A stretch of DNA of 64,000 bases. It comes from an uncultured Clostridia bacterium. Lineage in GTDB: Bacteria > Bacillota > Clostridia > UMGS1883. The notes below the pieces were generated by a model. The model was not told the origin of the DNA, searched no databases, and was given only the letters and a program-made list of their open reading frames with translations. The stretch is from positions 19,959-83,958 of the forward strand of contig CANPZO010000006.1 of assembly GCA_947589005.1 (NCBI GenBank), read 5' to 3'. Of this stretch, positions 1 through 64,000 are shown piece after piece (positions within the stretch are counted from its first letter, which is position 1; every line of letters begins with the position of its first letter). The translations under genes and the position numbers were made by a program.

Positions 1-161
1 TGGAGCAAATGCGGCCTGTAATGCTCAATTTTTTGGGAAACTATCGCTATTCCATCACTGTCTATTAAGTATTTTGCGTTGCTTATCCCCTTAATCTCAA
101 ATTCCTCGCCAAGCTCCACGCCCAGCATTTTAGCTACTTCGGACATATAATTTTTAGCCAT
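1..161 (-). CDS. phage-associated hypothetical protein (N-terminal part only; gene runs off the window)
   Basis: ATG at 161 follows an AAGGGGGTG RBS and reads MAKNYMSEVAKMLGVELGEEFEIKG... It starts 3 nt after the stop of the upstream ORF. Absent from the ORF track because it is truncated. Confidence 0.4.
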   Translation of the reverse strand, partial: MAKNYMSEVAKMLGVELGEEFEIKGISNAKYLIDSDGIAIVSQKIEHYRPHLL

Positions 162-164
162 TGC

Positions 165-518
165 CTATTTCACCCCCTTGACTTTTTCCTTTTTGTGTGA
201 TATACTAAATTTAACAATGTTTATCGGGCTTTGCCCCGCCGCTGCCGACTGCCATCGACAGCGGTATTTTTTATACGTCGCACAGCCCGGCCGCCACCGC
301 TGGCAGGTAACGGTCTCGGGGCGGGGCTGCGCGTCAGGGGTTCGCGCCTTAGCGTCCGGCGAGCGGTGCCGCCGATAATATTCCCGATAGTCCGCCAGCC
401 GTTTTTCTTCCCGACACTTTGGGCAAATTTTCGCCAAAGTGCTTTTGCGCCCAAACTCCGCCCCGCAGTTCTCGCACACGGCGAGTTCCGTTTGTCGCGG
501 CGAATATGTGCCCATCAT
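165..518 (-). CDS. small zinc-ribbon protein, phage early region
   Basis: CENC...CPKC motif pair near the N-terminus. ATGA start/stop overlap with the upstream ORF at 515-518. Confidence 0.5.
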   Translation of the reverse strand: MMGTYSPRQTELAVCENCGAEFGRKSTLAKICPKCREEKRLADYREYYRRHRSPDAKARTPDAQPRPETVTCQRWRPGCATYKKYRCRWQSAAAGQSPINIVKFSISHKKEKVKGVK

Positions 519-748
519 TCCGCCTCCCCGTCAGGGTCGGCGTATATTCGCGATATCAGCCAAACCGCCGCGCATATGTAACCTATCACCAACGCCGCGC
601 CCTCGGGCCCCGAGGCGAATACCGCGCCGAAGCCCCGGCCCCTGACGGCGTACAGCCCCAACATCGCTACTCCGACGGTTGCCTTTGCGACCTGTATAAC
701 CGCCGCCTCGTCCCTTAAAAATTGCCTTAATTTTTTCATCACTACCAT
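515..748 (-). CDS. small membrane protein (two hydrophobic segments)
   Basis: Hydrophobic stretches VAKATVGVAMLGLYAV and ALVIGYICAAVWLI. Translationally coupled within the operon. Confidence 0.5.
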   Translation of the reverse strand: MVVMKKLRQFLRDEAAVIQVAKATVGVAMLGLYAVRGRGFGAVFASGPEGAALVIGYICAAVWLISRIYADPDGEAE

Positions 749-754
749 CTCCCC

Positions 755-997
755 TTACATTACCTCTTTTCTCGGTCGTCCGGGCTTGCTCCCCGCATAT
801 TTGACGGAAGGGTTTCCCTGAGTCTCCATGTATTCCTGATACTTCGTCCAGTTTGCCAAAATGGGCGCGTAGTTCCCTCTTTGCCTCTTAAACATCAGTC
901 CGTTAGGCGAGTTGAGGAAATTCCTCGCCGCCTGTACGCTTCCAAACCCCGCCCGGCGTGCAAACTCTTTCACCGGCACATATTCATATATCGCCAT
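755..997 (-). CDS. hypothetical phage protein, possibly DNA-binding
   Basis: 80 aa with a basic C-terminus (KPGRPRKEVM). Sits 6 nt upstream of the next gene. Confidence 0.45.
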   Translation of the reverse strand: MAIYEYVPVKEFARRAGFGSVQAARNFLNSPNGLMFKRQRGNYAPILANWTKYQEYMETQGNPSVKYAGSKPGRPRKEVM

Positions 998-1010
998 ATT
1001 TTCACCTCCC

Positions 1011-1145
1011 TTATTTCCTCAGTAGAATAACCGTAGCAATTCCCATGAACACAACCAACCCAATGAATGTCAGAATTGCCACCAGTGTAAACACTTCATA
1101 CATATTGTCGCAAAACCACTCCCAAAGACTACTGAAAAACTTCAT
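1011..1145 (-). CDS. 44-aa single-pass membrane peptide
   Basis: Hand translation gives MKFFSSLWEWFCDNMYEVFTLVAILTFIGLVVFMGIATVILLRK. It fills the gap between two operon genes and is below the ORF-track length cutoff. Confidence 0.35.
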   Translation of the reverse strand: MKFFSSLWEWFCDNMYEVFTLVAILTFIGLVVFMGIATVILLRK

Positions 1146-1157
1146 CCGCCTCACCTC

Positions 1158-1361
1158 CTATTCTCCGCTGTCCCTTAACAGCTCGTCCACCGTACAGCCG
1201 AAAATGTTTGAAAGTCTCACCAGCAAATCAACGCCGGGCTTCATAAAATCATGCTCAATCTTGTTAATCGCCACCTGAGATACAAACGCCTTTGCCCCTA
1301 ACTCGCGTTGAGTAAGACCATTCTGTTTCCTGTACATTCTGATCCGGCTTCCTATCGTCAC
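1158..1361 (-). CDS. XRE-family helix-turn-helix transcriptional regulator
   Basis: RMYRKQNGLTQRELGAKAFVSQVAINKIE is an HTH_3-type motif. GTG start with an AGGAGG RBS 8 nt upstream. Confidence 0.8.
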   Translation of the reverse strand: MTIGSRIRMYRKQNGLTQRELGAKAFVSQVAINKIEHDFMKPGVDLLVRLSNIFGCTVDELLRDSGE

Positions 1362-1376
1362 TTTATATGCCTCCTT

Positions 1377-2090
1377 TCATTCATTCGTGTGAACAACTTC
1401 ATCATCGTATGGCTCATCATCGCCGCAACACGTAATTTTTTTCTCAAACTCATACACCTCAACCGGCGTGTAATCCGTCCGCTCAACCGACACACAGTAA
1501 AATTGATTTCCATCATTACGATACATTGGATTTCCATGCACATGACCGAAAATGTTAAAATACGGCATATTTGCGTTTATGTACATGGGCTCATGCGATA
1601 ATATAAAAAACCCTTTAAGTATCACTGGATGGTCGTACACCTCATCAAAGCCGCACCGCCTGTAAAACTCGTTGCTTTCTGTATCGTGGTTGCCTTTCAC
1701 GAGGAATTTATGTCCGTTCAGGTACTTACAGCATACTTTGGCGTATAGACTGTTCAAGCAAAAATCCCCCAGCACCCACACCGTATCTTCCGGCAATACA
1801 AGCCTGTTCCAGTTTTCTTGTATGGCAGCGCCCATGGAATTGACATCCTTGAAGGGTCGATTTTCATATCGAATTATTTTTTCGTCCATAAAGTGTGTGT
1901 CCGCGATAAAAAATGTTCGAGGCTCACCTTTGTATCTACGGGCAATGGCTGTGTCGTCTTCTTGTTTTTTTGTTCTTTCTTTACGTCGTGCTTCCACAGC
2001 CTGAACCTCGCGCTCATACCGTTCTTTCGGTGTTGCCAAAAATGCTTTTTTCATTGACTCAAACCATAGATTTTGAATATCGGATGGCAT
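1377..2090 (-). CDS. calcineurin-like metallophosphoesterase
   Basis: Motifs FFIADTHF, VLGDF, KGNHD and FGHVHGN. Confidence 0.8.
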   Translation of the reverse strand: MPSDIQNLWFESMKKAFLATPKERYEREVQAVEARRKERTKKQEDDTAIARRYKGEPRTFFIADTHFMDEKIIRYENRPFKDVNSMGAAIQENWNRLVLPEDTVWVLGDFCLNSLYAKVCCKYLNGHKFLVKGNHDTESNEFYRRCGFDEVYDHPVILKGFFILSHEPMYINANMPYFNIFGHVHGNPMYRNDGNQFYCVSVERTDYTPVEVYEFEKKITCCGDDEPYDDEVVHTNE

Positions 2091-2095
2091 AATTT

Positions 2096-2293
2096 TTACA
2101 TCTCCTTCCCGCCGTCCCTTAACAGCTCGTCAATGCTGCACTTCAACGCCACCGCAAGTGCCTGAAGTGTCGCGACCCTCGGTTTCGCCGCTCCGGCCTC
2201 CCACTTTGCCACCGTAGTTTGGTCTACTCCGACCAACTTTGCCACCTGCGCCTGTGTGAACCCGCGTTCCGCTCTGATTTTTGCCAAATTCAT
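2096..2293 (-). CDS. XRE-family HTH regulator (Cro-like)
   Basis: RAERGFTQAQVAKLVGVDQTTVAKWE motif. The ATG at 2293 with a GGAGG RBS is preferred over the longer ORF-track start at 2311. Confidence 0.8.
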   Translation of the reverse strand: MNLAKIRAERGFTQAQVAKLVGVDQTTVAKWEAGAAKPRVATLQALAVALKCSIDELLRDGGKEM

Positions 2294-2319
2294 TAAATTC
2301 GCCTCCAACAAAATAGAAG

Positions 2320-2348
2320 TTGATTTATATGTGAAAATGTGTTATAAT
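2320..2348 (+). promoter_or_regulatory. sigma70-type promoter TTGATT-17-TATAAT
   Basis: -35 at 2320-2325 and -10 at 2343-2348, 30 nt upstream of the 2378 ATG. Confidence 0.5.
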
Positions 2349-2377
2349 GATATAAATTCATAAAAGGCGGGTATTAC

Positions 2378-3082
2378 ATGGATAAGATATATAAAGTAAA
2401 ACAAGAAGTTTTTAACCTCGGCGGACAGTTAAAAGGAATATATTTAGACGTTCCCCAAAAGTGTCCAAAGTGCGAATACAACGATACACTCCAATTAAAA
2501 ACTCATGTTTCATGGGAGTTTCCTCAATATCTTTGTCAACTTAGCGTTATTTTTAAATGTTGTCACTGTAAAATGCCTACATACGCTATTTATTTGATTT
2601 CCGGTCCTAAATTTTCACCATCATCGCATCTAATAGATGTTTTCCCACGATACAAAAGGGCATCAGATTTTGATTCCATAATTTCAGAAATTTCTCCAAG
2701 ATTCATTGAAATATATAATCAGGCTTATGTAGCCGAGCAAAATAATCTTACCGAATTGTGTGGCATGGGATATCGAAAGGCTTTTGAAATATTCATCAAG
2801 GACTATGTTTTGTCTAAGGAAAATTATAGCGACTCCTATGCAGCAACAATACGTAACGAACAAATATCAGCTACTATAGACCGCCTTAACTCTGATGCCC
2901 ACCCCTTAACCAAAGAACTTGCCAAACGTGTTATTTGGCTATGTAACGACCAAACTCATTACTCCAACTATCACCCAGATAAAAACATTACTGACATAAA
3001 ACAGCTTATCAACGATACGCTGTACTGGCTATGTGTCTCTATCCGCAGTCAGCAATATATAAACGATATAAAGCACAAGTAA
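2378..3082 (+). CDS. zinc-ribbon plus DUF4145-like domain protein (moron, opposite orientation to the early operon)
   Basis: N-terminal CPKC...CCHC. The C-terminal GYRKAFEIFIKDYV...WLCNDQTHY resembles the DUF4145 pattern. The gene is AT-rich. The domain call is from memory of the family pattern. Confidence 0.5.
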   Translation: MDKIYKVKQEVFNLGGQLKGIYLDVPQKCPKCEYNDTLQLKTHVSWEFPQYLCQLSVIFKCCHCKMPTYAIYLISGPKFSPSSHLIDVFPRYKRASDFDSIISEISPRFIEIYNQAYVAEQNNLTELCGMGYRKAFEIFIKDYVLSKENYSDSYAATIRNEQISATIDRLNSDAHPLTKELAKRVIWLCNDQTHYSNYHPDKNITDIKQLINDTLYWLCVSIRSQQYINDIKHK

Positions 3083-3083
3083 G

Positions 3084-3338
3084 CTAAAGTCGTTCATCAC
3101 CCAAATATGCCCTCGTAAGCGTCAATAATGCTTTTGCCATGTTAAACGTAAGCCCACGATCTCTCAACCAAAATATCAAATCCTTTGCGAGTTTTACTGT
3201 TTTTTCGAGTTCTTCGGGTTCCAAATTTTTTAAAACCTCATCTTCTAATGTCGCCGCGATCCGTCTATTAGGCGACATCCTTTTTTGCCATTCGGCCATA
3301 TCGTCAATGTTTTTAATCTCTTGCCCATAAGCGCACAT
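3084..3338 (-). CDS. hypothetical protein, first gene of the leftward (lytic-direction) transcript
   Basis: AGGGGG RBS 8 nt upstream of the ATG, directly downstream of a consensus promoter. Confidence 0.5.
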   Translation of the reverse strand: MCAYGQEIKNIDDMAEWQKRMSPNRRIAATLEDEVLKNLEPEELEKTVKLAKDLIFWLRDRGLTFNMAKALLTLTRAYLGDERL

Positions 3339-3367
3339 CTTTCAACCCCCTAAATGAATTTAATTCA

Positions 3368-3396
3368 ATTATACATGAATTTTTCTCATTTGTCAA
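3368..3396 (-). promoter_or_regulatory. consensus promoter TTGACA-17-TATAAT (leftward)
   Basis: On the minus strand, -35 at 3391-3396 and -10 at 3368-3373. Confidence 0.6.
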
Positions 3397-3439
3397 TACC
3401 TCAAATGAAAATTATTCATTTATTTTTTTATATGCCCCC

Positions 3440-3468
3440 TTTACAAAGTTGAAATTATTTCATATAAT
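3440..3468 (+). promoter_or_regulatory. promoter TTTACA-17-TATAAT for the repressor gene
   Basis: -35 at 3440-3445 and -10 at 3463-3468. AGGAGG at 3494-3499 and a TTG start at 3508. Confidence 0.55.
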
Positions 3469-3491
3469 TATTTTAGATGAAATAATTTCAA
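3449..3491. promoter_or_regulatory. 15-bp inverted repeat operator flanking the -10 of the repressor promoter
   Basis: TTGAAATTATTTCAT (3449-3463) pairs with ATGAAATAATTTCAA (3477-3491). A related ATGAA..TTCAT palindrome lies at 3403-3421. Confidence 0.5.
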
Positions 3492-3507
3492 TAAAGGAGG
3501 GTTTATT

Positions 3508-4140
3508 TTGTTTGCAGAAAGACTACGCGAGCTTAGAACGGAGCACAATTTACAACAAAAAGAACTTGCAAAAAAGCTCTTTGTGGATGCCAGTACTGTT
3601 AGTCAGTGGGAACGAGGTAAAGCTAAACCCGACTATCAGAAACAACAAATGCTTGCCGACTTATTTAATGTATCACTTGACTATTTAACTGGTCGCAGCG
3701 ACACCCTCACTCCTACAAAAAAAGAAGCCAGTCCTCAGACTGGCGTGAAAATTCCCGTTTTGGGTACCGTACGTGCCGGATACCCAATTTATGCCGAAGA
3801 AAACATCCTTGACTACGAGGAAATCTCTCGGCACATGGCCTCCACCGGCGAATTCTTTGCCCTACGCATAGTCGGCGACAGCATGGAGCCACGTATGTTC
3901 TCGGGCGACATCATCATTGTCCGTAAACAAGAATATATCGACAGTGGCGACATCGCCGTGGTCCTTGTTGACGGCTTCGAGGCCACTGTCAAAAAAGTAA
4001 TAAAACAGGACAAGGGAATTATGCTCATTCCACTCAACAGTAGTTGTGACTACGAACCCACCTTCTATTCCTCAAAGGAAATCGAAACACTTCCCGTCGC
4101 CATTCTTGGCAAGGTGGTCGAAGTCCGTGGCCGAGTGTAA
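3508..4140 (+). CDS. CI/LexA-like phage repressor (XRE HTH plus S24 peptidase domain)
   Basis: N-terminal LRTEHNLQQKELAKKLFVDASTVSQWERG. The C-terminal VGDSMEP...DIAVV is the S24 signature. Confidence 0.85.
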   Translation: MFAERLRELRTEHNLQQKELAKKLFVDASTVSQWERGKAKPDYQKQQMLADLFNVSLDYLTGRSDTLTPTKKEASPQTGVKIPVLGTVRAGYPIYAEENILDYEEISRHMASTGEFFALRIVGDSMEPRMFSGDIIIVRKQEYIDSGDIAVVLVDGFEATVKKVIKQDKGIMLIPLNSSCDYEPTFYSSKEIETLPVAILGKVVEVRGRV

Positions 4141-4181
4141 TAAAAAATGAACAAAAATATGAAATGAGGAATATATGCTCT

Positions 4182-4466
4182 ATGAAAAAAATCTTTTGCA
4201 CAATATTGTTAGTCTTAGATGTTTTGTCTTTTTTGATATTAGGATTTTTGTCACAATTTCTAATCAAGGTTGATGATGTAACCGGTTTGGTAACAGACGG
4301 TTTCGGCAGGATTTTATCAGATACGCCGTACCTTTTACAGAAGGTCGGACTTTACGAATGGGCCGGAATAAAATGGTTTATTATTGACTCAATTTGCGGA
4401 TGGGCAATGATTGCTATAGCTTATTTTCTGTTTACTGCCATTTGGGGAAACAAGGATGATGTATGA
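4182..4466 (+). CDS. small membrane protein
   Basis: Hydrophobic N-terminal and C-terminal segments. ATG 4182 has a GAGGA RBS. The stop overlaps the next start (ATGA at 4463-4466). AT-rich. Confidence 0.5.
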   Translation: MKKIFCTILLVLDVLSFLILGFLSQFLIKVDDVTGLVTDGFGRILSDTPYLLQKVGLYEWAGIKWFIIDSICGWAMIAIAYFLFTAIWGNKDDV

Positions 4467-5014
4467 TGATATTTTTCAACAAAAAATATACTTACCATAA
4501 TATCTTGCTAAAACATTACAAAAATATAGTAAGAATTTTAAAACAATACTGTAAAAATTATCTTGATGAATTTGCATACAGCGACCTTCTATCGCTGCTT
4601 TATGTCATTGTTGACGTGTATTTTTGGCAATTAGATGCCACCCGTCGTCAAGAAGTCGTTATCGGATGTTTTGACAAGGAAATCATTAAACTGTGCAACG
4701 AAAATCCAGAGTACGAGGAAAAATTTTATAAGCGAGTTGATTTTTACTCATCGTTTGTAACAGGTGAACGTTTTCCCATATTTAACTGCTGTATTACTAT
4801 GGAAAAATCCTTAACAATAGACTTTGCAAATAAAAGCGTGTTATTTCGTTTGTTGGTTGCCTTTTTTGATTGTCTTATTAATTCCTCGTGTCGAGATGAC
4901 TATGACAATGCAAAGTTTATAATTCCAACAAACAACTTGCTCTTATTAATTCCAAACTGTATCATTCCAGAAATGGTTCAAGAAATAATTTCTCTCAAAA
5001 AAGAATTAATATAA
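4463..5014 (+). CDS. hypothetical cytosolic protein, no recognisable motif
   Basis: 183-aa ORF translationally coupled to the upstream gene. AT-rich. Confidence 0.5.
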   Translation: MMIFFNKKYTYHNILLKHYKNIVRILKQYCKNYLDEFAYSDLLSLLYVIVDVYFWQLDATRRQEVVIGCFDKEIIKLCNENPEYEEKFYKRVDFYSSFVTGERFPIFNCCITMEKSLTIDFANKSVLFRLLVAFFDCLINSSCRDDYDNAKFIIPTNNLLLLIPNCIIPEMVQEIISLKKELI

Positions 5015-5053
5015 GCGCGGTGCAGTTTTTATAATTACGTGAGGTGAAATTAC

Positions 5054-5362
5054 ATGATTACATATATTGTTGGCACAATTTTTGCTATACTTGGTCTTGT
5101 TGGCTACTATGCAAACATTCTTCCACTCTTAATCATTGCTGTGGCATTTATAGTCACGGAGGCAATTGTCGAACTGACAAAGGGAACATTAAATAATATA
5201 AACACATATATTAGCGCTCTCGTTATTGGGCTTATAGTATCACTGATATTTAAATTGAATATCCCACTGACCTTATGCGTTTCACTATGCTACGAAGAAC
5301 TTGTTATGACGGGTATTTCGTTAATTTTTATAATTATATCACTCACTAAAAAACAAAAGTAG
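5054..5362 (+). CDS. small multi-pass membrane protein
   Basis: About four hydrophobic segments. GAGGTG RBS. Confidence 0.55.
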   Translation: MITYIVGTIFAILGLVGYYANILPLLIIAVAFIVTEAIVELTKGTLNNINTYISALVIGLIVSLIFKLNIPLTLCVSLCYEELVMTGISLIFIIISLTKKQK

Positions 5363-5386
5363 TGTGATACACCATGATATCACCGT

Positions 5387-5455
5387 TCTTATCGCCGTCA
5401 TCGCCGTTACGGTTATTGTCTATGTCGCCTACAACATTGGCCTGTAACAGTAGGT
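5387..5455 (+). repeat. 69-nt dispersed repeat, copy A
   Basis: 66 of 69 positions identical to 5927-5995, at an offset of exactly 540 nt. Confidence 0.9.
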
Positions 5456-5502
5456 CGGATGCCGCCATTCTAACCTGGCAAAACCACAATGTTAGGTATA
5501 CA

Positions 5503-5534
5503 AATAAAAAAATAACGTCCCATCTCGGGACGTA
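5503..5534 (-). terminator. intrinsic terminator of the 5556-5759 gene
   Basis: ACGTCCC/GGGACGT stem (5516-5522 / 5528-5534) followed by a U-run on the minus strand. Confidence 0.6.
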
Positions 5535-5555
5535 TAAATTTCAAGACTATGCGTT

Positions 5556-5759
5556 TTATAAAGCAGCAACGTCACTATCATTAACCACATCTGCTAAAAA
5601 CGCCTTTGCTTTTTCAATGCTTATTCCTTTATAGGCAGCCAATTGTTCCGCTAAAATTCGCGATTCCGTTTGAAACATCGCTAAAGCGTCCACCGGTTTA
5701 GCGGATAACTTCACTTCGCAGATGTTTTTCTTATTTACCTTTGCTTTTATATAGCTCAT
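5556..5759 (-). CDS. hypothetical 67-aa protein
   Basis: AGGAGG RBS 8 nt upstream of the ATG, and its own terminator. Confidence 0.55.
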   Translation of the reverse strand: MSYIKAKVNKKNICEVKLSAKPVDALAMFQTESRILAEQLAAYKGISIEKAKAFLADVVNDSDVAAL

Positions 5760-5818
5760 AATCGCGCCTCCTGCTGTTTTGTTAATATATTAACTGCTAA
5801 TGTTAAATACGTTTTTTT

Positions 5819-5827
5819 GGGGGGGGG
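5819..5827. repeat. G9 homopolymer preceded by T7
   Basis: tttttttggggggggg read directly, about 60 nt upstream of the 5759 start codon. Confidence 0.9.
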
Positions 5828-5897
5828 CGGTATGTGTACAAGATATTATTTAACTCTATAATAAATTATACCATAAACAACTTGACATTGCAACCCC

Positions 5898-5927
5898 TTG
5901 GCGTGAAAATTAAAGTTGCTACACATT
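5898..5927 (+). repeat. 30-nt perfect direct repeat X, copy 1
   Basis: TTGGCGTGAAAATTAAAGTTGCTACACATT is identical to 6988-7017. Confidence 0.95.
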
Positions 5928-5995
5928 TCTTATCGCCGTCACCGCCGTTGCGGTTATTGTCTATGTCGCCTACAACATTGGCCTGTAACATTAGG
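5927..5995 (+). repeat. 69-nt dispersed repeat, copy B
   Basis: See copy A at 5387-5455. Confidence 0.9.
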
Positions 5996-5999
5996 CAAG

Positions 6000-6019
6000 G
6001 CTGTGACGTTTCTTAGCGA
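6000..6019 (+). repeat. 20-nt direct repeat Y, copy 1
   Basis: GCTGTGACGTTTCTTAGCGA-type sequence, 19 of 20 identical to 6913-6932. Confidence 0.8.
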
Positions 6020-6100
6020 TGTACGATAGGGGCAAAAAATATAAATCGGGCGAATTGCAAAAATTTTTTAAAAAAAATCAAAAAATTTCGAATTTTTCTG

Positions 6101-6129
6101 TTGACAAAACTGAAACCGGGCAGTATAAT
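6101..6129 (+). promoter_or_regulatory. perfect consensus promoter TTGACA-17-TATAAT
   Basis: -35 at 6101-6106 and -10 at 6124-6129, with an A/T-rich UP-like tract upstream. Confidence 0.65.
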
Positions 6130-6162
6130 ATATGTGTAAAGTCGCTTTACGCTATGTTAATC

Positions 6163-6225
6163 AGCTCTTGGGAGTAAGTCCCCCACCATCAGGGGAGTTC
6201 AGAAACCAAGAGCTTTTATATTTTT
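6163..6225 (+). promoter_or_regulatory. structured 5' leader: long stem-loop plus U-tract (terminator/attenuator-like)
   Basis: AGCTCTTGG (6163-6171) pairs with CCAAGAGCT (6206-6214). An inner TCCCC/GGGGA stem is present. The structure is followed by TTTTATATTTTT and ends 20 nt before the NYN start codon. Confidence 0.5.
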
Positions 6226-6245
6226 ACTGAGGATGTGATGAAAAG

Positions 6246-6950
6246 ATGAAAACGGCAATTCTTGTCGATGGTGGATTTTATAGGTGTCAAAGTTATAGGC
6301 TTTTTGGCGAGAAAAATCCCGAAGACCGTGCCGATGAATTGTTTAGGTACTGTAAAAAGCATTTGTCAACCAAGTATGCGAATTATGACTTGTATCGCAT
6401 TTTTTACTATGATTGCCCTCCGCTGAATAAACAGGTATACAATCCCATAACAAAAAAGAGCGTTGACCTCTCAAAATCGGAACTGTATTTGTGGATGACG
6501 GAATTTCTTACTAAGTTAAAAGGAAAACGCAAACTCGCGCTTAGACTCGGTAGAATATCAGACACAAAAGTTATCTATACCCTGCCTGACGATACTGTAA
6601 AAAAGCTTCTTACAAGAACAATCTCTATTGATGATATAACAGAGAACGATTTAAAGCTGAATGTTAGGCAGAAAGGCGTTGATATGAAAATTGGCGTCGA
6701 TATTGCCTCTATGGCTTTTAAAAGGCAGGTCGACCAAATAGTGCTTATAGCCGGAGACAGCGATTTTGTTCCGGCAGCAAAACTTGCGCGGCGCGAAGGG
6801 ATTGACTTTATTCTTGACCCTATGTCTAATCATGTTTCAGACGATCTTTTCGAACACATTGACGGAATACATACCCACTATAAAAAATTTACCAATACGA
6901 CGGACCAGCAAAGCTGTGACGTTTCTCAGCGCCGTACAGTAGGGGATTGA
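6246..6950 (+). CDS. NYN (LabA-like, PIN-related) domain protein, predicted ribonuclease
   Basis: AILVDGGF...GVDMKIGVDI...LIAGDSDFVPAAKLARREG matches the NYN/LabA acidic-residue pattern. The last ~15 codons run through repeat Y. Confidence 0.8.
   Translation: MKTAILVDGGFYRCQSYRLFGEKNPEDRADELFRYCKKHLSTKYANYDLYRIFYYDCPPLNKQVYNPITKKSVDLSKSELYLWMTEFLTKLKGKRKLALRLGRISDTKVIYTLPDDTVKKLLTRTISIDDITENDLKLNVRQKGVDMKIGVDIASMAFKRQVDQIVLIAGDSDFVPAAKLARREGIDFILDPMSNHVSDDLFEHIDGIHTHYKKFTNTTDQQSCDVSQRRTVGD
6913..6932 (+). repeat. 20-nt direct repeat Y, copy 2
   Basis: See 6000-6019. The TAG of copy 1 is CAG here. Confidence 0.8.
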
Positions 6951-6987
6951 CACAAAAGCACCACACCATATATTAATTTTGAACATA

Positions 6988-7017
6988 TTGGCGTGAAAAT
7001 TAAAGTTGCTACACATT
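6988..7017 (+). repeat. 30-nt perfect direct repeat X, copy 2
   Basis: Identical to 5898-5927. Confidence 0.95.
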
Positions 7018-7030
7018 GTCGTTTGTATGC

Positions 7031-7059
7031 TTGACAAAATCTCGTTTTTGTGATATAAT
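7031..7059 (+). promoter_or_regulatory. perfect consensus promoter TTGACA-17-TATAAT for the TA operon
   Basis: -35 at 7031-7036 and -10 at 7054-7059. Confidence 0.65.
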
Positions 7060-7088
7060 GATTGTAGATAATTAGAGGAGATGATTTT

Positions 7089-7352
7089 ATGGCACAGACA
7101 ACACAAGTTAGTTTTCGTATTGACGAAGATGTAAAACACAGCGCCGAAAATGTCCTTGACGATTTGGGGCTCACTCTGTCGGCGGCAATCACGGTTTTTT
7201 TAAAAAAGGTAGGCAGAGAACACCGTATCCCGTTCGACCTTTCGGTAGACCCTTTTTACTCTGAAAGCAATATCCGCTATCTTGAGCAGAAAATGGAGGA
7301 CTATAAGGCGGGGCGGCTCAACTTTGCGGAGCATGAGCTCATAGAGGATTAA
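7089..7352 (+). CDS. type II antitoxin, RelB/DinJ family
   Basis: QVSFRIDEDVKHSAENVLDDLGLTLSAAITVFLKKV is a ribbon-helix-helix DinJ-like N-terminus. It lies directly upstream of a YoeB toxin gene. Confidence 0.8.
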   Translation: MAQTTQVSFRIDEDVKHSAENVLDDLGLTLSAAITVFLKKVGREHRIPFDLSVDPFYSESNIRYLEQKMEDYKAGRLNFAEHELIED

Positions 7353-7357
7353 CGCCT

Positions 7358-7630
7358 ATGCAGACAAGGATCATTCAATGGGATTTTGACGCATGGGGGG
7401 ATTACATCTTTTGGCAAACGCAGGATAAGAAAATCCTGAAAAAGATAAATCAGCTTGTAAAGGAGATAAGCCGTAACCCGTTTGAAGGCATAGGCAAGCC
7501 CGAGCCGTTAAAAGATAATCTTTCGGGCTTTTGGTCGCGGCGTATTGACGACGAGCACAGGCTTGTTTATGCTGTTGAAAATGATAAAGTTTTAATTATC
7601 TCGTGTAAAGGGCATTACAATAAAAAGTAA
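7358..7630 (+). CDS. yoeB: type II toxin, Txe/YoeB family
   Basis: WQTQDKKILKKINQLVKEISRNPFEGIGKPEPLK...SRRIDDEHRLVY...ISCKGHY is a typical YoeB sequence. Confidence 0.9.
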   Translation: MQTRIIQWDFDAWGDYIFWQTQDKKILKKINQLVKEISRNPFEGIGKPEPLKDNLSGFWSRRIDDEHRLVYAVENDKVLIISCKGHYNKK

Positions 7631-7685
7631 GTCCGCTGTACTGACAGGAAAATTCAACTATTTGAAAATTTCGAGCAGTTGAAAT

Positions 7686-7702
7686 GGTTACAAATTGTAA
7701 CC
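7686..7702. repeat. perfect palindrome GGTTACAA-A-TTGTAACC
   Basis: 8-bp arms around one central base, immediately 5' of the REP copy. Confidence 0.7.
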
Positions 7703-7703
7703 G

Positions 7704-7730
7704 GTAGGGCGGCTTGCCTTCAAGCCGCCG
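7704..7730 (+). repeat. REP-like element (GTAG plus 9-bp GC hairpin)
   Basis: GTAGGGCGGCTTGCCTTCAAGCCGCCG is identical to the copy at 52874-52900 (opposite strand). Confidence 0.85.
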
Positions 7731-7877
7731 TTCTACACAAAATAAAATGAGGTCTCCGGTGTGGGCGCACCGAAGACCTCGGGGAGTAGTACATGATATT
7801 ATCACATACTTAACAAGTGTATTATATCATGTGCGCTCCGATTTGTCAATCATTTTTGAAAAAGGAGTGTGTTTTTT

Positions 7878-8996
7878 ATGCCAAAGACCCGCTATACCAA
7901 GCGTTCCGACGGGCGCTATCAGGTTAAGATAGGTGTGGGCAAATCCCTTGAGGGTAAAACCATATATAAGACCCTCTACGCCGCCACTGAACGAGAGCTG
8001 CGCGCCAAGAAGGACGCTCTCAAGCTCCAACTGTCCCAGGGCGTATATGTTGACAACGCCACTCAAACTCTCGCACAGTGGGCTCGTGAATGGCTTAGGA
8101 CATATAAAAACAACGTGTCCTATAACACATATGCCATGTATTCAAACATCGTCGAAAAGCACCTTGCCGTTTCCGACATTGCCAGCGTGCCGCTTAAAGA
8201 CATAAAGCTTTTTCACCTTCAACAGCTCATCAATCAAAAGGCCGCCGCCGGCCTCACACGTACTCTCGAGCTTCTGAAATGCACCCTTGACCAGATTTTT
8301 GACGCGGCGATCAACAATGACATGCTGCTGAAAAATCCAACCCGTGGGCTTGAGCTGCCCAAAAGGGAACACAAAGAAAAGCGGGCCCTCACTCCTGACG
8401 AGCGAACCGCCATTGAGAAAGCAGATTTCACGCCAAAACAGCGGGCCTTTGTGTATCTCGGCCTCTATGCCGGTCTGCGCCGGGGTGAAATACTCGCGCT
8501 CACCACTGACGATATCGACCTTGAAAACCGAATTATACGGGTCAACAAGAACCTTGTGATAAATAACGCTTACACCGAAATAAAGGCCAGCCCAAAGACT
8601 GACGCCGGTTTTCGCGACGTAATGATACGCCAGCGGTTGTACGATATCCTTGCCGAATATATTGCGTCTAAACCACCCGGACAACTATTTACAATGAATA
8701 ACGGGGAGTTAATGACATCTTCAAGCTACACCAAGTTTTGGAAGGGTATAGTCAATGCCATATCCGCTTCCGCCGCATCCAATGGTCTGAGTATTGATAT
8801 AGAAACCTTAAGTTCTCATATTCTGCGACACACCTGCGCCACGGATATGTTTTACAGCGGGCTCGACCTAAAGACCGCCCAGCGCCAGCTCGGACATTCC
8901 CGCGCGGACACCACGCTCAATATTTATACCCACTGCCAAACATCAAATGCGGAGGCTCTTGACAAAATGAACAATTATGACAAACGCACCTCGTAA
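7878..8996 (+). CDS. int: tyrosine recombinase / phage integrase
   Basis: The C-terminal HILRHTCATDM...LGHSRADTTLNIYTH gives the R..H..R..Y catalytic signature. AAAGGAG RBS 10 nt before ATG 7878. Confidence 0.9.
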   Translation: MPKTRYTKRSDGRYQVKIGVGKSLEGKTIYKTLYAATERELRAKKDALKLQLSQGVYVDNATQTLAQWAREWLRTYKNNVSYNTYAMYSNIVEKHLAVSDIASVPLKDIKLFHLQQLINQKAAAGLTRTLELLKCTLDQIFDAAINNDMLLKNPTRGLELPKREHKEKRALTPDERTAIEKADFTPKQRAFVYLGLYAGLRRGEILALTTDDIDLENRIIRVNKNLVINNAYTEIKASPKTDAGFRDVMIRQRLYDILAEYIASKPPGQLFTMNNGELMTSSSYTKFWKGIVNAISASAASNGLSIDIETLSSHILRHTCATDMFYSGLDLKTAQRQLGHSRADTTLNIYTHCQTSNAEALDKMNNYDKRTS

Positions 8997-9017
8997 TGGG
9001 ATTTTTTGTCACCGGGT

Positions 9018-9069
9018 TTGACACCCATTTTGACACCCAAAGCTTTCTTGACACCCACTTTGACACCCA
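9018..9069 (+). promoter_or_regulatory. four direct TTGACACCCA repeats (putative integrase arm-type sites)
   Basis: Copies start at 9018, 9030, 9048 and 9060, just after the int stop codon. Confidence 0.6.
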
Positions 9070-9125
9070 AAATTTGTGTATGTATGTGTACAAATTGGAA
9101 CCCCTCGACCCAAATTCCCGAGACG

Positions 9126-9175
9126 CAAAAAGCCCGTGGTTATCGAGAATACCGACAACCACGGGCTTTCTTGTT
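9126..9175. terminator. bidirectional stem-loop between int and tRNA-Lys
   Basis: AAGCCCGTGGTT (9130-9141) pairs with AACCACGGGCTT (9157-9168), with U-runs on both strands. Confidence 0.6.
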
Positions 9176-9176
9176 C

Positions 9177-9252
9177 TGGTGAGCCATCCGGGAGTCGAAC
9201 CCGGGACAACTTGATTAAAAGTCAAGTGCTCTGCCAACTGAGCTAATGGCCC
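9177..9252 (-). tRNA. tRNA-Lys (anticodon UUU)
   Basis: Hand-folded cloverleaf with anticodon loop CTTTTAA, GTTCGACTC T-loop and encoded CCA. Confidence 0.9.
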
Positions 9253-9256
9253 ATAG

Positions 9257-9333
9257 TGGCTGGGCTGGCAGGATTCGAACCTGCGAATGCCAGAGTCAAA
9301 GTCTGGTGCCTTCACCGACTTGGCTACAGCCCA
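9257..9333 (-). tRNA. tRNA-Gln (anticodon UUG)
   Basis: Hand-folded. Anticodon loop CTTTGAC, T-arm GCAGG-TTCGAAT-CCTGC, CCA encoded. Confidence 0.85.
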
Positions 9334-9450
9334 AAATTGAGTGGCATCTCAGGCCGTCAAGCGATCCGTACCGCCGGAAGCACCGGCCGCCGTCCGCCCT
9401 GCCGAAGTTATGCCGCCCCAAAAGGTGCGGCCTCCGGAGCGTAAAAAATG

Positions 9451-9528
9451 TGGGGTGGGTACTGGGATTCGAACCCAGGGCCTCCAGAGCCACAATCTGG
9501 CGCGCTAACCAACTGCGCTATACCCACC
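9451..9528 (-). tRNA. tRNA-His (anticodon GUG)
   Basis: Hand-folded. Extra 5' G(-1), anticodon loop TTGTGGC, CCA encoded. Confidence 0.9.
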
Positions 9529-9584
9529 ATATCGACCGGCCCCCACGGAGCCATCCGAGAACGCCCCGCACATGGCCGGGAAAA

Positions 9585-9661
9585 TGGCGTGCCTGCGGGG
9601 ACTCGAACCCAGGACCTACTGCTTAGAAGGCAGTTGCTCTATCCAGCTGAGCTACAGGCAC
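9585..9661 (-). tRNA. tRNA-Arg (anticodon UCU)
   Basis: Hand-folded. Anticodon loop CTTCTAA. One U-C mismatch in the T-stem. Confidence 0.85.
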
Positions 9662-9670
9662 ATAAAAATT

Positions 9671-9744
9671 TGGAGCGGGTGATGGGAGTCGAACCCACCT
9701 ATCCAGCTTGGAAGGCTGGTATTCTACCGATGAACTACACCCGC
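9671..9744 (-). tRNA. tRNA-Gly (anticodon UCC)
   Basis: Hand-folded. Anticodon loop CTTCCAA, CCA encoded. Confidence 0.9.
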
Positions 9745-9756
9745 ATGACGGAATAT

Positions 9757-9785
9757 ATTATAGCAAAACATTCGAGATTTGTCAA
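9757..9785 (-). promoter_or_regulatory. perfect consensus promoter TTGACA-17-TATAAT of the tRNA operon
   Basis: On the minus strand, -35 at 9780-9785 and -10 at 9757-9762, about 12 nt upstream of tRNA-Gly. Confidence 0.65.
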
Positions 9786-10128
9786 GCCCTTTTTGTATTT
9801 TTTTCAAGATTTTACGGGGGGATTTCTGCCCGTGCAGCGTGACTTTACGCCGCTGCGCGTCATTGCGCCGCCCCACAATACAAAAACGGAACCTCTCGGC
9901 TCCGTTTTGTATGGCGCGGGCCGCCCTGTGGTCGAGGCAAAGCGGCCTTGTGCCATATTTAAGGAAGAAAATTTAACCGCGCCGTTCCTCGGGGCGGGGC
10001 CCATGGCGGCAGCTTCCTCGCGCGTGCCGCCGTTTTCCGTCCCGCGGGTAAGACCGGCGGGATCGGTGGGCGCGCCCCGTGGGAAAAGCGGAGGTTACGG
10101 TGTCAGTTGGCGCGGCGATTATGCCGCA

Positions 10129-10167
10129 CCCCCTCGGGCCGCCCCGCCATAGCGGGGCGGCCGGGGG
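10129..10167 (-). terminator. very GC-rich stem-loop downstream of the small ORF (no clear U-run)
   Basis: GGCCGCCCCGC (10137-10147) pairs with GCGGGGCGGCC (10152-10162), extended by CCCCC/GGGGG. Confidence 0.4.
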
Positions 10168-10183
10168 AAAGTTTAAACTTCAA

Positions 10184-10351
10184 TTATTGCAGCTTTTTCC
10201 ACTGTTTGTAGCCATCGTTAGTGGCCGTGTCGGTAATGGCGGTAAGTCCGCTGGGCGAGTCGCCGCTGATGAGCAGCACGCTGTCCATAACGCTGTTTAC
10301 GGCCGCAAGCTCTTTTGTTTCAACTATCGGGGCTTTAAATTCCTTTTTCAT
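10184..10351 (-). CDS. 55-aa hypothetical peptide co-oriented with the LamG gene
   Basis: Hand translation gives MKKEFKAPIVETKELAAVNSVMDSVLLISGDSPSGLTAITDTATNDGYKQWKKLQ. A strong AAGGAGG RBS is present. It starts 18 nt after the LamG stop and is below the ORF-track cutoff. Confidence 0.45.
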   Translation of the reverse strand: MKKEFKAPIVETKELAAVNSVMDSVLLISGDSPSGLTAITDTATNDGYKQWKKLQ

Positions 10352-10369
10352 TTCAGTCAGCCTCCTTAA

Positions 10370-13300
10370 TTACAGTTCGGGGATAAGGGCAACGTCGGCG
10401 TCCGCGCCGTCGGCCCCGGCCTCTTCAATTATGGTTTCTACAAATTCAATGTTTACGCTGTCAAGAGACAGAATGACGGCATCTTGAGCAAACGCAGGAT
10501 CGTTGGACAGGGTAACGGTTTTTGCTTCCTCGTCTATCTTCATGTACTGATAAACGCCATTACCTTCGCCAACGGCAGAAGCTGTTGCTTCAACCTCGCT
10601 GCCGACATAAATTTTGCCACTGCCTACGGTAAATCCTATACCCTTGTCAAATATAGTCTGCTTAATCATAACGCTGTTTTCAGAAGAATCGTTCTTCTCC
10701 ATGATTTCACTTCTTACCTCATCTAAGGTATCAGTGCTTAAGATACCGCCCTCGGCGATAACCTTGTTGGCCGCGGCGAGCTTGTCGGCCTTCATGTCGC
10801 CTGTTTCGGCGGCAACGGCCTTAACAATAAGCTCGTAAACGCTTACGGCATCGCCCTTAGTTTCCTTGTCTCCATCAACGGCAACGGGAGTGTAGTTACG
10901 GTTTGTTGCCTTGGTCTTAAGAGTGACGCCCTTTTCGGCTGTTTCGGGAGCCTCGCCAATTGTGTTGTCGCCATCCACAACCTTTATGGTCTTGCCGGGG
11001 ATGATGCCGTAGGTAAAGTCTATGGTGAACTCACCATCGTCGTAACCAAGTGTGGCCACAGGCTTAGAGGGGAGCGCATTCGGGTCATAAACTCTTACGT
11101 TGGAAATTTTAATTCCGTCATTAGGTTTGCCCGCTCCACATACATCAATACTGTTGATTTCTTTTAACCTTTCATCGCGGAAGCAGATTGCAGGAGAAGT
11201 TTTTACTGTACCGTCATGAGATATAACTGTAACAGTCACCTCACCATTAGTTACGGAAGCATCACCTTTTACAAGTACACGGTAGGTTTCGCCGGTGGAA
11301 ACTCCTTCAAGTATGTCTCTTCCACCGCCACTTACAAACTTTTTGCCGTTATCTGAATCAGTGCTTGTGTCTGTTCCGTCTCCGCCTGTAACATTGATCT
11401 TGTGATTGTTTGTACCAATACCAAAGCCGGAATCTGCGTTGCCCCATCTGCCGCCGTTTTTGCCGAACTGTACGCTGTAATCATCAATGGCGTCGATTAC
11501 AAGGTCAAATTCAACATAGAATTTTCCCGTAATGTTATTTGGCAAATCAATTCTCGTACGGTTCGCACTCATACCCTCAAGAGCATAGCTGGAAGGAAGT
11601 ACATTTACTTTTACGGATACGGGCGTATTCCCAATTTTTCCGTTGACAGTTATCGGCGCGTCAGTTACAGTGGTCAAATCAGCCTCTTCCCAAACAACAT
11701 TTTCGGTTTTCTTTGAGCCGTATTCACCGGTTACATCAAATTGAGTGGGAAGCGAGCTACCGCTGAGAATGGAAATTTCATCAAAATTATCCTTAAATTC
11801 ATAATTGGTTTCCTCAAACTGTAACTTGGCAATTTCATCCTGTGTTAAGGCTACAGAATATACCTTAAATTCGTCAATATAACCGCTGTAAAGATTATCA
11901 CCCCAGTTAGATGCTCCAATATAATATTTTAATTGGCTGGCGTCAAGATTTGCAATTTCGGTGAAGTCTTTAGCGTTTTTGACATCTACCTCACGACTTA
12001 TTTCTCCGTCCTGATATACCACAGCGTGCCAATCGGTGTCATTGACTTTTTCAAGAGTCGTTGCAACATGATGCCATACTTTAGGTGTAACGGAAACATT
12101 GTCCGCTTTGATAGTTTCTCCGCTGATACTACCCTCACATTGGAACAAATTCCAACCGCTGTTGGCGTTGTTTATTGCGAAGTATATATCCCCTTTAGTT
12201 CCATCGGACGTTTCTTTATCGCCTACGCCGAAATCATAAAGTCTTGCCCAGTCGTCTCTTGAAAGATCTTTATTTACGTAAGCGGAAACCGTGAACGCTT
12301 TAGATGTTTTAAATCTTTCATCACTGAACAAATTGTCATTAATGCTTATTACATCAGCATCAGCATAACCGTTACCGTCACCGGGCATATAAGCCGCTTT
12401 ACCGTGAGGGCCGGCTTCTCTGATTTCAATTTTGTCTCCGACTGTAGCTGCATATTTTTCTGCATTGGGTGCGCTATTCTTTCCTTTTTCGGCATCACCT
12501 TCAAAGCTATAGTGTGCAACAAGGAACGCTTCGTCCTCAACAGTCTCTTTTACAGTAACATTTGCTGTAACGGTTACGTTGCTGTAATCCTTGAGGGTAC
12601 CCTCTACCTTATAAGCGGTGGTATCAGTCGGGACCTTACCGGCGTTTGTGGTCCAATTTACCTCAAGGCCGGGATAGTCCTTCTCGCTTGCGGCTCCCTT
12701 CGCGGTAACTGTTTTGGAAAGCTTTGCCGCAACTCCCACTCTGGTTGTGAGCTCAATATCATCAACCGTAAGAGTTTCCTTAGTATACTGTACACTTACA
12801 TCATTTTGAGAGGATTTAATTGTATAGCTGCTCAAATCCGCGTTCTCAGATTTGATGTAAATATTTCCATCTGTATGCTGGATAATGCTGGGCGCATATT
12901 CCTCGTTATTCACAAAGTCTATAGTGTCGCCCTCTATGCCGCGAATGGTCTTGGAGCCAAGATTTACATCACCGGCAACATATTTTGTATTTACATCTAC
13001 ATAAGGAATTTCACCGGCGTATACCTTAAAATCGCCGAGAGCGACCAATGCCCAAGCTATATTGTATTGCTGTGAAAATTCTTTAAGGGTTTTGAAACCG
13101 TTAACAAAGCCTTCGCCGGATGTAGTCATTTTTTCAACGGTTACATAACCATCGCCCGTATTTTCCTGATAATATACAGTATGCGTGGGGTTAGACGTAT
13201 CACTGCCGTTTATTACAACTATTCTTTGAAGCGGTTCAGGCTCATCAGGTGATTTTATACCGGTAAACGCGGAACTATCATTTTTGTCAAAAAGGAAAGA

Positions 13301-13903
13301 AGCAAATTCCTTGTCATCTTTGTCGTAAAATTTAAATCTGTAATAGAAAGCACTCTGATTGCCATAGTTATGCTGACGAACCCATTCAATAGCAATATAT
13401 GTTCCATCAAGAGATTCTTTTTCGCTGCCATATCCTGGGGTGGTAATTTTAACATTTTGGTCTTTTTTCAACTGATCTTTGTTGTCACCATCACCGCCTT
13501 TATTCGCTGTCCCTTGAAATTTCAAATAGTTCTTCTCTGTTGCCGTTTCCTCATTCGCAGCTTTCTTACTATATTTCTGAAGGCCACCTTGAGCTTGGTT
13601 AGATGGCTGTTCGAACCATTTTTCGTCATTTAAGTCAAGCTCGTTGTTTTCAGTATCGTAGTAGTATGCCTTCCACCCAGTATAAGCACTTACGCTCTCA
13701 GCAGAGCCGCCAACGCTTGGAAAGCTAGCGCGATCACCGTTGAATTTAATATCGCCTATGTTGACGACTTTGTCAATGAGACCGGGTTTGACCTCAAGCG
13801 TTACAGTATCGTCCGCCGCCCCTGCGGTGATTCCGAACATGGGCACTACTGCCATTACCATGGCGAGGACCACGGTCAACGACAGAATTTTCTTAATTCT
13901 CAT
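10370..13903 (-). CDS. large secreted surface protein with a LamG/concanavalin-like lectin domain
   Basis: Signal peptide MRIKKILSLTVVLAMVMAVVPMFGITAGA. LamG-type block FTVSAYVNKD...WARLYDFG...WHHVATTL...YIGASNWGDNLYSGYIDEFKVYSVALTQDEI. AAGGAGG RBS. Visibly lower GC than its neighbours. Confidence 0.8.
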   Translation of the reverse strand: MRIKKILSLTVVLAMVMAVVPMFGITAGAADDTVTLEVKPGLIDKVVNIGDIKFNGDRASFPSVGGSAESVSAYTGWKAYYYDTENNELDLNDEKWFEQPSNQAQGGLQKYSKKAANEETATEKNYLKFQGTANKGGDGDNKDQLKKDQNVKITTPGYGSEKESLDGTYIAIEWVRQHNYGNQSAFYYRFKFYDKDDKEFASFLFDKNDSSAFTGIKSPDEPEPLQRIVVINGSDTSNPTHTVYYQENTGDGYVTVEKMTTSGEGFVNGFKTLKEFSQQYNIAWALVALGDFKVYAGEIPYVDVNTKYVAGDVNLGSKTIRGIEGDTIDFVNNEEYAPSIIQHTDGNIYIKSENADLSSYTIKSSQNDVSVQYTKETLTVDDIELTTRVGVAAKLSKTVTAKGAASEKDYPGLEVNWTTNAGKVPTDTTAYKVEGTLKDYSNVTVTANVTVKETVEDEAFLVAHYSFEGDAEKGKNSAPNAEKYAATVGDKIEIREAGPHGKAAYMPGDGNGYADADVISINDNLFSDERFKTSKAFTVSAYVNKDLSRDDWARLYDFGVGDKETSDGTKGDIYFAINNANSGWNLFQCEGSISGETIKADNVSVTPKVWHHVATTLEKVNDTDWHAVVYQDGEISREVDVKNAKDFTEIANLDASQLKYYIGASNWGDNLYSGYIDEFKVYSVALTQDEIAKLQFEETNYEFKDNFDEISILSGSSLPTQFDVTGEYGSKKTENVVWEEADLTTVTDAPITVNGKIGNTPVSVKVNVLPSSYALEGMSANRTRIDLPNNITGKFYVEFDLVIDAIDDYSVQFGKNGGRWGNADSGFGIGTNNHKINVTGGDGTDTSTDSDNGKKFVSGGGRDILEGVSTGETYRVLVKGDASVTNGEVTVTVISHDGTVKTSPAICFRDERLKEINSIDVCGAGKPNDGIKISNVRVYDPNALPSKPVATLGYDDGEFTIDFTYGIIPGKTIKVVDGDNTIGEAPETAEKGVTLKTKATNRNYTPVAVDGDKETKGDAVSVYELIVKAVAAETGDMKADKLAAANKVIAEGGILSTDTLDEVRSEIMEKNDSSENSVMIKQTIFDKGIGFTVGSGKIYVGSEVEATASAVGEGNGVYQYMKIDEEAKTVTLSNDPAFAQDAVILSLDSVNIEFVETIIEEAGADGADADVALIPEL

Positions 13904-13981
13904 TTTTGTTACCTCCTTAAATTACTAATAAATAAATTTTTTGTTTCACGCGCGGTTCGTATAAGGAACATTATCGGAAGT

Positions 13982-14007
13982 AAAAAAACAGGCCGTTTTT
14001 GGCCTGT
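13982..14007 (-). terminator. intrinsic terminator active toward the LamG gene in the present orientation
   Basis: ACAGGCC/GGCCTGT stem (13988-13994 / 14001-14007) followed on the minus strand by U7. Confidence 0.55.
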
Positions 14008-14099
14008 TGCATATTTCCGTGCCCGTATAAAACGCGGTTTTTGTTAAATATATACAAAAATATAAACCCAAATTTATACATTATTGACCAACGGGCTTC

Positions 14100-14129
14100 T
14101 TGACTTTTGGACGGCAAAAGTAGTATAAT
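14100..14129 (+). promoter_or_regulatory. promoter TTGACT-18-TATAAT inside the IR-bounded segment, pointing away from the LamG gene
   Basis: -35 at 14100-14105 and -10 at 14124-14129. Confidence 0.6.
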
Positions 14130-14301
14130 TAAATCATGGAATTTCATGTGCTCGTATGGGAAAATATCGGAAAAAGGCGAAATAATACCTTTTTCCGACG
14201 GCCGCCGACGCAGAGGTCGACTGGGTTCCGGCGCCGCTCGGACAAGCGTATATCCGTTTTTACTTCCGATAATGTTCCTTATAGGATATTGCATAAAAAA
14301 T

Positions 14302-14328
14302 CGGCGGCTTGAGGGCAAGCCGCCCTAC
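14302..14328 (-). repeat. REP-like element (GTAG plus hairpin)
   Basis: The reverse complement reads GTAGGGCGGCTTGCCCTCAAGCCGCCG. Confidence 0.85.
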
Positions 14329-14361
14329 GTTTATCATTTCGACTTTAGGCAAAACATGGCA

Positions 14362-14400
14362 CAAAAAAACGGCGGCTTGAGGCAAGCCGCCGTTTTTTAT
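14362..14400. terminator. bidirectional terminator of proBA, using the same stem as the REP family
   Basis: GGCGGCTTG-AGG-CAAGCCGCC flanked by A7 and T6. Confidence 0.7.
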
Positions 14401-14419
14401 CCTTTTTTAGGTTTTCAGA

Positions 14420-15670
14420 CTATTCCCGCACCTGGCCGCGGCCGAGGATTACGTATTTACAGGTCGTCAGGCCCTCCAAGCCCACGGGCCCACGGGCGTG
14501 GAGCTTTTGGGTGGATATGCCTATTTCCGCCCCGAAGCCGAACTCGCCGCCGTCGGTGAAGCGGGTGGAGGCGTTGACATACACGGCCGCCGAGTCTATC
14601 TCGTCCTGAAAACGGAGGGCGTTGTTATAATCATTCGTAACTATGCACTCGCTGTGGCCGGTGGAGTGCCCGTTGATAAAGTCTATGGCCTCGCCGATGC
14701 CGCCCACAACCTTGACCGAAAGTATATAATCCAAAAACTCGGTGTAATAGTCCTCCTCGGTGGCGGCGGAGACGCCGGGCAGAATGGCGCGGGTGCGCTC
14801 GTCGCCCCGTATCTCAACATTGTTTTTGTCGAGCAGAGCCTTCGCCATGGGCAAAAATTCCTCCGCCACGCTCTCGGCCACGACAAGGCTCTCGGCGGCG
14901 TTGCAGACCGAGGGACGGCTGCACTTGGCGTTGTATATTATCTCGGCGCCCATCTTCAAATCGGCGCTGTCGTCGATGTAAACGTGGCAGTTGCCGGTGC
15001 CGGTCTCAATCACCGGCACGGTGGCGGTCTCCACCACGGCGCGGATAAGACCCGCCCCGCCCCGAGGTATCAGCACGTCGATGTATTTGTTCATTTTCAT
15101 CATGGCGGCGGCGGTATCCCTGCCGGTGTCGCCGACAAAGCACACGCAGTCCTCGGGCAGACCGCTGTCCCCTATCGCCCGCCGCATAACGTCCGCGATG
15201 GCCTGATTTGACCTGACGGCCTCGCTGCCGCCGCGGAGGACGCAGGCGTTGCCGGATTTGAGGCAGAGGGCCGCGGCGTCGGCGGTGACGTTGGGACGGG
15301 CCTCGTATATAATGCCTATGACGCCCAGCGGCACCCGCTTTTTGCCGATAAGGAGACCGTTGGGACGGGTGACTACGCTGTCGAAGCCCCCAATCGGGTC
15401 GGGCAGGGCCGCCACCTGACGCAGACCGTCGGCCATGGCCCGAACGCGCTTTTCGTCCAGGACAAGCCGGTCGATGAGGTTCTCCCTCGTGCCCTTTTCC
15501 CTGGCGGCGGCAACGTCGAGGGCGTTGGCCGCGAGTATCTCTCCGGCGGCCGTCTCTATGGCGCCGGCCATGGTCAGCAGAGCCCTGTTTTTCCGTTCGG
15601 TCCCCGCCGTCATCAGTTGTCTCGAGGCGGCTTTCGCGGCCCCGCAAAGCTCGGTTATGTCAAACATCAC
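14420..15670 (-). CDS. proA: gamma-glutamyl phosphate reductase
   Basis: Full-length aldehyde dehydrogenase-type ProA sequence (...EARPNVT...GNCHVY...). ATGA overlap with proB. Confidence 0.9.
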   Translation of the reverse strand: MMFDITELCGAAKAASRQLMTAGTERKNRALLTMAGAIETAAGEILAANALDVAAAREKGTRENLIDRLVLDEKRVRAMADGLRQVAALPDPIGGFDSVVTRPNGLLIGKKRVPLGVIGIIYEARPNVTADAAALCLKSGNACVLRGGSEAVRSNQAIADVMRRAIGDSGLPEDCVCFVGDTGRDTAAAMMKMNKYIDVLIPRGGAGLIRAVVETATVPVIETGTGNCHVYIDDSADLKMGAEIIYNAKCSRPSVCNAAESLVVAESVAEEFLPMAKALLDKNNVEIRGDERTRAILPGVSAATEEDYYTEFLDYILSVKVVGGIGEAIDFINGHSTGHSECIVTNDYNNALRFQDEIDSAAVYVNASTRFTDGGEFGFGAEIGISTQKLHARGPVGLEGLTTCKYVILGRGQVRE

Positions 15671-16458
15671 AGCTTCCTCCCCGAAAAAAATGTGCCGACT
15701 TCTTTCCCGTCCAAAAAATCATATAGGTTTTCCGGATGCGCTCCGTTGGTAATGAGCATATCTATGCCGTTGGCCATGGCGATGCGGGCGGCCTCCAGCT
15801 TGGTCTGCATACCGCCGGTGCCGCGGCTGCTGCCCGCGCCTCCGGCCACCGCCACGATGTCATTGGTTATCTCGTCCACCCGCCGTATAAGGGCGGCGTT
15901 TTTGTCGGTGCGGGGATTGCCGGTGTAAAGGCCCTCGATGTCGCTTAAAAGCACGAGCAGATCCGCCCCGCACAGGGCCGCCACCACGGCACTGAGGGTG
16001 TCGTTGTCGCCGAAGCCGTGGACGTTCTGAATTTCGTTTATCGAAACCGAGTCGTTCTCGTTCACAATGGGAATGGCCCCCTGCTCCAGCAGGGCGCGGA
16101 AGGTACTGACGAGATTGTCCTCACGTTCGCCGCCGTCCACGTCCTCCCGTGTCAGGAGTATTTGGGCCACGATTTTATTGTATTCGGCGAACATTTTGTC
16201 GTACAGGTGCATCAGGCGGCACTGGCCCACCGCGGCGGCGGCCTGCTTGAGCCTGAGCTCCGCCGGACGGTAGGGCATTTTCAGCCTTGACACGCCCACG
16301 GCTATGGCGCCCGAGGATACCAGCACCACCTCCGCGCCGCTGTTCTTTATATCGCTTAAAACCGCGGCCAGCCGTTCCATGTTCCGCAGGTGCAGCTCGC
16401 CGTTGGGGTAAGTCAGGGTGGAGGTGCCCACCTTGACGACTATACGTTTGTAATTCAT
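15667..16458 (-). CDS. proB: glutamate 5-kinase (short form, no PUA domain)
   Basis: KRIVVKVGTSTL...VSSGAIAVG...IVNENDSV. The ATG at 16458 with a GGAG RBS is preferred. Confidence 0.9.
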   Translation of the reverse strand: MNYKRIVVKVGTSTLTYPNGELHLRNMERLAAVLSDIKNSGAEVVLVSSGAIAVGVSRLKMPYRPAELRLKQAAAAVGQCRLMHLYDKMFAEYNKIVAQILLTREDVDGGEREDNLVSTFRALLEQGAIPIVNENDSVSINEIQNVHGFGDNDTLSAVVAALCGADLLVLLSDIEGLYTGNPRTDKNAALIRRVDEITNDIVAVAGGAGSSRGTGGMQTKLEAARIAMANGIDMLITNGAHPENLYDFLDGKEVGTFFSGRKL

Positions 16459-16531
16459 AGCTTCATCTCCAAGATGTGTTTGTATAAATTTTAGCACAAA
16501 ACCGCGGCCCCGTCAAGTACGGCGGCGCAAT

Positions 16532-17680
16532 TTAAGGCTCAAATTTCCCCGCGGCGGTGGGCACGTACATAAATTCCTCGCCGCCCAGACGCCCGATGAC
16601 AAGGTTGTACACGTCGGTGCCCTTGCACTCCTGCAAGAATATCTCGTCGTTTTTCAGCGCCCCTCCCCGCGAAACCACGGGCAGCGCGGCCTTTCCGTCC
16701 GAAAGGCGCAGTATCTCCGCCCCCTTCTTGCTGAAGGCCAGAGCGCGGACATAGGTGGGCGTCCTGTAGCCCTGGTCACGGTTGCCGAGCACAAGGTTGA
16801 AAAGTATGCGCCGCAGACGGCTGTCGGCATAGGCCCGCGTATGGGCCGAGGCGATTATGCTTTTGAGGGTGTTTTCGCCCGAGGCCCTTTTCAGGCGGGC
16901 GGCTATCTCCTCGTTGCAGTCGGGCAGGCTCAAAAGCTCGTCCACGTCGGCGATTTTCAGCCGGTAGGAAATGAGCTGGTCAAAGCGGTTGCTGAACACG
17001 GGCTCGAACACCGTCGGATAGGGCACATAGCTCTCGATGCTTTCGCCGGTTTTCATGCTCTCCCGCAGGGACTTGGCGCTGGCGACGCTCTCCCCCCGCT
17101 CGTCGCTGTCGTGTCCCACCTGAGCGCGGGGCACGGTCACGGGGACGATGGGGCTTTTCGAACGCTTGACGGCCTTGAGATATTCGATGCCAAGGATGTT
17201 GTTGGGCTCGTCCAGCAAACCGGCGGTCTCCCCTATCACGGTCTCCGCCGCGGCCTTTCGTGCGGCGGCGAAGCCTATGCCGCTGCGGAGATTTTCGTCA
17301 AGGGCGGCCTTGAACTCCTCCGGCTCCTCGAGCAGCACGTCGGCGATAAGGTCAAGTCCCTCAAGCCGCCCCGCCTCGGAGCCGAACCACAGCTCGTCTA
17401 TGACCCCGAAGGCCGTCAGGGTGTCCACGGCCCCCCGGGCAAAATATTCCGCCGAGGCCAGCGAGTATATAAGCGGCAGCTCGAGCACCAGGTCCACCCC
17501 GCACTGGACCGCTACACGGGCGCGGGTGAATTTGTCGTAAACCGAACACCCGCCCCTCTGGACATAGTTGCCGCTCATTATCGCCACGGCGGTTCCTCCG
17601 TTTTTCCTCATAAGGTCTACGAGATGCTTGTGGCCGTTGTGGAAAGGGTTGAACTCCGCGACAGTCGCTCTTATTGTCAT
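16532..17680 (-). CDS. tmcAL: tRNA(Met) cytidine acetate ligase (YlbM/UPF0348 nucleotidyltransferase family)
   Basis: N-terminal AEFNPFHNGHKHLV motif and a length of ~380 aa. Confidence 0.75.
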   Translation of the reverse strand: MTIRATVAEFNPFHNGHKHLVDLMRKNGGTAVAIMSGNYVQRGGCSVYDKFTRARVAVQCGVDLVLELPLIYSLASAEYFARGAVDTLTAFGVIDELWFGSEAGRLEGLDLIADVLLEEPEEFKAALDENLRSGIGFAAARKAAAETVIGETAGLLDEPNNILGIEYLKAVKRSKSPIVPVTVPRAQVGHDSDERGESVASAKSLRESMKTGESIESYVPYPTVFEPVFSNRFDQLISYRLKIADVDELLSLPDCNEEIAARLKRASGENTLKSIIASAHTRAYADSRLRRILFNLVLGNRDQGYRTPTYVRALAFSKKGAEILRLSDGKAALPVVSRGGALKNDEIFLQECKGTDVYNLVIGRLGGEEFMYVPTAAGKFEP

Positions 17681-17720
17681 AAAACATTCACTCCTATGTT
17701 AAAAAAATCTGAAAAGGGTA

Positions 17721-17749
17721 TTGAAATCTTAAAAAAACTGTTATATAAT
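17721..17749 (+). promoter_or_regulatory. promoter TTGAAA-17-TATAAT for pta-ackA
   Basis: -35 at 17721-17726 and -10 at 17744-17749. Confidence 0.55.
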
Positions 17750-17787
17750 GGAAACATAACAAAATATATTATTGGAGGCGTATTTAC

Positions 17788-18789
17788 ATGAATTTCCTTG
17801 AAAATGTCATCGCTCGTGCCAAGTCTGACAAGAAAACCATCGTCCTTGCCGAGGGTAACGACATCCGCACCATCCGCGCGGCAGCGTCCGCTCTCGAGCA
17901 GGGCATCGCCCACATTATTATTTTAGGCGATATTGATGAAATTTGCAAGATGGCAAATGAAGAAAATTTAAATATTTCTGAGGCGACGCTCATCGACCCG
18001 GTAAAAGATGAGAGATTTAACGATTTTGCGGACAAGTTTTACGAGATGCGCAAGGCCAAGGGCATGACTCCCGAGAAGGCCGTCGAGACAATGAAGAACA
18101 CTTTGTACTTCGGCTGCATGATGGTGAAGCTGGATTATGCCGACGGCATGGTCGCCGGCGCCTGCCACGCTTCGGCCGACGTGCTCCGCGCCGCGTTACA
18201 GATAGTCCGCACCGCCCCCGGTACGAAGCTGGTTTCCACCTTCTTCATCGAGTGCGTGCCCAACTGTGAGTTCGGCGAGGAGGGCGTGTTCCTGTTTGCC
18301 GACTGCGCCCTTAACGAAAATCCCGACGCCGAGCAGCTCAGCGAGATAGCCGTTTCCTCCGCAAGGAGCTTCAAGGCCCTTCTCGACAGAGAGCCCCGCG
18401 TGGCCATGACCAGCTATTCCTCTTACGGCAGCGCCAAGAGCGAGATGGTGGACAAGGTAAAGCTGGCCACACAGCTCGCCAAGGAAAAGGCCCCCGAGCT
18501 GGTGCTGGACGGCGAGCTTCAGGCCGACGCGTCCATCGTTCCCAGCGTGGGCGCCTCCAAGGCTCCCGGCAGCCCCGTCGCCGGCAAGGCCAACGTGCTT
18601 ATCTTCCCCGACATCAACGTGGGCAACATCTGCTACAAGCTGGTTGAGCGCCTCGCCAAGGCCGAAGCCTACGGTCCCGTCACCCAGGGCATAGCCAAGC
18701 CCGTAAACGACCTGTCCAGGGGCTGCAAGGCCGAGGACATCGTGGGCGTTATCGCCATAACCTGCGTACAGGCACAGGCCAACAGGTAA
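17788..18789 (+). CDS. pta: phosphate acetyltransferase
   Basis: Typical Pta sequence (...VSTFFIE...[13 protein letters not shown]...DLSRGC). Confidence 0.9.
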
Positions 18790-18802
18790 GAGGGGTAGCG
18801 AC

Positions 18803-19999
18803 ATGAAAATTCTTGTTATCAACGCGGGCAGCTCCTCGCTCAAGTATCAGCTCATAGATATGGAGCGCAAGCTCGTTATGGCCAAGGGCCTCTGCGAAAG
18901 GATAGGCATCGACGGCAGCCGCCTCAAGCACACTCCCGCCGGTAAGGAGGCCGTCGTTATCGACAGTCCCATGCCCACCCACGCCGACGCCATCACTCTG
19001 GTAATAGACGCCCTTGTAAGCCCCGTCCACGGAGTTATCGCCTCCATGGACGAGATAGGGGCCGTCGGACACAGAGTAGTACACGGCGGCGAGAGCTTCA
19101 GCGAGAGCGTCGTCATCGACAAAAAGGTCAAGGACGGCATCAGGGAGTGCATAGACCTGGCTCCCCTCCACAACCCCGCCAACCTTATCGGCATCGAAGC
19201 CTGTGAAAAGGTAATGCCCGGCGTGCCCCAGGTGGCGGTGTTCGACACGGCCTTCCACCAGACCATGCCCGCCAAGGCTTATCTCTACGGCCTGCCCTAC
19301 GAGTATTACCAGAAATACAAGGTGCGCCGCTACGGTTTCCACGGCACGAGCCACAAGTATGTGTCTCAGCGCGCCGCCGAAATGCTGGGCAAGCCTCTTT
19401 CCGAGCTTAAGATAATCACCTGTCACCTGGGCAACGGCTCCAGCGTGGCCGCCATCGACCGCGGCAAGGTAGTGGACACCTCCATGGGTCTCACCCCTCT
19501 GGCCGGCGTTATAATGGGTACCCGCTGCGGCGACATCGACCCCGCCATCGTCACCTTTATGATGGAAAAGGAGGGCCTTGACCCCAAGGCCATGGACAAC
19601 GTAATGAACAAGCAGAGCGGCGTCCTTGGCATAAGCGGCATTTCCAGCGACTTCCGCGACCTTTTGGCCGCCGCCGACGAGGGTAACGAGCGGGCCAAAA
19701 CCGCCCTTGATATGTTCTTCTATACGGTAAAGAAGTTCGTGGGCAGCTACGCCGCCGTAATGGGCGGAGTGGACGCCATAGTATTCACCGCCGGCGTCGG
19801 CGAGAACAACGCTCCCTGCCGCGCCGCCGTGACCGCCACCCTCGGCTACATGGGCGTGGCCATAGACCCCGCCCTCAACGAGCAGCGCGGCGGCGACCGG
19901 GATATTTCCGCCCCCGGCGCCAAGGTGCGCACCCTTGTTATCCCCACCGACGAGGAAATGATGATAGCCCTCGACACCCAGCGGCTCACATCTAAATAA
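18803..19999 (+). CDS. ackA: acetate kinase
   Basis: [17 protein letters not shown]...HRVVHGG...[10 protein letters not shown]. Confidence 0.95.
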
Positions 20000-20032
20000 A
20001 CCGGCTTATTGCCGCGTAAAAATACACTGCGC

Positions 20033-20075
20033 AAAAAAGCAGGAGACCCGTTTATATAGGCGGATCTCCTGCTTT

Positions 20076-20078
<3 letters not shown>
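20033..20078. terminator. bidirectional terminator between ackA and the GH2 gene
   Basis: AGCAGGAGA (20038-20046) pairs with TCTCCTGCT (20065-20073), flanked by A-run and T-run. Confidence 0.7.
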
Positions 20079-24503
<4,425 letters not shown>

Positions 24504-24540
24504 AAGATTAAATCCTAATAATTAAATTGTGAAAGGGGAA

Positions 24541-25089
24541 ATGAAAATGAAAGAGTCCAAGTACGCGGGCACCCAGACCGAGAAAAACCTTCAGGCCGCC
24601 TTCGCCGGCGAGTCCCAGGCCCGTAACAAGTACACCTATTTTGCCTCCGTGGCCAAGAAGGAGGGCTATGAGCAGATATCCGCCCTCTTCCTCAAAACCG
24701 CCGACAACGAGAAGGAGCACGCCAAGCTCTGGCTTAAGGAGCTTCAGGGCATAGGCAATACTTCCGAAAATCTGGCCGAGGCCGCCGACGGCGAAAACTA
24801 CGAGTGGACGGATATGTACGCCGGCTTTGCGGACACCGCCGAGGCCGAGGGCTTCCACGAGCTCGCGGCAAAGTTCCGCATGGTGGCCGCCATCGAAAAG
24901 CACCACGAGGAGCGTTACCGCGCCCTGCTCAAGAACATCGAGACCGCGCAGGTGTTTGAAAAGAGCGAGGTCAAGGTTTGGGAATGTCGCAACTGCGGTC
25001 ACATCATCGTCGGCACCAAGGCGCCCGAGGTTTGTCCCGTCTGCGCCCACCCCAAGAGCTTCTTCGAGCTGCACGCCGAAAATTACTGA
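24541..25089 (+). CDS. rbr: rubrerythrin
   Basis: Ferritin-like [18 protein letters not shown]... plus a C-terminal rubredoxin CRNCGH...CPVC. Confidence 0.9.
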
Positions 25090-25100
25090 TACGCTGTTAA

Positions 25101-25134
25101 AAAGGGGGCGCCGGTCGGTCCGGAGCCCCCTTTT
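25101..25134 (+). terminator. intrinsic terminator
   Basis: GGGGGC...GCCCCC stem followed by TTTT. Confidence 0.7.
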
Positions 25135-25158
25135 GGCAAACTTTTTTTGAAAAAAATA

Positions 25159-25187
25159 TTGACAAAATTCAAATTTTGTATTATACT
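25159..25187 (+). promoter_or_regulatory. promoter TTGACA-17-TATACT for yceD-rpmF
   Basis: -35 at 25159-25164 and -10 at 25182-25187. Confidence 0.55.
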
Positions 25188-25222
25188 TAGTTAGTGTGTT
25201 GTTAAGCACAGGGGGAATGGCT

Positions 25223-25714
25223 ATGAAGCTCAACATCGGTCCCATACTTAAGAACGAGGGTTCGATTTTGAATATTGATATTGAAACGGAGACCGGCCCT
25301 CTCGAATACTTGGGCAACACCTTTGTTTTTGACGGGCCTTTAAAGGTGACCGGAGGGATAAGGAGCATCGGCGGCATACTGGAGCTCAGCGGCGCCGTCA
25401 GCGGCAGCTACTCCACCACCTGCTGCTCCTGCGGGAAGGCCGTCAAGGGCCGTCTTGAGGTTCCCTTCGACGAGACGGTAAACGGCGAGACCGAGGATTT
25501 CGATTCGGAGTGCTTTGCGCTCAACGGTCCGACATTGGACATTTCCGGCCTTATAAACGCGCTTGTTTGGGGAAATCTTCCCATGCGCCCTCTGTGCCGG
25601 GAGGACTGTAAGGGTCTGTGCAGCGTCTGCGGCTGTGACCTGAACGAAAAAGTTTGTAATTGCGACCGCACGGTCTATGACCCGAGGCTCGCTATTCTAA
25701 GAGAGCGGCATTAG
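25223..25714 (+). CDS. yceD: YceD/DUF177 family protein
   Basis: C-terminal CREDCKGLCSVCGCDLN motif and conserved position directly upstream of rpmF. Confidence 0.8.
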   Translation: MKLNIGPILKNEGSILNIDIETETGPLEYLGNTFVFDGPLKVTGGIRSIGGILELSGAVSGSYSTTCCSCGKAVKGRLEVPFDETVNGETEDFDSECFALNGPTLDISGLINALVWGNLPMRPLCREDCKGLCSVCGCDLNEKVCNCDRTVYDPRLAILRERH

Positions 25715-25754
25715 TGGCTCTTTTTATAAATACTTAACAGCGAGGTGTTAAAGA

Positions 25755-25937
25755 ATGGCAGTTCCCAAGAGAAAAACTTCAAAGGCGAGAAAGCATTTAA
25801 GACGCGCGAACTGGAAGCTCAGCGTACCCGGCATGGTAAAGTGCCCCAACTGCGGCGAGCTTATCAAGTCCCATGTGGTTTGCAAGCACTGCGGATATTA
25901 CAAGGGCGTTCAGGTCGTTGCCAAGAAGGAAGCCTAA
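25755..25937 (+). CDS. rpmF: 50S ribosomal protein L32
   Basis: [13 protein letters not shown]...CPNCGE...CKHCGYY. Confidence 0.95.
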
Positions 25938-26025
25938 GCCGTTTATCCGGATTTGCTTTCATGGGTCTCCGTCCGGGCCGGCGCTCAGCCGCCCGGATGG
26001 AATATGACCGTCCTCCGTGAAATAC

Positions 26026-26100
26026 GCTCCCATAGTTAAGTGGATATAATAAGCCCCTCCTAAGGGCTAGTCGCGCGTTCGACTCGCGCTGGGAGTGCCA
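26026..26100 (+). tRNA. tRNA-Arg (anticodon CCU)
   Basis: Hand-folded. Anticodon loop CTCCTAA, T-arm GCGCG-TTCGACT-CGCGC, CCA encoded. Confidence 0.85.
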
Positions 26101-26104
26101 AAAG

Positions 26105-26126
26105 CACCGCGCTTGCGGTGTTTTTT
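26105..26126 (+). terminator. intrinsic terminator
   Basis: CACCGC-GCTT-GCGGTG followed by T6. Confidence 0.7.
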
Positions 26127-26148
26127 GTTTTTCTTGAGCGCCTAAAAA

Positions 26149-26182
26149 GCAAAAAACTCCGAGAACTTCCCGGAGTTTTTTG
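26149..26182. terminator. bidirectional terminator (SASP gene side)
   Basis: AACTCCG...CGGAGTT stem flanked by A6 and T6. Confidence 0.6.
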
Positions 26183-26203
26183 CTTTCAGTAAAGCCGAAG
26201 CCC

Positions 26204-26398
26204 TTACTTCATCTGGTTTTCCATGTCGCTGATCATCTTTTTGACCATCTGACCGCCGACGCTGCCGTTCTCCTTGGAGGTCTTGTCGCCGTTGTAGCCC
26301 TCCTTAAGGTCTACGCCGACCTCCTGGGCGGCCTCCATCTTGAACTTATTCATAGCCTGCTTTGCCTCGGGAACGAGGTTTTTGTTGTTTCTGCTCAT
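26204..26398 (-). CDS. alpha/beta-type small acid-soluble spore protein
   Basis: NKNLVPEAKQAMNKFKMEAAQEVGV...GSVGGQMVKKMI is the classic SASP pattern. Confidence 0.9.
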   Translation of the reverse strand: MSRNNKNLVPEAKQAMNKFKMEAAQEVGVDLKEGYNGDKTSKENGSVGGQMVKKMISDMENQMK

Positions 26399-26471
26399 TT
26401 TGATTTTCTCCTTAAAATTAAGTTTTCCTATTGGGTACAGAGATAGTTTGAGCAGAATAAGGACGGTTTAT

Positions 26472-27077
26472 TCAAGCTATTTTTTCAATTTTTGTTATCG
26501 AAAGCTCGTAGGCGGTGCGGGTCTCGCTTTCGGTGTCGCTGAGGCGCTTGACATACTCCCGGGACTGAAGGCGGCCCCATATCTGTACGTTGGCCCCCAC
26601 CTCGAGCTTTTCCGCGAACACGGCGTTGCGGCCCCAGGCGATGGCCGGTATATAGTCGGAACGGTTGAAAGCGCGGTTCACCGCCACTATCAAATCAGTT
26701 ATCTCCCGTCCGAAAGGGGTCTTGCGGTAGACGGGGCTTTTGCATATGAAGCCGTTTATAAAAATTTCGTTGGGATTTTCGCCGGTGCCTATCTCGGCCA
26801 AATCCACGGACTTTACGAATATCGTGAGGACAAGGTGGGTGCCGGTATCGCTGAACTTGTTATATGAACGGAGCTGGCCCACGACCTTCACCTTGACGCC
26901 GTCCCGGAGCCAGGGGCACATGAGCTTTTCCGAAACCGTCACCGGCAGCACGTCGTCCACCTGGCTGAGCCGGGGCACACGCACCATAAAGCGGTAAAAA
27001 TCCTCGTCCATGACCCGATGGCTGAACACGGGCTCTCCCTCGACATAGCCTATCACCGATATATTATTGTTTTCCAC
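26472..27077 (-). CDS. tandem OB-fold, SSB-like protein
   Basis: Two OB-like halves (VKVVGQLRSYNK... and ANVQIWGRLQSREY...). The start is uncertain. GTG 27077 has an AAGGAG RBS at 9-nt spacing, while the ORF track extends to 27122. Confidence 0.45.
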   Translation of the reverse strand: MENNNISVIGYVEGEPVFSHRVMDEDFYRFMVRVPRLSQVDDVLPVTVSEKLMCPWLRDGVKVKVVGQLRSYNKFSDTGTHLVLTIFVKSVDLAEIGTGENPNEIFINGFICKSPVYRKTPFGREITDLIVAVNRAFNRSDYIPAIAWGRNAVFAEKLEVGANVQIWGRLQSREYVKRLSDTESETRTAYELSITKIEKIA

Positions 27078-27190
27078 TATCAGCATCTCCTTTATATGTA
27101 AGCATCGTTTTTCTAAAACCATTATATTAGATACGCCGCCGGTATATTCCTCAAAAAGGGCGAATATATAATAATCATGGGGTGTTGATT

Positions 27191-27919
27191 ATGTTTGTGG
27201 TATTAAAAAAGAGGACGGTAATACTGGCGGGTCTGATGCTCATATCGGCGGCGGTGCTCTCCATGGCGCTGGTAAGGCGCGACGTGCCGATATTTTCCAA
27301 GTCCAACGGGCGGATAATAGTGCTGGACGCCGGACACGGCGACCCGGACGGCGGAGCCGTGAGCCGCAGAGGAACCGTGGAGAGCGAGCTTAATTTAAGA
27401 GTGGCAAAGCTTGTGAAGAAGGAGCTCGAAAGCCGGGGATACAAGGTGATAATGACCCGAAAGGACGAGAACGGCCTGCAAACCGACGCCGACAAGTCCA
27501 TAAGGGCCAAAAAGAAAGAGGATATGAACAAGCGCCTTGAGATAGCCAACGGCTCCAAGGCCGACCTGTTCATAAGCATACATATGAATTTGTTCGAAAA
27601 TGAAAAGTACCGCGGCGCGGAGGTGCTGTACTCGGACAAATTTGAGAACTCCCTGCTGCTGGCCGAGCTGGTGCAGGCCGAGCTGGTGGCTCTCGACCCG
27701 AAGAACCAGACCCGCACCGTCAAAAAGAGCGACGGAAGCATCTTTCTCCTGAAAAACGCCGAGATACCGGCGGTGCTTGTCGAGTGCGGCTTTTTGTCCA
27801 ACCCCGAGGAGGAAAAGCTGCTCAAGACCGACGGCTACCGCAAAAAGGTGGCGGGGGCCATCTGCGACGGGGTGGACAAATACTATGAAAGCATACAGGA
27901 AAGGGTGAAGGAGCTTTGA
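27191..27919 (+). CDS. cwlD: germination-specific N-acetylmuramoyl-L-alanine amidase
   Basis: VLDAGHGDPDGGA...SIHMN...VLVECGFLSNPEE. N-terminal TM segment. Confidence 0.85.
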   Translation: MFVVLKKRTVILAGLMLISAAVLSMALVRRDVPIFSKSNGRIIVLDAGHGDPDGGAVSRRGTVESELNLRVAKLVKKELESRGYKVIMTRKDENGLQTDADKSIRAKKKEDMNKRLEIANGSKADLFISIHMNLFENEKYRGAEVLYSDKFENSLLLAELVQAELVALDPKNQTRTVKKSDGSIFLLKNAEIPAVLVECGFLSNPEEEKLLKTDGYRKKVAGAICDGVDKYYESIQERVKEL

Positions 27920-28677
27920 AAATTTTTGTTGTTGACAAATACGCCGTCATCACGGCGGTGCTGATACTGGCCCTTGTGGCGGCGGCCGTGCCCGTTACCC
28001 ACATGGCGTTGGAGACCTCGGCCTCTCAAAAGCCGCTGCCCATATACAGCGTGGAGCGGCCGGACAAAAAAATATCCGTGACCTTCGACTGCGCCTGGGG
28101 CGCGGACGACGTGGACGCCATAATCGCCGCCCTGAAGGAGCACAACTGCAAGGCTACCTTCTTCGTGCTCGGTTCATGGGCGGAAAAGTACCCCGACGCG
28201 GTGAAAAAGCTCAGCGACGCGGGGCACGAGATAGCCGGTCACAGCTATGACCATACATATTATACCCGTCTTTCGCCGGAAGAAATACTGAGCGATATGG
28301 AAAAATGCGACCTGGCCATAGAAAAGGCGGCGGGCAAAAGGAGCGACCTTTTCCGCGTGCCCGCCGGGGACTATAACGACAGCGTGATAAACACGGTCAT
28401 GGGGTCCGGCAGGTTCTGCATCCAGTGGGACGCCGACAGCCTTGACTACCGCGACCTGAGCGAGAGCGAAATGGAGGAGCGCATCATGTCCAAGGTCGGC
28501 GGCGGCAGCATAATCCTGTTCCACGTCGGGACCAAAAACACCGCCTCCGCCCTTTCGCCTATCCTCACCAGGCTGGAAAAGGAGGGCTACGGCTTTTGTC
28601 CCGTGGGCGAGCTGATATACCGCGACAGCTACTCCATCGACCACACCGGCCGTCAGTCGGCTCTTCCCCGAGGCTGA
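27916..28677 (+). CDS. polysaccharide deacetylase family protein (PdaA/PdaB-like, spore cortex)
   Basis: NodB-type motifs TFDCAWG, GHSYDH and LFHVG. TTGA overlap with cwlD. Confidence 0.75.
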   Translation: MKIFVVDKYAVITAVLILALVAAAVPVTHMALETSASQKPLPIYSVERPDKKISVTFDCAWGADDVDAIIAALKEHNCKATFFVLGSWAEKYPDAVKKLSDAGHEIAGHSYDHTYYTRLSPEEILSDMEKCDLAIEKAAGKRSDLFRVPAGDYNDSVINTVMGSGRFCIQWDADSLDYRDLSESEMEERIMSKVGGGSIILFHVGTKNTASALSPILTRLEKEGYGFCPVGELIYRDSYSIDHTGRQSALPRG

Positions 28678-28688
28678 GGGCGGCGGGG

Positions 28689-29171
28689 CTAAAGTATTTT
28701 CTCCATTCCTATTTTTTGAGGCACAAGGCCACGGCTCTGATAAAAGGCCATGGCGCCGGGGTTGCAGGCCCAGACGTTGAGGGTCACGTTGTAACAGCCC
28801 TCGCCGCGGGCATAGTCCAGAACATAGTCGTAAAGGGCGCTGCCCACGTGCTTGCCCCGCACGGTCTCGTCAACGCAGAGGTCGTCGATATACAGGGTCT
28901 TTATGTCGGTGAGGATATTGTCCTCAAGGTGCTGTACAAACACGCAGAAGGCATATCCCGCCACGTAACCGTTTTCGTCCTCGGCCACGAAGATGGGGCG
29001 GCCGTCGTCGGCGATGAGGTCCTTAAGCTCCTTATCGGTGTACTTGCGGCAGTTCGCCTTGAACAAATCCGGCCTGCCGTTGTGGTGGACCGTAAGCACC
29101 TGATTTAAAAGGTCTATTATGCGGGGCATATCCTTTGCCTCCGCCCTGCGGATAGTGAGATTGTTCATCAA
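28689..29171 (-). CDS. GNAT family N-acetyltransferase
   Basis: The VRGKHVGSALY acetyl-CoA binding-type motif. 160 aa. Confidence 0.8.
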   Translation of the reverse strand: MMNNLTIRRAEAKDMPRIIDLLNQVLTVHHNGRPDLFKANCRKYTDKELKDLIADDGRPIFVAEDENGYVAGYAFCVFVQHLEDNILTDIKTLYIDDLCVDETVRGKHVGSALYDYVLDYARGEGCYNVTLNVWACNPGAMAFYQSRGLVPQKIGMEKIL

Positions 29172-29246
29172 ATATTTTCCTTTCGGGATTTCGGGATTTA
29201 TAAAATGGGCTGTCAGATACAGCCCATTTTATCGTTGTCCAATAGT

Positions 29247-30422
29247 TTACTTTATTACTCTTACCTTTATGACTCCGTCCAGCTTGGCCAGCTCGTCGGC
29301 CACAGCGTCGGCGTTGCCGGACACGTCCATGATGGCGTAGGCGTTGTCGCCCTTGCTCTTATCCACCATGTTCTCGATGTTGATGCCCTTGGAGGCAAAA
29401 GCGTTGCTGAACTGAGAGAGCATATTGGGCACGTTCTTGTGCATGATGGTCACTCTCTCGCCCTCGCCCCGCGCAAGCTCGCAGGCGGGGAAGTTTACGG
29501 AATTGACGATGTTGCCGTTCTCCATAAAGTCGATGAGCTGCTGTGCGGCCATTACCGCGCAGTTGTCCTCGCTCTCCTCGGAGGACGCGCCAAGGTGAGG
29601 AATAGCGATAACGTTCTCCATCTCAAGCACCTCGGCGTCGGGGAAGTCGGTGACATAAACGGAAATGAGGCCCACCTCAAGAGCGGACTTGAGGGCCGCG
29701 TCGTCCACCAGTCCCCCGCGGGAGAAGTTGAGGAGCTTTGCGCCCTTCTTGACGGAGGTCTTGAACATTTCGGCGTTCATCATGCCCTTAGTCTCGGGGA
29801 GCAGGGGCAGATGAAGGGTGATATAGTCGGCGTCGGAAAGAGCGTCCTTTATCTCCTTGGCGATGGTGACATGGCTGTTGAGGCTGAGGGCGGACTTTAC
29901 GGAAACATAGGGGTCATAGCCCACTACCTTCATGCCCAGCGAATGGGCGGCGTTGGCCACAAGCACGCCTATGGCGCCCAGGCCGACAACGGCAAGGGTC
30001 TTGCCCTTTATCTCGCAGCCGGCAAAATTGCTCTTGCCTTTTTCTACCAGCTTGCCGACGGCCTCGCCCTCGCCCTTAAGGGTCTGGGCCCAGTTGATGC
30101 CGTCCACTATTTTTCTGGAAGCCAGCAGCAAGCCCGCGATGGTCAGCTCCTTAACTGCGTTGGCGTTGGCGCCGGGGGTGTTGAAAACCACTATGCCCTT
30201 CTCGGTGCACTTGTCGATGGGAATGTTGTTCACGCCGGCGCCGGCGCGGGCGACGGCCTTAAGGTTTTCGGGCAGCTCCATCTCGTGCATGGAAAAGCTG
30301 CGCAGAATTATGCAGTCGGGATTTTCGCACTCGCCGCTGACGGTGTACTTGGCCCTGTCAAAATTGTTGAGGCCGCAGGCGGCGATCTTGTTAAGCGTTA
30401 AGAGTTCATACATATCTTTCAA
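29247..30422 (-). CDS. serA: D-3-phosphoglycerate dehydrogenase
   Basis: GKTLAVVGLGAIG NAD motif and a C-terminal ACT-like region. Adjacent to serC. Confidence 0.9.
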   Translation of the reverse strand: MKDMYELLTLNKIAACGLNNFDRAKYTVSGECENPDCIILRSFSMHEMELPENLKAVARAGAGVNNIPIDKCTEKGIVVFNTPGANANAVKELTIAGLLLASRKIVDGINWAQTLKGEGEAVGKLVEKGKSNFAGCEIKGKTLAVVGLGAIGVLVANAAHSLGMKVVGYDPYVSVKSALSLNSHVTIAKEIKDALSDADYITLHLPLLPETKGMMNAEMFKTSVKKGAKLLNFSRGGLVDDAALKSALEVGLISVYVTDFPDAEVLEMENVIAIPHLGASSEESEDNCAVMAAQQLIDFMENGNIVNSVNFPACELARGEGERVTIMHKNVPNMLSQFSNAFASKGINIENMVDKSKGDNAYAIMDVSGNADAVADELAKLDGVIKVRVIK

Positions 30423-30490
30423 TTCTCCATTTCTGCCGCCAAAAAGCGGCTGTCCTTGGGTCGGAAAAGAAGCGGGGGCTGTTTTCCGGC

Positions 30491-31573
30491 TTACTTATTT
30501 TCGGCTTCAAACTTCTTCATGAACTCCACAAGCGCCTTTACGCCCTCCACGGGCATGGCGTTGTAGATGCTGGCGCGCATACCGCCCACGGTGCGGTGGC
30601 CCTTTATGTTCACAAAGCCGGCGGCCTTGGCCTCCTTGACGAACTTGGCGTCAAGCTCCTCATCGCCGGTAACGAAGGGGACGTTCATGAGAGAGCGGTC
30701 CTTGGGAACGACGGTGCCCTTGAACAGCTCGGAGCCGTCAAGATAGTCGTAAAGTATCTTGGCCTTTTCGACATTGACCTTCTCCATAGCCTCGATGCCG
30801 CCCATTTCCTTGAGCCACTCGAGAACCAGCTTGCAGATGTAGATGCACCAGCAGGGAGGAGTGTTGTAGAGAGAGCCGTTGTCGGCCATTATCTGATAGT
30901 TGAGCATGGTGGGAGTGATGTCCCGCTGCTTGCCGAGCATATCCTCACGGACGATAACGATGGTGACGCCCGCGGGAGCGACGTTCTTCTGAGCGCCGGC
31001 ATAGAGCATACCGAACTTGGAAACGTCTATCTTCTGCGAAAGTATGCAGGAGGAAATGTCGGCGATAAGGGGCACGTTACCTGTGTCGGGGAGCTCGGTA
31101 TAGCGTGTGCCGTAGATGGTGTTGTTGTATGTAATATGGAAGAAATCGGCCTCGGGGTCGAAGGTGGCGGGGTCAAGCTCGGGAATGTAGGAGAAGGTCT
31201 TGTCGGCGCTGGAAGCCACACGGTTCACCTTGCCGTACTTCTCAAACTCACTGGCGGCCTTCTTGGACCACTGACCGGTGATAACGCAGTCGCATTTGCC
31301 GCTTCCGTTAAGGAAGTTCAGGGGTATCATGGCGAACTGAGTGGAAGCGCCCCCCTGAAGGAACATTACCTTGTAGTTGTCGGGTATCTCCATAAGCTCA
31401 CGGAGAAGAGCCTCGGCCTCTTTGATGATAACGTCAAACTCCTTGCTGCGGTGGCTCATTTCCATTACGCTCTGGCCGCTGCCGCCCTGGTCGAGAAGCT
31501 CGGCCTGCGCCTTTTCAAGGACGGGCAGAGGGAGCATACTGGGGCCGGCGGAAAAATTATAAACTCTTGACAT
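30491..31573 (-). CDS. serC: phosphoserine aminotransferase
   Basis: [11 protein letters not shown]...GAQKN...[12 protein letters not shown]. Confidence 0.95.
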
Positions 31574-31607
31574 ATTTTTTGCCTCCTATTTAATTTACAT
31601 ATACAGT

Positions 31608-31636
31608 ATTATATGTCATATTTCCTTATTTGTCAA
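31608..31636 (-). promoter_or_regulatory. perfect consensus promoter TTGACA-17-TATAAT for serCA
   Basis: On the minus strand, -35 at 31631-31636 and -10 at 31608-31613. Confidence 0.6.
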
Positions 31637-31704
31637 TATTATTTGTTGATATTAATTGTCGGGTTTTTTAACACGAAAACGATGATATACTCGCCGCGCG
31701 GCGG

Positions 31705-32676
31705 TCAATTTTGGATAAATATCTGCTGCTCCCCGATAAGCGGATAGCTGACGAGAAGGTCGGAGTCCAGGTCCTCCCGGTGCATATCCACGCCGGTGAT
31801 GCGGCTGTTTTCGTAGGTGGTATAGTAATAGACGCCCCTGTCGGTGTTGCAGCAGGAGGAGTAGATGGTGTACTCGTATCCGTGCTCCACCTTGCAGCAG
31901 CCCTTCTGCTGGGCCACCGAGGCCAGAATGTGGAAGAACTGGCTGACGCTTTCGCTCTCGGAGTCGCCGGAGAGGGAATTCATTCTGGTGAAGGCGGCCT
32001 TGACAAAGCGCGAGGCCGACGAAAGGTCGCCGGGCAGCCCCAGGCCGCCCATGCCGCGGCTGTAGGGCGCGAGCCCGAGCCCGGGAGCGAAGCTGTTTTT
32101 CGGGTCGGCGGGAGAAAGGCTCATATAATTGGCAAGATTTGTCATGTGGTAGTCGAAGGTTGGGTTGTTGGTCAGCACGCCCACCGGGTCGTCGTAGACC
32201 TTGAGGCCGTCCTTTACCTGCTCCGCCACTATGCTCCCGTTCCGGTCGGATATTATCCAGTGCAGGGGCGACAGGGGCAGGCTGGGGCTGAAATCCTCGT
32301 CAAGCAAATTCAGCCGGGAGAGCTTGACCCGAGCCTCGTCCACCGTGGCGCAGTCGCCCAATATCCACGGTATGAACTCAAAGGGCGCCACATTGTCCAT
32401 GCCCTCGGCCTCGGGCTTGTAGTCGGCGTTGGAGGGGAAATTCAGCCCCGCCATGCTGAGGCCCTTTTCGTTGGTGGCGTCATAGTAAAGGGGATAGTTT
32501 TCCTGAACAAAGGCCATGCCTATCATGGCGTAGTGGGTCCTCATCTCCCCCATTCTGCGGAAAACAAAGGGGTAATTCCTGGGCGTGACCGTAACGGTCT
32601 GATTGTACGCGAACTCATAGTCGAGATTGCGTCCGAAATAGTGGTCCCTGGTCTTATATGTGGCCGCCGTGCACAT
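31705..32676 (-). CDS. choloylglycine hydrolase family Ntn-hydrolase (bile salt hydrolase-like)
   Basis: MCTAATYKT...YFGRNLDYE with catalytic Cys2. ~320 aa. Confidence 0.85.
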   Translation of the reverse strand: MCTAATYKTRDHYFGRNLDYEFAYNQTVTVTPRNYPFVFRRMGEMRTHYAMIGMAFVQENYPLYYDATNEKGLSMAGLNFPSNADYKPEAEGMDNVAPFEFIPWILGDCATVDEARVKLSRLNLLDEDFSPSLPLSPLHWIISDRNGSIVAEQVKDGLKVYDDPVGVLTNNPTFDYHMTNLANYMSLSPADPKNSFAPGLGLAPYSRGMGGLGLPGDLSSASRFVKAAFTRMNSLSGDSESESVSQFFHILASVAQQKGCCKVEHGYEYTIYSSCCNTDRGVYYYTTYENSRITGVDMHREDLDSDLLVSYPLIGEQQIFIQN

Positions 32677-32697
32677 TTTTCTTTTCCTCCTGTTTAA

Positions 32698-33297
32698 TTA
32701 TTCAAAGGGGCGGATGCGGTAAGTTACGCCCAATTTACGGCATATCTCGGCGCAGCGTCCCTCCTCGTCACTGGTAATGGTGGTGCCCACCGTGCTAAGC
32801 GTCACCCTGGGCACGTAGTCCTTGACCCTGCCGGCAAAGCTCAGCATGGCCTCGAACGAGCCGGGGCCGAACCTGCTCCGCGTCAGCCGCAGATATTCCT
32901 CCGGCTCGGGGGTGTTGAGGCTGATGGAGACCGCGTCCACACCGGCGAAATCCGCCGCCGTGTCGCGGCCGTTGATAAGGTCGGACAGGCCGTTGGTATT
33001 GACGCGGACAGGTATGTCGGAAACGCTTTTGACATATTTTGTAATTTCAACTATCGCGTCCAGCCGCTCCGTCGGTTCGCCAAAGCCGCAGAACACCAGC
33101 TCTCCGTAGGCGGACAGGTCGTATTTGTCAAGCTCGGCCCTGACCTCGTCCACGGTGGGCTCATGCTCCAGCCAAAGGCTGCCGCTGCCGTCCATCTCGT
33201 CCTTGGTCTGCCGCAGGCAGAAGGTGCAGCGGCACGGGCAGCGGTTGGTGAGATTTACATAGAGGTTGCCTCGATAGGGATAAAGCACGGTCTGCAT
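32698..33297 (-). CDS. small radical SAM protein
   Basis: A CxxxCxxC cluster lies within NRCPCRCTFC. The ATG at 33297 (GGGAG RBS) is preferred because the longer ORF overlaps the tRNA terminator. Confidence 0.7.
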   Translation of the reverse strand: MQTVLYPYRGNLYVNLTNRCPCRCTFCLRQTKDEMDGSGSLWLEHEPTVDEVRAELDKYDLSAYGELVFCGFGEPTERLDAIVEITKYVKSVSDIPVRVNTNGLSDLINGRDTAADFAGVDAVSISLNTPEPEEYLRLTRSRFGPGSFEAMLSFAGRVKDYVPRVTLSTVGTTITSDEEGRCAEICRKLGVTYRIRPFE

Positions 33298-33324
33298 AAT
33301 AATCTCCCTTTCCGGTACTATAGT

Positions 33325-33349
33325 AAAAAGCGCCATAGGCTGGCGCTTT
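33325..33349 (-). terminator. intrinsic terminator after tRNA-Tyr
   Basis: GCGCCA/TGGCGC stem followed by a U-run on the minus strand. Confidence 0.65.
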
Positions 33350-33434
33350 TGGTGGAGGAGGGTGGATTCGGACCACCGAAGTCAGTGACAACAGATTTAC
33401 AGTCTGCCCCCTTTGGCCGCTCGGGAACTCCTCC
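33350..33434 (-). tRNA. tRNA-Tyr (anticodon GUA), long variable arm
   Basis: Hand-folded. Anticodon loop CTGTAAA, CCA encoded. Confidence 0.85.
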
Positions 33435-33448
33435 GTATTCAAATAATG

Positions 33449-33524
33449 TGGAGCCGGCAATAGGACTCGAACCTACGACCTGCTGATTACAAATCAGCTG
33501 CTCTACCAACTGAGCTACGCCGGC
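33449..33524 (-). tRNA. tRNA-Thr (anticodon UGU)
   Basis: Hand-folded, 76 nt. Anticodon loop TTTGTAA, CCA encoded. Confidence 0.9.
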
Positions 33525-33666
33525 AGGCATTGACCCCGAACAATAGATATGATACCACAAACTCGTCCGTTTGTCAAGAGTTTTTTTAAAAAATTTACGG
33601 CAGCGCCGCGCGGGGAGCCCGAGGGGGACTCAGCCCTGCGCGGCATTGCCGCGGCGGGCGGAACAT

Positions 33667-34143
33667 CTACCGTTCTATCGCCATTATCTCATAGTTGATA
33701 ACGCCGTCGGGCACCTCCACGGGCACTATATCCCCGACCTTTTTGCCCAGAAGAGCCTTGCCTACGGGACACTCGTCGGATATCTTGCCCTCCTCGGGGT
33801 TGGACTCGGTGGAGCCCACGATGGCGTATATATCTTCCTCGCCGCTTTCGGCGTCCTTTATCCTGACGGTGGAGCCCACGGTCACGGCGCTGGTGTCGGT
33901 GGTGTTGTCGTCGATTATCTTCACGTTGACCAGCATGGCCTCTATTTCGGATATCCGCTGTTCAATGGCGGCCTGCTCCTCCTTGGCCTCGTCGTACTCG
34001 CTGTTCTCCGACAAATCACCGAAGGAACGCGCGCGCTTGATGGCCTCCTTGTTTTCCTGACGGCGGACGGTCTTAAGGTTTTCCAGCTCGTCCTGAAGGC
34101 GCTTCAGGCCGTCGTTTGTAAGTAATACCTGTTTTGCAGCCAT
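33667..34143 (-). CDS. greA: transcription elongation factor GreA
   Basis: LTNDGLKRLQDELENLK...SENSEYDEAKEEQ... ATG 34143 preferred. Confidence 0.9.
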   Translation of the reverse strand: MAAKQVLLTNDGLKRLQDELENLKTVRRQENKEAIKRARSFGDLSENSEYDEAKEEQAAIEQRISEIEAMLVNVKIIDDNTTDTSAVTVGSTVRIKDAESGEEDIYAIVGSTESNPEEGKISDECPVGKALLGKKVGDIVPVEVPDGVINYEIMAIER

Positions 34144-34180
34144 GAAAAAAACTCCTCTCAAATTCTACATTAGTATTATT

Positions 34181-34882
34181 TTACATCAAATTTGTCCCGA
34201 TGTCAAGATATAAAATTTTATCTCCGTGATCTTTTGAGATTTTTCCGCGCCGCGGCAGCGGCAGGCCGGCGAAGGCGTAAAGCTCCGCCGTGGGCGAAAG
34301 GCCGAGCTCATCCTCCAAAAAGTCCAGCGGCCCGCCGTAAAATTTGAGTCTGTCTATGCGGCGCAGGTCCACGCTCATCACTCCCGGCGGCGTCCGGCCG
34401 TCCTCTGTCACGCAGAGGGCGGTGGCCCCTATCCTGCTGGCCGGCGTGGACAGGCGGCGGAGGATAATGCCCCTGTCAAAGTAAAGCCGGTCAAAGACCT
34501 CCTGCTTTCCTGTCTCGCGGGTTATCACCGAAAAAAGCTTTGCGCAGTCGGAGCAAAGTCCGATTATCTCGGCGGCCCGCTCCGGCGCCATGGAGAGATA
34601 CAGCTCCCCCACCGGCAAAGACGCAAGGCCCCTCAAAATATGGGGCAGCCGGCCGAGGGCCTCGGTCCCCTCCGGCACGTAGGCGGAGGCCCGTTCTCCG
34701 GCGGCCCCGTGGAGCGACGGTGCGAGGGCCGCCCTTGTCACTCCCTTTTTTTGCAGCCTTTTCAGGGAACGCAGATTTTTGAGGTAATATATCTCCGCGT
34801 CTCCCCTGCTCTCCTGCCTCGGCGCCGGGGAAAAAACGCCGCCCGGCTTCCGGGCGGCAAGAACTGTCAACATTCGCATCAC
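34181..34882 (-). CDS. hypothetical protein
   Basis: The only long ORF in this interval and co-oriented with its neighbours. No motif recognised. Start uncertain. Confidence 0.4.
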   Translation of the reverse strand: MMRMLTVLAARKPGGVFSPAPRQESRGDAEIYYLKNLRSLKRLQKKGVTRAALAPSLHGAAGERASAYVPEGTEALGRLPHILRGLASLPVGELYLSMAPERAAEIIGLCSDCAKLFSVITRETGKQEVFDRLYFDRGIILRRLSTPASRIGATALCVTEDGRTPPGVMSVDLRRIDRLKFYGGPLDFLEDELGLSPTAELYAFAGLPLPRRGKISKDHGDKILYLDIGTNLM

Positions 34883-34920
34883 CGAACTAAGTATATGCGC
34901 GGCTCGGCGGATTATGCGTT

Positions 34921-37551
34921 CTATTTTAAATTATTCAGGCTTTCGAGCACCTTGGCGTACATTTCTCTGTACTTTTCGCCCTTGGCCTTTTCCTCGTCTA
35001 TCTTTTTCTGCGGGGCCTTGGACACGAAGCCGGGATTGCCCAGCATTTTCTCGACGCGGGCTATCTCGCCCTCGAGACGGGCCTTTTCGCTCTCGAGGCG
35101 CAGGCGCTCCTTCTCCACGTCGATGAGGTCCTCAAGGGGAATGAATATCCTGGCGCCCTCGACCACGACGCTTACGGCCCCGTCCGGAACGCCGCTCTCA
35201 TCCGACTGGATAGACACGTCCCTCGCCCCGGCCAGCTTTTCGAAAAAGCTCACGCCCTTGCCGAAAAGCTCGGGCTTGTCAGTGACGATGAACATTCCGG
35301 CCCTGCGGGAGGGGGGGACGTTCATGCCGGTGCGGACGTTGCGGACGCTGCGTATGGCCTCGCAGATGACCTCCATGGTCCGCTCGTCCTCGGGGAAGGA
35401 CAGCGCCGGGTCGTATTTGGGCCAGGCGGCGGTGACGATGGTCTCGTCCTCCACGGGGAGAGAGCAGTAAATTTCCTCGGTGATAAAGGGCATAAAGGGG
35501 TGGAGCAGCTTCATCACGTCGGCCAGCACCCACACCAGTGTCCGCTGGGCGTCCAGCTTGCTCTCCTCGTCCGCGCCGTAAAGCCGGGGCTTCACAAGCT
35601 CGATATACCAGTCGCACACCTCGTCCCATACGAAATCATAAATATTGCTCAGGGCCACGCCCAGCTCGAAGCTGTCGAGGTTGTCGGTGACGTTCCTTAT
35701 CACCGTGTTCAGGCGGGAGAGTATCCACTTGTCCTCGGTTTTGGGGGCGTGGGGCAGCTCGCGCCGGTCAATTTCAAGGTTCATCAGCACGAAGCGGGCG
35801 GCGTTCCATATCTTATTGGCAAAGTTGCGGCTGGCCTCCACCCGCTCCATGTAAAAGCGCATATCGTTGCCGGGGGCGTTGCCGGTGGCAAGGGTGAAGC
35901 GCAGGGCGTCGGCGCCGTATTTGTCGATTATCTCGAGGGGGTCGATTCCGTTGCCCAGGGATTTGCTCATCTTGCGGCCCTGACTGTCGCGGACAAGGCC
36001 GTGGATGAACACGGTTTTAAAGGGAACGCTGTGCATATGCTCACAGCTGCTGAATATCATTCTGGCGACCCAGAAGAAAATGATGTCGTAGCCGGTGACG
36101 AGGGTGCTGGTGGGGAAGAAATACTTAAGCTCCTCCGTCTCCTCAGGGAAGCCCAACGTCGAGAAGGGCCACAGCGCCGAGGAGAACCACGTGTCGAGCA
36201 CGTCCTCCTCCTGACGGACATGGCCGCCGCACTTGGGACAGGCGGTTATGTCCTCCTTGGAGACCGTCATTTCGCCGCAGTCGTCGCAGTAGAAGGCCGG
36301 AATACGGTGGCCCCACCAGAGCTGGCGGCTGATGCACCAGTCGTGCACGTTTTCCATCCAGTTGAGGTAGGTCTTGGTGAAGCGTTCGGGCACGAACCTT
36401 ACCTCGCCGTCCTTCACCACCCTGATGGCCTCCTTGGCCAGGGGCGCCATGCTGACGAACCACTGGTCGCTGGTCAAGGGCTCGACGGTGGTGCCGCAGC
36501 GGTAGCAGTGGCCCACGTTGTGGCTGTGGTTCTCCACCTTTACCAGCGCGCCGCACTCCTCAAGGTCGGCCACTATCCGCTTTCTGGCCTCGTAGCGGTC
36601 AAGGCCCTCGTATTTTCCGCCGTTTTTATTGATGGTGGCGTCGTCGTTCATAACATTGATGACCGGCAGGCCGTGGCGCTTGCCAACCTCGAAGTCGTTG
36701 GGGTCGTGGGCGGGGGTTATCTTTACCGCGCCGGTGCCGAAGTCCTTTTCCACGTACTCGTCGGCCACGATGGGTATCTCGCGGCCCACAAGGGGAAGGA
36801 TGCAGGTTTTGCCCACAACGTCCTTATACCGCTCGTCGTCGGGGTGGACGGCGATGGCCGTGTCGCCCAGCATTGTCTCGGGACGGGTGGTGGCCACGGT
36901 GATGTAGCCGTCGGTGCCGGTTATTTGGTAGCGCACATGCCAGAAATGGCCGGGCTGGTCGCTGTACTCCACCTCCGCGTCGGAGAGGGCGGTGGTACAG
37001 CTGGGGCACCAGTTGATTATCTTGTTGCCCCGATATATAAGGCCCTTGTTGTAAAGGTTGACAAAAACCTCCCTTACGGCCTTGGAGCAGCCCTCGTCCA
37101 TGGTGAACCTTTCCCTGTCCCAGTCGCAGGAGCTGCCGATTTTTTTGAGCTGGTTTATTATGCGGCTGCCGAACTTATTTTTCCAGTCCCACACCCGCTC
37201 CAAAAACTTTTCGCGGCCCAAATCGTAGCGGGTCAGGCCCTCCTCCTTGCGGAGCGCCTCCTCCACCTTAATCTGGGTGGCGATGCCGGCGTGGTCGGTG
37301 CCGGGTATCCAAAGGGCGTTGTAGCCCTGCATCCGCTTGAAGCGGATGAGAATGTCCTGGAGAGTTTCGTCCAGGGCGTGGCCCATATGGAGCTGGCCCG
37401 TAACATTGGGCGGCGGGATAACTATGGTGTAGGGCTCCTTTTCGGGGTCCGGCTCGGCGTGGAAGCAGCCGCTCTCCACCCACTTGGAATAGAGACGGTC
37501 CTCTATTTCAGCGGGATTATAGGTTTTTTCAAGGTTTTTCATTGGAGTCAT
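34921..37551 (-). CDS. valS: valine--tRNA ligase
   Basis: [15 protein letters not shown] (HIGH) and KMSKSLGN (KMSKS) motifs, plus a C-terminal coiled coil. Confidence 0.95.
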
Positions 37552-37566
37552 CCTCTCGATATATTG

Positions 37567-37791
37567 TTATGACAGATATACTGTAATTATAAATCCGACA
37601 GCGACTATGGCCAGTCCCGCCAGCTTCACGGGCAGGACGCTTTCGTCATTTGCCGGACTGCCTTTGATTTTGGATATTATGGGTCTCGCGCCAAAGCAGA
37701 CCGTACCGCCTAAGACCATAATGCACAGCCCCAGTATGGAAAAAAAGTTGATATTCGGACCGGTGAATATACGGCTTAATATGGCGACCAT
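37567..37791 (-). CDS. small membrane protein
   Basis: Two hydrophobic segments. Ends 15 nt upstream of valS. Confidence 0.5.
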   Translation of the reverse strand: MVAILSRIFTGPNINFFSILGLCIMVLGGTVCFGARPIISKIKGSPANDESVLPVKLAGLAIVAVGFIITVYLS

Positions 37792-37811
37792 CCCCTTTCA
37801 CAAGCTCATAA

Positions 37812-38153
37812 TCATTGAGCGAGAATATTGCTTATATTTGACCTCAGCTCCGGCAAATCCTCCACTATGGTATCCCAAGCCGAGCGCAAATCAAGATTGA
37901 AATACTGGTGAGCAAATATGTCCCTTATACCGCACCACTCTCTCCACGGTATTTCCGGATGTCCTTCCCTTGCCTCGGGAGAAAGAGCTTTGCACAGTTC
38001 GCCTATTTGCAACACGCACATACAGCAGGCATTTTGAAACACCGAAGAAGCGGCAAAGGTATCGTAGTCCTTTCCGAACATGGCCTCCGCTTCCTCCACC
38101 TGACGGCAGTAGTCCAGTATTTTCTTAAATATAACGACATCCTTACTCTTCAT
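37812..38153 (-). CDS. hepT: HepT-like (DUF86) RNase toxin
   Basis: The RDIFAHQY sequence matches the Rx4HxY motif. Overlaps the upstream MntA gene. Confidence 0.8.
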   Translation of the reverse strand: MKSKDVVIFKKILDYCRQVEEAEAMFGKDYDTFAASSVFQNACCMCVLQIGELCKALSPEAREGHPEIPWREWCGIRDIFAHQYFNLDLRSAWDTIVEDLPELRSNISNILAQ

Positions 38154-38433
38154 AAAGCAAAACTTCCGTTCCTGATATTTCTTTGCGGAAATCCGACGCT
38201 ATACCGGCGGTGGTGATAAGGTCCACCGGCAGCTTCAACACGTCCTGACAGCGTTGACGCATACCCGACAGCTTCAAAAGAGACATCGGGCCGCCCTTTT
38301 CTATAAGCAGATCCACATCGCTGTCCGCGCGGGCCCGGCCGGTGGCCTGCGACCCGAAAAGATACACACGCTTAACCCCGTATTCACGGGCGATGGGCGC
38401 AACGAGTTCGCGTATTTGAGCTATGCTTGCCAT
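38143..38433 (-). CDS. mntA: MntA-type nucleotidyltransferase antitoxin
   Basis: LFGSQATGRARADSDVDLLI is the minimal NTase motif. Confidence 0.85.
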   Translation of the reverse strand: MASIAQIRELVAPIAREYGVKRVYLFGSQATGRARADSDVDLLIEKGGPMSLLKLSGMRQRCQDVLKLPVDLITTAGIASDFRKEISGTEVLLYEE

Positions 38434-38537
38434 ACTGGAGCCTCCCTTTATTTTGCTATCAACAAATTATATCATACAACGCTGGATTTTGCAAGGGTAA
38501 AATCGGAAAAAATTTATAGTTTTCACATATATTTGCC

Positions 38538-38566
38538 TTGCAAATATGTATAAAATGGTGTATAAT
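38538..38566 (+). promoter_or_regulatory. promoter TTGCAA-17-TATAAT for the GH30 gene, with an 8-bp IR over the -35
   Basis: -35 at 38538-38543 and -10 at 38561-38566. ATATTTGC-CTT-GCAAATAT palindrome. Confidence 0.55.
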
Positions 38567-38605
38567 GTTTTTATGGTATAAACTCTGAAAAAAGGAGACG
38601 AAAAA

Positions 38606-41329
38606 ATGAAAAAAACACTCTGTCTTATACTTGTCATAACAATGGCGGCGGGGCTGCTGCCCATGGCGGCCATGGCCGCCTCGCCCATTAAAGTCGTTAT
38701 AGACGGCAGAGAGCTGAGCCCGCTGGGTTCCTTCGACGGCTGGGGCACCTCCCTGTGCTGGTGGGCGGAGACGCTGGGCGACCTGCCCGAGGCCGAAAGG
38801 CTGGAGCTTTCCAGTGCCATATTCGACCCCGTCGAGGGGCTGGGCCTTAACATAGTCCGCTACAACATAGGCGCGGGCGACGCTCCCGGCCACACTCACC
38901 AGACAGGCAACCCCAACGACCTGCGTGGACTGCCTGTCTGGGTGGACGAAAACGGCAATTTTGACCCCGACGCCGACCCCAAGCAGATAGCCTTTCTTAA
39001 GGACGCCGTGGATATGGGCGCGGATATAGTGGAGGTCTTTGCCAACTCTCCCCCCTACTATCTCACCGTCAGCGGCTGCTCCAGCGGAGGCCGAGACAGC
39101 AACGTGAACAACATAGAGCCTGAAAACTTCGGCAAATTTGCCGAATACCTGGCCACGGTTACGGCCTACATACAGAACGGCCTCGGCATACACGTGGACA
39201 GCGTGGAGCCCTTTAACGAGGCGGTCACCAACTTCTGGGGCTATGAGGGCACACAGGAGGGCTGCCACATCGACGCCGAGGACCACAGCGCCCTGATAAT
39301 GGCGGTACACAACGCCCTCCGCTCAAAGGGGCTGACGGACACCTATGTCGCGGCGGCGGACGAGAACAATTCCGACAACATGGCGGGCTATCTGGATAAA
39401 TACACCGCCGAGGCCCTCGCGGTAATGCCCCGGCTCAACGTCCACTCCTACGGCGGCAGCGGCTGGAACATCAAAAACAAGGCCGTCGAGCTGGGCAAAA
39501 AGCTCTATCAGACCGAGGACGACTGGGCGGCCAGCATCGGTCACGACGCCGGCGCCATGGGCCCGGCCATGTGGCTGAGCCAAAAGATAACCGACGACAT
39601 GAAGAGCATGGGCCCCAACGCCTGGATATACTGGCAGATAACCGGCACCGGCGCGGACAACGACAGCGGCTATTGGAACGCCTGCTCCTACGACCGTGAA
39701 AATCACGAGCTCAAGCTCTTCAAAAAATACTACGCTTTCGCCCATTTCACCAAATTCATACGGCCCGGCGACACCTTTATAACCACCGACAAAAACAACG
39801 TCATCGCCGCCCGTGACCTTGACACCGGCAAAACGGTCATCGTCATCACCAACTCCGGCCTGAGGGACGAGACCTACGACTTTGACCTGTCCGCCCTTGA
39901 AAATCTCGGCACAAGGCTGACCGTCTACCGCACCGACGAGGAGCGGGACCTCCAGCCCATAACCGGCAGCGCCGCCCTCAACGGCAAGGTGCTGCGCGCC
40001 GACGTGCCCGTGAACACCATCACCACCTATGTTATCGAAAACGAGGCCCCCGCCGCCGTCGGCAGCAAGGGTCTTACGCTGGACGCCCAGTACACGAGCT
40101 GCGCCGTGGGCGGGAGCGTTAGGTTCACGGCCAACGTGCCGGGCGGCGAGAGCGTTACCTTCTCGGCCGACGGCGGCAGCGTGGACCAAAGCGGCCTTTT
40201 CACCGCCGCTCAGCCCGGCGTGTACACCGTCACCGCCGCCATAAACGGCACTGACCTTTCCGCCTCGAAAACCGTGAACGTGTTCCGCCCCGGCGACACC
40301 GTGCGCATCGTCAGCGCCTACAGCGGGCTGGCCATTCAGGAGAAGGACGGCGGCTATGTCCAGTCGGGGGACAACGACAGCGCCTACCAGTACTGGACGG
40401 TAGGCGAAAGCGGCGGCGTCTACACCTTCACAAACCTCCGCAGCGGCAATCTGCTCTCCGACGGAGGCAGCGGAGAGTGGCGGCTCGTTCCCCAGGATAA
40501 CGGGGGCTACGCCCTGGTGAACGCCGCCAGCGGCAAGGCCATGGACGTGTACGGCAACTCCCGCGACGAGGGCACCACCGTTGGCACCTATGACCTGAGC
40601 GGCGACCCGAACCAGTGCTGGAACCTTAACTCCGGCAGCCGCGCGCCCACGGTTGACACCTTGGCCGACAGCACCGTTGTCCGCCGCCTCGTGCCCACCT
40701 CCATCGACGGCACCGCCTCCTACGGCGGCAGCGAGGAGGTCAGCTTTGAAAAAGCCTTCGACGGCGACACCTCCACCCACCATGACGCCTGGGACGGCAG
40801 CAATTCCTATCTGGTGGCAAATCTGCCCCAGAGCAGGCCCGTGACCCTTATACGCTTCTTCCCCCGGGAGGGCTTCGACTGGCGTATGTACGGCGGAAAG
40901 TTCTACGGCGTGAAGGACGGGGCGGAGACCCTGCTCTACACCGTGCCCGGCAAGCTGAAAAAGGACTGGAACGAGGTCTATATCCAAAACGACGTAATTT
41001 ATGACAGCATAATCTACCGCACCCCCGAATGGGGCCTGTGCAACGTGGCCGAGCTGGAATACTACAACGTGCCCTTCACTGCGGACATGAAGTACGAGAA
41101 CGGCGGCGTGAACATCGGCATAACGAGCTACACCGGCGAGTCCGAGCTTCGGCTTTACGTCATGTACAAAAAGAACGGCCGTCTGGCCGCAATAGACGTG
41201 GACGTAATTAAGGCCGGCCAATTCCAGAGCCTCGACCATTTCAAGCCGCTCTCCGGAGACTATGGAAGCGCCGACATCTACCTGATGGACGGCAGGGAGA
41301 TTGTCACCAGCGGATACGTTCATTTTTAG
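38606..41329 (+). CDS. secreted GH30-like glycoside hydrolase with ricin-type lectin and discoidin (F5/8 type C)-like domains
   Basis: Signal peptide. WGTSLCWWA and NIVRYNIG blocks are typical of GH30. A QxW-type ricin repeat (QYWTV..., NQCWNL) is present. The C-terminal F5/8-like segment is a family call from memory. Confidence 0.65.
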   Translation: MKKTLCLILVITMAAGLLPMAAMAASPIKVVIDGRELSPLGSFDGWGTSLCWWAETLGDLPEAERLELSSAIFDPVEGLGLNIVRYNIGAGDAPGHTHQTGNPNDLRGLPVWVDENGNFDPDADPKQIAFLKDAVDMGADIVEVFANSPPYYLTVSGCSSGGRDSNVNNIEPENFGKFAEYLATVTAYIQNGLGIHVDSVEPFNEAVTNFWGYEGTQEGCHIDAEDHSALIMAVHNALRSKGLTDTYVAAADENNSDNMAGYLDKYTAEALAVMPRLNVHSYGGSGWNIKNKAVELGKKLYQTEDDWAASIGHDAGAMGPAMWLSQKITDDMKSMGPNAWIYWQITGTGADNDSGYWNACSYDRENHELKLFKKYYAFAHFTKFIRPGDTFITTDKNNVIAARDLDTGKTVIVITNSGLRDETYDFDLSALENLGTRLTVYRTDEERDLQPITGSAALNGKVLRADVPVNTITTYVIENEAPAAVGSKGLTLDAQYTSCAVGGSVRFTANVPGGESVTFSADGGSVDQSGLFTAAQPGVYTVTAAINGTDLSASKTVNVFRPGDTVRIVSAYSGLAIQEKDGGYVQSGDNDSAYQYWTVGESGGVYTFTNLRSGNLLSDGGSGEWRLVPQDNGGYALVNAASGKAMDVYGNSRDEGTTVGTYDLSGDPNQCWNLNSGSRAPTVDTLADSTVVRRLVPTSIDGTASYGGSEEVSFEKAFDGDTSTHHDAWDGSNSYLVANLPQSRPVTLIRFFPREGFDWRMYGGKFYGVKDGAETLLYTVPGKLKKDWNEVYIQNDVIYDSIIYRTPEWGLCNVAELEYYNVPFTADMKYENGGVNIGITSYTGESELRLYVMYKKNGRLAAIDVDVIKAGQFQSLDHFKPLSGDYGSADIYLMDGREIVTSGYVHF

Positions 41330-41408
41330 GGGGCCGGGAAAAAATCACGCAGACCGTCAGCGTCGGGGCAAATAATATAACGCTTTTTCCTACTTTTTCA
41401 AATTTTTT

Positions 41409-41435
41409 CGGCGGCTTGAGGGCAAGCCGCCCTAC
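41409..41435 (-). repeat. REP-like element (GTAG plus hairpin)
   Basis: The reverse complement reads GTAGGGCGGCTTGCCCTCAAGCCGCCG. A degenerate plus-strand GTAG unit starts at 41455. Confidence 0.85.
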
Positions 41436-41617
41436 GCTACCGTAACAAAGTGGTGTAGGGCGATTGCAAGGGGTCGGCCGGAAAAATCGCGTAGAACGGT
41501 CGAAAATCAGCTCTCGCAGGCGGCGGGCGAAGCCCGACGCCGAGAAAGCCCTCCCGACGGCGTACACAGGTACGCCGAGGGTGATTTTCGGCCGTAGTCC
41601 AAGGGATAATATTAAAG

Positions 41618-41648
41618 AAAATCCGCTCGCAAGGAGCGGATTTTCTAC
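41618..41648 (-). terminator. terminator of the ABC gene with GTAG-hairpin architecture
   Basis: The minus strand reads GTAG-AAAATCCGCTC-CTTGC-GAGCGGATTTT followed by a U-rich tract. Near-twin of 44794-44824. Confidence 0.65.
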
Positions 41649-41756
41649 ACAAATAAGTTGAAAGTTACAGTTATGAGCTAATTTTACGATATTCACTATT
41701 ACACTATAAAAACATATATCCCTTGGACGATCTACGTGATTTTAACGCCGACCCCC

Positions 41757-43481
41757 CTATTCCGTTTCGTTGGCAAAATATAACCGCTTGTACATTCCGC
41801 CCTTGGCGATGAGCTCCTTATGGGTGCCGGTCTCGCATACGGCGCCCTTGTCGATAACGGCTATCTTGTCGGCGTTGCGTATGGTGGACAGGCGGTGGGC
41901 GATTATTATCGTCGTGCGGTTTTGAATGACCTTGTCTATGGCCTCGTGGATGAGGCGCTCGGTGGAGTTGTCCACCGCGGCGGTGGCCTCGTCAAGAATT
42001 AGGATGGGCTTGTTGCGCAGTATGGCGCGGGCGATGGCGATGCGCTGCTTCTGTCCGCCGCTGAGCTTGACGCCCCTCTCGCCCACTATTGTGTCGTAGC
42101 CCTGCTCCATCTCCATGATGAAGTCGTGGGCGTTGGCCACCCTCGCGGCGGCCTCTATCTCCTCGTCGGTGGGGTTGTCGGCGCCGTAGGCGATATTATC
42201 GCGGGCGGTGCCGTGGAACAGGAACACGTCCTGAAGCACCATGGAAATATTGTCGTGGAGGGACTTAAGGCTGAGGTCCCTGAGGTCAACGCCGTCGAGG
42301 GTAACCCGACCCGCCGAGGGGTCGTAAAACCGGGCCACAAGGCTGGCGATAGTGGTCTTGCCCACGCCGGTGGGACCCACGAGGGCCACGGTCTCGCCGC
42401 TCCTTATGTCGAGGTTGAAGTCCCGCAGCACCGGAGAGCCGTCGATGTACTCAAAGTCCACGTTTTCAAAACGTATGTCGCCCTTGGCCTCCGTCAGCTC
42501 GACGGGGTTTTCCGCCTCGGGGACGTCGGTTTTTTCCTCCAAAAGCTCAAAGATTCGCTCGCCGGCGGCGAGGGAATCCTGCAGGTCCTCGTTGAGGCGG
42601 GCAAGGTTGTTGATGGGAGTGTAAAGCGAGCTGAGATAAAGTATAAAGGCCACTATCTCGCCCGCGTCCACGCCCTTTGTGGCAAGGACGCCGCCGATGG
42701 CGATGACCAGCACCGTGCCCACCTGATTTAAAAAGGCGATAAAGGGGTGGATAAAGGCGCTGCGGGTCAGGGCCATGATGTTGTATTTAGTGAAATTCCG
42801 GCTGGCCTCGGCAAAGTGCTCCAGTTCCCTCTCCTGCCGGTTAAAGACCTGTATTTCCTTCACGCCGGAAATGTTGTCCTGGAGAACGCCGGACAGCTCG
42901 GCCAGGTACTGGTGGCGCTGCTTGAACAGGGGCCGCACCTTCACCGCGTAGACCCACACGCCCACGCCCACAAGGGGAATGACCGCCACGCTGACGGCGG
43001 CGAGGGTGACGTTCATCATGAAAAGCATCACCGAAACGCCGATAAACATCACCACTCCGGCCAGGGCGTCGGCGCTGGCGTGAGCGATGAAAAGCTCCAT
43101 TTTATCGGTGTCGCTGATGACGCGGCTCATGAGCTGGCCGGTCTGCTTGTCGTTGAAAAAGCGCATGGACAGGCGCTGTATGTGGTCGTAGAGCTTGAGC
43201 CGAAGGTCGTGTACAAAGCTCCACGCCGCCTTGTGGGAGGCGAAGGTCCTGAGGAACGAGGTTAGCCACTGGAGCGCCGACACGCCCAGGAACGCAACCG
43301 CCATGCGCGCCGCCTTCCGCGGCAGAAGAGGGTCTTGGGCGCTGATAAGCCCTATCAGCCGCCGCACCACCTGGGGCAGGTAAAGCCCCAGCAGGCTGTT
43401 GCCGATGATGGCAATCACGGTGATTATCAGCAGCCACCAGTATTTTTTGGCTTCCTTAAGTATCTTTACAGCGGTTTTCAC
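41757..43481 (-). CDS. ABC transporter, fused permease/ATPase (exporter type)
   Basis: Six N-terminal TM segments. Walker A GPTGVGKTT, signature LSGGQKQR, Walker B ILILDE. Confidence 0.9.
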   Translation of the reverse strand: MKTAVKILKEAKKYWWLLIITVIAIIGNSLLGLYLPQVVRRLIGLISAQDPLLPRKAARMAVAFLGVSALQWLTSFLRTFASHKAAWSFVHDLRLKLYDHIQRLSMRFFNDKQTGQLMSRVISDTDKMELFIAHASADALAGVVMFIGVSVMLFMMNVTLAAVSVAVIPLVGVGVWVYAVKVRPLFKQRHQYLAELSGVLQDNISGVKEIQVFNRQERELEHFAEASRNFTKYNIMALTRSAFIHPFIAFLNQVGTVLVIAIGGVLATKGVDAGEIVAFILYLSSLYTPINNLARLNEDLQDSLAAGERIFELLEEKTDVPEAENPVELTEAKGDIRFENVDFEYIDGSPVLRDFNLDIRSGETVALVGPTGVGKTTIASLVARFYDPSAGRVTLDGVDLRDLSLKSLHDNISMVLQDVFLFHGTARDNIAYGADNPTDEEIEAAARVANAHDFIMEMEQGYDTIVGERGVKLSGGQKQRIAIARAILRNKPILILDEATAAVDNSTERLIHEAIDKVIQNRTTIIIAHRLSTIRNADKIAVIDKGAVCETGTHKELIAKGGMYKRLYFANETE

Positions 43482-43504
43482 GGTATCTCTCCTTCGTCAT
43501 ACTG

Positions 43505-44713
43505 TCAGCTGAAGTATGATTTATATTCGATGCGGTGCTTGCTTTTGGGGAAAAGCTCCCTGTGCAGGGCTACAAAATAGTCGTCGGTCATGCTGGCGAT
43601 ATAGTCCGCCACTATCTGGTTGGGCTCCTCGGTCCGATAGTCGAAATCCTGATAATACTTTACGTTTTCTTCTATATGACGGATATGGTGGCGGTAGACG
43701 ATGGTGTCCTCACCGCCGCTTTTCACGTCCCTGAGCAGTCTTTCATACAGCTCGGCGAACATGGGACGGATGGTGCCCTCGTACATTTTGTTCACGTCCT
43801 TGTTGAAATAGATGACCTCGCCGTTCTCCCGCTTGGCGGTGCGCAGGTCCTCGTATGCCTCGGCCCCCAGGCGGATATAGTCGTGCCCGTAGCTGTTTTC
43901 CACTATGTCCACCACAAGGTTGTTTATCATCGGGGCGTTTTTGGTGCCGATTATCTGCGCGGAAAACGGATAATTTTCATCTATTATCTTGGCGGTGACC
44001 GCGTCCTGACGGTCCTTGCCCACGTAGGCTATCATGTCGCTTATCCGGACGACGCAGCCCTCGAGGGTCGAGGGCACAAGGCTCTTTATGGCCGCGTCGC
44101 CGCCGGTGTAGCAGCTTTCGACGTTCCTGTCATATTCCTCAAAGCCCGAGAGGGGACGGGGGCGGTACTCCTTCATCTCAAACTCCCCGTTGTGGCAGAG
44201 AATTCCGTCGAGGGTCTGGAGGCTGACGTTGCGGCGGTAGAGCACGTCCAGCACCCGCGTGCTGTGGACGTTGTGATTGAAGTAACGGCCGGTGTTGGCG
44301 TAAAGAAGCTCGCTGAGGTACTTTTCCCCCGCGTGGCCGAAGGGAGTGTGGCCCAGGTCGTGGCCCAGGGCCATGGCCTCGATAAGGTCGAGGTTCAGCC
44401 CCAGCAGCCGCCCGATGTTGCGGGCGATGCGGGACACAAGCTGGACATGGAGGCCCCGGCGGGTGATGTCGTCGTTGAGGTAAAAGGAAAAGACCTGGGT
44501 CTTGTCGTTGTAGCGGTTGTAGGTGGGGAGGTGCAGTATCTTTTCGATATCGCGGATAAAGGCCGGTCTGAGGAGATTGGTCTTATCCCGGCTCATGTCG
44601 CGGCGCACCGCGTCCTCGTCCCGAAAGCGCAGGGGATTGACGGCGCCGTTTTTCCTGTCCTCAAGTATGCGGCTTTCTAACTGGGGAGACAGCTTTTTAT
44701 ATTTTATATCCAT
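43505..44713 (-). CDS. HD-domain dNTP triphosphohydrolase-like protein (dGTPase family)
   Basis: ALGHDLGHTPFGHAGE motif. ~400 aa. Confidence 0.75.
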   Translation of the reverse strand: MDIKYKKLSPQLESRILEDRKNGAVNPLRFRDEDAVRRDMSRDKTNLLRPAFIRDIEKILHLPTYNRYNDKTQVFSFYLNDDITRRGLHVQLVSRIARNIGRLLGLNLDLIEAMALGHDLGHTPFGHAGEKYLSELLYANTGRYFNHNVHSTRVLDVLYRRNVSLQTLDGILCHNGEFEMKEYRPRPLSGFEEYDRNVESCYTGGDAAIKSLVPSTLEGCVVRISDMIAYVGKDRQDAVTAKIIDENYPFSAQIIGTKNAPMINNLVVDIVENSYGHDYIRLGAEAYEDLRTAKRENGEVIYFNKDVNKMYEGTIRPMFAELYERLLRDVKSGGEDTIVYRHHIRHIEENVKYYQDFDYRTEEPNQIVADYIASMTDDYFVALHRELFPKSKHRIEYKSYFS

Positions 44714-44793
44714 GGCTCAACCACCTTTGACAAAATTAATTAAAAACGGCTCCGGAGGGGGGAATTTCTTCGCGGTCAAGGGCGTAAAATTGA

Positions 44794-44824
44794 GAAAATT
44801 CGCTCGTAAGGGCGAATTTTCTAC
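44794..44824 (-). terminator. terminator of fba with GTAG-hairpin architecture
   Basis: The minus strand reads GTAG-AAAATTCGC-CCTTACGA-GCGAATTTT followed by a U-rich tract. Confidence 0.65.
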
Positions 44825-44883
44825 ACTAATTCATTTTTATTTTCACCGGCCGGCCGCGCAATCCGCCGGCCAAAACGGGCTTT

Positions 44884-45747
44884 TTACGCTTTGCCCACGC
44901 TGCCGAAAAGCTCCATCTTTTCCTTGACGGTGGCCTTGATTGCCTCCGCGCCGGGAGCCAGCAGCTTTCTGGGGTCGAAGCCCTTGCCCTGAAGGTCCTT
45001 GCCGGCCTCGATATACTCGCGGGTGGCGGCGGCAAAAGCCAGCTGGCACTCGGTGTTTACGTTTATCTTGGCCACGCCAAGGTCGATGGCCTTCTTTATC
45101 ATATCCTCGGGGATACCGGTGCCGCCGTGGAGTACCAGGGGCATATTGCCGGTCTTGGCCTTGATTGCCTCGAGAGCGTCGAAGCGGAGGCCGGGCCAGT
45201 TTTCGGGATATTTGCCGTGTATGTTGCCGATGCCGGCGGCCAGCATGGTCACGCCAAGGTCGGCTATCCTCTTGCACTCTTCGGGGTCGGCAACCTCGCC
45301 GCCGCCGATAACGCCGTCCTCTTCGCCGCCGATGCTGCCCACCTCGGCCTCGAGGGAAAGTCCCTTCTGGGCGCATATCTTAACAAGCTCGGTGGTTTTG
45401 GCGACGTTTTCCTCGATGGGATAGTGAGAACCGTCGAACATAACGGAGGAGAAGCCCGCCTCGATGCACTTGAGGGCGCCCTCGTAGCTGCCGTGGTCAA
45501 GATGCAGAGCGACGGGAACCGTTATCTTAAGCTCCTCGAGCATACCGTTTACCATGCCGACAACGGTCCTGTAGCCGGTCATGTACTTGCCCGCGCCCTC
45601 GCTCACGCCCAGTATAACGGGCGACCTGAGCTCCTCGGCGGTGAGCAGGATAGACTTTGTCCATTCAAGGTTGTTGATGTTGAACTGACCCACGGCGTAA
45701 TGGCCGTCACGGGCCTTTTCAAGCATTTCTTTAGCGGAAACCAACAT
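44884..45747 (-). CDS. fba: class II fructose-1,6-bisphosphate aldolase
   Basis: AVGQFNINN...LHLDHG...LVLHGGTG. Confidence 0.95.
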   Translation of the reverse strand: MLVSAKEMLEKARDGHYAVGQFNINNLEWTKSILLTAEELRSPVILGVSEGAGKYMTGYRTVVGMVNGMLEELKITVPVALHLDHGSYEGALKCIEAGFSSVMFDGSHYPIEENVAKTTELVKICAQKGLSLEAEVGSIGGEEDGVIGGGEVADPEECKRIADLGVTMLAAGIGNIHGKYPENWPGLRFDALEAIKAKTGNMPLVLHGGTGIPEDMIKKAIDLGVAKINVNTECQLAFAAATREYIEAGKDLQGKGFDPRKLLAPGAEAIKATVKEKMELFGSVGKA

Positions 45748-45868
45748 TTCGATTACCTCCTGAATTAGTAATGTATAAAGAAAAATTTAAAAGCATTTTC
45801 TTTCACTATGTATTATGACATATTTTGCCCTTTTTGTCAATAGTATAAAACGCCTATATTTTCACGTC

Positions 45869-46483
45869 TCAGTCCCGGGCCTTATTATACATATTGAGGC
45901 TGTGCAGCGCCACGGAGCCCAAGCCGTTGAACAGGGACACCACCGCCACAAAGAGGAGCATCCTGCCGGCGCCGCCGATATCCGCCGCCGCCAGAACCGC
46001 GTAGCCCATATCGGCTATGCTGTGCTCGAAGCCGGAGATGATGAAGGTGGGTATGCAGAGGAAGATGCCCACAATTTTGCCCACGGCGCTGGGATTTGAG
46101 GCATAGTTTTCAACGGCCAGATACATGAGGAAGCCGCAGAACAGGGCGGACACCGCTATCGACAGCCAGCCGTTTTCGAGCTTCGCGTCCATAAGCTTCG
46201 CCGACGCCTCGGCAAGCTGAGGCTTGGCCAGGCGTATAAGGCCCGCACCAACCACGCAGCCCGCCAGATTGCCCAGCCATATGACAAGGCAGTTGGGGTC
46301 GTTGCGCTTTTGTATCACATAGCCTATCTTGCCGGTGAACAAATTCATGCCGAAGGCGCAGATGAAAAACAGGGCGATTGAGAACAGGAAAGCCCCGACT
46401 ATCTTGTTTGGACAGGCCAGATAAACCGTAACGCCAAGGACTATCATAAGTCCGGAGGCCACGGCTTTGGTAAAGGTCCGCAT
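45869..46483 (-). CDS. formate/nitrite transporter (FNT) family-like membrane protein
   Basis: Six hydrophobic segments and GFEHSIADM, similar to the FNT FEHSVANM motif. Short for the family. Confidence 0.6.
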   Translation of the reverse strand: MRTFTKAVASGLMIVLGVTVYLACPNKIVGAFLFSIALFFICAFGMNLFTGKIGYVIQKRNDPNCLVIWLGNLAGCVVGAGLIRLAKPQLAEASAKLMDAKLENGWLSIAVSALFCGFLMYLAVENYASNPSAVGKIVGIFLCIPTFIISGFEHSIADMGYAVLAAADIGGAGRMLLFVAVVSLFNGLGSVALHSLNMYNKARD

Positions 46484-46518
46484 ATTTATCCTCCCTTTCC
46501 GGCGTATGGACGGGGCGC

Positions 46519-48255
46519 TTACTCTATCCCCGCGGCATCGACGACGGCGGTCATTATCTCGTCCAGCTTCGCCTTTGCCCGGGCGCGGTCGGCCTCGCTG
46601 TAGCCGAAGTAAAATTTTATCTTGGGCTCGGTGCCGCTGGGACGCACGGCCACCCAGCCGCTATTGTCCCCGCCGCCAAGCTCAAAATATATCATATTGT
46701 TGAGGGGCTGATTTGTGCGGCCCTCGGCGCCGTCGGCATACTTTATCACGCCGGTGCTGTAGTCGCGGACGGCCTTCACGCGCACGCCCGCGAGGCTGTC
46801 GGGGGTCTTGGTGCGGAGCCTTTCGATGATGGCGGTTATCTTTGCGCCGCCGTCAAGACCGGTAAAGTAGAAGTTGCGCACGCCCTCGCAGAAGGTGCCG
46901 TACTTTTTATACAGGGCCTCCATTGCGTCGTAAAGGGTCATGCCCTTTTCCTTATAATGGGCGGCCATTTCGGTGATGAGCATGGAGGCCACCACCGCGT
47001 CCTTGTCGCGGACATAGGTGCCGCTGAGATAGCCGTAGCTCTCCTCAAAGCCGAAAACGTAGTTTTTCTTGTTGCCGTCCTCTTCAAACTCCTTTATCTT
47101 TTCGCCGATGAACTTAAAGCCCGTCAGCACCTCCATCAGCTCGACGCCGTACTCGCGGGCCACGGGACGAAGCATCTCCGTGGTGACGACAGTCTTTATG
47201 AGCACGGGATTTTCGGGCATGAGGCCCTTTTCCCTCCGCATGGAAAGGATGTACTCACTGAGCAGCACGCCGGTCTGGTTGCCGGTGAGGGTAACGTAAT
47301 TGCCCTCGTTGTCGCGCACGACTATGCCCACACGGTCAGAATCCGGGTCGGTGCCGATGATAAGGTCGGAGTTGTGAGCCTTGGCCAGCCCCACGCCGAT
47401 GGAGAAAACCTCGCGGTTTTCGGGGTTGGGGGTCTCCACCGTGGGGAAGTCGCCGTCAGGCTGCTCCTGCTCCTTGACCACAATGACGTTTTTCATGCCG
47501 CATTTGTCCAAAATACGGCGGACAAGCTTGTTCCCGCTGCCGTGAAGGGGAGTGTACACTATGCTGAAATCGTCGGCAACGCGGGGAATTACCTCCCTGT
47601 CGATGGCCTGCTCGTAAACCTTTTCGATATAGGGCGCGTCGATGTCCTCGCCTATGTAGGTGAGGAGGCCCTTGCGGACGGCCTCGTCCGGATCCATGAG
47701 CTTCACGCCCTCGAAGATGTCGATGCTCTTTATGGCCTCGGCCACGACGTTGGCGTCGTCGGGCGGCAGCTGGCCCCCGTCGGCCCCGTAGACCTTGTAG
47801 CCGTTGTATTCCTTGGAATTGTGGCTGGCGGTGATAACTATGCCCGAGATACAGCCCAGATGCCGCACGGCAAAGCTCAGCTCGGGCGTGGGCCGCAGCT
47901 CGTCGAAAAGGTAGGTCTTTATGCCGTTGGCGCAGAGCACCCGCGCGCTTTCCAGAGCGAACTCGGGGCTGAAGTTGCGGCTGTCATAGGCGATGGCCAC
48001 GCCCTTATCCTGACCGCCGGCGTCGATTATCCACTTTGCCAGTCCCTGAGTGGCCTGGCGCACGGTATGGACGTTCATCCTGCCGCAGCCCGCGCCTATC
48101 TTGTCGCGGAGACCGGCGGTGCCGAAGGCGAGGGTCTTTTCAAACCTGGCGCGGATAGCCGCGTCGTCGTCCTCTATCAGCAGCAGTTCACGGCGAAGAG
48201 CCTTGTCGAGCTTTTCGCTGCTCAGCCAGTGATCGTATCTTTCTCTATAAGTCAT
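46519..48255 (-). CDS. phosphoglucomutase/phosphomannomutase family protein
   Basis: Active-site TASHNSKEYNGYK and the metal loop GTDPDSDR. Confidence 0.9.
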   Translation of the reverse strand: MTYRERYDHWLSSEKLDKALRRELLLIEDDDAAIRARFEKTLAFGTAGLRDKIGAGCGRMNVHTVRQATQGLAKWIIDAGGQDKGVAIAYDSRNFSPEFALESARVLCANGIKTYLFDELRPTPELSFAVRHLGCISGIVITASHNSKEYNGYKVYGADGGQLPPDDANVVAEAIKSIDIFEGVKLMDPDEAVRKGLLTYIGEDIDAPYIEKVYEQAIDREVIPRVADDFSIVYTPLHGSGNKLVRRILDKCGMKNVIVVKEQEQPDGDFPTVETPNPENREVFSIGVGLAKAHNSDLIIGTDPDSDRVGIVVRDNEGNYVTLTGNQTGVLLSEYILSMRREKGLMPENPVLIKTVVTTEMLRPVAREYGVELMEVLTGFKFIGEKIKEFEEDGNKKNYVFGFEESYGYLSGTYVRDKDAVVASMLITEMAAHYKEKGMTLYDAMEALYKKYGTFCEGVRNFYFTGLDGGAKITAIIERLRTKTPDSLAGVRVKAVRDYSTGVIKYADGAEGRTNQPLNNMIYFELGGGDNSGWVAVRPSGTEPKIKFYFGYSEADRARAKAKLDEIMTAVVDAAGIE

Positions 48256-48270
48256 AGCGATACCTCCAAA

Positions 48271-49113
48271 TCAGTTGTTAAGAAATCTTCGCTTGGCCTT
48301 TGTGGCGCCGCGCATAATGGACTTAAGGGCCTCCCTGTCCTCGGCCATGACCGCGCCGCGTATGCGGCCCAGACTGCCGCACAGCTCGTCTATGAGCTTC
48401 GACAGGGCCTCCTTGTTAAGCACAAAAAGCTCGCTCCACAGCTCCTCGTTGAGTATGGCCACACGGGTGCAGTCCCGAAGGCTGCCGGCGCTGTACATGG
48501 CGCTTTTCTCAATATGCTCGTTGTCGCACAGGGCCACCGCCACCGCGTGCATGAGCTGGGAGGTGTAGGCTATCATCTCGTCGTGGTCCTCGGGGGAGGT
48601 GTTGATTATATTTGCCGCGCCGATGTGACGGGCGAATTCCTCCATTATCTCAATGCCGGGGCGTTTGGTCCGCTTGGTGGCGGCGATGATGAAATTACAG
48701 CGGCTGAACATATCCCCGAGGGAATTGGCATAGCCGCTGAGCTCGCGCCCGGCCATGGGGTGGCAGCCCACAAAATACAAATCCTCTCTCAGCCCCGCCT
48801 CCACGGGATATACCACGGGACATTTCACGCCGCAAACGTCGGCGATGACGGCGCCGCTTTTCATGTACTTCTGATTTTCAAGTATAAAGTCCACCGTGGC
48901 CTTGGCGTAAAGCGCCACTATTATAAGGTCGCTGGCGGCTATGATGTCCCGAACGTCCGCCGTCCGGTTGACGATAACGCCGTCCTCGGCGGCCTTGGCC
49001 ACAACGGACAAATCGGTGTCGATGCCGTAAACCCGGCAGTCGTGGAAGCCCTTGGCGGCCTTGGCCATGCTTCCGCCGATAAGTCCAAGCCCCACAACGG
49101 TCACATTGTACAT
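48271..49113 (-). CDS. tyrA: prephenate dehydrogenase
   Basis: VVGLGLIGGS Rossmann motif and ...GCHPMAG. ATG 49113 preferred. Confidence 0.85.
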   Translation of the reverse strand: MYNVTVVGLGLIGGSMAKAAKGFHDCRVYGIDTDLSVVAKAAEDGVIVNRTADVRDIIAASDLIIVALYAKATVDFILENQKYMKSGAVIADVCGVKCPVVYPVEAGLREDLYFVGCHPMAGRELSGYANSLGDMFSRCNFIIAATKRTKRPGIEIMEEFARHIGAANIINTSPEDHDEMIAYTSQLMHAVAVALCDNEHIEKSAMYSAGSLRDCTRVAILNEELWSELFVLNKEALSKLIDELCGSLGRIRGAVMAEDREALKSIMRGATKAKRRFLNN

Positions 49114-49223
49114 GATAAACACCCGCCTTTTGTACCGAGATTGTTAAAAAATTATCATACTTTACTCTATTTTACATTATACTATATTGAGGCCGTTTTG
49201 CATAGCCTAATCTTGCACAAACT

Positions 49224-49715
49224 TTAAGCGGCCTTCATATGTAGTTTGCGCAGTTTTTGCCAAATAAGGGCGAAAAGCAGGGCGACGGCGGCGCCCGCCA
49301 GCACGCCGGCGGTGTCGATGCACACGTCCCTCGGGTGGCAGGAGCGGCCCGGCACAAAGAGCTGGTGCAGCTCGTCGGTGACGGCGTAAAGACAGCCGAG
49401 GCCGACGGTCACGGGCAGGGCACGGCTTGTCCTGTACAGCCGTACAAGGTGCATGAGCCAGAAGCCCAAAAAGGCGTAAATCGAAAAGTGGGCGCATTTG
49501 CGCACAAAGAACATCACCGACTCCACAAGCTCCGTCCGGGCCTCCGCGCTCATTTTGCGGAAGGACGAAAACAGGCCGAAAATCAGCCGCACAAAGCGGC
49601 CGCTGGTTCCGTCGGAGGCCGTCGCGTCCTGAGCGGAAAACAGGAATATCATCACCGCCGAGGCCAGAACCATTATCCATAATATGACTTTAAGCGTTTT
49701 TCTGCCATTCATCAC
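49224..49715 (-). CDS. VanZ family membrane protein
   Basis: KCAHFSIYAFLG...TDELHQLFVPGR...DVCIDTAG. Confidence 0.8.
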   Translation of the reverse strand: MMNGRKTLKVILWIMVLASAVMIFLFSAQDATASDGTSGRFVRLIFGLFSSFRKMSAEARTELVESVMFFVRKCAHFSIYAFLGFWLMHLVRLYRTSRALPVTVGLGCLYAVTDELHQLFVPGRSCHPRDVCIDTAGVLAGAAVALLFALIWQKLRKLHMKAA

Positions 49716-50782
49716 AGCTCTCCCCTTAAAAGAAGCCCCGTAAGGACCTCGGCCACGGCCCGGCCTCCCCTGCCGTTGGGGTGGGCGTCGTCGAGGGCGC
49801 TCATGTACTCCCTCTTGACAAGGCCGCCGGCGTCCTCCAAAATCGAGCCTATGTCAAAAATCTTCGGCCCGAGCTCGCCGCCCAGCACCGCGCGGTTGAC
49901 CGTCCGCCGCTGCTCCTCCTGCCACGGCTCCATGTTGAAGGGCGGAACGGTACACTGTATTATGTCCACCGACGGGTTGTTTTCCCTGAGAATACGGTGG
50001 ACGGCTCTGAGGCTTTCGATAACATTTTCACCACTGCGGCCGCCGCTTTTTATGTCGTTGACGCCGAAGCAGACGATTATTTTATCGGCGTTCTTCGCCA
50101 AGTTCATGAACAGGCCGTCCGCCGCCGCGTCGTAGGCCCTTGACCAGCCCATGCCGAGGTTGAGGACATTGACGGAGAGGGGCAGGGCCAGCGCCGTGCG
50201 CAGGGCCCAAGCCTCGTATTTGTCGGTGGCGGTGCGGGTGCCCTGAGTTATGCTGTCGCCGAAAAACGCCAGCGTTTCGGAAAAATCCCCCTCGTAGCCC
50301 ACGAAGTTGGGGCGCATGACGTTGAGGGTGCGCAGGCCGCCGCGGTAGCCGGAGGAGGCGCTCTCGTCGGTGGAGGGCAGCTCGAGGTTCTCCTCCGCCC
50401 TTACGCGCAGCCGCACGCACAGCCATGAGCCCTCGGGGAGGGATATTTCGGCAAGGTCGGAGGCGAAGCCCCTTTCGACCCAGGCGGAGGTCTCGCCGCC
50501 GAAGGTCAGCGGCGTCTCGGCCTCCGGCCGGGGGCCGGGCTTGGGGCCGCGGCCAACCGAGGCGGAAAGCAGGGTGAACCTGCCGCCCTCCTTGTCCCGC
50601 GCCGAGCAGCCGGTGGAGTATATTTTATTGAAGAATTTTATCATCACCCTGAGCCTTCCCCTTTTTCTGGGCAGATACCAGCTCAGGAAGTCCGCCTCCT
50701 CCCCTTTTTTCATGGGAATGAAGTTGTTGTTCCCCGTGCCGGAAACTATGAGAGAAGGGAGAGTCAGTTCGGTTTCAAGCAT
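49712..50782 (-). CDS. SGNH/GDSL hydrolase family protein
   Basis: FFGDSITQG (block I) and DDAHPN (block V) in the C-terminal half. Confidence 0.75.
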   Translation of the reverse strand: MLETELTLPSLIVSGTGNNNFIPMKKGEEADFLSWYLPRKRGRLRVMIKFFNKIYSTGCSARDKEGGRFTLLSASVGRGPKPGPRPEAETPLTFGGETSAWVERGFASDLAEISLPEGSWLCVRLRVRAEENLELPSTDESASSGYRGGLRTLNVMRPNFVGYEGDFSETLAFFGDSITQGTRTATDKYEAWALRTALALPLSVNVLNLGMGWSRAYDAAADGLFMNLAKNADKIIVCFGVNDIKSGGRSGENVIESLRAVHRILRENNPSVDIIQCTVPPFNMEPWQEEQRRTVNRAVLGGELGPKIFDIGSILEDAGGLVKREYMSALDDAHPNGRGGRAVAEVLTGLLLRGEL

Positions 50783-50830
50783 TGTGATAACCTCCGTTGC
50801 GTTCGGGAGCGCCGGGACTTTTCGCTTTCA

Positions 50831-50861
50831 AAATATGGGAACCCTGAAGGTTCCCATATTT
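50831..50861. terminator. 13-bp stem bidirectional terminator after tRNA-Leu
   Basis: AAATATGGGAACC-CTGAA-GGTTCCCATATTT. Confidence 0.65.
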
Positions 50862-50869
50862 TCGTATAT

Positions 50870-50957
50870 TGGTGCTCGGGACCGGAATCGAACCGGTACG
50901 GCTTTATGGGCCGGGGGATTTTAAGTCCCCTGCGTCTACCTATTCCGCCACTCGAGC
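50870..50957 (-). tRNA. tRNA-Leu (anticodon UAA), long variable arm
   Basis: Hand-folded. Anticodon loop CTTAAAA. One A-C mismatch in the acceptor stem. CCA encoded. Confidence 0.8.
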
Positions 50958-51130
50958 GGCTCCAAAAATTATTATAATAAAAAACCCGCCGTTTGTCAAG
51001 ACCCGCGCCGCAATTTTATTGGTATAATTTCCGGCGGGGACTAATATACTTAGACAGAAGGACAGAAGGAGGAAAAAATCGTGAGCAAAGTATTTTTGAA
51101 TAAATCGGAGACAAAGGAGGCGGAGAACTG

Positions 51131-52609
51131 ATGTCCTCTGCAAGCATCTACGGCGACATCGCCCGTCGCACCGGCGGCGACATCTACATAGGCGTGGTGG
51201 GGCCGGTCAGGACGGGCAAATCCACCTTTATCAAGAAATTCATGGACACCATTGTCATTCCCAACATAGGCGACCAATACCAGCGTTCGCGCACTCAAGA
51301 CGAGCTGCCCCAAAGCGCCGCCGGCCGCACGATAATGACCACCGAGCCCAAGTTCATACCAAACGAGGCCATAAGCGTCGCCATAGACGAAAAAACGAGC
51401 TTCCGCGTCCGTCTCATCGACTGCGTCGGCTACATAGTGGACTCCGCAAAGGGCCATACCGACGAGGACGGCCCCCGCATGGTAAGCACGCCGTGGTTCG
51501 AGGAGGACATAGAGTTTGACAGGGCCGCGGAGATAGGCACCCGCAAGGTCATCTGCGAGCACAGCACCATCGGCATCGTAATGACCACCGACGGCAGCAT
51601 CTGCGACATTCCGCGGGAGGACTATATCCCCGCCGAGGAAAGAGTCGTCGCCGAGCTTAAGGAAATCGACAAGCCCTTTATCATAGTCCTCAACTCCGCC
51701 TCCCCCGCCTCGGCCCAGGCGCAGAAGCTGCGCGCCGAGCTGGAGGAAAAGTATTCCACCCCCGTGGTGGCCGTAAGCTGCGTCGAGTTAAGCGGCGGCG
51801 ACATCGAGGACATAATAAAGGCCGTGCTTTACGAGTTCCCCCTCTGCGAGCTGAGCCTCGACCTGCCCCGTTGGATAGACGCCCTGCCCATGGACCACTA
51901 TCTGAAAAAGTCGGTGTTTTCCACCGTCAGGGAAAAGCTGCTGCCCCTTTACAAGCTCAGCCAGATACGTCCGGCGGCGGCCGCTTTGGGAGACAACGAG
52001 TACATAAAGGCCGCCTCGGTGGAGCGCATCAGCCCCGACAAGGGCAGCGCGGCCATAAGCCTGACGGTCAGGGACGGCCTGTTCTACAAGGTTATCAGCG
52101 AGACCACCGGAATCGAGCTGAAGGACGACGAGGCTCTTATCGCCTTTATCACCGAGATGGCGAAGGTCCGCAAGAAATACAGCAAGCTGGAGTACGCTCT
52201 CCACGAGGTGGAGCAGACGGGCTACGGCATAGTTTTCCCCTCCATAGAGGAGCTTACCCTCAAGGAGCCGGAAATAATGAAGCAGGGAGGCCGCTTCGGT
52301 GTGCGGCTCAGGGCCAGCGCCCCCAGCATCCACCTCATCAAGGCCCAGATAGAGACCGAGGTCAACCCCATAGTCGGCAGCGAAAAGCAGAGCGAGGACC
52401 TTGTGAACTACCTGATGTCCGAGTTCGAGAGCGACCCCATAAAGATATGGGAGAGCAACATCTTCGGCAAATCCCTTCACGAGCTGGTGAACGAGGGCCT
52501 CAACACCAAGCTCAGCAAAATGCCCATGGACGCCCGCGGCAAGCTTCGGGAGACCTTGGAGAAAATCATAAACGAGGGCTCCGGCGGGCTTATATGTATA
52601 ATATTGTAA
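51131..52609 (+). CDS. spoIVA: stage IV sporulation protein A
   Basis: IYGDIARRTGGDIYIGVVGPVRTGKSTFIKKFM (Walker A) and a length of 492 aa. Confidence 0.95.
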   Translation: MSSASIYGDIARRTGGDIYIGVVGPVRTGKSTFIKKFMDTIVIPNIGDQYQRSRTQDELPQSAAGRTIMTTEPKFIPNEAISVAIDEKTSFRVRLIDCVGYIVDSAKGHTDEDGPRMVSTPWFEEDIEFDRAAEIGTRKVICEHSTIGIVMTTDGSICDIPREDYIPAEERVVAELKEIDKPFIIVLNSASPASAQAQKLRAELEEKYSTPVVAVSCVELSGGDIEDIIKAVLYEFPLCELSLDLPRWIDALPMDHYLKKSVFSTVREKLLPLYKLSQIRPAAAALGDNEYIKAASVERISPDKGSAAISLTVRDGLFYKVISETTGIELKDDEALIAFITEMAKVRKKYSKLEYALHEVEQTGYGIVFPSIEELTLKEPEIMKQGGRFGVRLRASAPSIHLIKAQIETEVNPIVGSEKQSEDLVNYLMSEFESDPIKIWESNIFGKSLHELVNEGLNTKLSKMPMDARGKLRETLEKIINEGSGGLICIIL

Positions 52610-52620
52610 ACACCGGACGA

Positions 52621-52655
52621 CGTCGGAACAAGCGGTTTATCGCTTGTTCCGATTT
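52621..52655 (+). terminator. spoIVA terminator; copy 1 of a 35-nt perfect direct repeat
   Basis: GGAACAAGCG-GTTTAT-CGCTTGTTCC followed by a T-run. Identical to 53391-53425. Confidence 0.8.
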
Positions 52656-52750
52656 TTTTGACCGGCCCCCGGACAGCAACCCCACGCCTTTTTGTTACGG
52701 TGGTGCGCCGTGTGTATTTTGTTTTATAAACGAAATTTGGGTTATTCTTG

Positions 52751-52824
52751 TTGTAGGGGCTCGCCTTGCGCGTCCGCGTTCACACGTTTACGGTAATAAT
52801 TACGCAAATTTGTAAGTATATTTG
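52751..52824 (+). repeat. 74-nt imperfect direct repeat, copy 1 (begins with a GTAG-hairpin unit)
   Basis: 55 of 74 positions identical to 52931-53004 in an ungapped hand alignment, at an offset of exactly 180 nt. Confidence 0.7.
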
Positions 52825-52873
52825 CCAAAATAACACCCATAATTGTTACCGCAAACGAAATGTAGCGGACGTC

Positions 52874-52900
52874 CGGCGGCTTGAAGGCAAGCCGCCCTAC
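52874..52900 (-). repeat. REP-like element (GTAG plus hairpin)
   Basis: The reverse complement reads GTAGGGCGGCTTGCCTTCAAGCCGCCG. Confidence 0.85.
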
Positions 52901-52930
52901 GCAATAAGGAGTCGATTTCTTTGCCGGATT

Positions 52931-53004
52931 TTGTAGGGGAGCGCATTGCGCTCCCGCTTACACAGATTTACGGTGACAAATATACGGTTTTGTAGATATA
53001 TTTG
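52931..53004 (+). repeat. 74-nt imperfect direct repeat, copy 2
   Basis: Contains GTAG-GGGAGCGC-ATT-GCGCTCCC (52933-52955). Confidence 0.7.
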
Positions 53005-53120
53005 ATTGTAATATCATTTATCATTGTCAACATAAACGTTTGATGGCGGGCGGTCGATGTGTGTAGTGTAGGGACATAGTTTACACTAACTATGTAGGGG
53101 TACCCGATTTATTCCACGGT

Positions 53121-53225
53121 GGTATTGACATGAGCCTCGAGCCGCATATGGTTTGATAGGGATAACCCGGGAGCAGGCTCCCTATGGCATAAAAGCCTAC
53201 CATATGCGGCACTCATGTCAATACC
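53121..53225. repeat. 105-nt long imperfect hairpin / palindrome
   Basis: GGTATTGACATGAG (53121-53134) pairs with CTCATGTCAATACC (53212-53225). GCCGCATATGGT (53141-53152) pairs with ACCATATGCGGC (53199-53210). An inner ATAGGGA/TCCCTAT stem is present. Confidence 0.8.
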
Positions 53226-53271
53226 CTTTCGCGGCATAAAACATTTTTCGTTAGGCCCACTTCGGCGCTTT

Positions 53272-53337
53272 TGTAAACTATGTCCATGAATTAGTGTAAA
53301 CTAAGTGCATGAACAATTTGTAAACCATGTCAATATA
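53272..53337 (+). repeat. three iteron-like direct repeats TGTAAAC(T/C)A(T/A)GT(C/G)CA
   Basis: Copies start at 53272, 53295 and 53319 (23-24 nt spacing). An inverted copy GGACATAGTTTACA lies at 53072-53085. Confidence 0.75.
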
Positions 53338-53390
53338 TACACGATGACCGCCCCTACAGCGCCAACTACATTTTTGTTTTTCGACACGCT

Positions 53391-53425
53391 CGTCGGAACA
53401 AGCGGTTTATCGCTTGTTCCGATTT
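53391..53425 (+). repeat. copy 2 of the 35-nt terminator-hairpin repeat
   Basis: Identical to 52621-52655, 770 nt away. Confidence 0.9.
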
Positions 53426-53429
53426 CTTT

Positions 53430-53475
53430 AAAAAAAACGTCGGGGCAAAGACCGTCTTTGCCCCGACGTTCTATG
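53430..53475. terminator. 15-bp stem bidirectional terminator (lipoprotein/UPF0182 operon)
   Basis: ACGTCGGGGCAAAGA-CCG-TCTTTGCCCCGACGT flanked by A7 and a T-rich tract. Confidence 0.75.
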
Positions 53476-53502
53476 ATTTTTACGTTTCTTTTATTCAGCG
53501 CC

Positions 53503-54018
53503 TTATTCCGGCGCTTCCTCCTCGCTGAGCGTTTTGCCGTTGAACTTAAGGCCGTAATCCTTTTCGCCGTCGGTGAAGATTATCTTCTTGTCGGTCTCCT
53601 CCTTGAACTCCAGCGCCGTTTCGTGGAGCAGGCTCTGCTTGCCGTCCTTGGCGCTCACCATATAGAGGCCGATGTTCTCGTAATAGAGCCATGTGCCCTT
53701 GGCGTAGATTATCCTGCCCTTGCCGAACTTTTTTATCTTGCCGTTTTTCATGGAAATATACTTCGTGCCCTCGTCGGTGTTGAAATACACCTTATTGCCG
53801 AGGACGACGAGCTTTTCCTCGTTGGCGCCGATATTTTCCGCCATTACCTCGCCGTTCATGGTGACGGTCTGGTCCTTCAGCTCGAACACGTTGTCCCCCG
53901 CGGTGACCCGGGCGGTGGCGTTGTTCTCGATATTCTGCTCCTCGTCTATCTCCTGCCCGCAGGCGCAGAGCATCAGGACGGCCAGCAGCATGGGCAGCAA
54001 CCTTTTCAGCTTACTCAC
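53503..54018 (-). CDS. lipoprotein, function unknown
   Basis: The lipobox is LMLCAC within MSKLKRLLPMLLAVLMLCACGQ. 8-nt overlap with the upstream gene. Confidence 0.7.
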   Translation of the reverse strand: MSKLKRLLPMLLAVLMLCACGQEIDEEQNIENNATARVTAGDNVFELKDQTVTMNGEVMAENIGANEEKLVVLGNKVYFNTDEGTKYISMKNGKIKKFGKGRIIYAKGTWLYYENIGLYMVSAKDGKQSLLHETALEFKEETDKKIIFTDGEKDYGLKFNGKTLSEEEAPE

Positions 54019-56755
54019 CGCCGTTCCCTCCGCTCACGTCATAGTTTCCGTAGATGGCCTGCCGAAGGCCGTCCATCGCCCTTCCGAATTCCGTCCAGTC
54101 GCCGGACATACGGGCCTTTTCCGCCGCCTCGTAGGCCGCGGCTATGTCCCCTATCGCGCCGGAGGGGGTCTCCGTATCGGGCTGAGGCCGGGCGGGCTCC
54201 TCCGTTTCGGGCGGGGCGGCGCCGCCGGACTGTCCGAAGAGCTTGTCGAGGGCGTCCTCAAGAGTGGGCTCCATAACCACGTCCTCGCCGTAGGCCACAA
54301 CGACCCGCTTTACCTCGGGCAGGGCGGCGTTGTTGCTGGTGGTCAGGTATATCGGCTCCACATAGAGCAGGCTGCTCTCGATGGGTATAACCAGCAGGTT
54401 GCCCTTTATGACATTGCTGCCGCCCTGGTCCCAAAGGGATATCTCCTTCGAAAACTCGTCGTTGGAGTCTATGCGGTTCTCGATGTGCAGCGTGCCGTAA
54501 ACGGTCTTGTCCGTGGGGAACTTGTAGAGTATCATTTCACCGTTGCTCCTTGAGGCCAGCCAGCCCACAAGATTTTCCTTGTTGGCCGGAACAAAGGGCT
54601 GCATCAGCACAAGCTCCGCGTCCTCGTCGCCGAAGTTTTTAAGCTGCATGAAGTTGTAGTAGGGCATTATTTCGGTGGTCTCGTTGTTCATATATTTTTC
54701 CTTCGGGGCCGCCCACAGGTCGGAGTTGCCGTAGAAGTTGGCGGTGTCGGCCATATGGTAGCGGAGGAAAACATTGTATTGCAGGGTGAACAGAGCCTCG
54801 GGACAGCGTATATGCTCCGCAAGGTCCGCCGGGAACTCTCCGTCCTCGAAGGCGGAGGGGTAAATTTTTTCGTAGGTTCTTATCAGGGGGTCGGAGGGGT
54901 CGGTGATATACACCTTCACGTCGCCGGAATACGCGTCGATAACGGCCTTGGCGCTGTTGCGGATATAGCTTATGCCGTTGTAGACCTGACCGTAGGGCAT
55001 CTTATCCGAGGTGGTGTACAAATCCAGCACCCACTTAAGCCCGCCCTTGCCGTCTATCAGTATATAGGGGTCGGTGTCCTGGGTCAGGAAGGGGACGGCC
55101 ATCCTCACGCGGTCATAGATGTTGCGGTTTATGAGCAGGCGGCTGTCGCCGTTGATATAGCCGGAGATAAGCAGCTTGTAGTCCAGCTCTCTCAGGGCGA
55201 AAAGGAAGCGGTTGAGGCCGCTCATGACGATGCCGCTGTCACCGGCAAAGACCTTGCCCGTCTGTTCGTTGTCGGTCACATAGTCCAGCTCGTCGTAGCC
55301 GGTGTTCACTATCACATAGTTGTCCGTTTTTTCGCCGTAATATATCCGCGGCTGTGAAATTTCGGGATAACCCTCGGCGCTGGTGACGGGCATATTGTCA
55401 ATGACAAAGATGGGCTGTCCGTCCTCGGTGACCTGATTTATACGGTTGGCCACTATGCCGTAGCCGTGGGTATAGCGCAGGTGGAGGTTGATATAGTTTT
55501 TCGAGGTTTCGGGCAGCTTGGCGGCGTCCAGCTCACGGGGGGTGATGTTTATGGCGGTCTTTTGGCCGTTTACCACATAGGGCACGATATCGGAGTCGGT
55601 AAAGGCGTAGTAGTCCCTTATGCTCTTTGAGGAATTGGCCACCGAAAGCGTGGACGGCAGGTCGGTTATGCGGATATTTTCAATTGTTTCGGCGTTATTC
55701 GCAATATCCTCCGCCGTCAAATCCTCGGTCACCTCGAAGGTCCTCTCCTCGACGTTGTGGAGATTGAAGCCCATCTTGGTGTACTTCATGTTGCTTTCGA
55801 TATAGGGCTGCTCCATAGCCACCTCCTCGGGGGCGACGATGAAGTTGTTGGTGAAAAGGGTCACTATCCACAGCGCCACGAGCATCGCCGGGAACACGGC
55901 GGCGGTTATGACGACGGCCTTAAGCTTGCCCTTGAACAGCAGCGCCATGCCCACCACGAGCAGGACGCAGATGATAAAGGGGGCGGCGGTGTAGAAGGGC
56001 AGCCTTATTTTAACGTCGGTGTAGCCCGCACCGGTGACGCCGGCGGTCTCGGAATACACCAGTCCCTCGGCGGTAAAGCGGTAGGTCAGGGCCTTGACCG
56101 CGCCCATCAGGAACACCAGCACCGCGCAGTGGCCGAAAACGGCCCTGCTCCGGAAAAGAGCGACGGGCGACTCCTCCCTTTCGCCGGCGGCGTACATACC
56201 GAGGTAGGCCACGACCGTATATATCAGAAGCACCACCAGCAGCATGGCGAAAATATCCGCCATGGAAATATAGAAATCACGCTTGAGCATGAAATAGCTG
56301 ATGTCCTTGCCGAAAAGGGGGTCGGTCTCCCCGTAGGGCACGGCGTTTTTCCAAAGCAGGAACTTCTCCCCCATGCCGGAGGAGCAGCCCAGCGCCACAA
56401 AAGCCGAGACAACGACGCCCAGGCCCAGCACATACTTGCGCTTGAGCAGCCAGTTCATTTCCCCCCTGGCCGAGGCGCGGCGGCGCAGAACGGCGCCGTT
56501 GGCGGCGAAAAGCGCCAGCGTCAGCCAAAACAGCGCCGCGCCGAACAGTATCTTGGCCCCAAGGCGCGTAAAGAACACCGGCACAAACTCGCCGCCCACC
56601 TCGCGGACCTCCATGTAGTCCATGTAAAGGACAAAGGCGGCCACAAGTCCCGCCGCGAGAGCGACTATCAGTATGATTTTCAGTATCCTCCTGAAAACGG
56701 CCTCGCCGTTAACGAGATTTTCCCACATTTGAGACCATCCTTTCTCAAAACACAT
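54011..56755 (-). CDS. UPF0182-family large membrane protein
   Basis: ~900 aa, with a multi-TM N-terminal third and a large soluble remainder. Family call from architecture and memory of COG1615-type proteins. Confidence 0.6.
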   Translation of the reverse strand: MCFEKGWSQMWENLVNGEAVFRRILKIILIVALAAGLVAAFVLYMDYMEVREVGGEFVPVFFTRLGAKILFGAALFWLTLALFAANGAVLRRRASARGEMNWLLKRKYVLGLGVVVSAFVALGCSSGMGEKFLLWKNAVPYGETDPLFGKDISYFMLKRDFYISMADIFAMLLVVLLIYTVVAYLGMYAAGEREESPVALFRSRAVFGHCAVLVFLMGAVKALTYRFTAEGLVYSETAGVTGAGYTDVKIRLPFYTAAPFIICVLLVVGMALLFKGKLKAVVITAAVFPAMLVALWIVTLFTNNFIVAPEEVAMEQPYIESNMKYTKMGFNLHNVEERTFEVTEDLTAEDIANNAETIENIRITDLPSTLSVANSSKSIRDYYAFTDSDIVPYVVNGQKTAINITPRELDAAKLPETSKNYINLHLRYTHGYGIVANRINQVTEDGQPIFVIDNMPVTSAEGYPEISQPRIYYGEKTDNYVIVNTGYDELDYVTDNEQTGKVFAGDSGIVMSGLNRFLFALRELDYKLLISGYINGDSRLLINRNIYDRVRMAVPFLTQDTDPYILIDGKGGLKWVLDLYTTSDKMPYGQVYNGISYIRNSAKAVIDAYSGDVKVYITDPSDPLIRTYEKIYPSAFEDGEFPADLAEHIRCPEALFTLQYNVFLRYHMADTANFYGNSDLWAAPKEKYMNNETTEIMPYYNFMQLKNFGDEDAELVLMQPFVPANKENLVGWLASRSNGEMILYKFPTDKTVYGTLHIENRIDSNDEFSKEISLWDQGGSNVIKGNLLVIPIESSLLYVEPIYLTTSNNAALPEVKRVVVAYGEDVVMEPTLEDALDKLFGQSGGAAPPETEEPARPQPDTETPSGAIGDIAAAYEAAEKARMSGDWTEFGRAMDGLRQAIYGNYDVSGGNGGE

Positions 56756-56766
56756 TCGCGCAAAGA

Positions 56767-57903
56767 TTACTCCTCGGGGAACAGGGCCGCCGCGAAATCG
56801 GCCGCGTCGAAGGGCTGCAAATCGTCGATGCCCTCGCCCACGCCCACGAATTTCACCGGCACGCCCAGCTTTTGGATTATCTGTATGACGATGCCGCCCT
56901 TGGCGGTGCCGTCCAGCTTGGTGAGCACTATGCCGGTGAGCTCGGCGGCCTTGTTAAATTCCTCGGCCTGATTTACGGCGTTCTGGCCGGTGGTGGCGTC
57001 AAGCACCAGCAATACTTCCTTCCTGGCGCCGGGCAGCTCCCGCTCGATGACGCGGTATATCTTTTTCAGCTCCTCCATAAGGTTCCTCTTGTTGTGGAGG
57101 CGGCCGGCGGTGTCGCAGATGAGCACGTCGGCCCCGCGCTTTTTCGCCGCGCCGCAGCCGTCGAAAATCACCGCCGCGGGGTCGGCCCCCTCGGTAAGGC
57201 GTATAAGCTGCACGCCGTTGCGCTCGGCCCATATCTCGAGCTGGTCCGCCGCCGCCGCGCGGAAGGTGTCCGCCGCGGCGAGGACGACCGTTTTGCCCTC
57301 GTTTTTCAGCCTGTTGGTAAGCTTGCCGATGGTGGTGGTCTTGCCCACGCCGTTTACGCCTATGACGAGGACAACCGTGGGCTTGGTGTCGAGCCGGAGC
57401 TCGCTGTCGCCGCCGGCGAGTATCTCGGTGATTATCGCCTTAAGCTCCTCCTTGGCGGCGGCCCCGTCCGTGATGCGCTTTTCCTTAACCCTCTCCCGCA
57501 GGGAGTCCACTATCTCCATGGAGGTCTGACCGCCGATATCGGCCAGTATCAGCGCCTCCTCAAGCTCGTCGTAAAGGTCGTCGTCAATTTTCGCGAAGGC
57601 CCTGAACACGCTGTCCACCTTGCCGGTGAAGGAGTCGCGGGTCTTGCTGAGGCCGTCCTTAAGGCGGCTGAAAAGTCCCTTTTTGGCGGGCTTTTCGACA
57701 TACTCGGGCTCCGGCGCGGGCTCATGCGGGACTTCGGCCCCCTCCGGAGGCAGCTCCTCCGGGGCCGGCACCGGCTCGGCCTGCCCGGGGGCGTCCTCGA
57801 GGGCCTCTCCCGCCTCCCCGATTATCCCGTCGGGCTGAGGCGCGAATTCCTCGGCGGGAACCGGCCCGTCCTTTTTCTTTTTCAAAAAGTCAAACAATGC
57901 CAT
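56767..57903 (-). CDS. ftsY: signal recognition particle receptor FtsY
   Basis: VIGVNGVGKTTTIGKL, DTAGRL and TKLDGTAKGG, with an acidic/Pro-rich N-terminus. Confidence 0.95.
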   Translation of the reverse strand: MALFDFLKKKKDGPVPAEEFAPQPDGIIGEAGEALEDAPGQAEPVPAPEELPPEGAEVPHEPAPEPEYVEKPAKKGLFSRLKDGLSKTRDSFTGKVDSVFRAFAKIDDDLYDELEEALILADIGGQTSMEIVDSLRERVKEKRITDGAAAKEELKAIITEILAGGDSELRLDTKPTVVLVIGVNGVGKTTTIGKLTNRLKNEGKTVVLAAADTFRAAAADQLEIWAERNGVQLIRLTEGADPAAVIFDGCGAAKKRGADVLICDTAGRLHNKRNLMEELKKIYRVIERELPGARKEVLLVLDATTGQNAVNQAEEFNKAAELTGIVLTKLDGTAKGGIVIQIIQKLGVPVKFVGVGEGIDDLQPFDAADFAAALFPEE

Positions 57904-57917
57904 ATCGTTTTCTCCCG

Positions 57918-60900
57918 TTATTCATAATCTTCCGACGCTATCTCGTCCAAATTCATCGCCAAAAGCCGGCTCACGCCCTTTTCCTGCATGGTGACGCCGT
58001 AGAGTATGTCGGCGGCCTCCATGGTGCCCCGGCGGTGAGTTATCAGCACGAACTGAGTGTTTTTGTCGTAATTTCGGATATAATCGGCGAAGCGGTACAC
58101 GTTCTCGTCGTCAAGGGCCGCCTCGATCTCGTCCAGGACTATAAAGGGCGAGGGCGTCGCCTTGAGCAGGGCGAACAGCAGGGCGATGGCCGTCATTGCG
58201 TGTTCGCCGCCGGAAAACAGCGAGATGCTTTGCAGCTTCTTGCCCGGCGGCTGTACCTCTATCTCGATGCCGCTCTCCAGCACGTCGTCGGGGTCCGCCA
58301 GGCGGACGCCCGCGTGGCCGCCGCCGAAAAGCTCGGCGAATATCTCTCCGAAGCTCTTGTTTATCATTTCAAATTTTTCCCTGAATTGGCTTCTCATAAC
58401 CGTCATCATTTCGGAAATGAGCTTTTCCAGATTTTTCTTGCCCTCCTCAAGGTCCGTCACCTGAGTGCTCATAAACTCGTAACGCTGCTTAACGTCCTTG
58501 TATTCCTCGATGGAATCCACGTTTATGTTGCCGAGGGCCTTTATTTTGCCCTTAAGCTCGCCGATGCGCTTGTTGGCGGCGGTTATCGAGCCTATGTCCT
58601 TTTTGTACGGCAGGGCGGTGTTGTAGGTGAGCTCGTAGTCGTCCCAAAGGCGGTTCGAGGCGTTTTCGTAGTCGCTCTCCAGGCGGGACTTTTTGGTTTC
58701 CAGACGGACGGTCTCCTCCTGAGCGGCGAACATACTGTCGCTCAGCTCCTTTATCTCGCCGCGTATCCCGTCCAGCTCCCGATTTGCGCCCGTCTTGTCC
58801 GCAAGGCCGCCGTTTATCCTGTCCTTAAGGCCGTTCACGGTCTCGGCCACGGTCTCGGCCACAAGGCGGTTGTTCTTAAGCTCGGTCTCAAGGTCGGCTA
58901 TCCTTTTTTCATACTCCGCGGCGGAGGCGGTCAGCGCCCGGTAGTCCGAGGCGGAGCTGTCAAGGCGGGTCCTCAGCTCGTCGAGACGGCTTTGGGAAAC
59001 CTCGATGTCCTTTTTCACGCCCACTATCTCAAGCCGCTTGTCGATAACGCTTTGGGAAGCCTTTTCCCGTTCGCTCACGGAAAGGTCCAGCGCCGCCTGA
59101 CGGGAGGCCACCAGCCTTTCGGCCTCCTCCTCCAAGCCGCCGGAGCCGTGGATAATACCGCTCAGCTCCTCCTTTTCTTTGTCGGCGTTAAGGCTGCGCA
59201 GGGCCATGCCCTCCTTTTCCTCCTCAAGCTTGAGCACCCGCTCCTCGGTGACCCTCAAAAGGCTGCGCTTCATTTCGGCGGCGGCCCCAAGCTCGGACAG
59301 CCTCCTGTCCGCTTCGGTAAGGTCCTCCCTCAGCCCGTCAAGCTCCGTCCGCAGGGCGGCCAGCTCTTCGGTGAGCTTTTCAATTTCGTCGTCCAAACGG
59401 TCGGCGGTTGAGGCCAGCCCGTTACATTCCTTTTCCAGAGACTCGATTTCCTCGCCCCTGCGGAGGAGGGCCTGGCTTTTGTTGATGCTGCCGCCGGTAA
59501 TGCTGCCGCCGGGCTGGAGCAGCTCGCCCTCCAAAGTGACTATCTTGAACCTATACTTGTTGTCCCTGGCGATTTTGGCGGCGTTGTCCATGTTGTCCGC
59601 CACCAGCGTCCGCCCCAGCAGGGACTCCACAACGCCCCTGAGCTCGGGGGCGCAGGAGACAAGGTCGGCGGCCACCGCCACCGCTCCCCTGGAGGAGAGT
59701 ACGCGGGCCTCGTCCTCAAGCCGCCGCCCCTGCTGAGTGGTGAGCGGCAGAAAGGTCACCCGACCCATGCGGTTCTTTTTAAGATATTCTATGGCCTCCT
59801 TGGCGTCGGCCTCGTTCTTTACTACTATATTCTGCATTGCGCCGCCCAGCGCCACCTCGACGGCGGTTATGTAATCCTTTTCCGTCTTTATGAGCTTGCT
59901 GAGGACGCCTATCATGGCGCCGCGGTACTTGCCGCCGGCGTGGTCGCTCACCAGCTCGCGGACGCTGCGGGCGTAGCCCTCGAGACTGCGCTCCATGTCC
60001 TTTAGCATATTAAGCCTGGCGCGCTTCTCCCCCAGGGCGGAAACGGCGCTGTTGTGGCGGTCCTTGCGGTCCTGTATCTCACCGGCCAGCCTCGCGGCCC
60101 CGGCCGTGCCCTCTTCCAGACGGGCGGCGAGGGTCTCCCTTTCTCCGGCGGCGGCCTCCCTCTCCTTTTCGAGCTTTTCCGAGTCGGCGGAGTACCCGGC
60201 GGCCTCGCCCTTGGCGGCGGCTATCTCGCCGTCTATGGCGCCCCTGCGCTCCTCGTAGGTCTGCTTAAGGGTCTCTATACCCTCCATTCTGGTCTTGGCC
60301 TCGGCCTTTTTGCGCTCCAGCTCCGCTGCCTCGCCGCGGGCCTGTTCGAGGGCGTTGTTCCGTACCGCCATTTCGCCGGAGGCTTCCCGAAGGCGGCCCT
60401 CCAGCTCGTCCAGCTCGGCCTCGCGACGGACGAGAAGGTCCTCAAGCCGCGTCTTTTCCAGATTTTCGGCCTCGAGACCGGCCTTTATCCCCTCGTCCCG
60501 CTTTGTCCAGTTTTCCAGCTCCAAACGGGCGCGTATGAGATTTTCTCTCGTGTTGCCGATATTATTTTCAATGACGGTCCTTTCGCCGTCAACCGCGGCG
60601 GCCTCGGCCTCGGCGCGGGAAAGCTCCTCCCTCACCCCGTCGATTTCCGAATCCTTAAGGCGGATGCTCTCGTAAAGGGCCTCGCTGCGGGCGTTAGCCT
60701 CGCCGTGGCGGGCCTTTATGTCCTCGAGCTGCTCCTCGGCCAGCTTGAACTTTTCCTCCGCCTCGGCGGCCTGCGCGCGCTTTGTGTCGATTATTTCCAG
60801 CAGGGCGCTGACCTCGATGCCCTTAAGCTCCTCCCGAAGGTTCAAAAACTGTATCGCCTTTTCGCTTTGACGGCGGAGAGGCTCGACCCGGGTTTCAAGC

Positions 60901-61490
60901 TCGGCCAGCACGTCCCGCACCCGCACAAGGTTGTCCTCGGTGTGGGCCAGCTTGCGCTCGGCCTCCTGCTTTCGGTAGCGGTACTTGCTGATGCCGGCGG
61001 CCTCCTCAAAAACGCCCCTGCGCTCCTCGCTTTTCTGGGAAACTATTTCGGCTATTTTGCCCTGTCCCACTATGGAATAGCCGTCCCTGCCCATACCGGT
61101 GTCCATGAACAGCTCATGAATATCCCGAAGGCGGCACGGCGAACGGTTTATCATGTATTCACTTTCGCCGCTGCGGAATATGCGGCGCGTTATCTCCACC
61201 TCGGCATACTCGCTGGGGAGAAAGCCGGTGCCGTTGTCAAAGACCATGGACACCTCGGCATAGCCGAGGGGACGGCGCTTTTGGGTGCCGTTAAATATAA
61301 CGTCCTCCATCTTTCCGCCGCGCAGGGTCTTGGCGCTCTGTTCGCCCAACACCCAGCGTATGGCGTCGGAGATATTGCTTTTGCCGCTGCCGTTAGGCCC
61401 CACGATGCCGGTTATGCCCTGGTGGACATCTATTACGGTTTTATCTGCAAAGGACTTAAAGCCCTGTAATTCTATCCGCTTAAGATACAA
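57918..61490 (-). CDS. smc: chromosome segregation protein SMC
   Basis: N-terminal GPNGSGKSN, long coiled coils, a hinge, and C-terminal LSGGE...LDEIEAALD. Confidence 0.95.
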   Translation of the reverse strand: MYLKRIELQGFKSFADKTVIDVHQGITGIVGPNGSGKSNISDAIRWVLGEQSAKTLRGGKMEDVIFNGTQKRRPLGYAEVSMVFDNGTGFLPSEYAEVEITRRIFRSGESEYMINRSPCRLRDIHELFMDTGMGRDGYSIVGQGKIAEIVSQKSEERRGVFEEAAGISKYRYRKQEAERKLAHTEDNLVRVRDVLAELETRVEPLRRQSEKAIQFLNLREELKGIEVSALLEIIDTKRAQAAEAEEKFKLAEEQLEDIKARHGEANARSEALYESIRLKDSEIDGVREELSRAEAEAAAVDGERTVIENNIGNTRENLIRARLELENWTKRDEGIKAGLEAENLEKTRLEDLLVRREAELDELEGRLREASGEMAVRNNALEQARGEAAELERKKAEAKTRMEGIETLKQTYEERRGAIDGEIAAAKGEAAGYSADSEKLEKEREAAAGERETLAARLEEGTAGAARLAGEIQDRKDRHNSAVSALGEKRARLNMLKDMERSLEGYARSVRELVSDHAGGKYRGAMIGVLSKLIKTEKDYITAVEVALGGAMQNIVVKNEADAKEAIEYLKKNRMGRVTFLPLTTQQGRRLEDEARVLSSRGAVAVAADLVSCAPELRGVVESLLGRTLVADNMDNAAKIARDNKYRFKIVTLEGELLQPGGSITGGSINKSQALLRRGEEIESLEKECNGLASTADRLDDEIEKLTEELAALRTELDGLREDLTEADRRLSELGAAAEMKRSLLRVTEERVLKLEEEKEGMALRSLNADKEKEELSGIIHGSGGLEEEAERLVASRQAALDLSVSEREKASQSVIDKRLEIVGVKKDIEVSQSRLDELRTRLDSSASDYRALTASAAEYEKRIADLETELKNNRLVAETVAETVNGLKDRINGGLADKTGANRELDGIRGEIKELSDSMFAAQEETVRLETKKSRLESDYENASNRLWDDYELTYNTALPYKKDIGSITAANKRIGELKGKIKALGNINVDSIEEYKDVKQRYEFMSTQVTDLEEGKKNLEKLISEMMTVMRSQFREKFEMINKSFGEIFAELFGGGHAGVRLADPDDVLESGIEIEVQPPGKKLQSISLFSGGEHAMTAIALLFALLKATPSPFIVLDEIEAALDDENVYRFADYIRNYDKNTQFVLITHRRGTMEAADILYGVTMQEKGVSRLLAMNLDEIASEDYE

Positions 61491-61566
61491 GCCGTATCAC
61501 CTCTCCTTGCACTTTTATCAGTATAACACAGTTTGCCGTAAATTGCAAGATATGTATAAAAAATTA

Positions 61567-61595
61567 TTGATTTTGACCGCAAAATGTGTTATAAT
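61567..61595 (+). promoter_or_regulatory. promoter TTGATT-17-TATAAT for ispE
   Basis: -35 at 61567-61572 and -10 at 61590-61595. Confidence 0.55.
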
Positions 61596-61600
61596 TCTTA

Positions 61601-61622
61601 TGATACTTTAATGATACTTTAA
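61601..61622 (+). repeat. tandem 11-mer TGATACTTTAA x2 in the ispE leader
   Basis: Read directly. Confidence 0.9.
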
Positions 61623-61634
61623 GGTTTTAAGGCG

Positions 61635-62495
61635 GTGAACGGCGTGAAGGCCACATACAAATCCTATGCCAAAATAAATCTTTCCCTTGACGTGCTGGGG
61701 CGGATGGAAAACGGTTATCATCAGGTAAAAATGGTGATGCAGACCGTTTCTCTTTACGATACGGTCACCGTGGAGGCCCTGCCGGACAAGGAAATAACCG
61801 TCGCGTCGAACCTGCCCTTTCTCCCAACGGGGCCGGAAAATCTGGCCTACAGAGCGGCGGAGCTGTTCTTCGCCGAAACGGGCGTGAGCGGCGGCGCGGC
61901 CATAAATCTTGAAAAGCACATTCCCGTGGGGGCGGGACTCGCCGGCGGCAGCGGCAACTGCGCCGTGGTGCTGCGGGCCCTGAACCGGCTTTACGGGGCC
62001 GGACTTTCCACCCGCAGGCTCTGTCTGATGGGCGAAAAGCTGGGGGCGGACGTGCCCTACTGCATCCTGGGCGGCACAAGGCTGGCCGAGGGCATAGGCG
62101 AACGGCTCTCCCCACTGCCGAGGCTGCCCTTCTGCCATATACTGCTGGTAAAGCCGGCCTTTTCCATCAGCACAAAAGCGGTATATGAAAAAATCGACAG
62201 CCGCACCGACTACCGCCGCCCCGATACCGAGCAGGTCATAAGGGGGCTGAAATGCCGCAGCATACCCGCCGTGGCCCAGGGCATGGGCAACGTGCTGGAG
62301 GAAGTGAGCCTCAGCGATTATCCCGTCCTTCGCGAGCTGAAGGACAAGCTGAGCGAATACGGCGCCGCCGCCGCCCAGATGAGCGGCAGCGGGCCCACCG
62401 TTTTCGGCATTTTTACGGACCGGCGCAAGGCCGAAAACGCCAAACGTCAGCTTTGGGGAAAATACAAAACGGTTTATCTTTGCAATCCGGTATAA
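61635..62495 (+). CDS. ispE: 4-diphosphocytidyl-2-C-methyl-D-erythritol kinase
   Basis: YAKINLSLDV...PVGAGLAGGSGN...SGSGPTVFG. GTG start. Confidence 0.9.
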   Translation: MNGVKATYKSYAKINLSLDVLGRMENGYHQVKMVMQTVSLYDTVTVEALPDKEITVASNLPFLPTGPENLAYRAAELFFAETGVSGGAAINLEKHIPVGAGLAGGSGNCAVVLRALNRLYGAGLSTRRLCLMGEKLGADVPYCILGGTRLAEGIGERLSPLPRLPFCHILLVKPAFSISTKAVYEKIDSRTDYRRPDTEQVIRGLKCRSIPAVAQGMGNVLEEVSLSDYPVLRELKDKLSEYGAAAAQMSGSGPTVFGIFTDRRKAENAKRQLWGKYKTVYLCNPV

Positions 62496-62538
62496 AAATT
62501 TCAGTATAAGTCAATACTTCTTTCAGAGGTGTTGATTT

Positions 62539-63135
62539 ATGAAAAAGGCTTTTACACTGATAGCGTCCGTCGTCTGCGCGGCAATGTGCGCGGTGACCTT
62601 CGCTTCCGAAACGAACGCCCGTCTCAGCCGCGACATCGTCCGGCTGCATATAATCGCCAACAGCGACAGCGAGGAGGACCAGGCCCTCAAGCTCAAGGTC
62701 AGGGACAGGCTGCTGTCCGCGGCGGCGGAGCTGGACTCGAAAAGCGACGTGGAGGCGATGCTTTCCGAATATGAGGCCATCGCCCGTGAGGAGATAGCCG
62801 CTCAGGGCCGCGATTACGACGTCAGGGCCGAGTACGGCAGGTTTTACTTCCCCACAAAGGACTACGGCGGCCTCACATATCCGGCTGGAGAATATGATGC
62901 CGTGCGCCTGGTCATCGGCGAGGGCAAGGGCCAAAACTGGTGGTGCGTGCTTTTCCCTCCCCTGTGCTATGTCAAGGGCAGCGTTGACAGCTCGGCGGCG
63001 AAGGAGGAGCTGAGGGCCAACCTGTCGCCGGAGGATTACGAGCTGATAAGCTCGGGCGGAAAAGGACGGACGCCGGTGAGGATAAAGTTCAAGCTGGTGG
63101 AATTTATCAACTCTTTAAAGGAGAAAATCAAATGA
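62539..63135 (+). CDS. spoIIR: stage II sporulation protein R
   Basis: RLHIIANSDSEEDQALKLKVRD...GQNWWCVLFPPLC. Confidence 0.9.
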   Translation: MKKAFTLIASVVCAAMCAVTFASETNARLSRDIVRLHIIANSDSEEDQALKLKVRDRLLSAAAELDSKSDVEAMLSEYEAIAREEIAAQGRDYDVRAEYGRFYFPTKDYGGLTYPAGEYDAVRLVIGEGKGQNWWCVLFPPLCYVKGSVDSSAAKEELRANLSPEDYELISSGGKGRTPVRIKFKLVEFINSLKEKIK

Positions 63136-63773
63136 GAATGAGGACCCGAGGGCACCTCGAGGAGCGCCTCGAGAGCTGTCTGGACATGACCGTTACCGGG
63201 GAGGGGCCGCTAACCCTTCCCCATCCGCTGCACGTCGAGATAGGCTGCGGCAAGGGGGATTTCATTACCGAAACCGCCCGACGGCATCCGGAGCTGAATT
63301 ACATAGCCGTCGAAAGAGTTTCCAACGTCATAGTGCTGGCAATGGAAAAGGCCAAGGCCGCGGAGCTGAAAAACCTGAGGTTCATAAGGGGCGACTTCGC
63401 GGCGGCGGCGGAACGCTTCCCCGACGGCAGCGTGGAGCGTATATACCTGAATTTCAGCGACCCCTGGCCCAAAAACGGCTACGCCAAGCGGCGGCTGACC
63501 CACGGCCGTTTTCTGGAGCTGTACAGGCGCATACTGAGCGACGGGGGCGAGATACATTTCAAGACCGACAACCGCGAGCTTTTCGAGTTTTCGCTGGCGA
63601 CCTTTCCGGAAAACGGCTTTTCCGTCGGCGAGGTGACCTTCGACCTTCACGGCAGCGGCTTCGAGGGCAACATAATGACGGAGTACGAGCGCCGTTTCAG
63701 CGCCATGGGCGTGCCGATCTGCCGCCTTGTGGCGAAAAAGGACGGAGGGGACAAATCGGCGCGGGCCCATTGA
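63132..63773 (+). CDS. trmB: tRNA (guanine-N7)-methyltransferase
   Basis: VEIGCGKGDF...NFSDPWPK...FKTDN. Confidence 0.9.
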   Translation: MRMRTRGHLEERLESCLDMTVTGEGPLTLPHPLHVEIGCGKGDFITETARRHPELNYIAVERVSNVIVLAMEKAKAAELKNLRFIRGDFAAAAERFPDGSVERIYLNFSDPWPKNGYAKRRLTHGRFLELYRRILSDGGEIHFKTDNRELFEFSLATFPENGFSVGEVTFDLHGSGFEGNIMTEYERRFSAMGVPICRLVAKKDGGDKSARAH

Positions 63774-63798
63774 CAAGTCCATTTTCGGGTGCTATAAT
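63770..63798 (+). promoter_or_regulatory. perfect consensus promoter TTGACA-17-TATAAT overlapping the trmB stop codon
   Basis: -35 at 63770-63775 and -10 at 63793-63798. Confidence 0.6.
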
Positions 63799-63804
63799 AC
63801 CCCC

Positions 63805-63881
63805 GTAAAAAGGACAATGGCATTAAGTTAAGCTAACGAAAGAAAGAGTCGAGCACAAAAGAAGTGCCCGGCTCTTTTTAT
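63805..63881 (+). ncRNA. candidate ~75-nt small RNA or leader (promoter to intrinsic terminator)
   Basis: Terminator stem 63845-63856 / 63864-63875 (11 of 12 pairs) followed by TTTTT. No credible ORF inside. Confidence 0.4.
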
Positions 63882-63936
63882 GTAAAAAAGTTAAAAAAAT
63901 TTCAAAAAAGTACTTGACAAATCGGAAAATTTGTGC

Positions 63937-63970
63937 GGTTCCATTCGCTAACCCGTTAGCGAATGGAACC
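63937..63970. repeat. perfect 16-bp inverted repeat with a 2-bp spacer
   Basis: GGTTCCATTCGCTAAC-CC-GTTAGCGAATGGAACC. Confidence 0.9.
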
Positions 63971-64000
63971 CTTGTAATTAGAGTCATCTCGACCAACTGA

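Follow-up and report, generated by a model that had tools for sequence, protein, structure and literature searches.

We found that a 324-bp unit in front of the gene for a 1177-aa LamG-domain protein is very likely a member of a family of invertible promoters (invertons) that occupies several loci and phase-varies large secreted or surface proteins. The host is an uncultured, spore-forming lineage of gut Clostridia whose repertoire of such proteins is variable. The unit, bounded by inverted repeats, lies at 13960-14283 of the window, by which we mean the whole 64,000-nt stretch that was analysed (uncultured Clostridia bacterium, UMGS1883; assembly GCA_947589005.1, contig CANPZO010000006.1, positions 19,959-83,958 of the forward strand). 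The conserved promoter of the window copy points away from the LamG gene, and by this orientation the copy is OFF, as the original prediction had stated. Its reading of the unit as an inverton is supported by sequence comparison with paralogous loci, which carry homologous switches and one of which was caught in both orientations. That the window copy itself still flips, and that its promoter is active, we infer. The elements of the locus are, in window coordinates:

10184-10351, minus strand: small 55-aa ORF (MKKEFKAPIVE...QWKK), 3' of the LamG gene and kept after every family member
10370-13903, minus strand: controlled gene, whose secreted product of 1177 aa has a signal peptide and a Laminin_G_3 domain (residues 527-692)
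13901-13903, minus strand: start codon of the LamG gene, with the RBS AAGGAGG at 13912-13918
13987-14256, no strand: putative invertible segment in OFF orientation, 270 bp, homologous to 269-274-bp segments at 12 other loci
13987-14008, minus strand: predicted intrinsic terminator within the segment, an 8-bp stem followed by T7 (-13.5 kcal/mol, z -3.6)
14100-14129, plus strand: predicted family promoter TTGACT-18-TATAAT, 11/12 against the sigma-70 consensus
14303-14324 (acting on the minus strand) and 14364-14398 (acting on both strands): a pair of related terminator hairpins that separate proA from the distal recombination site

Upstream of the LamG gene, and in the same direction, lie proB (15667-16497) and proA (14420-15667). 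The GC content of the LamG gene is 39-49% compared with roughly 60% in its neighbourhood; the C-terminal ~230 aa of its product form a family-conserved stretch, and a conserved ORF of 52-57 aa trails every family gene. The predicted inverted repeat of 27 nt was recovered as a perfect match between 13960-13986 and 14257-14283, with 270 nt between its arms, and it grows to 30 nt (13957-13986 and 14257-14286) when one mismatch is allowed. At up to three mismatches, the 27-mer occurred at these two places of the window only and in none of 100 shuffles, so that a short segment is bounded by an inverted repeat beyond chance, as is the case for an inverton.

The promoter within the segment was likewise reproduced, pointing away from the gene, and its transcription start is predicted at ~14136 on the plus strand in the OFF state. 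A scan of the minus strand between the gene-proximal repeat (IRL) and the RBS found no other promoter-like site, in line with what had been claimed. Judged by sequence only, the promoter of the segment would thus drive the adjacent gene in one orientation only. The internal minus-strand terminator held up as well, as a hairpin followed by T7, and in the OFF state it sits between the proBA operon and the LamG gene, facing the gene. A terminator of this strength is particular to the window locus, which lies directly downstream of proBA, and to L103, a contig from another sample; the other members have only weak hairpins at the same position. Every distal site of the family has, just outside it, one or two strong intrinsic terminators oriented to stop transcription from the OFF promoter, which would confine OFF transcription to a short RNA. 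A stretch at 14296-14330 that had been taken for a 'REP' proved to be merely the terminator hairpin 14303-14324, related to the one at 14364-14398, and no further copy of it was found in the 64 kb. Rfam gave no above-threshold match inside the segment, the sub-threshold ones being terminator hairpins, and a 58-aa ORF at 14136-14312 was dismissed as noncoding, since its start codon is unconserved in the family.

Inversion itself was observed at a paralogous locus. A protein search returned few relatives of the LamG protein, among them P0002 (54% identical, 1144 aa) and P0006 (1252 aa). Both were found, with similar coverage, in the three ENA samples that also contain the window locus, and they therefore probably come from the same organism as the window gene. 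Each of the two genes is preceded, ~70 nt before its start codon, by a homologous switch whose inverted repeat of 24-34 nt encloses 269-270 nt; it has the promoter of the window copy and lies equally far from an AAGGAGG RBS. For the P0002 locus, two assemblies were available, L090 (ERZ27249211) and L092 (ERZ27249206), whose flanks showed 0 differences over 4.4 kb, while the inner 270 nt of one was the exact reverse complement of the other. The promoter points toward the gene in L090 (ON) and away from it in L092 (OFF). Both orientations thus occur between unchanged flanks, which is the signature of conservative site-specific inversion and shows that the family flips in nature.

The family is not confined to the source organism, which carries at least three loci with two sites each. 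When run on 185,579 representative genomes, the two-arm pattern TATCGGAAGTAAA-N255-285-TTTACTTCCGATA returned 7 loci, all of them in two sister-species MAGs of rabbit-gut Clostridia, and each either ~70 nt before a gene of ~890-1110 aa or with the gene cut off by the end of the locus. Of the family's loci, four belong to Lapin-008_bin63 and at least four to Lapin-021_bin62 (GCA_947630975.1), and the copies in the two sister species number at least nine. Copies beyond the 7 are L103 and L107/L108, and L104-L106 represent a solo complete site without an invertible segment, L104 coming from a sister species. The copies are dispersed, three of them lying at ~212, 241, and 341 kb of one contig. At 13 of 13 loci, the switch stands at a fixed distance before paralogous genes, with a homologous leader. 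The -35 and -10 elements and most of the promoter spacer were conserved in all 10 aligned members, and the promoter, TTGACTTTT...GG.AAAAGTAGTATAAT, is almost invariant, whereas the proteins of the same paralogs are just 30-54% identical.

Counting all assemblies, ~19 instances of the family were OFF and one was ON. The window locus was OFF in all five independent consensus assemblies found for it (the window, L001, L002, L003, and L103); L001-L003 are ENA contigs that were retrieved with the exact LamG and ProA proteins as query and contain the whole locus in the orientation of the window. An exact 22-mer of the repeat had 0 matches in the 185,579 representative genomes, and a 20-mer had three single matches in JGI metagenomes, which we rejected as chance hits in coding sequence of unrelated organisms. 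Searched by pattern for LamG relatives, the representative genomes gave none; relatives came from the protein database alone. In the nearest genomes, two rabbit-gut Clostridia MAGs with a ProA that is 88-89% identical, neither a LamG gene nor a switch was present downstream of proA, and synteny therefore gives no comparison of orientation.

Each end of the segment carries a candidate recombination core site, and inversion would create a new junction:

13954-13981, no strand: gene-proximal core site, with outer arm GGTTCGTATAA (13954-13964), spacer GGAACA (13965-13970), and inner arm TTATCGGAAGT (13971-13981)
14262-14289, no strand: distal core site, with inner arm ACTTCCGATAA (14262-14272), spacer TGTTCC (14273-14278), and outer arm TTATAGGATAT (14279-14289)
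predicted flipped junction: proximal repeat ...GGAAGTAAAAA, ending at 13986, followed by CGGATATACGC, the reverse complement of 14246-14256

The arm symmetries of 8/11 and 7/11 around a 6-nt spacer, noted earlier from the window alone, were reproduced. The family consensus over all sites reads ACTTCCGATAA - 6 variable nt - TTATCGGAAGT. Against it, the proximal site of the window matches at 11/11 in its inner arm and 7/11 in its outer arm, and the distal site at 8/11 in its outer arm, with a spacer identical to that of the proximal site. Few outer arms in the family are as weak as those of the window copy, ATATCCTATAA (8/11) and GGTTCGTATAA (7/11), the proximal one being the weakest of all proximal arms. 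In the notation outer arm - spacer - inner arm, the sites fit ACTTCCGATAA - N6 - [T/C]TATCGGAAGT. Inner arms in the family table score 9-11/11 against the consensus, only one of them below 10; most distal outer arms reach 11/11, and proximal outer arms read ACTTCNTATAA. Within a site of L093, L097, and L100-L102, one arm is the inverted copy of the other, perfectly or at 10/11 (ACTTCCGATAA / TTATCGGAAGT), and this strongly reinforces the 11-6-11 core site that had been proposed. The spacer is the same within 12 of the 13 tabulated site pairs, among which six spacers occur (GGAACA, GGACAG, GAAATG, GGAATG, GAAATA, and GTATTA). The sites accordingly have the two inverted ~11-bp arms around a 6-8-bp centre of a tyrosine-recombinase core site. 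Tyrosine recombinases bind the arms and require homology in the overlap region, and arms that are kept around a centre that is variable yet matched within each pair are therefore what such an enzyme needs. Site layout and a dif-like arm thus point to a tyrosine recombinase of Xer-like type.

The dif-like layout that had been suggested is borne out by published sequence. In B. subtilis, dif is ACTTCCTAGAA-TATATA-TTATGTAAACT (PMC3025954). The family arm ACTTCCGATAA matches its left arm at 9/11, and the 11-6-11 layout, with ...ATAA / TTAT... bordering the spacer, is shared. The right, XerD-side arm TTATGTAAACT is matched at only 7/11, however, and unlike dif, which combines an XerC-type with an XerD-type arm and exists as a single copy near the replication terminus, the family has two arms that are both of left (XerC-side) type, sites that come in inverted pairs at many loci, and a locus-specific spacer. 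Because the XerD arm and the single-copy feature failed, the family sites, as read from their sequences, are not dif and would rather work like a symmetrised dif half-site.

We propose that a tyrosine recombinase encoded elsewhere would bind the dyad-symmetric arms (ACTTCCGATAA / TTATCGGAAGT) of the two inverted core sites, and that strand exchange within the 6-nt spacer (GGAACA here) would flip the 270-bp segment. In the OFF state, the promoter at 14100-14129 would fire away from the gene and yield a dead-end RNA of ~270 nt (~14136 to ~14400) that is stopped at 14364-14398, and the terminator at 13987-14008 would block read-through from proBA into the LamG gene. In the ON state, transcription would run toward the gene, with its predicted start at the same base of the flipped segment and a leader of ~207 nt, and the terminator would be placed on the far side and point outward.

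As to the enzyme, no recombinase gene was found next to any copy of the family, in agreement with the original prediction for the window copy, and the 64-kb window elsewhere contained none except an integrase. This qualifies the earlier claim, as it is a tyrosine integrase gene (7869-8996) only 4.9 kb away. It abuts tRNA-Lys at the edge of a low-GC island, scores far below every cut-off of the Xer and invertase models, and looks like the island's own integrase. Close relatives of it were absent from every representative genome, including both family-bearing MAGs, which are incomplete. We rejected it as the invertase, given its generic phage type, its place beside tRNA-Lys, and the lack of a close relative in the sister genomes. 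The recombinase probably acts in trans, which fits the absence of a recombinase beside any copy, and a single trans-acting master enzyme would be the most economical arrangement. Master recombinases that serve dispersed switches are established, with RecV of C. difficile and Mpi of B. fragilis as examples (PMC5903667).

Other explanations were weighed as well. It is quite improbable that the same switch is flipped by a serine invertase of the Hin/Gin/Mpi type instead of a tyrosine recombinase, even though the best-known multi-locus regulon of promoter inversion, that of B. fragilis Mpi, uses a serine recombinase (PMC5903667). The sites described here have arms of ~11 nt around an asymmetric, locus-matched spacer of 6-8 nt, as expected of a tyrosine overlap region, and their arm resembles the XerC-side arm of dif. 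Serine invertase sites have a 2-bp crossover core. One could also dispense with a dedicated system altogether, if the difference between L090 and L092 were an assembly artefact or a rare RecA-mediated inversion. The ON contig, L090, does come from a low-coverage metagenome assembly (~6.6x; about 6-7x for L090 and L092 taken together), and homologous recombination between repeats as short as 24-27 nt would be close to its lower limit. Yet repeats of 24 nt are shorter than the larger assembler k-mers, so that junction-spanning reads are needed for either orientation, and the dyad sites keep their arms while the spacers vary across at least 13 loci in three species, a conservation of arms for which homologous recombination has no need; we regard this explanation as very unlikely. 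Least credible of all is a MITE or transposon remnant with terminal inverted repeats and a promoter that points outward by chance, with no regulated switch. The unit is indeed short, bounded by inverted repeats, and multi-copy, and the outermost TA of each repeat can be read as a TA target duplication. Every copy, however, is equidistant from a paralogous gene, with gene-side flanks that are homologous (leader, RBS, and signal peptide) and a far side that is partly so; the fixed distance and the homologous flanks indicate that the copies arose via duplication of a gene module and not by transposition. Beyond the palindromic TA within the repeat, the flanks GCGCGGTTCG and GGATATTGCA have nothing in common, which bears out the earlier statement that there is no target-site duplication. 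Neither the 22-mer nor the 20-mer of the repeat occurs in the 185,579 representative genomes, with the 20-mer matches in metagenomes due to chance, and a transposon would leave an exact inversion in place unexplained. Occurrence in many copies had been named in advance as the mark of a MITE; the unit does recur, yet always as part of a duplicated gene module, and we reject the MITE reading.

The serious alternative concerns the window copy alone. It may be a locked relic, the descendant of a working inverton whose outer arms have decayed and which no longer flips, with the consequence that the gene would be permanently silent or expressed by read-through only. The OFF state in all five assemblies of the locus would fit such a relic, as would the outer arms of 8/11 and 7/11, and the solo site without a segment at L104 in a sister species implies that family members do decay. 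Set against this, the two repeats, spacer included, agree at all 27 positions, both inner arms score 11/11, and promoter and leader are intact. Weak outer arms do not preclude inversion either, since L090, a demonstrable flipper, has outer arms of 9/11, and distal arms of 6-7/11 occur in other copies. With OFF in the majority at every other locus, five OFF assemblies are weak evidence. Taking both sides together, we consider a locked relic unlikely and prefer the reading of the window copy as a working inverton.

Among the known systems closest to the family are the RecV switches of C. difficile (cwpV, flgB, and the Cdi sites), which are bounded by inverted repeats and served by a tyrosine master recombinase encoded elsewhere, and most of which have unrelated repeats (PMC5903667). 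The family described here resembles them in belonging to the class Clostridia and in placing short, inverted-repeat-bounded segments in the 5' regions of surface-related genes for on/off control. It differs in that repeat, promoter, and leader are homologous from copy to copy and one family of paralogous genes is controlled. The cwpV switch acts through a terminator within a leader that is transcribed from a fixed promoter, whereas here the promoter lies inside the segment. In size and content, the segment recalls fimS of E. coli, which measures 296 bp excluding its repeats (PMC5903667). Both are invertible segments of ~300 bp that hold only a promoter between short inverted repeats. The fimS element is flipped by tyrosine recombinases; it is a single locus with recombinase genes beside it, unlike the multi-copy family without an adjacent recombinase that we describe. 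The Mpi regulon of B. fragilis (PMC5903667; references in PMC11892184) consists of dispersed invertible promoters of capsular polysaccharides under one unlinked recombinase. The family parallels it in having many invertible promoters with a common repeat consensus, an unlinked recombinase, and a cell surface that is diversified. The two part ways in that Mpi is a serine recombinase acting on polysaccharide operons in Bacteroidota, whereas here the layout points to a tyrosine recombinase and giant secreted proteins of Clostridia are controlled.

That gut Clostridia have invertons close to surface genes is known in a general way (PMC11892184). A search of the accessible literature with the arm sequence gave only unrelated primer or sequence matches, and none in the context of invertons. 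The family is previously undescribed, of a kind that is well known; new in detail are the dif-like palindromic sites, the locus-specific spacers, the exchange of cassettes, and a putatively structured leader. An uncultured gut lineage of Clostridia thus has a repertoire of giant variable secreted proteins, with a promoter switch for each, and all the switches appear to be wired to one unlinked recombinase, as a Firmicutes counterpart of the capsule system of Bacteroides. That each locus has its own spacer suggests a way in which many copies could coexist and leave the chromosome unscrambled. The motif ACTTCCGATAA-N6-TTATCGGAAGT, sought as inverted pairs at a distance of ~300 bp, can be used directly to look for more copies and offers a handle on the recombinase. 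In metagenome assemblies, switches of this type would also explain contig breaks and apparent strain 'differences'.

The gene behind the switch varies between strains. L103 has the same proA-side flank, repeat, and leader as the window, followed by a different protein of 1127 aa, which is similar to the window protein only in the signal peptide (29/30) and in the last ~230 residues (42%). Taken with the GC content of the LamG gene (39-49% in surroundings of ~60%), this comparison marks the middle of the protein as what is, on sequence grounds, an exchangeable cassette behind a constant switch. With the gene exchanged between strains, expression and antigenic type would vary independently. Over 10.35 kb, L001 differed from the window by 9 substitutions, all transitions, and 2 indels, every one of them inside the segment. 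Hypermutation of the segment was considered and discarded, as the same variants occur in the L103 allele; they represent a recombination patch between alleles. Two Logan contigs, L005 and L006, end at 14271, inside the distal repeat. We do not count these ends as evidence of inversion or of heterogeneity of the switch: 14271 is 14301 - 30, and L103 has an SNP at 14301, so that a graph branch at k = 31 caused by strain polymorphism explains the break.

In the ON state, the transcript would begin with a leader that spans the recombination site and joins an invertible to a fixed part:

13904-13953, minus strand: fixed part of the leader, a flank homologous across all family members
13943-13953, minus strand: 3' strand of the long-range leader helix, GCGCGTGAAAC, inside the fixed flank
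14136-14256, plus strand: invertible part of the leader RNA, holding the 5' strand of the helix, the 11-bp hairpin, and the conserved box
14141-14151, plus strand: 5' strand of the long-range helix, in the invertible part
14167-14198, plus strand: 11-bp hairpin (-14.2 kcal/mol)
14210-14223, plus strand: conserved box GCAGAGGTCGACTG, in the invertible part

The 11-bp hairpin, already pointed out in the original prediction, is real. Reconstructed ON-state leaders measure 207-212 nt in all copies, with ~207 nt for the window copy. RNAalifold paired the extreme 5' end (AUUUCAUGUGC) with the fixed flank (GCGCAUGAAAU) in a helix and predicted a long hairpin with the invariant box GCAGAGGTCGACUG at its tip. 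In the leader alignment, 97% of cells were paired, compared with 33-40% in slid controls, and compensatory changes occurred at 7 pairs; with nine related sequences, from which the structure was itself derived, this is suggestive only of a leader structure that is conserved across the family.

A further, joint reading, which we consider unlikely, adds to the preferred inverton family both a specific enzyme and a role for the OFF transcript. In it, the sites would be palindromised dif half-sites, both arms being similar to the XerC-side arm of dif in Firmicutes, and would be flipped by the Xer-type recombinase with which the cell resolves chromosome dimers, or by a recent paralogue of it. Recombination between copies would be prevented by spacers that differ from locus to locus, and no OFF copy would be silent: its discrete, structured RNA of ~270 nt, with the conserved leader domain and terminator, could act in trans on the one ON copy. 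The distal flank also carries a similar (C/G)ATGAAAT motif, thanks to which the terminal helix may form in the OFF-state RNA too.

The gene that lies behind the switch, encoding the secreted LamG protein (10370-13903, - strand), is a cassette. In L103, a contig of the same locus from another sample, the same switch at the same position downstream of proA is followed by a gene (L103:454-3837) that codes for a different protein of 1127 aa, which resembles the LamG protein of the window only in its signal peptide (29/30 residues) and in its C-terminal ~230 residues (42%). The GC content of the LamG gene (39-49%) is far lower than the ~60% of its neighbours. Directly 3' of the LamG gene we found a small open reading frame that matched no entry in Pfam or NCBIfam, and a homolog of 52-57 aa stands behind each of the paralogs that we examined:

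10184-10351, - strand: 55-aa ORF (MKKEFKAPIVE...QWKK)

Allelic variation was also seen within the invertible segment itself. Over 10.35 kb of comparison, L001, an ENA contig of the window locus, differed from the window by nine transitions and two single-base indels and by nothing else, all of them within the segment (window 14000-14095). The L103 allele carries the same variants, and L001 is therefore a mosaic. Two further ENA contigs, L002 and L003, showed one difference from the window, again within the segment. Two Logan contigs from different runs (L005 and L006) end on the same base, window 14271, within the distal repeat, which is exactly 30 nt away from a SNP site that distinguishes the alleles (14301). 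This shared end fits a branch in a k = 31 assembly graph, rather than an inversion.

The family of homologous switches shares a structured leader of ~210 nt, conserved across the family alignment and without a match in Rfam; in the ON state, the leader of the window comprises 14136-14256 plus 13904-13953. An invariant box, GGCGCAGAGGTCGACTGC, caps the long hairpin of the family leader, and its counterpart in the window is GACGCAGAGGTCGACTGG (14207-14224). The segment also holds a degenerate third copy of the inner half of the repeat, TATGGGAAAATATCGGAA (14155-14172; 78% identity to 13962-13979), which overlaps the 11-bp hairpin at the 5' arm of the latter.

Further sites were noted in sister species. 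A locus of the MAG Lapin-021_bin62 (L104:2413-2441; also seen in L105 and L106) contains one complete solo site, ACTTCCGATAA-TATTCCC-TTATAGGAAGT, ahead of a family gene of 1537 aa and ~60 nt upstream of its RBS, with neither a partner site nor a family promoter, and it represents either a switch that decayed or one that never formed. Two other copies, L097 and L099, have a one-base mismatch between the repeat halves of their paired sites: the spacers of L097 read GGAATG at one site and GGAATA at the other, while the inner arm of L099 starts with T at one site versus C at the other. The gene-proximal site and leader are identical in three contigs of the MAG that carries both copies. Locked switches, or else copies that have exchanged sequence with one another, could account for this.

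The first part of the window (1-9252) is an integrative island of low GC content (32-47%), with a tRNA gene at its end and, next to it, a tRNA cluster:

3508-4140: LexA-like HTH plus S24 repressor
6246-6950: NYN-domain protein
7089-7630: RelB/YoeB-like pair
7869-8996: phage-type tyrosine integrase
within the island: XRE-type regulators
9177-9252: tRNA-Lys, end of island
9177-9744: five clustered tRNA genes

The context genes of the window indicate a spore-forming gut commensal:

20076-24491: GH2 beta-galactosidase, 1471 aa, with a LamG domain at its C-terminus
31705-32676: choloylglycine (bile-salt) hydrolase family protein
38606-41329: GH30 plus ricin-lectin protein
51131-52609: SpoIVA
62539-63135: SpoIIR
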